Assembly (NCBI GenBank): GCA_000934665.2
Contig: KZ538306.1
Location: 62,001 to 126,000, forward strand
DNA: 64,000 bases
Source of the DNA: Catajapyx aquilonaris
Lineage: Eukaryota
Reading direction: 5' to 3'
The first letter of the stretch is position 1, and the number at the start of each line of letters is the position of its first letter. The notes under the pieces are model-generated. The model was not told the DNA's origin, did not search any database, and was given only the letters and a program-made list of their open reading frames with translations. Below, piece by piece: positions 1 to 64,000 of the stretch. A program made the translations under genes and the position numbers.

Positions 1-852
1 CTTTGTTGTTGATCTCACTTGTCAGCAGACGACCCCTCCAAATATTATTTTATAAAAAATGCAAGATATGCTGGAAGAGAGGACAGAATATTATGCGAAT
101 AAATAAATAGGAACTTGCTTTTTTCCAGATTAAGGTCGAGGTAAATCGGATCCTTCCAAGCCATGTTAAATATTGGTTTCAAAATCGAAGAGTTACTTTG
201 AAGTTAAATAAATTTTGACTTTCCAGTCACGTTCTTGATTTTTTTCCCCCAACGATATGTGCTGCTTGTAATGTTAAAAAAAACCATGGTAACGCAACAA
301 TGCTTGCCAAAAATGTTGTTTTCTACGAACAAGTTTGCAGGATGAGGATAATTTCTAGCCCACTGCGCATACTTCAAAATTTCATAGTGATTTAAGGTAC
401 AGTCGTTATTTTGAAACGTACAATTAAAATTTTCGAAGCCCTCGAAATGTACTTTTCAATCATGTGTGACTCGCAAGTCTGCTGAATCATTATGTTGCAA
501 GATGATTTATTCAAATGCTTTGTAAAATTGGGCGACGTCGCCTGGTACTTCATGTGCCATTAGTTATTGTTTAAAAACATGCAAGTTACACATCCATAGG
601 ATAATACAACAGGGAACAATACATTGTAACAAACAAATGTGACGTTTTCCCCCTGTTTTGTATTGTTGAATTTACTGTAACTTAGGCCACGCACTGATTT
701 ACAGAGGGTTTGACATTGTTGACAACAATTGAACTGACAGTTATTACAGTGGCGCAAATGGGCTTGTACTGATAACAACTAATGACCCTCAGGGGTCCAA
801 ACTATACAGCTTAAAAATTATTGTCTTTAGAAACTCAAGCTAACAAAGAAGC

Positions 853-3800
853 ATGGCTCGTGACAACAACGGACCCGGCACATTCCCAAGACAATATCAA
901 TCACCGTTGAGTCCAACCCCTTCTGTTTACTACGACTGCATATCGGACGGAGTAAGGCAACTATAAGGGCCAGAAAACTTCTTTTTTTTCATTTGGAAAT
1001 AGTGACAGAAACATTTCAAACTATCACTTTCCAACCTCTGAAAAAGTTTTCTGAAAGTGTTGCAGCCTTTTAAAAAACGAATAAAATATTAAGTAACTTC
1101 AACTTTGCTTTCTCAGAGTCATTCAGTATCAGACGCCTCTTTCCACTCCGTCATATTCGACGAAAGCAGCACTACCATTAACCAGGAGAAACAACATGGG
1201 AACCAGCCACAGACGCCTCCGCACTACCCATCAGATGTTGGTTCAACATCATCATCAGCCAGTAGAAACATGTCAAAGCCTATTTTATCTGAAAAACGCA
1301 ATTTGCACAGAAGCACGTCGTCACCGTCTGCCAAGAGGGTTAAGTTTGCAGACGACACTATGGACCACAAATTGGAAGGAAAAAGATCTTTCAACAGGAG
1401 AACAACTAAGTTCAAAGTGCCATCAATTCAGGACATAGTAAATTTTGTCAAATCGGTCCCATCAAAAGTGTTCGACAAGCCTGTTGAAAATGTCGATTTC
1501 GCTGACAGTCCATATTTGCACCCAGTCCAAAGAAGCATTCCTAAGATACGAAGCACGCCAAGGATGTCCCCAGGTAAGGATCCACTGATTTAGGAGTTAA
1601 TCCGGTTCATATCATGTCAAATATTGTAGAGGTAATGCAATGCAGTACCCACATCATAACTCCCNNNNNNNNNNNNNNNNNNNCCCCCCCCCCCCCCCAA
1701 AAGGCAGGTCCTAAATATTGCGATCTCTGTGGTTAAGCCATATTGTGACAAAACATTCAATTGCAGAACCTGTGTCACCACAAGTGGAGAAATATTACCC
1801 TCGAGATTTTGTTGAACCGGACAATTTCTACGCGGCTAAGGAATATTATGAACCGAACGATGGTTTATTAAGAGATGGGTTGCTTGGAGTCATAGATCAT
1901 AGCAATCTCACTATGAAAATGATTAATCGCAGGGTCAGAAACCTGTCCAAAATAGCGGACATTGTTAATACTAGACAAGTGCGACCAGAGAAGCCCAAGA
2001 AGAAGAAGAAGACGAAGAAGAAGGTAAGTTACGTGAAGCTGGTTGTCAAGACGAGTCTTCCGGTTGTGAAAACTGCATCAAGACATGTCAAACCTGGGAT
2101 TCTAAGCGAAGCAGGTGACATCCCTAGGTATCCGTCTAAACCTAGATCACTTCGGAAACCTCCAGGTGATAAGGATTCAGACACCAAGAGGTATCCTCCA
2201 TCAGACCATGGGCCCGACGACGACGACAGATGGAGCCCACCTGTCAGAGATGGAGGTAAGAAATCTTTCTCCTAATAGGCTTATTCTCTCCGTCGGATGT
2301 TTGTCCCACCTGACAGTACCACTATTTCCCGCACGACGTGAGGGTGGCAGTAGTGTGCAGAGGGAGTCTGCTCCATCTATGCGTGAAGAATAGAACTACG
2401 TGGTAAATTGGCGGACCAACTTGTGTGATTGTCACTCTCAAACTGATAATAATAGGTTTTTTGGCAAATTCTGGAAATAAGCACAGTCTTTGAAATAATT
2501 CATAATCATTCTTAATTGCTAATTTTGCAGCAGAATTCGTTCTGTGTAGTGCATAAAAATTTGGGCAGGCAATAGAGTATATGCGATCATCCAGATTATA
2601 GTGTTAAAGGGTCACGTATATAGTGAATGAATCCATTATTAATTTTTCGTGGCGCTTCATCAGATGCCATTGCCTTATCGTTTTTTCTCCATTTGACACA
2701 AGGACTTTCGCGTGGTGATGCTGACAAGCCAGCACCTCCTAAGGCAATTCCTACACCAGATATGGGCAAGATTCCTACACCAGATATGGGCAAGATTCCT
2801 ACACCAGATATGGGCAAGATTCCTACACCAGATATGGGCAAGATTCCTACACCAGATATGGGCAAGATTCCTACACCAGATATGGGCAAGATTCCTACAC
2901 CAGATATGGGCAAGATTCCTACACCAGATATGGGCAAGATTCCTACAAAAGGAGGAGACGCTGATAGACCCAGATCGACACCTGGTCTAGACGCGGTCGA
3001 ATCTCACCTTAGGCCTTTCTTAGACTTCCAAAAGGAAGCGAATCGCCAGGCATTGATAAGGAAGCGATCGTTAGCAGAAAGGCCGGATAAAGGTCCCATA
3101 ACTATCAGAGATCACCCGAAGCCGACCAGCAGAATAGTTCCAAAGGAGGCCCCGAGGCCTGCTGTTGATCAGCCCTCGGAAGGCGATGAGAAATGGCAGT
3201 ATGTCAGGAAGATGGCTGAAAGACGGATATCTAAATCCAGGGATCCAAAGGAAATGGATGAGATGTCGAGACTGCTCCAGAAAGAAGATCAAGTCTCACT
3301 TCCCAGGAGAAAGCCTAGCAAGAAGCAGCTCCTTCCGGACGAAGAGAAATGGGGGCACGTTCGCGAGATTGCGAGACGCAGGATGGCGCAGGTTGAACTC
3401 CCAAAGGACATGGATGAACTCATGAAGATGGTCGACAGCAAAGGACGTATCAGGCCGAAAGATTCAGGTGTGAAGCCAGTTGATGAAGAAGAACCGATTT
3501 CACCCACGAAGGAAAAACCAATAGACAGTACAGTGTCAGAGAAAAAACCAGAAGCGATTTCACCTCCGCAGCCGCAGAAGCCTTCAATAATACCATCTGT
3601 TAGTCCAAGTGAACAACCGACTGAAGGTAAACCTGCTCCGATGACAAAGCCTGTTGTTTCACCTAAGATGAGAGACGAACCTGAAAGCCGGCCGTCCATC
3701 TACTTTGATTCGACAGAATGCGGAGGACCGGATATATCCGGCGCACACGTGCATAGGAAGTCTGTCGAACCACAGCAGAAACCGGAGGAACGGGAGCCTG

Positions 3801-6800
3801 AAGAGTCAACCAAAATAAAAGAAGAACCGTTCGGCAAACCTAAAGGAAAATCTTCAAGCGAAAAACTTGCTGGAAAAGGCCCACAAAAAGCTCAGCCAGC
3901 AAAAACTGCTTCTAAATCGACTTCGACAACTGATTTTAAAATTCCTGCCACGCCATCGATTTCTGATGCTGAATCAATAGCTTCTGGTACGTCGTTAAAG
4001 TCTGAACCTGAATTAAGGCCTGGTAAGCGATCGAGTTTATCACGTAGGATAAGCGATTGGATGATTAGAAATAAAAGTCATTTAAAAATTCGGCGTAAGC
4101 CATCGACTTCTGAAAGTGAAATAGGCTCTGCGTCACTATCGACTTCAACGACTGAATTAATTCCTGATGTGCCATCAACTTCAAAATCTGAAATAACAAC
4201 TGAGACACGATCGACTTCAACAACTGATGATATAAGCGATACTGCTATAACTTATAAAACTAAAGGTAAAACACCATCTAAGCGACCGCCTTCGAAGAGC
4301 AAAAGTAAAATTTCTGCTGGGCTATCAGCTACAAAAATTAAAAAGAAAAAACCGGACAAAAAGAAAAGTAAAAAGAAAATTTCTCCTCCGCCATCAACTT
4401 CAAAATCTGAAATAACAACTGAGACACGATCGACTTCAACAACTGATATAAGCGATACTGCTATAACTTATAAAACTAAAGGTAAAACACCATCTAAGCG
4501 ACCGCCTTCGAAGAGCAAAAGTAAAATATCTGCTGGGCTATCAGCTACAAAAATTAAAAAGAAAAAACCGGACAAAAAGAAAAGTAAAAAGAAAATTTCT
4601 CCTCCGCCATCAACTTCAAAATCTGAAATAACAACTGAGACACAATCGACTTCAACAACTGATATAAGCGATACTGCTATAACTTATAAAACTAAAGGTA
4701 AAACACCATCTAAGCGACCGCCTTCGAAGAGCAAAAGTAAAATTTCTGCTGGGCTATCAGCTACAAAAATTAAAAAGAAAAAACCAGACAAAAAGAAAAG
4801 TAAAAAGAAAGTTTCTCCTAAAATACCTGACGAAGTGGAAATGTACTGGAAAAGACGGTCCGAAAGAGGCGAAATCTCGCCCCCGTATGGCATAACAAAA
4901 ATAGACAAAGCATCAACATCGACCTCAACATCTGAAATAACAACTGAGACACGATCGACTTCAACAGCTGATATAAGCGATACTGCTACAACTGATAAAA
5001 CTAAAAGTAAAACACCATCTAAGCGACCACCTGGTTGGAAGAGCAAAAGTGAAATTTCAGATCGGCCATCAGATACAAAAATTAAAGAGAAAAAACCAGG
5101 CAAAAAGAAAAGTAAAAAGAATATTTCTCGTCTATTATCTGCTGCAAAAAGTAAAGCGAAAGAACTTGACGAAGAGGACACTTCGTGTTGGAAAAGACGG
5201 TCCAAAAAAGGCAAAATCTCGCCCCCTTATGGCGTAACAAAAAAATACGAAGAAGAACCCAGTAAACGCAGAGAAAAGTATGTTTATCATGGCTTATCAG
5301 ATATGTCCTCAGAATCAACATATACCATGAAACCGGTGAAATCCACAAGTCAAGAGTTTCCTACATATGAATCAAAAGGAACCGTTGGAAGGTCAGAAGA
5401 AGGAGTTACCACACCTCTTCTCGACATGTTACACAAGCCCCATAAATACATCAAAAGTCATTCAGATAGCTTCATTGGCAAAGATTATAAGAAATACGAA
5501 CCCAGAATTCCAAAGGAACCAGGTTCAGACGATCAGAAGGCCAAAAGTAAATCTCTCAAAACTGATGAGATGAAAAGTCCTGAACCCAAAAAGTCGGTGG
5601 CAGAACAGATCAAACCTGGAAAGAAAGTGGCAAAGGCTGCAGAAAAGGCAGGGAAAAAGGGCAAAGAACCTTCAGTAACTGAACTAGAGGCAAGAAAACC
5701 GTCGAAATCTGATAGGAAAGTGGCTGAGGACAAGGCAGCAGAAAGGTCAAAGAAAAGGAGGAAAGAACCACCAGCAACTGAACCCGAAGTAAGAGAACCG
5801 CCCAAATCTGATAAGCCCAGTGATGTTAGTTCAGAGGAAATGGAACGAGAACTGCCAGAAACTTTACCAAAGCCTATGAAGCCTCATAAGCTAAGAAAAG
5901 ACAAGAAACTAAGTAAAGCCGAATCACCAACATCGACACGATCTGCCAAATCTAAAGAAAGGGCTTCCAGAAGAAAAATGAAAGCAGCAAGTCCAGTCGA
6001 CTCAGCAGCAACTGTAGGCTCAGATATATCTATAGAAAGGGCTTCCAGAAGAAAGAAGAAATCAGCAAGTCCAGACGACTCATCATCGTCCGCACTATCT
6101 CATAAGTATACAGACCGAGGTTTTAAAAGGGACAAGAAGCGGTCAGGGCCCAGATCCGATGTGATCAAACCAGATGTGACCAAGTATGAGAGTCCTACAA
6201 AAGAAAAAGAAAAACCAGTAATTTTATCTGACGAGAAATTGTCTGGCAGAGAGCTAGAACAGGTCGATGCCACTACGCAGACGAAACCCCGCAAACACAA
6301 GGGTTCAGATTCAAAGGCATCACCTGATGCCACTAAACCAAGGAAACATGAGGACAAACCCAAACGCGTGAGAAGTAAAAGATCCAAGAAGCTGCTACAA
6401 GAGACCAAACCGGAAGAAATCAGTGGTGCAAGCTCTACAGAAGACAAAGAAAAGCCTACAGTTTTATATGAGGAGACATTGCCAGAAGAGCCATCAACCA
6501 GTACTAGTGCAGCCAAACCTGACAAACACAGGGCTACAGAACCCAGTGTTCCATATCGAGAAGCTGCACGCAATGCTAAAAAAGAAGAAACACCACAACC
6601 AACAAAACCTACAAAACCTGAGAAGATTTCAAGAAAAGACAAGCCACCAGCAACTAAGCCGGATTCTACAGAAGCGGATAAGGGCTCAGGCTCTTCAAAG
6701 GGTAACGATTTACATCGCGCCAAACAGAGAAGAGAAAAGGGCGATAAAAAAGACAAGGGCTCAATTCCTGAGAAGGTCAAAAAAGTTGACATTACTGACG

Positions 6801-9800
6801 AGAGGGTTAAGAAATTCTTGGACAAAGCGTTGACCGGAAACTTGAGCTTGTTAGACAGGGTGAAGGAGCGGAAGCCGAACGAATTCGTGCTGGAGTTTAG
6901 AAATGAGGACTTGGAGAGTGGAACTGATCTGGCACGTATTACTGAATCACAGGTTTCAGCAATATCGAGCATAAGTGACGTCGAATCTCAACAAGACACC
7001 CGAACAAAGCAGGAAGCCTCTATAGTGCTGGAAAGCGGCTCGGATTCTGAGATAAGCCCAAAAACCTGGAAGGACTCATTTCCCAGTAAGCAGTCTCGTT
7101 CTACAGTCGATTCAATCGATAGGAAGGAGGAACTGGCAAGAGAGAGCAAAGAGCGATTGATGCGTTTGCTTAAAAAGTCTAAGCTCAGAGAGGAACCGGT
7201 CGTGGTCACCAAACGTAAAAAAAGACCCGAGATATCAAGTGAATCGAAGGATGAAATCATGCGCATTATGAAAAGAGCCCTGGGATCCGACCTACACCTG
7301 TTGGCTGATGTTGAGAGGCGACTGAACGACCGATCAATGAGCAAAAAACCATCGAAACGCAAACGTGCAGAGAAGCGTGCGAAAAAATACAACACACCAT
7401 CAGAAAGTGTTTCTGACCTAGATTTAGAACTAGAAGCGCTACCAACCACACCCGATGTCACCGAAAAGACGAAACCTGACAAACGCAGGAGTGCACATCC
7501 AAAGTCTGCACCTCAAACTACTGAACCGTCTGCTGAGGACACACCCAAACGCGTCAGTGACAGAAGATCCAAGAAGTTGTCAGATGTAGCAGAACTGGAC
7601 AAAACAAGTATTGAAAGTTCTCCAATAGACAAAGAAAAGTCAATATTATTATATGAAGACGTGTTGCCTGAGAACACCCCAGAAGAGCCCTCAACTAGTC
7701 CCGATGCCGAGGAGAAACCCAGACGCGTGAGGTCTAGAAGATCCAAGAAGCCGTCACCGAGCAGATCCGACATTATGGAACCGGGCACGTCTGAGCAATC
7801 CATAGAACAACCCTCAAGCAGACCCTTGGACAGGAAACCGAGAGAATCTGACAAACACAGGTCAGAACCCAAGGATTCATCTCCGGAAGCTGCACCTGAG
7901 GAGAAACCCAGACGTGTGAGGTCTAAAAGATCCAAGAAGCTGTCACCGACCAGATCCGATGTTACGGAACCGGACAATACAGGTTATGAGAGTTCTCCAA
8001 AAGACAAAGAAAAGCCCAGATTATTATATGAGGATGTAGTGTCTGAGAAATACCCAGAAGAGCCCTCACCCAAACTCCGTGACAAGAAAGCGAAAAAATC
8101 TGACAAACACAGGAAGGAGGAACCCAAGAGTGCATCTCCAGAAGCTGTACTTAAACCAACCGGATCAGAGGAGAAAGCCAGACGTGTGAGGACTAAAAGA
8201 TCCAAAAAGCTGTCACTGAGCAGATCCGATGTTACGGACCCGGACAAGACAAGGGATGAAAGGTCTCCAAAAGACCAAGAAGAGCCCAGATTATTATATG
8301 AGGATGTATTGTCTGAGAAATACCCAGAAGAGCCCTCAACCAAACACCGTCCCAAGAAACCGAGAAAATCTGACAAACACAGGAGGGCAGAACCCAGGAG
8401 TTCATCTCCAGAAGCTGTACTTGAACCAACCGGTTCTGAGGAGACACCCAGACGTGTGAGGTCTAAAAGATCCCAGAAGCTGTCACCGAGCAGATCCGAT
8501 GTTACGGAACCGGACAATACAGGTTATGAGAGTTCTCCAAAAGACCAAGAAAAGCCCAGATTTTTATATGAGGATGTAGTGTCTGAGAATTACCCAGAAG
8601 AGCCATCAACCAAACTCCGTGCCAAGAAACCGAGAAAATCTGACAAACACGGGAAGGCGGAACCCAGGGGTTCATCTCCAGAAGCTGTACTTGAACCAAC
8701 CGGATCCGAGAAGAAACCCAGACGTGTGAGAACTAGAAGATCAAAGAAGCTGTCACCGAGCAGATCTGATGTTACGGAACCGGACAAGACAATGGATGAA
8801 AGGTCTCCAACAGACGAAGAAAAGCCCAGATTTTTATATGAAGATGTAGTGTCTGAGAATTATCCAGAAGAGCCCTCAACCAAACTCCGTGCCAAGAAAA
8901 CGAAAAAATCTGACAAACCCAGGAGGGCGGAACCCATAAGTTCATCTCCAGAAGCTGTGCTTGAACCAACCGGTACTGAGGAGAAACCCAGACGTGTGAG
9001 GACTAAAAGATCACAGAAGCTGTCACCGAGAAGATCCGATGTTACTGAACCGGACCAGACAATAGATGAAAGGTCTCCAACAGACGAAGAAAAGCCCAGA
9101 TTATTATATGAGGATGTATTGTCTGAGAAATATCCAGAAGAGCCCTCACCCAAACTCAGTGCCAAGAAACCGAAAAAATCTGACAAACCTAGGAGGGCGG
9201 AACCCATCAGTTCATCTCCAGAAGCTGTGCTTGAACCAACCGGTTCTGAGGAGAAACCCAGACGTGTGAGGACTAAAAGATCACAGAAGCTGTCACCGAG
9301 AAGATCCGATGTTACTGAACCGGACAAGACAAAGGATGAAAGGTCTCCAAAAGACGAAGAAAAGCCCAGATTATTATATGAGGATGTATTGTCTGAGAAA
9401 TACCCAGAAGAGCCCTCACCCAAACTCAGTGCCAAGAAACCGAAAAAATCTGACAAACACAGGAGGGCGGAACCCATCAGTTCATCTCCAGAAGCTGTGC
9501 TTGAACCAACCGGTACTGAGGAGAAAGCCAGACGTGTGAGGACTAAAAGATCACAGAAGCTGTCACCGAGAAGATCCGATGTTACTGAACCGGACAAGAC
9601 AAAGGATGAAAGGTCTGCAAAAGAGGAAGAAAAGCCCAGATTATTATATGAGGATGTATTGTCTGAGAAATACCCAGAAGAGCCCTCACCCAAACTCAGT
9701 GCCAAGAAACCGAAAAAATCTGACAAACCCAGGAGGGAGGAACCCATAAGTTCATCGCCAGAAGCTCTACTTCTTGAACCAACCGGATCTGAGGAGAAAC

Positions 9801-12800
9801 CCAGACGTGTGAGGTCAAAAAGATCCAAAAATCTGTCACCGAGCAGATCCGATGTTACTGAACCGGACAAGACAAGGGATGAAAGGTCTCCAAAAGAGGA
9901 AGAAAAACCCAGATTTTTATATGAGGATGTAGTGTCTGAGAAATACCCAGAAGAGCCCTCACCCAAACTCCGTCCCAAAAAACCGAGAAAATCTGACAAA
10001 CCCAGGAGGCAAGAACCCAGGGGTTCATCTCCAGAAGCTCTAGTTGAACCAACCGGTTCTGAGGAAAAACCCAGACGTGTGAGGACCAAAAGATCACAGA
10101 AGCTGTCACCAAGCAGATCCGATGTAATTAAACCGGACAAGACACGGGATGAAAGGTCTCCAAACGACGAAGAAAAGCCCAGATTTTTATATGAGGATGT
10201 AGTGTCTGAGAAATATCCAGAAGAGCCCTCACCCAAACTCCGTGCCAAGACACCGAGAAAATCTGACAAACCCAGGAGGCAAGAACCCAGGAGTTCATCT
10301 CCGGAAGGTTCTGTACTTGAACCAACCGGTTCTGAGGAGAAACCCAGACGTGTGAGGACCAAAAGATCACAGAAGCTGTCACCAAGCAGATCCGATGCTA
10401 CGGAACCGGACAAGACAATGGATGAAATGTCTCCAAAAGACGAAGAAAAGCCAAGATATGAGGACGTATTGTCTGAGAACTACCCAGAAGTACCCTCCAC
10501 CAGTCTGGGTGCCACCAAACCGAGGAAACTTGACAAACGCAGAATGACAGAACCAATTCCCTCAGTCCCAGTCGATGCCAGCAAACCAACGAAACAAGAC
10601 AAGCGCAGGACTTCAGAACCCAGCAGTTCACGTCGAGAAGGTGCGTCTGAAGTCACTGAACCAACCGGTGGTGAGGACAAACCCAGACGGGTGAGTGCTA
10701 GCAAATCCAGGAAGCTGTCAGAGAGCAGATCCGATGATACCGAACTGCCGAAACTGGACAAACGCAGGGTTTCATATCCAGACGAAGTACGGACCAGACC
10801 CGATGCCACCAGACCGACAAAACAGGACAAACGAAGGGCTTCAGAACCCAGTGGTTCCCGTCGAGAAGGTGCACCTGAAGCCACTGAACCAACAAGATCT
10901 GAAGGGAAACCCAGGCGTGTGAGTGCTAGCAAATCCATGAAGCTCCCAGAGAGCAGATCCGATGAGGCAGAACCGGACAAGACAAGAAATGAGAGTTCTC
11001 CAAAAGACAAAGAAAAGCCTCGATTTTTATACGAGGAGGTATTGTCTGATAAATACCCAGAAGAGCCCACAACAAGTCCTGATGCTGAGGAAAAACCCAG
11101 GCGCGTGAAATCTAGTAGATCCAAGAAGCTGCCAAAAAGCAGATCCGATGTTTCGACAACGAACCTGTCTGAGCAAGACCTTAAACAGACCTCAACCAGC
11201 GACTACGCCAAGAAACCCAGAAAATTTGACAAACCTAGGAGACAAGAACCCAAGAGTATATCTCCAGAAGGTGCACCTGAACCAGCAGTTTCAGAGGAGA
11301 AGCCCAGACGTGTCAGGTCTACAAGATCCAAGAAGCTGTCAGAGAGCGGATCTGATGTAACGAAACCGGACAAGACAATGGATGAGAGTTCTTCAAAAGA
11401 CCAAGAAAAGCCAATATTTTTATATGAGGACACATTGTCTGAGCACTACCCAGTTAAGGCCAAACCCAGAAGATCCAGAAAGCTGAGAGAGAGCAGACCT
11501 GATGTAACGGAACCTGACAGGGCCAGGCGTGATACTTCTGCAAAATACAAAAAAGAGCCAGAAGTTGTCACATTGTCTGTGACGGACTTAGCACCGTCCT
11601 CAACCACTCTGGATGCCACCAAACCAAGAAAACCTGACAAACAGAGGCGGTCAGAACCCAGTCCTTCAATCCCTCTCGATGCCACCAAACAGGACAAACG
11701 CAGGGCTTCAGAACCCAGGGGTGCATATCCAGAATCAGCACCTGAACCACCCGGTGCTGAAGACAAACCCAGACGTGTGAGTGCTAGCAGATCCAGGAAG
11801 CTGTCAGAGAGCAGACCTGACAAACAGAGGCGTTCAGAACCCAGTCCTTCAATCCCTCTCGATGCCACTAAACATGACAAACGCAGGACGTCAGAACCCA
11901 GGGGTGCATATCCAGAATCAGCACCTGAACCACCCGGTGCTGAAGACAAACCCAGACGTGTGAGTGCTAGCAGATCCAGGAAGCTGTCAGAGAGCAGACC
12001 TGATAAACCCGTACAGGACAAGACCAGGCATGAGCCTTCTTCCAAAGACAAAGGAGAGCCAAAAGAAGTTCCTGGTGGCACATTGTCTGTAACGGACCAA
12101 GAACAGCCTTCAACCAGTATCGATGGAACCATACCAAGAAAACATGACAAACAGAGGCGTTCAGAACCAAGTCCTTCTGTCCCTCTCGATACCACCAAAC
12201 AGGACAAGCGCAGGGCTTCAGAACCTAGTCCTTCAGTCCCTCTCGATGGTACAAAACAGGACAAACGCAGGACTTCAGAACCCAGTCCTCCAGTCCCTGT
12301 CGATGCTACAAAACAGGACAAACACAGGACTTCAGAACCCAGTCCTTCTGTCCCTCTCGATGCCACCAAACAGGACAAGCGCAAGGCTTCAGAACCCAGT
12401 CCTTCAGTCCCTCTCGATGGTACCAAACAGGACAAACGCAGGACTTCAGAACCCAGTCCTTCAGTCCCTCTCGATGGCACCAAACAGGACAAACGCAGGT
12501 CTTCAGAACCTAGTCCTTCAGTCCCTGTCGATGCTACAAAACAGGACAAACGCAAGGCTTCAGAACCCAGTCCTTCAGTCCCTCTCGATGCTACAAAACA
12601 GGACAAACGCAGGGGTTCATATCCAGAAGCAGCACCTGAAGCCACTGAACGGACTAGTGCTGCAGACAAACCGAGGCGCGAGAGTTCTAGAAGATCCGAT
12701 GTTACGGAACCGGACATGACAAAATATGAGGACGCATTGTCTGATAAATCCCCAGAAGCGCCCTCAACTAGTGCCGAAGCTGAGGACAAACCCAGACGCG

Positions 12801-14971
12801 TGAGGTCTAGTAGATCCAAGAAACTGTCACCGAGCAGATCCGATCTGTCGACACCATACATGTCTGCTCAAGACCTAGAACAGCCCTCAACCAGACGCTA
12901 TACCAAGAAACAGGGAAAATCTGATAAAAACATGTCAGAACCCAAGGATTCTTCTCCAGAATCTGCAGCTGAAGAGAAACCCAGACGTGTGAGGTCTAAA
13001 AGTTCGAAGAAGCTGTCAGAGAGCAGATCCGATGTAACGAAACCGGATAAGACAAAGCATGAGAGTTCTCCAAAAGACAAAGAAAAGCCCAGATTATTAT
13101 ATGAGGACGCACTGTCTGAGCACTACCCAGAAGAGTCCTCAACAAGTCCCGAGGACAAACCCAGGCGCGTGAGTGCTAGCAGATCCAGGAAGCTGTCAGA
13201 GTCCAGACCCGATGAGATCAAACCGCACAAGACCAGGGAAGAAATGGCGCCAAAAGACAAAAAAGAGCCACAAATAGTTCCTGGTGACTCATTGCTTGAA
13301 GAGGCTCGTAAGCAGTTCTCAACCGGATTCGCTGTCAGCAAACCAAGACAACCTGACAAACATAGGCGTTCGGAACCCAGTCCCTCAGTCCCTGTCGATT
13401 CCACAATACCGACGAAACCTGATAAACGCAGGGCTTCAGAACCAACGGGTCCACATCCAGAAGACGCACAGACCAGACCGGACAAGACCAGACATGGGCG
13501 TTCTCCAAAAGACACGGAGGAGCGAGAAATCGTTCAAGGTGTTACCGTGTCTGTGAAGGACCATGAACAGCCCTCAACTAGTGTGGATGCCTCCAAACAG
13601 AGGAAACATGACAAACGGAGGCGTTCAGAACCAAGTCCTTCAGTCCCTGTCGATGCCACCGAACAGGAAAAACGCAGGGCTTCAGAACCCAGAGGCACAC
13701 ACCCAAAAAGAGCGCCTGAAGTCACTGAACCAACAAGACCTGAAGAGAAACCCAGACGCGTGAGTGCCAGCAAATCTAGGAAACTGTCAGAGACCGAACC
13801 CGATGAGACCGAACAGGACAGAACCAGGTATGAGAGTTCTCCAAAAGACAAAGCACGCAGTCCCTCAGTCTCATTCGGTCCAAGCGAACCGACGATACAT
13901 GACAAACCTGAAAAACACAGGCGTTCAGAACCAAGTCCTTCAGTCCCTCTCGATGCCACTAAACAGGACAAACGCAGAGCTTCAGAACCCAGGAGGCCAT
14001 ATCCAGAAGATGCACCTGAGGACAAACCCAGACGTGTGAGTGCTAGCAGATCCAGGAAGCTGTCAGAGAGAAGACCTGATGAAACCGAACAGGACAAGAC
14101 CAGACAGGAGCCTTCCTCCAAAAGAGAGCCTGGTGGCACATTGCCTGTGACGGAGCAACAACAGCCTTCAACCAGTGCCCATGGAACCATACCAAGAAAA
14201 CATGACAAACACAGGCGTTCAGAACCAAGTCCTTCAGTCCCTCTCGACGCCAACAAACAGGACAAACGCAGGGCTTCAGAAGCACCACCTGAAGCCAAAC
14301 CGACCCCCGATAAAATTCGCAGGGGATCCATACCCTACAAGCTCAAAGAACAAGACATTACTGATCACGACGTTAACAAACTTTTGAAGAAAGCCGTGAA
14401 CACGAACCTAAGCTTGTTAGATAGGGTGACGGAGCTGAAGCCGAACCAATTCGTGCTGAAGTTCAGGAAGGAGGACTTGGAGAGTGGAACTGATCTGGCG
14501 CCTTTGTCTGAAGCGTCACCAAGATCGAGCATAAGCGGATTCGAACTGCGACAAGATGACAGCCAGCTGGTAGATCAGTTCTCAGAGTCGGATTCGGATG
14601 ATAGTAATCGACCACGTAAAAAATCGTGGCGATCCAGGAAGTGGTCTTTGTCTCCAAGGAATTCGGTTTCAAGGAAGGAAGATGTGGATAAAGCGAGTAA
14701 GAAGCGTTTGAAGAAGTTGCTGAAGGAATCTAAAGTCAGGGAGATAAAGTCACCTGAAGCGGAGGATGAACCCGAAGAAGTTGAGCGAAGGAGAAGAAAA
14801 TCGGACGAAGATATCTTTAAAATGATGGAACATGCTTTGACCTCAGATCTAGACGTGTTGTCAGATGTTGAGAGAAGATTGAGTGACCGAGCTTTAAGAA
14901 GAAAGAAATCCAAGATAAAGAAAGGCAGTGATGATGAACCAACTCCAGGTACCTCTCATGACAGAAGGTGA
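853..14971 (+). CDS. Giant uncharacterised Lys/Ser/Pro/Glu/Arg-rich repeat protein (cluster gene 1), about 4437 aa; exons 853-951, 1117-1573, 1767-2255, 2703-14971
   Basis: 12.3-kb uninterrupted ORF (2627-14971). Upstream ORFs join it through GT-AG introns with matching phases (0, 1, 1) and the total length is divisible by 3. Exon 1 reads MARDNNGPGTFPRQYQSPLSPTPSVYYDCISDG. AATAAA lies near 15070. Intron 2 contains an N gap, so an exon could be missing. Confidence 0.8.
1665..1683. other. Assembly gap (N run) next to poly-C
   Basis: Run of n characters. Confidence 1.
2747..2947 (+). repeat. Coding minisatellite, 24-bp unit x8 (IPTPDMGK)
   Basis: attcctacaccagatatgggcaag repeated identically 8 times plus a partial unit. 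Confidence 0.97.
4172..5130 (+). repeat. Coding tandem repeat, ~216-bp (72-aa) Ser/Thr- and Lys-rich unit, 3 near-identical copies plus 1 diverged
   Basis: Units start at 4172, 4391 and 4607 (PSTSKSEITTET...KIKKKKPDKKKSKKKISPP); diverged copy from ~4915. Confidence 0.93.
7900..10500 (+). repeat. Coding tandem repeat, 270-bp (90-aa) unit, ~10 copies; degenerate copies continue to ~14300
   Basis: ccagacgtgtgag recurs every 270-273 bp (EEKPRRVRxKRSxKLSPxRSDVTEPDKT...LYEDVxSEKYPEEPS). Confidence 0.95.
12150..12612 (+). repeat. Coding tandem repeat, 57-bp (19-aa) unit x~8 (SEPSPSVPLDATKQDKRRx)
   Basis: tcagaacc..gtcct recurs at 57-bp spacing (12161, 12218, 12275, 12332...). Confidence 0.93.
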
Positions 14972-15412
14972 TAAAGCAGATGAGAATCATGCAACAATAC
15001 TACTCTACAATTATTTCAACTAAAAATTTCCTGTGTACAAATGGATGTGATTTATTAATATGTAACAAAATAAATACATTTTTACATACCACTCGTCATC
15101 ATCATCACACAATATTTCATTGCCCAACAAACGCATTTACTCTCTTGGCAACAGCAAATTGCAGTTCATATACGCATTGTTGCTGATTGAGAAAGCTAAA
15201 TTTTAATCATCGAGATTCTAAATTAATAGTGTGCACTCGCAATTATTATTTATCACGAGCATCAGAGAAAGAGCTATAACCACCTGCCGGATGTGAACAG
15301 CTAACCAGCACTATTTTATGATGTAAACCGCACGGTATGTACCTACTGTAATAAGGTAAATATATTCAGAGCACAGTTCCCGAGGTGTTGTCAGCTCAAT
15401 CTGCTGCCTACA

Positions 15413-18400
15413 ATGTCCATGAGAGACATAAATTTGCCAGTCCGATTCTGGTGCGCGTGTCCAGAAAAGGACGTCTTTTTCGACTGCATACCATCAGACC
15501 AAGAAGAAGACGATGGCTACTATGTGAGATCTCTCCCATCACCATATTAATATTATACTTGTGTATTTTAACCACATTTTTCTTTCTCCAATTAGTCCCC
15601 AGTTGAATCGGCAGCATCCTTCCACAGCATTTATTCTAACTTCAGTGATTTAAGCAGAACTGCAAGTCTTGATGTAATTTGTCATTCCTGCAACCCTTCG
15701 CCCGAACCAAAGTCAGGATGCTTTTGTGAGGACGTCAAACATTCCCACAGCCAGAACCAGGAGATATATGAAGACATCCAAGAAGACAACATCTCGTAAG
15801 AATACAATTTGTCTTATTCGCATATTCTGCATCAAGAAGCAAAATTTTAATTCGACATAGAGTCCACACAAAATATTGCACGCCTAATGTGGAAATATTT
15901 CTTACAGCTTCTTAAGCACAAAGGATTCTCCACGATTTACAGACCATCCAGTCCGACAGCCTTCAACATCTTCGGAGTCAAGTGCAGAAGACATAGATTC
16001 GACCCGAACTGAATCTGCACAACCGCAACAATTAATTGACGACTACAATGTTGCAGATCACCTCAGTAAACCCGAGGCAACTTCAGGTCTAGTCACGTAT
16101 GAAGAAAATCAGAGCCGAGTCCTTGCAGAGCCTACTTATCTAATGGAAAGAGAAGACTCTACAGAGAATCTCAATCATACAGAGCTTACTAATACGACAA
16201 AGAGAAAAGACTCCAGAGATTATCACGATCATGCAGATCTTACTGGTCTGCAGGAGAGAGAAGACTTCAGAGACGCACACAATCATAGAGAGTTTACTAA
16301 TACGACAAAGAGAAAAGACTCCAGAGATTATGACAATCATGCAGATCTTACTGGTCTAGAGGAGAGAGAAGACTTCAGAGACACACACAATCATGCAGAG
16401 GTTATTACTAATACGACAAAGAGAAAAGACTCCAGAGATTATCACAATCATGCAGATCTTACTGGTCAGCAGGAGAGAGAAGACTTCAGAGACGACTTCA
16501 GAGACACACACAATCATAGAGAGTTTACTAATACGACAAAGAGAAAAGACTCCAGAGATTATCACAATCATGCAGATCTTACTGGTCAGCAGGAGAGAGA
16601 AGACTTTAGAGACGACTTCAGAGACACACACAATCATAGAGAGTTTACTAATACGACAAAGAGAAAAGACTCCAGAGATTATGACAATCATGCAGATCTT
16701 ACCGGTCTGCAGGAGAGAGAAGACTTCAGAGACGCACACAATCATACAAAGTTTACTAATACGACAAAGAGAAAAGACTCCAGAGATTATCACAATCATG
16801 CAGATCTTACTGGTCTGCAGGAGAGAGAAGACTTCAGAGACGCACACAATCATACAAAGTTTACTAATACGACAAAGAGAAAAGACTCCAGAGATTATCA
16901 CAATCATGCAGATCTTACTGGTCTAGAAGAGAGAGAAGACTTCAGAGACAAACACAGTCATACAGAGCTTACTAATTCGACGAAGAGAAAAGACTCCAGA
17001 TATTATCACAGTCATGCAGATCTTACTGGTCTAGAAGAGAGAGAAGACTTCAGAGACAAACACAATCATACAAATCTTACTGGTCTAAAGGAGAGAGAAG
17101 ACTCCTCCAGAAACGAGTCCAAGATGAGCCCCGAAGTTACATCAGGTTCGTCCAAACCTGAACAAAGAAAAACTGACTACTCAGGGAAGAACAGCCACAA
17201 AGGAGATGCTGCTGGAGCAAAGAAAAGGCGCGATGGAGATGGTGTCAAACCGCAGAAAAATAGCTCGATGGTCAAGCCGGCTAAGGCATCAGAATCGCAA
17301 GGTTTCACACGTAGCTACCACTATCACGTCGAACTGATAAAGTCTAACAAGCCGAAGTCGTCGAGCACTATGGAGGCCACCAGTGGCAACGACAGGTGTG
17401 GAGATTCTCAGAAGTCGTTGAAGGACAGGGTCGTGGGGATGCTGACCAAAGATGACAGTCTGGTGAGCAGGTTCGTCGAAGCGGTGAGGAGCCTGACAAA
17501 CATCTATGACTACGCAAGCAGCAGCAGCGACGAAGATTGCGACGAACCAGGTCAAATAGTCAGACATAAGCACAAGGGCGCAGTGCTGTTCATGCCTCCA
17601 GGTTGGAACGACCCGAAGATGTCCGCCCGTGGTTCGTCCAGGTCATCGAGAAGACACGCCAAGAATGCCAGATACGATGGAAGTGATCCTTCAAGGACAA
17701 CTGCACACAACTCCTGGACGCATCGTCGCTCGTCTGACCCAACAACACAGAATGTCAATGAAGCTGACCGTCCAAAACGTCATGTGGAAGTTGGTCCACG
17801 AACAGATCAGATCCGGCCCGAAAAGCAGCCAGAAACACCCCAGGGATCTGACGGGAAAGAAGACTTGCACGTGTCATTCAAGTTCGATGAACCTGAGCCT
17901 TGTAAGGTCAACGAACCTCCTCGTACGTTCAGTTACCCTCAACCTGTCAAGTTCACTGACCCTAAACCTGTCAAGGTCAGTGAACCTAAAGGAAATAATG
18001 GTACAAACGGCTTGGGTCCTGCACATACGACGTTCAACATGAACAATGAGTGTCCATTGAACAAGAAATGCGTGTACGTGTGCGGAGAGGATGGTTGTGA
18101 GATTCTGAACGCGGAAAAACAGCAGAGGAAGACATCAGCCGAGGGCCAAAAGTCGTACAGAGGCACCACGACAATACCCAACGAGCGTAGCAATCGGGTC
18201 AGGCCCACGTCAGAAGAGCTGAGGAAGCTGTGGGACATTTACAACTCGCAACTCGAGTCCCAAGAAGCTGACGGCAATGAAATTCCAAGCAATTCCCAGA
18301 CGGCTTTAATCGAAGACGACGCTGAATCGCACAGGACGTCCCGTTTTTTGGATGAGGGCCGAGGTTCTGGACAAGGTCCGGGATTTTCGGCCAACAATGA

Positions 18401-21013
18401 GAAGGTTACCAACAGTGGCCCGGACAATTCGAGGAATCAGATCACGCAGCTGGCGTACGTCGTGTCGACTGTTCTTCGCAGAAGCAGCAGCAGCAAAGGT
18501 CGATTCAAGTTTCCGAAGCTGTCGGAGCTGTGGAAGGATCCGGATAAATCAGAGACATCGGCGAAAAACCATGGATTCGAACCAAACAACCAACAGATTG
18601 GCAACCAAAATTTGCTGGCGGCAGACATCATGACGCAGCAGCCAGGAGGCGACTTAATACCGGTGAGCATCGACGACTCCAGATTGAAAGTTCCAGCGAA
18701 GACGCCCGATCAGATGTCGGAGGTGTCCCAACATGGGGACGACGACGACGACCCGTACTTCGACGCTTCGTCGACACTTTCCGTGGACTTGCCCGAGTTG
18801 CCAAAATTGGAGATGATGGAATCGCCGAAACTGACTGACGGTCACACGATGTCGGAGCCCAACCTGTCTAGGACGTCCCGGAAGACGTTGAAGAGGGTGA
18901 GGTTCCTCGACGCTGGGACGATCGTCGAGGAGGACGTCCAAGAAGACATCTGTCCGTGGAATGTCCTGACCGCATTGGTTTACAGCGATTCGGAGCAAGG
19001 ACGCGACGTGTCGGAGACTTCATCGCTACCTTCGAGGATACCAACGTTGTCCGTGAGTCGGCATCTTCACGACAACGTCGACAGGCCATCAGCCGAACTG
19101 CTGTCCACGATCGCTGAGAAGAAGACCCAATTTCCTGTTGCCAACGACGTTTCCAGAGATACGCAATCAGGAAGCGACGACAACAATTGTAAAGAGACCA
19201 GCTCGAGTTCGGAGAGCATGAGCGATGACGAACCAAAGGTCTCAGACGTCGCGGATGACACAGGAAGCGTCAAAGTAGGTCAAGAAGCGCCAGCAGGCAC
19301 ATCCAGATCGTGCCGCTCTCCGGATGAAGGACGTCTTATTGCTGTCGAAGCGGCCGAACCGTCGACGTCGAGGGCGCCGCCACGGACCCCGCAGTCGACG
19401 CTGCTGAGTCTGATAAAGCTACGAGACAAGTGCAAGCACAGCAGACAGCACGTCATGACATCCTGCGAGCAACACCCCGGGGAAGAACCAGCGTCGCATT
19501 GTAGCACCGTCGACAACGTCCTCGCAGAGTCATCCAGTTTCATCAGGCCTACAGAGGGCAAGAAGCGAATCGACATCCTCGTGAGCAACAGGAGCAGGTC
19601 TGAAGAAACACAGGGTGCAGGAGAGAAGCAGGTGAGACCACTCACGACAATGTCGTCATTTTGAGGCCTGTTTACGACCTCACGATTTGAGTCTCGGTCG
19701 CACGACTAGACCATTTGAGACTTGGTCGCACGACTAGACCATTTGAGACTTGGTCGCACGACTAGACCATTTGAGCCTGGGTCGCACGACTAGACCATTT
19801 CAGACTTGCTCGCACGACTATACGATTTGAGACTTGGTCCCACGACTGGACAATTTCAGACTTGGTCGCACGACTAGACCATTTGAGCCTGGGTCGCACG
19901 ACTATATGATTTCAGACTTGGTCGCACGACTATACGATTTCAGACTTGGTCGCACGACTATACGATTTCAGACTTGGTGGCACGACTAGACAATATCCGC
20001 CTTGGTCGCACGACTAGACAATATCAGACTTGGTCGCACGTCTATACGATTTCAGACTTGGTCGCACGACTAGACGATTTGAGCCCGGGTCGCACGACTT
20101 GACGGTTTGAGACTTTGTCGCACGACTAGACGATTTGATACTCGGTAGCACGACAGCCACGACTAGACTATTTCAGACTTGGTCGCACGACTAGACCATT
20201 TGAGACCAACAACTGGTCGTGCGACCCAGGCTCAAATCGTGAGGGCGTAAACAGGGACCTTAACATTTGACGTACGATGCAGGTTCGACGTATAGCGATC
20301 GAGGCGACCGACTCGGTCGAGGAGGTGGTACTGTCCATAATCTCGACCACCACGTCGTCGTCGGCAGGGATGACCGGATCGTCGCACCAGGACACGACGG
20401 ACATGAGCAGCAGCAACACCTATTGCAAGAGCAGCGAGTGCGACGACACCAGTTCCAAGAGCACCAATCCGAGGACGTCGACGACCGCCAGCCGACCGTC
20501 GCACGACGGTGCCCTGGTGTCGGTGGAGGAGATACTGCCGCCTCGACACCTGACCAACACCTCCGATCTGTCAGGTTACGGGATTCGGACAGGCTCTACC
20601 AGCGACTCCGAACCGGATCGTCAACAGCCAGTCGCTGCAGTCGTCAACCAACAAGAATCATCAGGTACTTTAAAAAAATATATTTTAATTAATCAAACTA
20701 GCAACGACAAGTGTTGTAAAGTACTGAAGGGTTTGGATCATGCAAGGATGAAAAAGTGACCAAAAGTGGAAAGGCTAACAATATAAAATATCTGAATGTT
20801 TCTCCATATATGAATGTGCGTGCTTCAGGTGGACCGTCGACGTCGACTAATGCGACGTCGTGTACGGCGGGTAGGAGGTCGCATAGAAGTAACATTGCCA
20901 CGCAGACTGAACTGACTGAAGACCTTGCTGAAGACGATGGAGACGATGATGAGTCTGAAGCCACCAAAAAGCGCGTCCTGAAGGAATTAACTGAACTGTT
21001 TAGGAGATCGTAA
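15413..21013 (+). CDS. Uncharacterised low-complexity protein with His-rich repeats (cluster gene 2), about 1533 aa; exons 15413-15523, 15596-15795, 15908-19631, 20283-20664, 20829-21013
   Basis: 3.5-kb ORF (16143-19664) stays open upstream to an acceptor at 15907. GT-AG junctions have consistent phases (0, 2, 0, 1) and the total is divisible by 3. Exon 1 reads MSMRDINLPVRFWCACPEKDVFFDCIPSDQEEDDGYY. An unspliced form ending at the TGA at 19664 is also possible. Confidence 0.72.
16150..17105 (+). repeat. Coding tandem repeat, 108-bp (36-aa) His-rich unit x~8, with 111- and 120-bp variants
   Basis: TNTTKRKDSRDYHNHADLTGLQEREDFRDxHNH; unit starts at 16188, 16296, 16407, 16527, 16647, 16755, 16863, 16971. 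Confidence 0.95.
19665..20259. mobile_element. Non-autonomous TIR element (PIF/Harbinger-like MITE) filled with a 28-bp tandem array
   Basis: Left end ggcctgtttacgacctcacgatttgagtctcggtcgcacgac is the near reverse complement of the right end gtcgtgcgacccaggctcaaatcgtgagggcgtaaacagggacc. Flanks are tga and tta. Interior has ~18 copies of gacttggtcgcacgactagaccatttga. Confidence 0.75.
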
Positions 21014-21468
21014 CATATGATATAAAAATTCATAAATTAATGCGCGTGTGTATGCTGTTTTTTTTTGTTTTACTTGTCAGGCTTTTAAAATCAGGCTACA
21101 AGTTTATTTATTTTTTAAATGTGACAATATATAATAATAAAAGAGACAGGCAGTGGAGAAAAAATTAATTTAAACTAAGCAACGAACATTCATATGTAAA
21201 TGCAAGATTGTTGAAGTCAGTCGACTAGAACAACCCGTATGTAGCAAAATTATGAGTAATTAATTAAATGTCTGCATGATTCACTAGTCAATTACACTTG
21301 CTCGGTGCAGGTTACATGAGTGCTGCCCCCATTAGAACTGGAAGTGTAGGGAACATCATCAATGAGTGAGTATGATTTTCGTAGTCAATTTATTCAAGAT
21401 GTTATGATTTTTAATAGATATTATGTTATTCATATATTAGAAAGTATTGGACCAGCCCTCACCTGACA

Positions 21469-23378
21469 ATGGATTGCCAGGAGATTCCAGTCAACTCGAA
21501 AGGGACGCACTCCACAAGTGACATCTTCTACGACTGCAACACTGAATCTGAGAGAGACGTATTCTTGGTAATTAATTTTGATGTTAATTTTAATTTATAG
21601 GAAAACAGTTAACCTTACTCCTTGTTATGCAGACACCAATTACTTCGAATGAGTCCATGAAAAGCGCTTATTCTAGATCAAGCGTTGAATCAGAATCTAA
21701 CAGAAATGCGGATGCACCAGCAGACACATTGCCGCACACTGACAACAAGACGCCGACTAACCCCGACAGGAGTTGCAGCCCTCTAGGACATGCCAAGAGG
21801 GAAGCTGACAACGACTTCAAATTTCCCAGCGGACCGGTAAGCAACTCTCCGTTCTTGAAAGGGAAAGCTAATCCAGAGGGGAACCCAAAGTGCAGCGAAT
21901 GGAACGTGCACGTCGATAATAATCAAGTGACACGATGGCCTGAGGTGCAGCAATCACAATGCGTAAGAGATCATTCTGATGTTGAAAATGGCAACATGTG
22001 CTCATGCAGCAGGTTTGAGCCGACAAGTCAGCTTCGGTGTGTCACACGCACTGAAGATTGGGTACCATGGTCCGGTGGCAGCGACATGAGGCCTGAGTTG
22101 CAATTTAGATGCGGAAGAGATAGTGTTGATAAGGGCTGCATGTCTGCACGCTGCACTACAAGGCAGCGTCAACGTGCCGCTGAAGATCGGATTCGGTGGT
22201 CCGCCAGTGAATGTGATCGAGTACGGCCTGTGGTGCAGCAATCAAATCATTATAATAATGTCAACCATGGCCGCTTGTCTGCAGGCAGTGATCCCAGACA
22301 GACTTATAGGGAGCATCGACGTACTGAAGATGCTGTTCCGTGGTCCTGCAGTGAGTGTGATCGGGATCGAGTTCGGCCTGAGTTTAAACATTCAAAATGC
22401 ACAAGAGATCATGCTAACGTCGAAAAGGGCTGCATGTATGCAGGCAGTAGGTGCGATCCGAGACGGTGTTCCAGGCAGCATCAACATCGGCAACATGTCA
22501 CAAACACTGAAGATGAGGTTCCGTGGTCCAGGAGTGAATATGATCGAGTACGGCCTGAAATGAAACGTTGCATAAGACATGTTGCGACAAAGAACAGGGA
22601 CATTAGTGGTGATGTCAGTCCTAGCAGGTTAAAATCTGAGGAGGTCCGTGATGGGCGGCCACATCCGCACAAGCCTGTCGACAACCGTAACGAGCTAGAT
22701 GCATATTCAACACATGGTAAGGCATCAAATCATAACAATAATTATGACATGCAGGTGAAAGCTCCGCAGCAAACAGAAAGAAAATCTGTACGGACAAGGG
22801 AGTACGTCCTGCAAGCCAAGGAATCGGAGAACTTGGACACCATCCTCACTGACCTTAAGAGCTTAATTACGCAGCGGATCTCAGTGCTGGACAATGCGGT
22901 GAAGCAGGTGCAAAGCAAACGTTTGAGGATCCAGGAGGAGGAGGAGGCGAGGGAACGGCTGGACATGCGGATTTCCCTACTCACGGCTATAACTTCAGAC
23001 AAGTCAATCATGGAGCATATCTCCAAAGAGACGGAGAGCGACCCGCAATTTGACGAGTACTTACGAAGCTACGATGACGCACACAAGCATGGAGTCGGGA
23101 GTAGCAACAGTGACAACCCAGTAGTCCCTGTTAGTAAGAAACTAAATCTAGTCGCAGAAGCGTCTAAAGTCGGCTGTGATGCAAAGGCGGACAAGAACGA
23201 AACTGCGATGCGCAAGGCCGTCGAAAGCCACTTGCAGCCTTTCGCCGATTTCCAACGCAAGACGAATCATGCGACTAAGATGAGGTTGTCTTCCAAAAGT
23301 CGAAAGCATGATATCACAACTCGTGACAAAGACCTGCGAAGTTCGACAAAGCGTATCACCACCAAGAAATCCCTGTGA
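21469..23378 (+). CDS. Uncharacterised protein (cluster gene 3), about 614 aa; exons 21469-21567, 21633-23378
   Basis: 583-aa ORF plus a phase-0 first exon, MDCQEIPVNSKGTHSTSDIFYDCNTESERDVFL. Contains Cys/Trp-bearing repeats, a coiled-coil-like segment and an AVESHLQPFADFQ block shared with gene 1. Confidence 0.72.
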
Positions 23379-23914
23379 TCGTTAAAAGGTTGTAAAAAAA
23401 GAAACGTCAAGGGATCTCTCAATTCAGGAATTTTATTTCCGCTAGTTAGCATACATGACAGATCATAAATGTATACGACATACAACAAACAAGAATCCGA
23501 AATAGTGACATATATACTCTCTCTCTCTCTCATAATGACACAATCTCTTCTTTTTTTTGTCAATATTCCCAATGCCAAAGCATTTGAAAAAATATCGAGG
23601 AAGTTCACAATAGTTGTACTGTACCAATTTTTTCTCGGGTGGTAATAAATTAAACCTAATGTGATGTCAGTGTGATGTCAATATTCTCTTCTTCAACAGG
23701 AACTGAACAAGTAACGAAAAACTAAAGATTCAACGCTCTAACTTGATCCCATTCACCAACGAAAAAATAATAATAATTAAAGAATCAAGGAAAACTTTCA
23801 CCTGACGACTACAGGTAGTGTATACAAACAGCAGAAAAAAATAATCCCCTCCAGTCTTACCTTCTTCCTCCTCCAAAATTTACGGCCCCAAAATATTGGG
23901 CTGGTCCACTTTAT

Positions 23915-27309
<3,395 letters not shown>

Positions 27310-29799
27310 CCTTGAACGAAGAAAAGGTCCAATCAGAATAAAAGCGGCGTTAACTGAACGTCCCAAGAGACTCGACCAGTCTGTTTTATATAAACGAGAA
27401 ATCAATGAATCAATCCAGCAAAAAAATCCAATCACGAGAAAAGCCGAGTAATTTTATCAAGTTCTTTCTTGTACTGACACCTTGCTCCTGTGTCATCAGT
27501 CGAGTAAGGGGGAAAAGTAAACTCAGATTAAATAATCTTGCGGAGTCCCAGCTTATCTTTTTCACCAAAGCATGACCGATCCTGGCTCCGACCTACCTTT
27601 CCTTCTGTTTACATGCACATGTAACGATAAGAGACAGAAATCGTAACAAACAACACAAAAAAAAATTAAGGAAGTGCTGAGCGGACAAAGTAACAAATAG
27701 AAACGTGAACATGCGGTTGAAAATAGCATTTTCGCAGCTGACCTTTTATGAACATTTCTTCAGCACGAAAAGAACAGTAATTTTTGTTCAATACTAGTAA
27801 TTGACATTCTCTTGTAGTATCGTCGTTTAAATTTTTAATCCAAATGAAAGTTTAACGAGGCAATTTGCCGTATGAGCCTGTACAAAATATTTCTTCAATG
27901 CATGCTCCTGTAATATTGCCGGTTTAAAAATTTACCCCGATTAATTCTTAACGAGGCAATTTGAGCCGCCGTAACAAATATTTCATGCCCCTCTCACTTT
28001 AGTTGCGGCTGCAATCAATAAGCACCTCGTTATGCCCTAGTTAAACGGGACAACTTGTCACCTGAAAACGCGGTTAGTAAGCAACAACGGAAGCGGTATT
28101 AGACATGCATCGTACACAGAGCGTTTAATTAACATTGTTAACAGACGTATACGCTACGAGGCATTTCCCGGCTCGACTCCTGAAGCAGTTGCAGCGAATA
28201 TGAAAAAAAGCAGAAGTCTGACCTTAAAACTTGCGGAATCAACATCCTGACATTGGAAAAACCAACGAGCGGTGCACCCTTCTGAGCCATTCGTACTACT
28301 GACATCATCATGATTGATACTAGAGAGTCGCCTGGGAAACGGACAGTTCAGTAACATGTGTTTTATGCGGTGTGTCATTTCATACTGATGAGTTATCGAC
28401 ACACTAACGAGGTACTGTTACAAAAACCAATCAACGTCATAGTAAAAAGTGATAGCCTATTCGCCTTTTTCTCATGACCCGAGTGTTGTCACATCTACAA
28501 ATTGCTGCATCACATCAAATCTAACCATTTGCGCAAAATCGCATTGCGCAATTCGCTCCAAAAATGATTATTATCTACAAGTTACAGGTCGTTTTATCCC
28601 GGAAAAGGTGCCAATCTTTGCTTGCGCTTTTTACGATGAGGGCATGTAAATAGTTCGTTCATGCTCGGAATCCAATTGTTATCATATGAATGGACGGAAG
28701 ACAATAATTGCGACATATTTTCTGGCTAACGTTCATGAACAATGCATCTGAACTGAATTACAACAAAACTGATTTGAGAAGAAAAAAAAATTTGCAGACA
28801 AACATTGCACAGTTGGACTATTAATTGTCAGAAATTACTGATAACAATGCAAATACAAAATGTCAGAGAGAAATTATTGTTCAACTTATAATAATGATAC
28901 AAGTAGAAAATAAATGATGTGGAAAATGCAACTTGGAGCAATAAAAGTACAAGATGCTGCGAACCACTTTCAATCATAATTATGCAACAGGTGACGGCAA
29001 ATCGGTTTATTGACTTCCATTCAGCAAATCACTGCATGGTTTCGAAACATGAGGTGACATGCAACTTTGAACGTCACAGCCTAAAAACATGAGAATCATG
29101 AAAGACCCAGATCCGCTTTAAAAATCAATGCAAATCAACAAATTGAGTCGACTGGAGAGGTTGCATCCCAAATGAGAGGCTAATTAAATCTGGGCTGCCT
29201 CTCCACTCGGACTAATGGAAGATGCTAATATCTTTTGGCCGTAGTCCACGGAAAAGGTCGTCTCCTTCACAAAACATCAATGGCTTCCCACTAATTGGAC
29301 GCGATCTGTAATTCAATCGATTTGGCTTCGGCAACTGTTTTGGTTGAAGGTAAGTGCCTGTCACTGCCCGCTGCGCAATTACATTCAAGATGTGCTCAAG
29401 ACGGCTCACCTTCCCAACTCCTAAGTACGTCCTCACACAGCAGCTGTACCCTCCTTGCCCTGCGAATCAGAAGCACAACATCAGTCTCGGTCTGCGCTCT
29501 TGCCGGTGTACAACTACGCTCATCCAATTAACAGCGCAATTAACATCAGGTATACCATTTTAATCAAAAATTACTAATGAAGTCTTCCACAAACGTAACC
29601 TAACATTAGCTGCTTAAAATAAGATTTGAAAAGCACCTGTCTCTAAATCGGTATTAGCTACATATCAATAGTACACCTTGCATACCTTGGTACTGTACTT
29701 GTAATGCAAATAAGCCTCAAGAGTTGGCTAAAACTGACAAAGTGACGTCACAAGCCATTAATGACCAATTATTAACAGTGCAATTAATATCAGGTGCAT

Positions 29800-31460
29800 T
29801 GGGGAACGAAAATCATCAACTTATTAGCTGCTTAAAATAACCTGCTTTGAAAATAAACAGTTGTATATCTACAAATTAGCAGCTTACAACACAAAACAAT
29901 CAGTTTATATCTTTAAAAAAGTTGCTGCTTTATGCTCAAAATAAGCAGCTACTTTACACTCAAAATAAGCAGCTTTATCAAGATAAGCTGCTGTATGCCT
30001 GAATGTTTGTCTACAAATTAGCAGCTTATACATTGAAACAAGCAGCTGCTTTATGCTCAAAATAAGCAACTGTCTCAAACAACCAGCTTTGCCTAATAAG
30101 CATCTTTATCAAGTAGCTGTATGTCTGAAATAAGCAGCTTATGTCTACAAATAAGCAGCTTCCGTATGGTCAAAATAAGCAACGTTATGCTGTCTGAAAA
30201 TAACCAGCTTTGGATAATAAGCAGCTTTATTGATAAGCTGTTGTATGCCCAAACATTTGTCTACAAATTAGCAGCTTACACCTTAAAAATAAGCAGCTGC
30301 TTTATGCTCAAAATAAATTGTTCTCCTTTTTCAAAACGTGATCAAAATTGTAACTATAAATGAACATTAATGCACACATACCGAATTTGTGTGTAATACA
30401 TAATGTGGCTGTGTCCCCCAAAACGAGCCAAAGGCTCGAACACGGGGTAAATTAAATAAAAAAAATAAAAAATGCTCAAAATAAGCAACTTTGTCTGAAA
30501 TAACCAGCTGCTTTATGCTCAAAATAAGCAACTTTATGCTGTCTGAAATAACCAGCTTTGCATAATGAGCAGCTTTATTGATAAGCTGTAGTTGTATGCC
30601 CGAATGTTTATGTCTACAGATAAGCAGCTTATACCTTAAAAATAAGCAGCTGCTTTATGCTCAAAATAAGCAACTTTATCTGAAATAACCAGCTGCTTAT
30701 TTTTAAGGTATAAGCTGCTTATCTGTAGACATAGACATTCGGGCATACAACAGCTTATCAATAAAGCTGCTTATACCTTAAAAATAAGTAGCTGCTTTAT
30801 GCTCAAAATAAGCAACTGTCTGAAATAACCAACTTTGCATAATAAGCAACATTATCAAGCTATATGCGTGAATGTCTATGTCTACAAATAAGCAGCTTAC
30901 ATCTTAAAATAAGCTGGTGCTTTATAATAAGCTGTTTCTTGATAAAAACAATCAGTTTAATATATGAAATTAACAGCTTATCCTAGGATTCTGTAGAGGA
31001 AGCAGCTAAGTTGAGATGAACAGCTTTATGCTTAATATAAGCAGTTTAATATATGAAATGAACAGCTTTATGCTTAATATAAGCAGTTTAATATATGAAA
31101 TGAACAGCTTTTCCTAGTGTTCTGTAGAATAAGCAGCTTAGTCGAGTTGAACTGCTTTATGCTTAAAACAAGCAGTTTAATATACGAAATAAACAGCTTT
31201 TCCTAGTGTTCTGTAGAATAAGCAGCTTAGTCGAGTTGAACTGCTTTATGCTTAAAACAAGCAGTTTAATATACGAAATAAACAGCTTATCCTAGGATTC
31301 TGTAGAATAAGCAGCTTAGTCGAGTTGAACTGCTTTATGCTTAAAACAAGCAGTTTAATATACGAAATAAACAGCTTATCCTAGGATTCTGTAGAATAAG
31401 CAGCTTAGTCGAGATGAACTGCTTTATGCTTAAAACAAGCAGCTTTGTGCCTCTGAAATG
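29800..31460. repeat. Complex AT-rich satellite (core aaaataagcagct/gctttatgct) with an internal inversion and a terminal 89-bp higher-order repeat
   Basis: Core recurs dozens of times. ~30690-30772 is the reverse complement of ~30569-30652. 89-bp units start at 31103, 31192, 31281 and 31370. Confidence 0.9.
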
Positions 31461-31491
31461 AGCTGTTTCATTACCCTCTTCTAATATAAAA

Positions 31492-32226
31492 TCTTCTAAT
31501 AAAATTCTAATATATAATATAAAGGAAAGCTACGGATGAACAGTGTGAATGAAACCACCTCTCCTACTAGTCAGACTAGTGTGACCTTCGACTGACCTGA
31601 CCTAAAGAGACTAGTTGACCCCGTGTGAACGAACCCACGTGACCCTAGGCCTGCCCGAGCACACTTCTTGGTCCTTCCCTCCTTACGTAAGGAAGGGGGC
31701 TGATGGCCTCTCTCCCCCTGCCAAAAAGAGTCTCTACTTTTCCCAATGACTGGTCCTTACCGTGTCCAGAGGGTGGTCTGGCTGATCTCCTCAACGGCGC
31801 AGGGTCGGAGGCAGGCAGGGTGACGCAGGCAGGTGGGGAACAAACACACGTGCCGAGTGGAGATGCGCACACGGCAGGGGGGCTAACCGCTCTCTGCTGC
31901 TCGGGACACGGCGAGGGCCACACCACAGGCCAGACCGGATCCTGGATGGCGCCACTGGGCAAAAACGGATGAAGGAACCAATCGGAAGGGGGGGATCCGG
32001 ACGGTGAACCAATCACAGCGCAGGTGAGAAGGAACGCATGCGCACGGGAGTCGCCGGCAAGCAGGGTTGCCAGGTCAATTGCTGCCAGATGGCGGGAGTT
32101 TTGGCTGCACTTCTCTGGAAGTCGAACCGGTTCCGGAACCGGCCCCACCACACCCCCCTTGCTCATGGGTTAGCAAACAAATTTCGATTCGCCCTTTTGT
32201 CGCCAACGGGCTCGGGGCGCCACTAG
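31492..32226 (+). mobile_element. Putative non-autonomous Helitron-like element
   Basis: Begins A|TC followed by an AT-rich ctaatatataatataaagg leader. Ends with GC-rich cgccaacgggctcggggcgc, then CTAG|T. No TIR or TSD seen. GC-rich interior in AT-rich surroundings. Confidence 0.55.
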
Positions 32227-33071
32227 TACCGCACAATACATGCTGTACGAACAAAATTTAAAAATTGCATTCTATGGGCTAAATAAACAGCAATTTGATG
32301 GGGGTGCAATATATATATTTTTATTTATTTAAATACAACTTACAGGATTTTGATCCCTCACTATGGGAATGATCTGGAATGTTGACTTACTCGCAGCCTC
32401 GTAATACATATATCGATACAGTTATCCTCTGGGGGGTTATGTGCTTCTGACATTACAATATGCAATCTTCTTGTGCCCATTACAATATTACATGCCTTTG
32501 ACATTACCGTACGCAATCTTCTTGCGCACATTACAATATGTTCCAGGCATGATGTGAAGAAATATGAATCGCAGGGGCACGCCCAGATGCAAAGTACGGA
32601 TTTTAACAATGTACGTGTAACAGTGGAGGATCACTGCGCAGAGAGGCTGAACATAAATTAGACATTGCTACAGTCTCACTGTGTGTGCATTACTGAAGTG
32701 CAATTCACGCTCGACACAAACACTGACAGGGAGAGAGTTACAAAAACGTAGAAGAATACACAATACCATTTTTTTTTTTACAAAAATAATTCTACACGCA
32801 CGAGTGTAATTACTGTGCTCGTAAAATGCATTAGTCTATTAGCAGAAATACCGGTACCAAAATACCACGAAAAAAAAAAACAACAACTTGAAATACTTTC
32901 TGTGACCTAAATGACAAACTGTTGCCTTTCCACAAAATAATGAGTACGCACAATCCTTACTTTTAGTTCGTTATTGCAACGGCCTGTTGATCCCCAAGCG
33001 GTGGAAAATTCCTATGAAATGATTGTGTTGGAATGACTTGTCTCTCTGTACGCATAAAATGAGTGTAAAAC

Positions 33072-34637
33072 TTACAGTTTCGTCGGAGCAACCTGATCGT
33101 GCTCGTTCCTGTTGGGAATGGAAATTGAAGTTGAGAACCATTGATTTAAAAAATGGCGGTGGTGCAAAACTGACCTGTCGTAAAAGGCGCAAGTCTGCAG
33201 ATGGTCCGCCATATGCCGGTTTTCCTTAAACGTCCACCGAGTCACAGGCTCGAATCCGGGCGAGAATTTCCAGTGCTAAGATTCACAAACGGTACGGTAT
33301 TACAACAACAGTACATTCCCCATGCATCAGGTTAGGTTAGATATGAGGCAGCGGCTTACTTTGTGTGTTAATACCCACGATGAGCCGCCTTGCCTCTCCC
33401 ACTGGCACACTACGATTCCCCTGTCCAGCAGAAGGGTGTAGCAGACGCTCCTCAACCTCCGACATGTCATGGCCAGGTTGCACAGGCTGAACGAGTCCAG
33501 CCTGCGGATCACCTGCTCCAGAATGTCATACGGTAGCTGACACAGTCCGATCTTCCGCTGCCCCTCGTCCGCAGCGCTTTCCACAAAGTGGGCCACCCCA
33601 GGGCAGCCCATGTGCTCGTTGAACACCACCGTGGCACCCTTTGGGAGCTTCGGCTCCAGTCTCCTGACTGCATGAGTGCAGCCGTAGATGGCCAGCGGAC
33701 ACCTCTGCTCCATCCATCCGCCGCATATGTCATCATGTGTGTTTTTCCAGTGAGATGCGACCTCGTCTCGGCGGAACTCTTGGCCACACTGGAACGTATA
33801 TTTGGAGCGGCGCTTTGGTGACGGGCGGCCCCGCTTGTTGCAGATACCCCAGTACTCTGTAGTCAGGTCGAGCCACAGGGACGTTTGGGAGAAAAGCGGA
33901 TATGGCGGGGGGGTCGGAGGTGACGGAATTGATGGCGGGGTTGGCAGTGGACTCGGTGGAGATTCGTTGTAGTTGTCGTAGCAGTCCATCTCTGCACGAA
34001 TTTAAAAATCAGTCAGTTAAAGCAATTTAGTTGCAGTCGCTTCAAGTACCTTGCTCATCGCCGTTGAGTACCGGACGGGTAATGCATCCTGGCGACTTGA
34101 TCGGGACAGGGTAGCGCAGAAACGAGCAGCAACGACGTGATAATTGCAGAGATGCGGTTTTCTCCGCCGTATGCTGGTCGCGCAATGCAAGACACACATC
34201 TGCCGGGAATCAATTATCATCAGTTTACATTTTAACGAGCAATTACGTATGATCTCACCTAACTGCCTCGCACCATCAGCTGCGTATCTGACCATATCTC
34301 GACCTGGCAGCATATGTGCCCCCTGCCTTATTGGAAATCTGGTCCACCAAACGTGACACACAACGACGCTGGCCGGGCACGTGCTGAGATGGATACCAAG
34401 CCGACTCCTGGGCATGGTTTGTGGGCATCCGTACGCCACATTTATGCATGGAACACGTGCATTGGGGCAGAGCAACGAGATATGCTCCTCTTCTTTGCAG
34501 GAATGGAACCAAAAGCCGCATCCATTGAGGCAGCATTTCACAGCGCATTTCTCCACACCCGTAGACAGCGAGAGGGAACGACACTCGAGGACTCGCACGC
34601 AGCTACCGCAATGGACATGATCTTCCACCTCGCACAT
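33072..34637 (-). CDS. F-box protein with N-terminal TRAF-type zinc finger (FBXO30/FBXO40-like), multi-exon; 3' end approximate
   Basis: HCGSCVRVLEC...CGFWFHSCKEEEH...CPNARVPCINVAYGCP...HLSTCPASVVVC; FQCGQEFRRDEVASHWKNTHDDI..GWMEQRCPLAIYGC; F-box LCQLPYDILEQVIRRLDSFSLCNLAMTCRRLRSVC; C-terminal WKFS...MADHLQTCAFY. Confidence 0.85.
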
Positions 34638-35379
34638 GGCCTGATCCTAAGTTGGAAATGTAAACACCTTACAATCAGCCCCCAGCAATGCCTCGAACAC
34701 ACATTACATCACACATCCGCTATGAATGGCAACGATATATTTGGTCCGTTTAAATCGGGACATGGCAACCATTCAAATTATTCATGAAACGGCCGTCAAC
34801 AAGCCATTGCGCAGGTACTTATTAATATCAGGTGCCGAAGCCGGCGTACGTTCGAAACATTTGTTATCTTTTCAGTACGTTGTACGTACCGGTGCGTACT
34901 ACACCCAACTCAGTACCATTTTTTTTAAAGTACTACTTATAATGTATGCCTGAATATGCCTGAATAAAATGTACCTGATTGTGTCTGTACCGTTGCTAGC
35001 AAAGCACCAGGCTGTGTCGTCGACCTGTTTTGCACAAGTCAATGGCCATGAAATATGTCTCTCTCTCAAGTAGTTGTTGACCGGATGTTATTTGCCCAGA
35101 GAAAACAGGATATTATGAGACATCAAGAGAAATATTGAGTAATAAATATTCACAGCCCAAGGAAGGTACTTGGAATAATCAGGAAATTAAATAGAACATA
35201 TTGAAGGAGAACAACAAGAGAGAGAGAGAGAGAGAAAAAAAAGTGAAAGGCCCAAACGGGAATCGAATGTCGTTTGTTCCACTGCAATTAATATCAACTT
35301 GAATATTTTTAAAGTGTGCTCAGTTATTAATTATTAATAAATTAAGAAAATTATCTAATTTTTCATAAACAATGCGAAG

Positions 35380-35590
35380 TGGACGCCATATTTGGTCCAT
35401 GGATCCAAGATGGCAGCATTCACACAAAAAAATTGTTTTAAAATTATTAAATCAATTTTAATGTACAGTATGAACAAAAAATTAGTGTGAGATTACCGCA
35501 AATGTAATTTGCGTATTAATTGATTTAGATTAATTAACGGTGATGGACCAAACATGGCGGCTACAGGAGAAGACGGCCGCCATTTTTGAT
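35380..35590. promoter_or_regulatory. Cluster of YY1/Pho-like (AANATGGC) motifs in the divergent FBXO/APH-1 intergenic region
   Basis: cgccatatttgg, caagatggcagc, aaacatggcggc and gccgccattttt; the first and third lie within an inverted repeat. Confidence 0.4.
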
Positions 35591-35864
35591 CCAAATAATC
35601 CGGTGTTGTGCTATAGGCGACAAAAAGTTCAGTGTCAACATCCGCATCATTTTAAAGGCTCGACCCACTGTATGTAATTATTAATCAAATATTTCCAATC
35701 ATAAATATCGGTAGAATCGTCGATATCATTCTCCAACCCGGTATCGACTTTTATTTTAGACTATTTTTTTCCCTCTTACAATTTTTCTCTCTCTCTCTGT
35801 CTGGGCGTGATCCAGTGTTATTTTTGTGGTTAATTATATAAAATAAAAGGGGGGCAATTAAAAG

Positions 35865-37481
35865 ATGACCCTCCCCGAGTTCTTCGGTTGCGCCTTCATC
35901 GCCTTCGGAGCACCCCTGGCCATGTTCACATTCACCATAGCCAAGGATCCAATCAGGATCATCATCCTCATTGCCAGGTAAATTATATGACTCACTTACA
36001 TTTATAACAATTGTGCAAGTGACACTCTTTGCTGCCTTCCAGTGCGTTCTTCTGGTTGTTGGCCCTGCTGCTGTCGTCCATACTGTGGTTCGCAGTGGTT
36101 CCGCTGAAGAGCACCCTGGCCTTCGGACTGGTCTTCTCCGTCCTCTTCCAGGAACTCTTCCGCTTCTTCATATACAAGCTGCTCAGGAAGGCGGAGGGCG
36201 GACTCAAGAAAGTCACAGACTCACACACAGAGATCATCAACAATAAGCACATACTCGCATATGGTACGACCCTCACGCGCAAAGTAACGTCGGTTCATGA
36301 CCACAGCCGTAAAGGCATGCTTCACTTGCTAGTCCATAAAGAGGCTTTAAATTATGTTTGAATCTTCATATTTTAATAAGACATAGCTCGATTCAGAGAA
36401 TATGTAAGCGAAAGTTAATAAAATTACAGATATTAATGAATATATAATATATATGTTAATAATATGTAATTATTTGATAGTTAAATACAATATATAAATA
36501 AATATGTAATTATTTGATAGTTAAATAGAATATATAGATTAATATGTAATTATTTGATAGTTAAATACAATATATATATTAATATGTAATTATTTGATAG
36601 TTAAATACAATATATGAATTAATATGTAATTATTTGATAGTTAAATACAATATGTAAATTAATATGTAATTGGGGCGACACGGTGGCGGAGTGGTTAGCA
36701 CCGCAGCCTTCCACCTCTAAGGTCCCGAGTTCGATCCCCGGGTCGGACGGAGGATACTTATGTGGATAGAGTTTCGATGGGTTCTCTTCGTGTTCACGTG
36801 GGTTTTCTCGGGGTTCTCCCGTTTCCTCCCACTATCAAAATCCATTTGGGCCAACTCGCATAGTTTTTACGTACGACGCCTTCGAAGATTTCGGAAGTTT
36901 CATGACGACACATGCGCCTTGAGGCCCCATTGCGTCAGAGCATGAATGTAATGATACATTGGCTGACTTTTGTTCTTTCGCTCCAGTGTCTGGGTTGGGA
37001 TTCGGGCTGATGAGTGGCGCCTTCTCCCTTGTGAACGTCCTGGCCGACTCGGTAGGGCCTGGCACGATGGGCCTGAGAGGAGACTCGCACATGTTCTTCA
37101 TGGTGTCCGCAGGCACAACCCTCTGCTTCATCCTCTTGCACACGTTTTGGGGAGTCATCTTCTTTCATGCCTTGGACCAGAGGAACTACCTGTACCTAGC
37201 GCTGGTCCTCGTTAGCCACATGATTATCTCGTGTTTGGTAAGCACGGCAGTATATGTGTGTGTGTGATGTAGACAGTAACCTTTTGCTAAATTTCCAGAC
37301 CTTGCTGAACAAGGATCAGATGTATGCGGCCACCCTCACTCCAGCCGTGTTATTGACTGTGGGTACGTCACTGGTTGCGTTCCACGTGGCTGGAGGAAGC
37401 CTGCAGAGTCTCAGGGCTTCCTTCCAGCGGACTCCAACGACGCTGGTGGTCGAGCCGGTGGAACAAAGAAGAGACATTTGA
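35865..37481 (+). CDS. APH1: Gamma-secretase subunit APH-1; exons 35865-35977, 36043-36263, 36987-37237, 37299-37481
   Basis: MTLPEFFGCAFIAFGAPLAMF..IAKDPIRIIILIASAFFWLLALLLSS, FQELFRF, GxxxG helix VSGLGFGLMSG, NVLADSVGPGTMGL, LLHTFWGVIFF. Splice phases are consistent. Confidence 0.96.
36455..36671. repeat. AT-rich 40-bp tandem repeat x5 in APH-1 intron 2
   Basis: aatatgtaattatttgatagttaaatacaatatat at 40-bp spacing. Confidence 0.9.
36672..36844 (+). mobile_element. tRNA-derived SINE, copy 1 (V-domain-like core)
   Basis: A box tggcggagtggt, B box gagttcgatccc, core gtgggttttctcgggttctcccgtttcctcccac. Near-identical copy at 55981. Confidence 0.85.
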
Positions 37482-39199
37482 TTCACACAACCCACTATTT
37501 ATAATGCCGATGGAGGCCACAAGAACTGACTGCATGACATAAAAAAAAATGATTATGAAAATGTAAGGACTGGTGTACAACGAATGGTCCGTACAACAAC
37601 CGTTCCAATTAATGCAAGTGGTCAGTTTGTAAAGACTTTTTTTTCTCTTATGGGAGGGGGGTGTTGGACTATTAAAAAATGATCTCTTTGTAATGCCATA
37701 GTGATGCTTACAATGTAAGCAAGCTGTGACAGTAACAGCTCATAAATGATTCGTAACAGCGTGGTATTAACGGCAGAATAATTAGGCCAACTCTTCAAAA
37801 TAATTCCTTTAAAAAAAAAAAAAACGCAAATGAACGCACTAGACTTTTTCGCAGTGTTTCTGTTTCCGGAACATTTCCTTGCCAGAAGCTTGTGACAGAT
37901 GTAATTAATGGGTGTAACTTGTTTTTAAACTTAATTGTCTGATACCTACATTGTAATAAAAAAATTTAATTGTTAACCACTGTTTTTTTTGTTTTTTTGT
38001 ATGAGTTACCGGTAATTCTGTTTTCTAAGGCCTATACGCGTACATGCATTACTTTCGATCTAATTACAGGGCAACAACAGGTGGAAAAATTCTTCCGACA
38101 AGTCGGTAGATACAATTTATTTATTTAATCATTCAACTGATTGAATGTAGGATTATTTTTCATTTCAATTCAGTAGTATTGCCGCCCTTTAATCGCAGTT
38201 ACGTAGGACGGGATAATTTTAATTCCCAGACGCACGTAAATTCAATTTGTATTATTTTATCACGTGCATATCAGTAATGTCAATCATGCAAGTAATGTAC
38301 GAATTTTAATGACAGGACAAACGTTACCTAACCCCAGCATACAAATAAAGCGTGTTTTTCCCATACTTTCGTTACCGCGAAGTGTTGTAATGATACATTT
38401 CTCATTATTTTCTCAGTACTATTTTTTAAATATATTTATTATGAAGCCCGTTTCGAGGGCATAACCCTTTTTGGGGGGGATTTCCTCAGTACTAATGTGC
38501 TTTTAATTATCATATGAAATGCTAAATTGCACCTACAGATTACGCCTACCGGTACCTATTTTTAATGTTTTACACATGCACGTATCTGATATTCCCTGGC
38601 GTTTAACCTTCACGCGCCTAATTACCAGCCAAGTTAAGTCGTTAGATAAAACTTTTACAGCGTGTGAAACCCAAACAGGAAAAGCCAATTTCGTAACCGC
38701 AACTATTAAAACTTAAGCTGTCTCTTCCTCTTGAAAAATTCCCCCCCTCCTCCATATCCAAAACCGACTAATGCTGTCATTTGGTCTACTCGAAGTACCT
38801 CATCATGATTGTCAGGTTTTATCCGGACCCCTCCTCCCTCTAAACACTAAATCACAATGCATGACAGTAGCCCCACGGAAGTCAAGGGCAACCGAAGATA
38901 TGACGGGGCAGCATATGCCCATCTCCCTCCGCCTCCCTCAACAACCGGATGGTCCGTCGACCAACCAGAGCCTCAGTTGAAATTCTTTTCTCATTTTTTT
39001 TGATATATTCAGGATGAGGGTTTATATACCGACTGACGCCCATCCCCACCAAGCCAAGCATGCGATGTAGACAAGTATAGCACACGCCACACATACACAC
39101 ACAGAACCAGTGTCTCTCTCGCTATACATACTGTGTCGCATTGCTCAATTTACACAAACGTGGAGCTGTAAGTATGAACATTTAATTAATATTTATTCA

Positions 39200-39578
39200 T
39201 TATGCTCATTATGCTATTGTGTATTATTAATAATGATGTGCAGTATGTATTATTAATTATTAATAATACATACTGCATAGCATAATTAAGCATTCACAAT
39301 AGCATAATTATGCTGTGCAGTATGTATTATTAATTATGCTATGCAGTATGTATCATATTACAGTATTATGCTTATTATGTATTAATTATTATGTATTATA
39401 TTATGTATTATAGTATGTATTAATTATTATGTATTATATTATGTATTAATTATTATGTATTATATTATGTATTAATTATTATGTATTATATTATGTATTA
39501 TATTATGTATTAATTATTATGTATTATATTATGTATTATATTATGTATTAATTATTATGTATTATTATGTATTATTGT
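39200..39578. repeat. AT-rich low-complexity/microsatellite array (attatgtatt)
   Basis: Direct repetition of attatgtattaatt and attatgtattat. Confidence 0.9.
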
Positions 39579-40728
39579 GTAAGTACTGATTGTCCTGTAA
39601 GTTTTGACAAAAATAATTAAAGAGTTATAATCTGACTTGGTTTAATCAGAGTAAATTGAGGACAATGCAAATTATGTTGACTTGTTCTGGTCTCATCAAG
39701 CAAAGTACGTTGATTACGTGATAATTATGGTAATTAAACACCGCATACAACTAGCCTTATTCATGGTTCACCAAGTGAGTTCAATATTAATTAAATGGCG
39801 GTTACTTGTACTGAAGATGTACAAAAAATCAGTATTATTTTATTTGTTATTATTTGTTATACAGTATTCGTATTATTATATAATTTTTTTATTACACACG
39901 GTAGGTGCGAACAGCATAATTGAACCATGGATTCGGAACTTATGTTACATCGAATTTTAGCTCATGCTCTATTAATTTATATTAAATCTAAATGCTTAAA
40001 AAAAATTGAGCTTTAATTTTAGTCCCGCTGCTAGTTACTGCTACCTTAGCAGCTCCATTACCAACACTTGGCACTGCTAAGTTAGCAGTAACTAGGAGTA
40101 AAATTGAACCCTTGCTCTTCAGCTTTGAACATGACATAATTATGTCGTTGTTTTTTGTTCCTGTCGTCTTTTTTGCCCTTGAGAAATTAACATTCAAAGT
40201 CGGATGGAGGAAGCTGCATACACATTATTATTAATAACTCATGTGACTTTTACCTTCACGTATGGGTAATTACACGCACGATGATTGTAATTATTACAGG
40301 GGCGCGGATTTCTACCGACGCATGAGACCAGTGCACTTATTTAAAGTAGGACAAAACGAGAGACGTGATGCAACAATATCAAGACGTAATTTATTCTGTT
40401 ACGTACTCACTTCACATGTACCGTACCGTGGCGAACAGGTGTATGAAACAGCTACTTATTATACCGGTAATGAATTTACTGTAAAAATGGCAATGGGTTA
40501 CCATGGCAAATTGGCATAGCCACTATAATGTTTGTTGGGCTGGGGTGTGCACAAGACAGACAGCATTTGAGGCATGTACAGACCGACAATATGCGCCCAG
40601 CTTGCAACCCTTGCGATTAACTTAAATCATCACGCAATGCAACGTACCGTGCCTGTCATGGCCACAAGTACTGGCGCAGTCACCCAAAAGCCATACATAT
40701 GACACCAACACCTTCCGATTCCAGGACC

Positions 40729-42410
40729 ATGCTTCTTTGGGTGCTCTGCTTGATGTCAGTGACGTCGTGGTCCGATGCATCGATCGAGACCTTCGCCGTC
40801 GACGAGTTCCAACAGCAGAACTCACCAACGTATCCAGCATTGCCCACATACACTGCGACGTACCGTAACTCTCCTGGAGGATACTACCCACCAACCGCAC
40901 CACCTACTTCCACATCGTGCAGGTACTGGTGTCGTACCAGGGACTGGAAGTACTTCTGCTGCGATACAGGACGACAACCCACCAACAGACCTCCAACAGG
41001 TACAGTAAAATGGGTATGAAGTACACTCTATGTGTAAAACGGGTATGAACTACTGTAGGTATAAAATGGGCGAACCAAAAAAAAATCTTCCTAGCGAATT
41101 TATAAAACAAAATTGCTCTACTTCATTTCGGCGAATTTAGCACAAGTATTGGACGAGCAGGGCAAAGCCACAATATTGTTCGTTGGCCTCCGGCACACAA
41201 GACGGGATCATCGTTGCCGTGTACACAACCCACATTAAGCTTTAATTAAATTAAATTAATTATAATTATCTGGCAAATTTGTTGGTGATGCCACCTGCAG
41301 GGTATTTGCTTATCGGTTTAAAATGTCCCTTTGCATTCGGAAGGAAGTGGCTCAGAACGATGATATTTTAGTTTATACTGGCCAGATAACAATGAATGGT
41401 GGAAAAAACCCCTCTTCCTCGTGTAACAACAAATAATTGGACCCACGCGGCCCAGCACAACACAGGGCGACAAAAATTGCACCAAGGCCATAACCGAAAT
41501 GGAGGTATATACTACACCATTCAATGAGTGTCCGGAAGGCAAAAATTTTTATTTGGACAATCCTCCACACGTGAAGGTCAGTGGCCAAAAACGAGATGGG
41601 CAGCCCCCAGGTGCGGAACTGGGTCCGCCCTTTTTTTTTTACATACTGTAGTGAAGATCATTCCTGGGTGTATCATGAGGAAGTGCATGACCCACCTTCA
41701 TCACGTACTGGGCAACCCCAAGGACACACCTGTTTTAATGATAGGGGACGGCATACCAGGAAAAAAAACCCAAATGGTACCTCTGTGTTTAAATAAAGGA
41801 TTATGCGATGGCTGTAATTAGTTAACGTCCATCTATATTAATTATGATGTGAATAGGTCACAGCAGGATGTAAAATTAGGCGTTGCTTTCGGTAAAAATG
41901 GCAACCATGGGAAATTGGCAACGCCACAATAACATTCGCTTTGAGGGGGTGTTTAAATCGAGCAATGCAATCGCTGCGAATAATAAGGTGTAATTATATT
42001 AATGGCGTGAATGTTACGCCACAGGAGGCTATAAAATGAGGCGTTGTCGCCCAGGAAGTTGTCGCCATTGTCGAGGTCTAGGCTTGGCTTATTCATCCAC
42101 TGCTCAATGAAGCAATGGTGACGTGATCATACACTGCTGCATGCATTACACTTTTTGTTAGAAAATTTCCTTGCATAAAATTCATATTTCAACCACAGGT
42201 CGGGAGAAGCCTGGGTTCTGCCCGCCAGTACGTCGCTTCTGTCCGACTCAAGTCGGCTACTACGATCCGAAGCTCTGCAATTACGACAATGAATGCCCTG
42301 GTACAGACAAGTGCTGCTTCGACAAATGTCTGGCGCATCGAACTTGCAAGCCAGCAGATCCGCGCTACGGTGGGTACACCGACTACTCTACCGGAAGTAA
42401 CAGTTGGTGA
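40729..42410 (+). CDS. Secreted crustin-like WAP (four-disulfide core) peptide, about 160 aa; exons 40729-40999, 42199-42410
   Basis: Hydrophobic signal MLLWVLCLMSVTSWSDA, Pro/Tyr/Thr-rich segment, Cys-rich CRYWCRTRDWKYFCCD, then WAP domain KPGFCPPVRRFCP...PKLCNYDNECPGTDKCCFDKCLAHRTCKP. Phase-1 intron is consistent. Probable 5' UTR exon ends at gtaagt ~39168. Confidence 0.88.
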
Positions 42411-43654
42411 GATAAACGTTGAAAAAGTGCCAGCTCCTCTTCTCCCTTCAGGTAAAACCCACCGAAACGCAATTAATACCATATTGACAAAATTTTGATA
42501 ACATTTTGCCAGTGCCCAGTGTGGGTTTTACCTAAACACCAATACTTTAATAAAAAATGCAATGTTTTTGAATTTCCATGCTCATGTTTTTTTTTTCTTC
42601 TTCTTTTTTTAATAATCTTAGTTACAATAAAGTTTGTATGTCAATGTACCATGCTTGGAACACAAGTTCTTCTGAACGCCTCTCGTCACTTTAAAAAAAA
42701 AAATGTACCCATTTCCAGGAATCGTGTACCAAAAAAATGAAACCTTTGCAGAAGCGTGCTGTAAAGTACTAATATGGCGAGCAAACTTACTGCGGAGATT
42801 GTCGTATATTCTCATTCTTTCCCCCCCCTCTATTCGCAGACAATATGGAATGGTACGAAATCTACATACATGACATTATCATCATCATTATTATTCATAT
42901 TAGACTTAAAGGAAAAAAAAAAAAGCACCATCAGGACTTGTTATCCGTAAATATTACTTCCCTTTGGAAAAAAAAAGATACTACACCAGCCTTTTTCCCT
43001 TGATTCATAATCCTATTGTACATTTTTTGAGTTACAAAAATGTATAAAAATGGAATGGAAAAATGTCCTGAATGGGTTGTCACATCACAATATTGTTTGC
43101 AAGGGAATGTCTTGCATTTTATAGTCACATGAAAATTGGAGCATTTGGTTTATATAAAAGGCAGGCAATGTCGTTTCTTTAAAAAAAAAAAAAAATGAAT
43201 TCGTTTTGTACACACCATTTGTCGACAACAAAAAAGGCACAAATAGGAGGGAAAAAATGCCCAATTTTTTTGGCCAACTGAAATCCGTCTGCAAAAAAAT
43301 CGGCGCTACAAAATTATTATTTTTTTCCGTCACAACCGCAGATGGCCAAAGCTGGAGATGTTAACCAATCTTTTTCAACAGGAAGCACTTTTACATAATA
43401 TAAACAGAAAAAACAAAACAAAAGATCTGACCAAAAAAATATAAGGCAATCATATCTCACTGGCACTAAACTCTTTCTAAATTGTTCTGCTATTATTGGT
43501 TTGTTGGTTGATTGTATATTTTTTAAGAAAAGCAAAATACTATGGTCGTTGGTCGCTGTACCTGACTTTGTCTATTATTATTGGTAAATTTTTTTTCTTG
43601 CTTTTTTTTTTTTCATTTTTCATTAAATACTTCCCTTGCCAGAAGGAGTTTTTC

Positions 43655-46600
43655 TCAGTTCTTGGAATCCATATTCGGAATGTAGTCTCGTGCCATGAGA
43701 CATGCAAAGACAGTCATCACCATCTTCATCTTCACTTCGGTGATGTCTTCCGGAAGGGCGTACACTCTTGCCCCGAGTTTTCTTGCCATCGAAATGGCGT
43801 ACTTGGCATTGGCCTGGTTTGCCTGTAACATATTAATCTCGTTAGGTTTTTTTTATTATTACACGGCCTGTTTCTGTTAGGTGACGACATTTACACAAGT
43901 ACATCGCAACTTACATCTGGACCTCCCTCGCTGACCACATCGTAATTAATAATTCCCGGCTTAATGGCATCTATCAGATCAATAACCACTCTTGCATTGG
44001 CGATGCTGGAATCCTGCGGAAAGAAATAAGCGCAAACTTTTAGACCTTACGAAAAAAAACATGCAGACGCATTGTTGCAAGTTGTGAAAGTTCTGAACTG
44101 TAATATTCCAGCTGGTTAACTCCTGAGCCTACCTGGAAACTCCTGATGCTGGTAGTTTTCCTGGCGGAGGCCAGCTTGCTGTTGACCCACTCAATGATCT
44201 CCTTCTCCACAATGGGGCTTCCCGTGTTGGCCAGCTGGGTCAGAATGGACAAGGTGTATGCACGCATCAGCTGCCATATCAGGGCTGAAATTTGCAGGAC
44301 AAGGAAGTAGTAAAATTACAACAAGTGTATGCAGTGTTGTAGTGCAGAATTTCGCAGACTTTCGCAATAAACGTCAGTTACAACGATTCAATTTACTATT
44401 GCGGACACATCATAAGAAATGCATTTGAATCTCACCTAGTGTGAGTGTTGGATTCCCATCCGAGATATCTTGTCCGGCAATCCCAACCAGAGAGAACTTG
44501 AGCTGCTTTCCGAGCTCGACAGCGTAGTTGCAATTCTCCAGTTTCTCCATGAATTTCCTGAGCTTGGTGAACTTCTTGTGTACCCTGCTCCAGTTAACAA
44601 TTCCCGGCCTAATCACATCGTACAGCTGGAAGATGACCAGTCCGTCGGCAAGGTCGGAGTAGAGCCAGTTCACATGCGGGCTGACTCCCATGGAGTTCAT
44701 CCAGTTGCGATAGGTCTTCTCCTCCCTGTTCTCCTCGATGTTTTCCAGTGCTTCCAGCTGGACACCGTCTGGCTTGTCCAGTCCAGGATGGTTGTTGAAC
44801 AGGTTGGCAACAAATGCAAGGTTCAGTTTGTAGACACCCTCAACCACGTCTTGCGGTGTAACAAACGTGCGGCAGCCCAACTTGTCTGCTTGCTGGAGCA
44901 TCACTTCTGCGCGACTCGTCATGTTTGATTCCTGATTAACAAACAATCACATTTAGTACACGGCAATAAAATAGAGCCATTAATTGCACAGTCTCAGAAG
45001 AGAATGTTATTTATTTTGTATTGATGCAAATCGACACTCAAAAACTGAATTTATACTTCTGTATTTATATACAAGAATATGTATATAACTTACCATGAGT
45101 GCTTCAGTGCTAACGCCTGAATCCTTTGGCGCAATTTGCTTCAGCAGATGAGTATACACTTCAGAGTCACGGATGTCTGTTGTGAAGTTGGCGCATCTCC
45201 TGCAAACAATGCGTTTGAATATGTGCATTTCTTATGTTCCTTACAATACTTAAAAGCGAGACAGTGGATAATAATTACACACCTGTTAACCCCAGCCTTT
45301 TCGAGATGGTGGTTGACCCATCGCAGCAGAATGGCCTCGGGTGACAGACGCATCAGCTCCTCAATCTTCTCTCCATCTGCCAGCAGGTTGGTGAGACCAG
45401 GGCAATGCTCCAAGGTTATTTGGTTGAAGAGGCCAATCTAATAACAAAATATTGCGTTCATGAATTTACATCACTGTACAAGATTGTCCTTAAAATGCTT
45501 CACAGACTTATGAATATCCCATTAAAATGAGCAGGAAATGCACCATTATTGCAATCAAAGAACAGGAAGCATATTTCGACATACGCTCTGTTTTACATAA
45601 GTTTCGGGTCACTAGGGAAGGGAAATAAATCAGTTCTAACGCAGTAAAAAAAATCTCACCCTGATGATCTGCCACAGAAGTCCCAGTACCAAGTGGGGCT
45701 TTCCTTTGGCCAAGTCGTGGGCGTCAATATTGACCACATTACATCCGATGGCTTGAGACGAGTAGAGGGCAAGGGTCAAGTTCTCATGCTTAGTGTACAG
45801 CGTCAGGTGTTTCTTGTTGATGGCACGCTCGTCAATTGTGTCTGGGCAGGAGTGGTTGATAATTTTACTGGAAATTAAACGAGAAAATAAGGATCCACGC
45901 ATCAAGAGCTCTCAAGCTAAATCATCCTTAGCACTTAAAAAATATGTATATATTTAATTAGAAAAAGATATATCTGCATTTGTAATAATTATTGTATTTG
46001 ACAGCATACACAAGACGCACCCCCATTTTCAGAAGATCATATTCAGGAAAATTTTTTTAAGTATATTTCCGCATATACGATGCAGAGCGATTTTTTGGGG
46101 ACGTACGTCTTCGTATATGCCATCAAATATGGTAATATGCATAGGGCAATTAAGAAATATGTTGTCCATAAGTTGTACAAATTGAAAATTAACAACTCAC
46201 CCGGCATCACGCTTTACAATAACTAGTGATGTCAAAAAGTAATTTTCGTAAATTACACAAATGAAACCATTATTGCTACTACTTACAGCCACTACATAAA
46301 CTTGTAATAAATATTTTGCATGCTACAGCACACAACAGTTTATCTTCCTGCCATTATTAGCTTGCTTCCATATGCAACGTGTGGTGCGTAGCCGCACACA
46401 ATTAAAGGAGCATAACACTCCTGTCCCATCAGATCCATTTAAGATGACACATTCCATTGCAACACAATGGGCATGTGCACTGCGACGCTTACCACAGCAG
46501 GATTCCATCCTTGACCTTGTCATAAAGCGCCTTTCCTTCTGCATCTATTGGAAGCAAGTGCTTCAGGTCTGGATCGTGGCCAAGGTTGGTGTTGATCCAA

Positions 46601-49600
46601 TCGGAGAAAGCAAGCTGCTCCTCCAGCCTCACTGAATGGGTGGTCCCTTCGCTTGAGGCATCCGACATCCCACCGAGTGTCTCCAGGTTCTCCCGTTTGG
46701 ACACCACCTGTTTAAATGTGTGGCCGACTTCCTTGGACTTGAGGTCGAGGCAGAGCTGTCAATAGGAAAAATATTGTAATGACATATCATATTTACTTGA
46801 ACGTGAAAGGCATGTCTATTTTTATTGACACACTGATCCTTTCAAAGTTAATATAGTTCTCAGTGGCTCATACACCGTTAATTATCTAATTACCTGTTCA
46901 AACTCGTTGAATGACAGCTTGCCATGCCCAATTCCGGACTTGTCCTTGTCATATTGTTCTATGAGCTGTCGCACTTTCCAACCTGGCAGTTTGAACCCAC
47001 ATGTGTCCAGGGCATCCTTCAGCTCCGAGAAGTCGATTTGTCCACTTCCGTCCTTGTCAATCTGCAAGGCAAGACATGTGCTTTTAATTAAATGGGCTGT
47101 CTCATTTGATTACAGGCTACAGGTTCAACTGTCACTTCACATCCATTCTGATCGTAACCATAACAGAAACAACAAGGGGAAAGTCTGTTTTACAACATGT
47201 TGCTAAAGACCTGTACTGATCTCGATTGACGGATGACATTTTTATAACGCCCTAGTTATCATAAAACCTATGATAATGTAATGTAACTTTCACTTGCTTC
47301 AATTCAAGGTTGAATTATGTACATAAGCACATTGTATGTGAGCATCAACATTTTGATGCCATCATTAGTACGGATAAAATTGTCACATAATAAATTGATC
47401 CTTGTGAACCGAAACCTTCACAATTTAATTTTACTCTCATTCATTTTATGACCACTTTTTGAGAGCATAGCAACACCCAGTTTCAGTACAATTCCCTGAC
47501 TCAGTTTCCACGTGACGGCTCAATTTCCATAGCAAATAATGAGGCATTATTCACACTTTATGGGCCTATTCAGCTCTGATTAGATACCCGGAATGCAAAA
47601 ATATCTGAGTCATAAACTATTTGGGAGGCTACGTGTAGTTTAGAAGACTGATTCAAGTTGATTTACGGTCGCAGGCTTTTATACAAGCATTTCATGACCT
47701 ATACACAAGGGGAGATATATTTTCTTTCCTACGTACAAATCCCAGGGAAGATAAATTGCGCATGATATGATCAAAATCATCAGCTGATCAAGGTTCATGT
47801 GATTTTAACCTTGTTCGGACTGACTGCCAAAGGAGATTATATAAGCTTCTAGATATTATCACCATAAAAACCAACCATGTACAGGGTGATATCTAGAGTT
47901 CAATAGAAGACAGCTTAGCACAGGCATTAAATTCAAAGTGAACTGACAATAATGGCAATGGTTGCTGCATGAAATGATTTAAAATTAGATTCTTGGATAT
48001 AAACCTGGGACATGGGCAATGCACCGCAGTACGTTCGTCCTTGACGTATCTGATCAGTCGATGCATGATTGTGTTGCATAAGTTGCTGGCTGTGGAAATT
48101 TGTGTTAAAATTTTCAATTACACACAGAGGTTCTCTAACATGCTTATGATTCAAACCACGTCTCTTGTGAATGACTGGTTGCATATCCGGAATTGTTATT
48201 ACGCACTGGCAGATGAATCATTCATGACTAGTGGCATGGCTACGAAGGAGGTCAGGTGGCCATCTCGTTATCACCCGCGCCAATGTTTCATCTATTCATC
48301 AGCTGATGGCCCACACCCAATTTCATCCTGAATCACCACTTTCCACATGCGATGTGGTCAGCTGCTACTGAGGAATTTTAAAAACCCGCCCGGATCCATT
48401 TAAAGCATTCTTTCCAAGGACCAAGAGGTACTTTGAGCATTAAATTATTTTTTTTTGGGGGGGGGGGGGGGNAGGTTGAAAAGGATGAGGAACCACACCT
48501 TCATGGTATCCTGAGTCTGGTTCTAAGTGGCCAATTTACTGCTAGGGGTCTTCCATCGACCAAGGTCAGTGGTCCAGAACATGGGAAATCAATTACGAGC
48601 CTCTCTTAACTGAAGATAACCTTATCATAAGACACTTCCCCCGCAAAAACCGATGCCCTTATTGAGTATTCCAGAATTTAATATATAAAAAAATCCTCAC
48701 TCACAGAACATTAGATCAAATCCTAAATTTTGAGTATTAGGACCCCCCAAAAAATGGTTTTGGGACTTTTCCCTGAATCAGCGGCATGTAAGCCATCAGT
48801 GCTCAGCACTGTCAGTAGTCTGAAAGTGGATTAGGTAGCTTGGATATACAAACAGACAACCTTTCCGCTTTATTATGTAAGGTTAAAAATCCTGCAATAT
48901 ACAAAAATTTATATTTAAGCACCACTTATTACGACTTATTATATTAAATCCTGCAATTTACACAAATCCAGATTTAGGCGTACCACAAATTCCTCGCTAA
49001 CTGTACTGCTTACATAACTGCCAGCATCAATAGCCTTTTGATATCCTCCCCGTTCATTTGCTTGCATTCAACCGCGATTCCTTATTTCAATCCCCTGCAT
49101 TCCTGTCCAGTCTAGTCATGGTCCATTTCCCCAGCTATCTGAATATATAAAAAAATATTTCTATGAGCTTATTTCATGCCCCTGTAGCCCCAAATGCCTG
49201 GGACCAGACTGTTGCTTTTATCCTCTATCAGCATTCCAACCTTCCATATACGTATGTGCCACCCATCAACCTTGAACCCTCTGCATTCCACAACGATCAT
49301 GTCGCACGTACACAAAAATACCAAAAGGAAAAAGTCCCAACTTTCTCAATTGTGACGTGCCCTCTCCAAAAAAAGTGATGGCAAAAAAAAGGGCCAAGTT
49401 TAGTGTGGGTCAGTGTCTCAGTGTCCTTGTGAACTAGGGCGAGAGTATGCAGAAAACATCAGGAGAAAAGGGGGGGGGGGGGGGCTGACCCAATTCACTG
49501 AGGTCAGCATATACCCCGGTAATGCAAACTGAGCAAGTGACAGCAAATTCAGCAGTGTCCAATTTCCGCTGGATGGACAACTATATAAGGAAAAGTAACC

Positions 49601-50980
49601 TAACCTTTATACAAACTAGCTCATCATTTCTCTTATGTATGACGAAGCAATGGCGGAACTTCGCCAGTGAGTGCCCCGGGAGTGACTCACATCCCGAGAC
49701 AAGGTCATTGTTGCCCCGTGGCAGATTTGTTGCTAAAAAGGGGCAAGACGGAAGTCGGATGAGTGAGTCTTCCGGATTTTCCATGCCAGTTGGTCACGCA
49801 CAAGACGAGCAGGAAAAAACACCCGTTAAAGACTTTACAACTCGCCTTCACACACCATACTTCCAACCCACGAAAATACAACCAGGAAAATAACGAGTTT
49901 AAATCCGCCATTGACCCAAAATTTGGCAACACTGCTCAGCCCGTTCCCAACTTGGACGTAGTACGATATGCCACAACAAGATGACGACGCGCATCCTCCC
50001 TCTCTGATGCACACTACTTCCACATGTGGCAACAACAGATACTACATGCACGTTGGTGATGAGTCAACGAGTGTAGGGACAAAGTCACGCCAAGCCAATT
50101 CTAATTATGTTAGCTAATACTAGCAGCTAATATTTTAGTTAATGCTATGTAATATTTTACGGTATTACTAGTAGCTAATATTTAAGCCAATACTGGCAGA
50201 TATTTTTGCTTATATTATTACCTAGTAGATAATATTTCAGTTAATACTAGTAGATAATATTTTAAGCTAATACTAGTAGATGATATTTTAAGCTAATAAT
50301 AGTAGATATTTTAAGCTAATACTAGCGACAAATATTTCAGTTAATACTAGTACCATAGCTAATATTTAAGCCAATACTGGCAAATATTTTTGCTAACACT
50401 AGCAGATAATATTTTTGGATATACTACCAGATATTGTTTTAGCCAATACTAGCAGCTATGGTAATATTTCACAAATTTCAGTTAATACTAGTAGAAAATA
50501 TTTTAGTTAATACTAGTAGAAAATATTTCAGCCAATATTGCCAGATATTTTTTGTTAATACTGCCAGATAATATTTTTGCATATACTACCAGATATTGTT
50601 TTAGCCAACACTAGCAGCTAATATTTCAGTTAATGCTAGCAGCTAATATTTTAAGCTACTAGCAAATATTTTAGCCAATACCTATAAGCAGCTCATCGTG
50701 ACATATACAAGTAACCATGTTCCTACAATAAGTGCACGTACTGTAACTGTACATTCCCCCCCCCCCCCCCCCCNNNNNNNNNNNNNNNNNNNNNNNNNNN
50801 NNNNNNNNNNNNNNNNNNNNNNNNNNNNNNNNNNNNNNNNNNNNNNNNNNNNNNNNNNNNNNNNNNNNNNNNNNNNNNNNNNNNNNNNNNNNNNNNNNNN
50901 NNNNNNNNNNNNNNNNNNNNNNNNNNNNNNNNNNNNNNNNNNNNNNNNNNNNNNNNNNNNNNNNNNNNNNNNNNNNNNNN

Positions 50981-51045
<65 letters not shown>

Positions 51046-54000
51046 ATTCCTGTGACAGGACGTGACGCGAGGGGAGTTTCCTGAGATGACTGTTAAAGCC
51101 ACATGGGCATCCCCCTAGATTCCAAGAAAGCCCATTCACGATAGAAAACAGTGCAAAAACCTAGATACAGTTTCTCACCTCGATTGCGAAAACCGCCTCC
51201 AGATTAGTACAAGCCAAATCCGCAAAGCTCACTCTAGCGTAACACACACACACACACACAAAAAAAGAGAGACGAGAGGGTCACGCCTCATATGCAAATT
51301 GCAAATGTTCAAGGCCAAGATGTTGTCGCTTCTCAAAGTCTGGCGCAAAAAAGTCCTTCGAAGCGATGAAAAGCACCCCATTCTTTCTAACAGAGCTAAT
51401 GAATTCTTCGAATTACTCTGCGGAAAAAAAATTGCAAATTTGTCGCCAACGATGAATAATTGTTATTAATTGCGCACCACAATGCAATGTGTAAAATAAT
51501 GTACGCGAATTAAAATTAAATTTTAAACACAGTTTCTGACAGTCATCAGCGTACAGTCAACTTCCAGGAGTGAGGTAGCAGACCTGAAGCTCAAAATACT
51601 CTTCCTGACAAGTCGTCTCTTGGACAGAAGTATGATGAATCCACCAGTTAATAAAAAACAATCTTTAATTATTATTCTTGGTATGAACTAATCATGTTCA
51701 CTTCCAGAAGTAATGTAGCAGATCTGAAGCTCAAAATAGCCTCCAAAGAGGGGTGCTTCTGCTTCTTCATGACAAGTTGGAGGCTATTTCGAGTTCAGTA
51801 CTCATGGAAGTGGACAGGTCATTAGTTCATACCAAGAATAATATTTGAAGATTTATCTCATGAACTGGTGGTTTCTGAAGCTCAAAACAGCCTCCAAAGA
51901 GAGGAGCTCCTAAGTCTTCCTAACAAGTTTGAGACTATTTTGAGCTTCTGCTACATTACTCCTGGAAGTCATGACATTAGTTCATACCAAGAATAATATT
52001 TAAAGATTTCTCTTATGAACTGGTGCGGATTCATCATACTTCTGACCTCACAAAAACAATGTCAAATATTTCCAAACCTCAAAGTCTCCGCCCCCCCTCT
52101 ACATCCTTTTTCCGTTGTGGCCATCCAACATTATTTGGTGGAGGTCAGAGCTTGGTGATGAAGAGAGAGAGAAAAAAAAAATCTTTGACCTTATCATCAA
52201 GCCTTGGGAACCACTCACCAGTGACGTCACTCGTGATTCCTAGCTGTGTCAAAAGGAATCTCCAGAATTTTTTTCTTGAAAGAAATCTTTGGTTCAAACA
52301 ACTTTCACCTGTGAGCTTCATGCTATTTTATGCTCCCATTGTGGGGGAAAAAAATTGCAGACACCTGAGGACTCTATCAATGTGACTCTCTTTTTGCGGG
52401 CACTCCCACGGTGACCTTTAAGTAATTCCTTTGTGCTTCTAAAGGCGGTTCCTTGCCCCTGGCCTTATACGGGCACCCCCTGCTGCCCCCTTGCTACTAA
52501 CCCGCAGCCAAGACTATTTTTTTTGGGAGGGGTCACACCAGAACCACCCTTTTTCGCCACCACACTGTGGGACCAGGTTGCATAAGGGGGCTGTGCAGAT
52601 TTCTGTCACGTTTCGTAACACAAAACTGCATGTGCCGATGCATAATTTCATCACTTCCAAGCAAAGAAAAAAAAAGACAGAGAGAGAGAGAAGAAGTGAG
52701 GCACTTCTAAGGGTTAACAACTTCTGAAATCCGGTCGAGGAAAGTAGGACATAAATACTGTACACAAAGATAATTTTAAACTCTTTAACAAATCCTCAAA
52801 ATGCCTCGCCATACAAAAGCTCACTGCAATTAATTTTTATTTTTTCAGTTTCAAAAATTACTTTTCATTGGAATTAATTAAATTCCAAATTGTTGAACTA
52901 TTTAAATTATTTTAAATATAAAATTACTGCATTACTTAAATTATTTTCGAAATAAAATTATTGTAGCCTATTATTTAAATATTTTTAAAACAAACATTAC
53001 TGCATTGTTTAAATTAGGCTATATTGAGAGTAAAAAAGTATTGCATTATTTAAATTGTACTAAAAGTAAAAAAAATCATTGCATTATTTAAATTAGTCAA
53101 AAAATTATTGCAGGCTATTAATTTAAATTAGTGTGTTGTTTACATTATTTTAATAATAATAATTTTTAAATAACAATGTAACCAGTATCCTCCTTGAATT
53201 TAAGTTCTCTGAAATCCAGAAAAAAACTCTCCTATCCAATCAAATTAAATATGAAGTCCTTCAATTGCGCCAATTATTATATTAAATTGATTAAATCTAC
53301 TTAACGCATGTGGATGCAATCCTGGAGCTTGATATTTATTATTATTTAAATTGCCATGTGGACTTTACCATAATTGTTACTTGTCGTGCAGGAGGTGCCC
53401 TTGCCCAATCGGGCAACGTCGAGAGGTCAACAACTGAGTGATGACCTCTGTGACATTGTGCATGGCGATTGATTTGTGCTGACCTCTTGACAGTGTAATC
53501 AATATGTTGTCTTGAAATGAGTTAGAAAGTGAGATCACAGATTTATCATCTCTCAGGGTGGGGCTGGACTGTCCACTGTAATGAGTCACTAGAATTTACC
53601 ACCCATAAAAATGAACTGTTATTTGCCAGTCACAATGCTGCAGATATGGCCGCAAGTCAAGAGAGATGATCAAAAGGCTAAACCGGTGAGATGACTCGGA
53701 GCGATTACTGTCAATTCCGACTATTAGCTGTCGGTTTTAAGTTGCGCGTAGCTGTACGTTTCCTGCGAATTATATCAGTACTTGTGAGCTTTCCCTTTCC
53801 GGTAAAGTTTCCCTCGTGTTGACACCAACTCCTTATCTTTCCCTTAGTTGGAATTTCTCCAGGACACAATCTTTGATCTGGAAGCACTCTACCTGCCACT
53901 TCCTTATCTCGAGTCCTTTTCTAGAGCTCAAGTCGCCTCCTTGACAGTTTGCCTTTAACAGCAAACTCATATAGAGCTAAGGCAAGCATCGTATCCTTGT

Positions 54001-56941
54001 AGAGCTCGCATGAATGGCATGGTAATGCCTTTTCCATAGCAAGTGCACACATATTAGGTTTCTCATTTGCATAGAGTGAGTCACACTTCCTTCAATGTTT
54101 CACGTCGTACTTTCTTGCCGGAGACAACTCCCGGCGGAACTCAATTGATCAAAGGAGTTATTTGACCATGCATACCCTCTAATAATAAATGGACATTATT
54201 GAACAGGTGTTTTGGAGCAGTAAATGTACACTAGCCAGCAAAACAATAACCCAGTTTAATATTTACTTTTGGTATATCCTGTACACCTGCAGCTGACAAT
54301 AGGGTTTTACCGGGGCACTTGTCATATGCCGAGTTTCACAGGTGCCCTACTTTTTTTGTTATCCAGTTCATGTTGACCGCATCCCAGACATACATGTACC
54401 GCACGTTCGCCGCAACTCCCCTTCAATTACTCACTGATGTAAATTATGAAATTAAGTGCTAATGTTGGTAACTAGATGTACAAATGTGCTACCTGGTTGT
54501 TTACAGTTAAATTTCAAAGAAAAAAAGTTTACGACCGTAGCAAAATTGGCTCATGCCACCCCTTGTTGCTATTACCAAGTCTGTAACCAGCCCCATGAAA
54601 AGTCCACAAACTACGTAACATGTCATAAAATTCGAGGGTCAGTCTCCTCTGGAAAATAATGTTTACAGGCGTTACGACAAAAGTTTCCATTTTCATGCGC
54701 TGGTTTGCTGAAAACAAGGTTTTAAAAACTAGGCAATGCTGTCATAAAAACTGTTTTATGTGCAAGTGCAAATCAGGTGACAGTTCGCTGATTCACTGCT
54801 TTCCCTTGTTGCACGACCGTATGTCCCAAAAGCAAAGTGCAGTTTAGGGTGGCCAGGAAACTCTTTGTCCTTGCTCCATTCCACTCTACCCAGTGGGTCA
54901 TGTTCAGGCACAAAAATCATTGCTTCCTGCCAGTATGTCTCATGCACCCTCGCCAATATGCGCAGCAGTTGCCAATAATTACATGAACACCTGCCTAGCA
55001 AGCTGCACATTTTCATGACAGTTTGCATGCAATCTTTTTTGCTCACTTTCTATATTAACGAGGGGAGAGAGATTCAGCTGACACTGAGCCCTTGAGTTAA
55101 ATGACAGTTTTTGTTAAAATGCCATTGTTTTAGCTGGAGCATAAAACATCATCCTTCAAATGTTTCTTCATTAATTCTTTGCAGGGCTTTTGAATGACGG
55201 CCACTTGCAAGGATGATGGTTCTTTTTAGACAACCACGAGCCCTCCCCACTTGTGCACTGAGTGAGTGGAACGCAAGGGAATCACTTCACTAAGAGCTTT
55301 AATTTGAACCGTGCCTGCCTACTGTAACCGCTGTCATTTCATCTCTTTGAAGCGTGAGCTACACTAGCCAAACATGCATAATAGTTTTGGTCCACCGCTG
55401 CCTCAACCACCTTGGTTTTGTCAAGTTCGCTTATGCGGAACGAAAAACCAGGAACCGACAGCCAGGAACTTTCACGGCTGTCATTGAAATATTTTTCAAT
55501 GTTTGTGATATATGTGCCTGAAACATGCCTTTCAAGCCAAGGGCTCTATCCGCCATCTAAACATTGGCCTGTAAACACTTCCTTGTATTGGTAACGAATG
55601 CTGCACCGCAGTTGCTTCGGTTCAGTCACAATGCATAAAAACTGCATTTTAATATCTCCTTACTATCAGCCTCGTACCAATGTCATTCTGCGGTATCAAA
55701 TACCCCCAATACTTCTATCAAGCCGTACAGTGAGATAAACACCAGTTTCTACATACTACAACGTAACATTCAGTGAAGCGATTACGGGTTAACGCAAACA
55801 ACAATAACGCACTAAATATATTTAAAAAAAAATACAGGGCGACCCTGGTCCAGACGCAGGTAATTTTCTACTACTGGTAGATAAATCTGACAAACCTACA
55901 ATCTAATATTATATGTGACATTTTGTCAACCTGTATTGTAATAATGTAACAGTATGTACACAATATAATAACAAATATGAGGGCGACACGGTCGCGGAGT
56001 GGTTAGCGCCGCAGCCTTCCACCTCTAAGGTCCCGAGTTCGATCCCCTGGATCGGACAGAGGATACTTATGTGGATATAGTTTCGATGGGTTCTCTCCGT
56101 GTTCGCGTGGGTTTTCTCGGGGTTCTCCCGTTTCCTCCCACTATCAAAATCCATCACATTACAGGCAAATGATTAAAGTTGGTTACCGGTAATTAAAAAG
56201 ATGATCCCCCTAAAAAGCCCAAGGAGGCTTATCACAGGGTATCCATTATTATTATAATATATTAATAACAAATATGTAATCAAATACTAACATAATGCAA
56301 TAATACAATGAAATGTAATTTTTTTGATAACAACAATGAACTATAATGTAGTAAACGCAATCATCCAATGAAATGTAATTTTATTACAAGAATTAATAAT
56401 TATAATGTCGTCGTCATCACGGCTTTTCCCAAAATACTGGGGTGCCAGCGGATAACGAGGAGGTCCTCTCTACCCTCATACAAGCTCGTCATTGAGATAA
56501 TTATAACGTAGTAATAAAATAATGCATTAATTCAATAAAGTATTGTATAATAAAATAATAAATATCAAAATACATGGCAATAAATATGAAAATAAATAGA
56601 TATTAAATAAAGGCGACCATTAGGTACCGCCTGGTACCTTCCAACTGGTACAACCTGGGCAGTGTGCAAGTGTAATAAGTGCAAACCGGGTGAGTGTATG
56701 ACGGCCATAAAACCTGTCTCCCCTACCCCGAGAGCAAGCAAACAAGGGTTGCAAAAAAAAGAGCTGCGAATGAGTCAACCCGGCATCATCGAACACAAAA
56801 AGAGACACCTGCCCACACCCACTGGCTCAAAAGGCTGGCCGGCGGTGTTCCATTGAATGTCCTTACCACATTGAAGTTCTCCTGAAGCTCGGTCTTCTCC
56901 TCTGGGGTCATGAACCCTCTGGTCCCGTTGCTCCAAGCCAT
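43655..56941 (-). CDS. Fim: Plastin/fimbrin (EF hands plus four CH domains), multi-exon; first coding exon 56867-56941, ~9.8-kb first intron
   Basis: MAWSNG...[141 protein letters not shown]. Confidence 0.96.
50105..50680. repeat. Degenerate AT-rich ~21-22-bp satellite (taatactagcagataatatttt) in plastin intron 1
   Basis: Repeated aatactag/aatatt units. Confidence 0.85.
50774..50980. other. Assembly gap flanked by poly-C and (CT)n microsatellite (50981-51040)
   Basis: N run followed by ctctct array. Confidence 1.
51560..52045. mobile_element. Foldback/MITE-like element with long imperfect inverted repeats
   Basis: ~51625-51745 (cagaagtatgatgaatcc...ttcttggtatgaactaat...gctcaaaatagcctccaa) is the reverse complement of ~51929-52045, with a further internal partial copy. 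Confidence 0.65.
55981..56153 (+). mobile_element. tRNA-derived SINE, copy 2
   Basis: Nearly identical to 36672-36844, with the same A/B boxes and the same truncation point (ctatcaaaatcca). Confidence 0.85.
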
Positions 56942-57284
56942 CTTCTTCTCTCTGTATGGAATGCACTGGCGGCCTGTGTATAAAAGGAACACAACTTCTT
57001 CTTTCCAAGAGGACGTGCGGGCGGTCCTCTCCTCTCTCCGCACTAGACACACACCGACTGGGCCGCAGTCCACCGCCTGGCGCTGCCATCGCTCATCCGG
57101 CTTCCAAAAGAAGCCGCTTCAAGTTGACAGCGCTGGGGTCGGATCGCGCTCATTGGCTCATTCGAATCCGGTCGCGGGTGGCAGTGAGATCGTCTCCGGC
57201 CCCGGGGCCGCCCTCGGGTTATTGAATAGGCCCAACAATACTGACCTTGTGCCTCAGGCCAACAAATGTTATTGTGGCTTGGCC

Positions 57285-57545
57285 GGGGGGACAACCCCCT
57301 TCATCTCGTGCAGAGTTCCGGGTCATCCCTGGCTTCGTCTCGGGTAGTATTTCCGTTAAGACCAACCCGGGGGGACACCCCCTTCATCTCGTGCAGAGTT
57401 CAGGGTCATCTCTGGCTTCGTCTCGGGTGGTATTTCCGTTAAGACAAACCACCCGAGGGGACACCCCCTTCATCTCGTGCAGAGTTCAGGGTCATCTCTG
57501 GCTTCGTCTCGGGTGGTATTTCCGTTAAGACAAACCACCCGGGGG
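57285..57545. repeat. GC-rich 83-86-bp tandem repeat x3 upstream of the plastin gene
   Basis: catctcgtgcagagtt starts at 57302, 57385 and 57471. Confidence 0.92.
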
Positions 57546-58178
57546 AGTTCACAGCGAATGGTAGTTGGGGGCTTATGCCCACTTGGGAGCCCTTGGGACG
57601 AGCAACATGCGAACATCTTATGACATTCAGACATTAAGGAGTGTGTTCATTGCTCATTTTTCCTGCATGATTTTTAAGAGTACAGAAATACTATTGAATC
57701 CGAATATAACAAGACTTCAAGGGACCACATGCTATAGCCAAATCACCACTTCTTTCAATGGATATGGACAGTTTTCCTCGTGCTTATAATGCTTATAATG
57801 AAACTATCCACAAAAATGCAGCCTACCCGAAAATTTTCAGGACAAGAAGTTAATGTCAGTAACATTCAACAGTCAATCATTATGTGTTCCGGTTCTTTAT
57901 TCAGAATAGGGACAAATATTTACCGGCGTAATAAATATTCCATACAGGTAGTACATAATATCTTATTTACCATCTGAACTCTTCTAGTTACAAAGTGTGT
58001 AGGGCCATGTAATGTTACATTTAAAAAAAATTCAGAACCATAATTATTCTTCACAGGATAAATTAATTTCATATGCAATGAGCTCCATCCTATTTACCTT
58101 CTGAACTCAAGGTAGTACAAAGTGTGTTGCGCCATGTCATGTTACATGAACTCAGAACTTTAATTTTTCAACATAAAA

Positions 58179-61072
58179 TCATAAAATCTCGATGTCTGAT
58201 TCGCCAGAGTCCACCACCTGGACCATTTCTTCCTCCTTCTTGTTGTCGCTGGTTGTTTTTTCGTCTGCCTCTACACTGGTGCTGCTAGTTAGAATCGGCT
58301 CTCTTTCTGTACATATGGCTCTGTATTGCTCATACCGCTTCAGCTCCTTCTCGGAGACCGATGGCTTGACTAGCCTGAGCGCGGCCTGAAAGTGCCTTCG
58401 GTGCACCACCATCTCGACGTCTTCCTTGTCCAAGCTCTCTTCCACCACCATGGACGCAGCCACCTTCACTAAATTGGCCAGATCTGCACCAGTGAATCCC
58501 TCACAATACACACTGTACCCTAATGCTTCCAAATCCACGTCTGCGCCTATGATCGGACGGGTTCCGTTTTTGGTCACAGCCTTCAGGATGTCGGTTCTGT
58601 CCTCGGCTGTTGGAAGCCCTAAGTATATGACCTGGTCCATGCGACCGGGGCGGAGAATGGCCGGATCGATGATGTCCGGACGGTTGGTGGCAGCCATCAA
58701 GTACACACCAGTTCGTACACCCATACCGTCCATCTCGGTCAGAAGCTGGTTAACCACACGGGTGCCTGAGTTGGAGTCCGAGTCATTTCGACGAGGGCAC
58801 AGAGCGTCCAGTTCGTCAAAGAATATGACACATGGTGCAGAGTTGCGAGCACGTTGGAAGCACTGGCGTACTGCACGTTCACTCTCGCCAACATACTAAA
58901 AGCAAAATAATATTGATAAAGGCTAATGATCAGAGCACTATTTATCTGTTTCCTCACCATGTTAAACAGCTCAGGTCCTTTCACCGAAATGAAATTTATC
59001 CCAGCCTCATTGGCGACTGCTTTGGCCAGCAGTGTTTTACCGCAACCTGGTGGCCCGCACAACAACACTCCAGTTGGATGACTGAGTCCAAGGGCAGCGA
59101 ACTTCTCGGGATGGTGCACCGGATGGACGATGGCCAGTTTCAGCTTCTTCCTCACATCCTTCAGGGCTCCAACGTCTTCCCAGGTGACTTCGGGAACGGT
59201 GGCAAATCCCTCCCGCTTTGCAGACGGCTGCACCACTGATAAGGCCGACTCGAAATCCGACATCAACACCCTGGCGCCTTCCAGCTGGTCTGCGGCCAAG
59301 AATGTTTCAGACATGATGCGCTCCTTAAACTCTTGGAGACGAGATGCGGCTGAGTCCACATTTCCAGGGAGTATCACCCTACAACAATGAACAATATGCT
59401 GTTTCATGCCCATGACAATCTTAGAATTAATGAACATGGGATATGAGTAGAGTTCGGACAGTGTACGAAGAACGAGTATCCTGCTAGTAAATAATAGAAC
59501 CAATGCCATACCTCTGCATTGACTTCTTAACTGCTTCGGTAACCAGTGCCCGCAAATCTGCTCCGACGTATCCCGGAGTTAGCCTTGCAAGACCCTTCAT
59601 GCTGACACCTTGATCCACCGGAACGGCTCGTGTCATCACCCGCAGGATCTTCTCCCTGTTATTTTCATCTGGTATCCCGACTACAATTTCCTTATCAAAT
59701 CTTCCGGCCATCCTGAGCCCCGGATCCAGAGACTCGGGTCGACTTGTAGTTCCAACGACTAGGACAGAGTCAGTTGTGCTGGCATCCATGCATGAGATGA
59801 GCTGGGTAGAAATGCGTCTTTCCATCTCTCTCTGGGCGGTCTCTCTCTTATGAGAGATTACGTCAATTTCATCCAAGAACAAGACGCATGGAGTGTTGTC
59901 TTTGGCTTGTTCAAACAAAGCACGGATTTTTTCTTCCGATTCGCCAGATACGCCGGACACCAGTTGCGGGCCAGCCACTCGAAATATCGGGAGAGCAAAC
60001 TCCCCGGCAATGGCGTTTGCCAGGAGAGTCTTCCCGCATCCGGGAGGACCATGGAGTAACAGGCCCGTGGTTGTAGCGGCACCCATCTTTTGTGTGAGTT
60101 CCGGATGTTTCAGATGATAAACCAGCTCTGAGATTGTCTATAGAATGAACATCAGAAATTACACAATGCGTGCAAGGGGCTAACCTGTGTGACTTACCAA
60201 CAACATTTCTTCAGACACTGCGACGTCCTCAAAGGTAACGTTCGATGTCTCAACGGTTGCGACCACATGCTTCGGCCTCCTCGGAGTCGACGCATCTGAA
60301 TCCGGCTTCTTCCGCACCTTCTTAGATCTGTCGTCCTTCTGTGCCGCAGCTGACTCCGATCCCGCAATTCCATTCTGGTTCACACTGGGACCTGCCTCTT
60401 CCGTCTCGTCCACTACAATTACAGGCTCATTGTTGGGCTTCCTGTTGTACAATCCTCGCATGTGATTGTTGACTTCCAGCACGTCTTCCTGCCGAGTTGC
60501 GACCGTATTAGAACAATCAGTAGTTACAGCTGATATGCCCAAATGACTCACAGCGGAATTGGTATCCATCGCTTCTTGCCTTTCCTCGACTGCGGATTCT
60601 TGTACGTCCTTGGCCACTTGCAGCAGCTCCGCCTCCACCTTTTTTGAGTACGCAATAAACGCCTTCTCAACCGACTTCTGGAATACGGCCTGCTTCTTAC
60701 GCCGGTACTCAGGGTGGCGGAATTGCAGTCCCTTAATGATGCTGTCGATGGATATGTTCCGCTTGTAATTGTTCGTATCAATGTACTGGAAGGAAGAAAA
60801 GGCACGACACCCTAGTTATCAGCTTTCAAATGTTTGCCCCAATTGTTTTCCGTTACCTGCTCAATCCGATGTATGAGCATGGGATCGCATGCGAGTGTCC
60901 CCTTGTCCCTCTTTGTCCTCTTGACCCTAACGGGATCCACTGGGTCATAAGGCGGAGGCTGACCAGGGAAAGAAGAGGTTCCAGGCTTGTTCTGAAGCGA
61001 GCTCTGAAGTGATATGAAGGAAGGCAAAGGCTGCTGCGCCTTCCCCACTTCGTACTTGGATCCGTTCTGCAT
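58179..61072 (-). CDS. NVL: Nuclear VCP-like type II AAA+ ATPase (NVL/smallminded/Rix7), multi-exon
   Basis: N-terminal [11 protein letters not shown]...[20 protein letters not shown] domain. D1 [37 protein letters not shown]. Linker [25 protein letters not shown]2 [52 protein letters not shown]. Confidence 0.95.
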
Positions 61073-61438
61073 TATCTGGAAAAAAATCAAGTGTACGTAC
61101 TAATTAGAATGTACTTGTACTTGCACAGCCAGAAATGATCGGAAATTACCAGAAAAATAAGTATTACGTTCGAACGTGTTGTTCCAATCGAGAACGAAGC
61201 AAGCCATAGATGATCTTATTAACTGTGTGAGTGTGTGACTAGATCAAATATGGCTTCCGGATTCTACTATGCTTACAGCGCCAACTGCAACTGGCGGAAA
61301 ATTATGTCAACCATTTATTTTCGAACAAACATGGCGGAACACGTGCGGCACAAAAATTTTGCTTAATTTTGGACTAAATTTGGCTTAATTTTGGACCAAA
61401 TTTGCGTGCCAAATTGTGTAGAATTGAGGCCTACAAAA

Positions 61439-62617
61439 ATGCCCTACTCGTGTGCGGTCACCTACTGCAAGAGCAGGTCTGATAAGAATATGAAGTTAAC
61501 ATTCCATTCGTAAGTGAAGTGTGTTCAAACTTTTATTATTATTTTTAATTGCATTGTTTTCTTAATTAGCTGACATATTTTAATTAACGCTTTTCAGATT
61601 CCCACGGTCAAACTCGGACCTTTGTAAGAAGTGGGTTGCGGCTGTGGGACGGCACAATTGGATACCGACTAAGTTCAGCAAGTTGTGTTCAGCGCATTTC
61701 ACGGAGAAGTCCTTCCGTGATTGTAATGGCAGAAAATATTTGCACCCGAATGTTGTGCCGAGTATTTTTAAGTTTCAGTACCATAAGCATAAAAGTACGT
61801 TGCAATCTGGCGGCGCAACGGAAGGAAATGTTGACAGTATTAGCGACGCAACTGTTCCTACTGAAGGGGAAAGCAACCATGAACGTTCGGCACAAGACAG
61901 AGTGAAGTTGGAGTACAAAGTTACATTCCCGACTTGCAACGACCTCGAAGTAATGTTGGCGGCTGGTCGTGCTAGGTGAGGTAGTCTTCAACGCCAACGG
62001 TTCCCTGCAGTAGGGGTCCTCAAAAATCCACAATTGGTTTTAACAACCGTACAAGTTCGGTTGACGTCAAATCGGCAAACACATCCTAGAACTCAGAGAA
62101 AATGAATTATTTCATAGTCTGAAAAATTGTAAAGCCACTTCATGTCCACCTGTCGATGTGAATTGGGCTTTTCATCTAGTGCGGCTATGTTATGCAGACT
62201 CAGGAGAACCCAGAGTTTCTCATGCAAATTGTCGAAGTTTTGATTATGAAGTGTTTTAATTGCAGTAATTTCTCTTCCATACTTAGACGCAAGCAAGATG
62301 TGTCTAGGATATATGTCATTCCCAACAAGTCGAAGCAAATGAAGGCTGGATGCCGGGAGATGTGTCAGCAGCGGATTGCAACAGTTAGCACACGTCTCAT
62401 AAAACCTTCGTCTGTCTCCATGCAGGAGAGGGAAAGCTCATCCGAACTAGAATCACAGACTCAAGATGCATGCTGCACATGTTCAGTGAAGATACTGGCC
62501 TTGGAGAAAATAATTGAACAACAACAGGAGCAAATATTGTGTCTAAGACAGAAGTTAGTTGCCTTAGAGGAGGAGCAGACTAAATCACAGGAGTTGTCAC
62601 CCGTGGTATTGGAATGA
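61439..62617 (+). CDS. THAP-domain (C2CH zinc finger) protein with C-terminal coiled coil; exons 61439-61509, 61598-~61949, 62426-62617 (middle donor uncertain)
   Basis: MPYSCAVTYC...LTFHS|FP...KKWVAAVGRHNWIPTKFSKLCSAHFTEKSF...LHPNVVPSIF matches the THAP signature. Last exon KILALEKIIEQQQEQILCLRQKLVALEEE is heptad-like. Confidence 0.85.
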
Positions 62618-63460
62618 TTTACGTATAGAATAAAAGATGCGAGACACAACCAAACACTTGTACTAAACCCATCTTTTAAGCACTGAACAACATCTGTCGT
62701 AACATTACGAATGCTCCTTGTGTAATAAATTAAAACTTTTGACCATTGTTGGAAGGGGAGAGGGGAATTAGCTTCAGTGAGGGAGTCTCTTAATTCCAGT
62801 TTTGAAAATGCTTTAAAATGCTTGTTGAAAAAAATGTATATATTTTTAGTTAGCATGGTTTTGTAAGCAGATAATTACGATTATTTATAAGTTTAAAAAT
62901 GCAGCAATGTCCACAATTATTGCTAGTCAATATGTAACAAGGTGTTGGAATGTAGAGAGGGATATACATGAATATTAAAACACATTAGAAATATTATAAC
63001 TTCAATTTATAATTTTACTGATATTGCGCACCAGCGTAGGTCGTCTTTGGTTGTGAAACACAAGTCTTTGGAGTTATAACGTGTACATCTAAATACTGAA
63101 CACACCCATAAAGGACTGACTACGTCTTGTAATATGAGAAGGTTCACTTTACAAAAAGTAAGCTCGACACACTCTTTCATACTGTCGACGACAATATAAA
63201 TCATTTGCGGTGCTGGCCAGTAATGTGGTACATTATTTTCGTATCAAACCGTGGGTGTAAAGGCACAGGGCGACTGCTCGCAGATAATATTTCTTAATCC
63301 ATATAGCTGCACCATAATACACTTTACGTCAATAAGTACCAGACCTTACTTCAAAGGCAACTTTAAACTGCAGTAATATCTGAACCCACCTGCAGAATTA
63401 AAGCTAAAAAGAAAGAAAAAAAAAAAATGCCCAACCTGGATTCCACGGCAGTAGAAATGA

Positions 63461-63987
63461 TTACACAGAAATGCTTCCCTCCCTAAATTTGGTCGAACCA
63501 ATGAGAGCATTAACCATAACACTTTTTCCTGATGCATACTGTTCCCTTGCAGCCTTGAGAGTCTTCTCGATGTCATCTCCACGTCTCAGAAGGAAGCCCT
63601 TTCCTTCAAACGCATCCACAACCTTGTGGTAATCACAATGCTGGAAAATAATTAGAGAAATCAATTAAATAGAAGGATAGGCAGGGTGGGATTTAAAAAA
63701 AACATATCTCACCCCTAAGCGGCATGCAACGTCACTTCCAAAAATGGGGACTTGTTCCCTGGCAATCTGCATCCAAGCGGCATCGTTCCCGACAATGGAC
63801 AACACAGGTGCCTTGTGTCGCAAGTACGTGTCGTACTCCACCACGCTGTACCCGCAGGAGCCATCACCGTACACTATCCACACCTCTGAGTCTGGACGAG
63901 CAGTCTTGGCTCCAAGAGCAAAACCAGCGCCGACACCAAGTGTGCCAAACGCACCCGGATCTAACCACTGGAGAGGACCTCTTGGTC
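63461..63987 (-). CDS. ILVBL: Acetolactate synthase-like / 2-hydroxyacyl-CoA lyase 2, last two exons (gene runs off the window)
   Basis: [30 protein letters not shown]-binding [14 protein letters not shown]...[17 protein letters not shown]-terminal [16 protein letters not shown]. Confidence 0.92.
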
Positions 63988-64000
63988 TGGTGGGATAAAA

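Follow-up and report, generated by a model that had tools for sequence, protein, structure and literature searches.

Three tandem genes with different repeat-rich bodies share a short N-terminal head with an FFAT-like core

Three genes lying in tandem on the forward strand of the window (the whole 64 kb stretch of DNA that was analysed) were found to share a short N-terminal head, and the body of each is filled with a different tandem repeat. Significant similarity between the heads and the same intron position and phase, which together were taken as the mark of paralogy, were found in all three genes, designated g1 (853-14971), g2 (15413-19664) and g3 (21469-23378). Most probably the three are genuine paralogues and their shared head is functional, a reading to which a probability of about 85% was assigned. 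The near-ideal FFAT-like core of the head, a serine ladder in the second exon, KRV[KR]F motifs in g1 and g2 and a helical motif common to g1 and g3 are new in this analysis.

Each gene opens with an exon of 33 to 37 codons, and the coordinates and peptides given for these three exons in the first-pass annotation were correct. The exon begins at the first in-frame ATG past a stop, with an A at position -3, and is closed by a canonical donor (3/3 genes); since its length is 99 or 111 bases, the intron that follows is in phase 0, as had also been annotated. Exon 1 of g1 reads MARDNNGPGTFPRQYQSPLSPTPSVYYDCISDG (donor GGA/GTAAGG), while those of g2 and g3 end in PEKDVFFDCIPSDQEEDDGYY (TAT/GTGAGA) and STSDIFYDCNTESERDVFL (TTG/GTAATT), respectively. 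Pyrimidine tracts were present at the exon 2 acceptors, which read TTGCTTTCTCAG/A at 1117 in g1, TTTCTCCAATTAG/T at 15596 in g2 and CTTGTTATGCAG/A at 21633 in g3. From the acceptor onward the three second exons, opening with SHSVSDASFHSV, SPVESAASFHSIYS and TPITSNESMKSAYS, aligned without gaps. The predicted spliced proteins are 4437 (g1), 1355 (g2) and 614 (g3) amino acids long. No Rfam match and no tRNA was detected in the window. The gene models comprise the following features.

853..951, + strand: g1 exon 1, 33 codons from the first in-frame ATG, phase-0 donor at 952
1117..1573, + strand: g1 exon 2, opening with the serine ladder at +5, +8 and +11 (SHSVSDASFHS); phase-1 donor CAG/GTAAGG at 1574
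1767..2255, + strand: g1 exon 3; the preceding intron contains an assembly gap (N) at 1665-1683
2703..14971, + strand: g1 exon 4, a single open frame to the stop; acceptor at 2703, or a same-frame alternative at 2664
15069..15074, + strand: AATAAA, 98 bases past the g1 stop
15413..15523, + strand: g2 exon 1, 37 codons, phase-0 donor
15596..15795, + strand: g2 exon 2, serine ladder at +5, +8, +11, +14 and +17
15908..19664, + strand: g2 exon 3 to the stop; strong alternative donor at 19632
21469..21567, + strand: g3 exon 1, 33 codons, phase-0 donor
21633..23378, + strand: g3 exon 2 to the stop, serine ladder at +5, +8, +11, +14 and +17
23644..23649, + strand: AATAAA, 266 bases past the g3 stop

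Translated in six frames, the window contained the pattern [VI][FY][FY]DC three times, once in each of the heads of g1, g2 and g3, compared to a mean of 0.13 in block shuffles; the pattern was taken from the heads themselves and this count is therefore post hoc. The first-pass annotation had proposed an HMM of the heads, and leave-one-out profiles were built from two heads and run against all ORF pieces from the six frames (1487 pieces, 82,396 aa). The third head was always the top non-training match, with E-values of 0.18 for g1, the weakest member, 3.9e-6 for g2 and 2.5e-4 for g3. Pairwise blastp comparison of the heads gave E-values of 0.057 (g1 and g2) and 0.002 (g2 and g3). At the start of exon 2 a conserved SxxSxxS serine ladder was accompanied by S[FM][HK]S, with serines at +5, +8 and +11 in all three genes (chance 3e-5 with the 24-mers shuffled). 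No fourth head was found within the window by the pattern or by the leave-one-out profile. Together with the equal place and phase of the intron relative to exon 2 and the tandem order on one strand, these results bore out the earlier proposal of a paralogue family.

Comparison of the three 5' ends at the DNA level revealed conservation that was confined to the codons around (T)TC/TAC GAC TGC, with no common promoter or intron DNA outside these core codons, which indicates that selection acts on the peptide. A head that persists through shared descent alone, or because the 5' end of the mRNA or the translation start is constrained, would need no binding function; the heads are short, and with just three sequences selection is unmeasurable. 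Such an origin is improbable, since the five-residue core and the serine ladder are fixed while all else has diverged beyond recognition, the flanking codons differ, and neither promoter nor intron DNA is conserved.

It is likewise improbable that the use of the first exons differs from that proposed or that no protein is made, in which case the models would be wrong, the exons untranslated leaders or the genes decaying duplicates. This would be consistent with an in-frame ATG, a possible start, six bases before the proposed acceptor of g3, with an acceptor-like site just upstream of the g1 ATG, with the assembly gap in g1 intron 2 and with the lack of relatives for testing conservation. Weighing against it are the open frames of 4114 (g1), 1258 (g2) and 594 (g3) codons, which span unique sequence as well as numerous different repeat families, the conservation of the peptide but not of the surrounding DNA, and three independent sets of ATG, motif and donor before long ORFs, which would not be expected by chance. 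Furthermore, exon 2 of g2 lacks any Met and so cannot itself start translation; an upstream coding exon is needed. Splicing in vivo and expression of the three genes as modelled are predictions.

Different repeats were found in the bodies of g1, g2 and g3, in agreement with the annotation of a different tandem repeat in each and of growth by unrelated expansions.

2747..2947, + strand: g1 24-bp array, 8.4 copies, 100% matches, encoding PTPDMGKI
2993..3112, + strand: g1 AVESHLRPFLDFQ block, residues 446-485, common to g3
4171..4819, + strand: g1 216-bp array, 3 copies
6770..7402, + strand: g1 internal module A, 51% identity to module B, two copies of the helical motif
7896..10497, + strand: g1 270-bp array, 9.6 copies
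12139..12613, + strand: g1 57-bp array, 8.3 copies, encoding KQDKRRxSEPSPSVPLDAT
14330..14968, + strand: g1 C-terminal module B; isolated helices and no globular fold in the AlphaFold2 model
16145..17105, + strand: g2 108-bp array (half unit 54 bp), 8.3 copies
21921..22583, + strand: g3 repeats at the protein level, diverged; Cys-rich spacers accompany the four ED.[VI][PR]WS units
22791..22997, + strand: g3 long helix, the sole part modelled with confidence (pLDDT about 90)
23217..23327, + strand: g3 AVESHLQPFADFQ block, common to g1

The large ORFs had been described as looking unrelated. This holds for their repeats, but g1 and g3 share an AVESHLxPFxDFQ block (blastp E 8e-6), and g1 and g2 each carry a KRV[KR]F motif. 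The shared block is a single instance of a helical motif, of which g1 has five copies and g3 one; none was found in g2. Structure prediction, which had been advised earlier for the non-repeat blocks, gave isolated helices, with confident amphipathic ones, for the g1 C-terminal module (AlphaFold2; pLDDT 63, pTM 0.22) and a pLDDT below 50 for 431 of the 581 residues of g3 exon 2. All three proteins are predicted to be soluble and almost wholly disordered. The g1 protein is strongly basic, contains numerous runs of K/R and has 79 [KR][KR]x[ST] sites; such a composition would also be in keeping with a protein of the nucleus or one that binds nucleic acids.

No relatives of these proteins were detected. 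Exon 2 of g3 gave no match in a word index and none at E≤0.001 in a full HMMER search of 1.84 billion representatives, the g1 C-terminal module gave none among longer proteins, and the C-terminal 856 residues of g2 likewise gave none. The ESM Atlas gave no usable match. In Pfam, none of five exon translations reached the gathering score (best E 0.034) and the heads matched nothing at E-values up to 10; among PDB sequences there was no match below E 0.55. The absence of a recognisable domain, noted in the first pass, was thus upheld. The genes are read as a lineage-specific family, an orphan status that rests on these searches, for which coverage of this animal group in the collections is uncalibrated. 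The suggested germline, sperm or structural use is unsupported.

Lineage-specific tandem families of repeat-expanded disordered proteins are a common kind in animal genomes. The present genes resemble them in being tandem paralogues that retain a short conserved terminal motif, while their low-complexity bodies diverge fast and have undergone separate minisatellite-like expansions; they differ in that the conserved piece can be assigned to a specific candidate docking motif. The heads were scored with the 19-residue FFAT matrix of Table EV4 of PMC7705450, in which 0 is ideal; position 4 was set to D/E by the analyst, and the scores below are thus not those of the authors' own conventional-FFAT version.

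925..945, + strand: g1 head core VYYDCIS, adapted FFAT score 1
15473..15493, + strand: g2 head core VFFDCIP, adapted FFAT score 2.5
18753..18773, + strand: g2 second FFAT-like motif DDDDD-PYFDASS at residue 1053, score 1, with five Asp before it
21523..21543, + strand: g3 head core IFYDCNT, adapted FFAT score 1

By the adapted matrix the core was near the ideal [DEST]-[FY]-[FY]-D-[AC]-x-[DEST] in all three genes. The acidic or phosphorylatable flanks, which are scored within the totals, were LSPTPS and DGSHSV in g1, ACPEKD and SDQEED in g2, and THSTSD and ESERDV in g3. Position 1 of the core is V or I in every head, at a cost of 1 point, where the matrix prefers an acidic residue or S/T. Shuffled proteins gave 0.37 (g1), 0.36 (g2) and 0.055 (g3) matches per protein at ≤2.5, and the chance of such a match inside the first 40 residues was 0.002-0.0065. 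Across the six-frame ORF pieces of the window, six of the eight matches at ≤2.5 lay in the coding frames of the three genes. None of the proteins has a signal-like N-terminus or a hydrophobic segment (top 19-residue Kyte-Doolittle mean 0.85), and the start of g3 exon 2 had a pLDDT below 50 (exon 1 being outside the folded sequence). With no membrane-span-like or signal segment and with predicted disorder, the motif may be exposed to the cytosol, the nucleus being the alternative compartment.

According to PMC7705450, conventional FFAT clients of VAP-A, VAP-B and MOSPD2 include OSBP/ORP and CERT/STARD11, and scores between 0 and 3 serve as the cut-off for candidates. The heads are like those of such clients in that two aromatic residues (positions 2 and 3) precede Asp (position 4) and the small residue Cys (position 5) in an S/T/D/E-flanked core of a disordered soluble protein, and their scores of 1, 2.5 and 1 lie within this range. 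They are unlike them in the V or I at position 1, in the extreme N-terminal location and in a serine ladder that lies beyond an intron; moreover, g1-g3 have no lipid-transfer, membrane-binding or other domain and no sequence homology to any known client. The short targeting head that had been proposed in the first pass accords with the FFAT-like score obtained for the conserved core, and targeting as its role is a prediction. On balance the core is possibly a VAP-binding FFAT motif, a view held tentatively.

The family may be real and the likeness to FFAT coincidental, in which case the head would be a short motif or small module whose partner is not VAP but, for instance, a lineage-specific binding protein, or would act as a localisation signal or degron. 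This is only slightly less probable. The V or I at position 1 and the C at position 5, kept in all three heads and not demanded by the matrix, could reflect such a different partner, and both the conserved S[FM][HK]S string and the ladder of serines in exon 2 lie outside the classical FFAT motif. FFAT-like strings are also common in proteins, which weighs against an FFAT reading: they are frequent in proteomes according to PMC7705450, the phospho-FFAT version placing 2,079 of 20,373 human proteins below 3. Binding to VAP is favoured, in turn, by positions 2 to 5, which are the most penalised by the matrix and are exactly those kept in 3/3 heads, by the S/T/D/E flanks of each head and by the further FFAT-like motifs elsewhere in the family.

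An ATG8-interacting (LIR-type) motif has the consensus of an aromatic residue, I/L/V two positions after it and acidic residues ahead. YDCI of g1 and FDCI of g2 fit this consensus, but YDCN of g3 does not, leaving two of the three heads, and the conserved D and C would go unexplained; it is very improbable that the core is of this type. A likeness to the LSm14 'FFD box', which had no Pfam support, was set aside.

Candidate docking sites for protein phosphatase PP1 were found in two of the genes; the [KR][KR]V[KR]F-type consensus is the RVxF docking motif of PP1-interacting proteins.

1333..1347, + strand: g1 KRVKF, an RVxF-type PP1-docking-like motif at residue 106
18891..18905, + strand: g2 KRVRF, an RVxF-type motif at residue 1099, 46 residues past the second FFAT-like motif

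The strict KRV[KR]F motif occurs once in g1 and once in g2, where shuffles would give 0.023 and 0.004, respectively; in g1 it is separated from the FFAT-like motif by 81 residues. No strict RVxF-type motif was found in g3, and PP1 docking is therefore not a family trait (2/3 genes). The g3 string RIRW was dismissed as an RVxF motif, since it represents a variant form of the xVPW repeat unit.

No paper pairing the terms FFAT and RVxF was found in the literature. In PMC11094025, ELYS/MEL-28 is described as binding VAPB via FFAT and phospho-FFAT motifs, with a PP1 docking site very close to FFAT-2. The proteins described here are similarly large, phosphorylatable and disordered, and pair an FFAT-type with a PP1-docking-type motif at a distance of 46 (g2) or 81 (g1) residues. 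Unlike ELYS, they have no Pfam domain and share no detectable homology with it, and g3 has no PP1-type motif. AKAP11 also binds PP1. The FFAT motif of AKAP11/AKAP220 is required for VAPA/B binding, as stated in PMC12663438. The likeness to AKAP11 lies in a long scaffold with an FFAT motif and in the amphipathic helices and 79 basic-x-S/T sites of g1; in contrast, g1-g3 had no Pfam match to an AKAP or RII-binding model.

Under the preferred reading, that of a paralogue family whose head may dock onto VAP, an old gene duplication would have given rise to three tandem paralogues, whose soluble disordered bodies would have diverged and enlarged through separate repeat expansions. The sole element kept by all three would be an N-terminal cassette of short linear motifs with a phase-0 intron inside, which runs from a tract rich in S, T and D through the core [VI][FY][FY]DC and a variable linker of acidic character to the SxxSxxS ladder that opens exon 2. 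As a conventional FFAT-type motif, the core would dock the N-terminus to the VAP MSP domain at the cytosolic face of the ER, and the serine ladder may provide an acidic flank tunable by phosphorylation. KRV[KR]F would recruit the PP1 catalytic subunit in g1 and g2, and the bodies, long and charged, would serve as spacers or as multivalent platforms.

Taken further, these motifs would make the proteins lineage-specific giant ER-docked phosphatase scaffolds, in which an N-terminal FFAT motif, equipped with the phospho-ladder as a switch, keeps the protein on VAP and RVxF brings PP1; this is unlikely. In such scaffolds the highly charged repeat body, which reaches about 4,400 residues, would either define a distance or link the ER to a further structure, for example chromatin, the cytoskeleton or another membrane, with repeat number as an evolvable ruler.

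If the head does not bind VAP, g1-g3 would be one more lineage-specific disordered repeat family, of a sort common in animals. If it does, they would represent a young gene family built around one docking motif, with the rest evolving freely by repeat expansion, and a short linear motif would have been shown able to be the only conserved 'domain' of a family. The proteins would then also be new candidates, of great length, for ER tethers or PP1 scaffolds, which have been little studied in this animal group.

The positions and reading of the three first exons proposed in the first-pass annotation were upheld on re-reading from the sequence. They belong to three tandem genes for repeat-filled disordered proteins (g1, g2 and g3), for which the following models were predicted.

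853-951, 1117-1573, 1767-2255, 2703-14971, plus strand: g1, 4437 residues; exon 1 donor GGA/GTAAGG; AATAAA downstream of the stop at 15069
15413-15523, 15596-15795, 15908-19664, plus strand: g2, 1355 residues; exon 1 donor TAT/GTGAGA; first AATAAA downstream of the stop at 21136
21469-21567, 21633-23378, plus strand: g3, 614 residues; exon 1 donor TTG/GTAATT; AATAAA downstream of the stop at 23644

Each exon 1 started at the first in-frame ATG past a stop, with A at -3, and extended for 99 or 111 bases to a canonical donor, so that intron 1 is in phase 0. Intron 1 comprised 165 (g1), 72 (g2) and 65 (g3) bases, and the acceptors had pyrimidine tracts. The last acceptor of g1 had an alternative at 2664 that left the frame unchanged. 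Exon 2 of g2 contained no Met and therefore needed an upstream coding exon; in g3, an ATG six bases upstream of the acceptor could act as an alternative start. TATA-like AT-rich strings were located 37 to 53 bases upstream of the ATG in all three genes, which is weak evidence for putative separate promoters. The length of g1 intron 2 was uncertain because it contained an assembly gap, a run of N at 1665-1683 adjoining a poly-C run. That the models are wrong or the genes unexpressed was considered unlikely.

The 3' end of g2 was ambiguous: a 28-bp minisatellite (19682-20206; 18.4 copies, 83% matches) began 18 bases past the stop, a pair of open frames that overlap each other (20264-20692, 20271-20759) lay between it and the distant AATAAA, and a strong phase-0 donor was present at 19632. 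This region may be either a long 3' UTR or further exons.

The likeness of the three heads (exon 1 plus the start of exon 2) was borne out as follows. Pairwise blastp ranked the heads first (g1-g2, E 0.057; g2-g3, E 0.002). When leave-one-out profiles of two heads were searched against 1487 six-frame ORF pieces (82,396 aa), the third head was the top non-training match each time (E 0.18, 3.9e-6 and 2.5e-4). Exon 2 aligned without gaps from the acceptor on, with Ser at +5, +8 and +11 in all three genes (chance 3e-5 by shuffling); in g2 and g3 the series extended to +14 and +17. S[FM][HK]S occupied +8 to +11. Head length varied only between the DC of the core and the donor (4, 12 and 10 residues in g1, g2 and g3, respectively). 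The core, [VI][FY][FY]DC, had three matches in the six-frame translation of the whole 64 kb, all at these heads, compared to 0.13 in block shuffles, a post hoc count since the pattern was taken from the heads themselves. No DNA-level conservation was found among the heads outside the core codons. Because alignments and profiles matched while DNA was conserved only at those codons, the genes are read from their sequences as old duplicates whose head peptide is under selection. They very probably constitute a genuine family whose head is functional; a head without function is improbable. The earlier observation of three heads stood, and its interpretation, a short targeting head retained while the bodies expanded independently, stood in part. 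For the germline or structural role suggested there, the analysis turned up nothing that speaks for or against it.

Each body carried its own repeats, as had been claimed: array units differed (24, 216, 270, 183 and 57 bases in g1; 108 bases in g2), g3 contained four diverged units at the protein level, and pairwise blastp gave no cross-matches between bodies. A g1 module of approximately 210 residues was internally duplicated (copies 51% identical). AVESHLxPFxDFQ was common to g1 (446-485) and g3 (562-598; E 8e-6), and by profile this helix-type motif had five copies in g1, one in g3 and none in g2. The 24-bp g1 array (2747-2947; PTPDMGKI, 8.4 copies) had 100% identical copies; the array arose very recently or has been homogenised, and the number of copies in the assembly may be unreliable. 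Many long minus-strand open frames overlay g1 (2596-14955; for example 8860-10479, 539 codons); they mirrored the repeats, went along with a strong plus-strand excess of A over T (AT skew as high as 0.39), and most likely represent by-products rather than genes.

All three proteins were very hydrophilic (GRAVY -1.2 to -1.5), with no stretches resembling membrane spans or signals. AlphaFold2 predicted isolated helices for the C-terminal g1 module (pTM 0.22) and a single confident long helix for g3, in which 431 of 581 residues fell below pLDDT 50. Consistent with the earlier statement that no known domain was recognised, neither Pfam nor PDB sequences matched g1-g3. Word-index searches with g3, the g1 module and the g2 C-terminus revealed no relatives, full HMMER with g3 exon 2 gave 0 matches among 1.84 billion representatives, and the ESM Atlas gave no usable match. 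The genes are orphans within the collections searched, whose coverage of this animal group is not calibrated.

The window was eukaryotic, with spliced housekeeping genes around g1-g3. The neighbours are ordinary conserved genes.

about 24.4-26 kb, minus strand: IMP dehydrogenase (IMPDH)
24400-64000: F-box_4 and zf-TRAF_2 gene, APH-1, plastin-like gene with CH domains, NVL-like AAA ATPase (double AAA and nucleolin-binding domain), THAP gene, TPP enzyme

No MSP domain was found among the neighbour genes at 24400-64000. A plus-strand open frame at 40621-41019, in which a Cys-bearing piece (…CRYWCRTRDWKYFCCDTG…) comes after a stretch rich in Pro and Tyr, had no Pfam match and may be a small peptide gene. 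An assembly gap (N) at about 50770-50990 had a poly-C/G run on one side and a (GA)n microsatellite on the other.

By motif scoring, the conserved core matched the FFAT motif, a binder of VAP MSP domains. Scoring used the 19-residue table of PMC7705450 (Table EV4), in which we altered position 4 to D/E since the table as printed is meant for phospho-FFAT motifs. On this scale, with 0 as the ideal, the heads scored 1 (g1), 2.5 (g2) and 1 (g3), and a second g2 motif after five Asp scored 1. Shuffled proteins gave 0.06 to 0.37 matches per protein and a chance of 0.002-0.0065 for a match within the first 40 residues; six of the eight matches among all six-frame pieces of the window lay in coding frames of g1-g3. 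FFAT-like strings are common in proteomes, according to PMC7705450, and V/I at core position 1 and the invariant Cys depart from the matrix preference. Binding of the head to a partner other than VAP is a quite conceivable alternative. A LIR-type reading of the core is very improbable, since the pattern fits just two of the three heads. At the spliced g2 exon 1/2 junction (15515-15616), DQEEDD-GYYSPVE-SAASFH had a phospho-FFAT score of 2 with the published matrix; the equivalent g3 site showed a weaker look-alike, DVFLTPIT.

A strict KRV[KR]F with acidic residues after it, which we take to be an RVxF-type PP1-docking motif, occurred exactly once in g1 and once in g2 (0.023 and 0.004 expected) and not in g3. 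It lay 81 (g1) and 46 (g2) residues downstream of an FFAT-like motif, an arrangement resembling ELYS, whose PP1 docking site is placed very close to an FFAT motif in PMC11094025. For AKAP11, PMC12663438 describes an FFAT motif required for VAPA/B binding. The literature search found no paper naming both 'FFAT' and 'RVxF'.

In the proposed mechanism, the FFAT-like core would dock the N-terminus onto VAP at the ER surface. The SxxSxxS serine ladder just downstream would supply tunable negative charge, by analogy with the phosphorylated flanks described in PMC7705450. The g1 and g2 proteins would bring PP1, and the repeat bodies would be long charged spacers or platforms. We assign this mechanism as a whole a probability of roughly 0.4. 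As judged from sequence, g1-g3 form a lineage-specific family of disordered, repeat-expanded proteins organised around a short motif, and the analysis provides a new, concrete and testable hypothesis for its head, as a candidate VAP-docking element.
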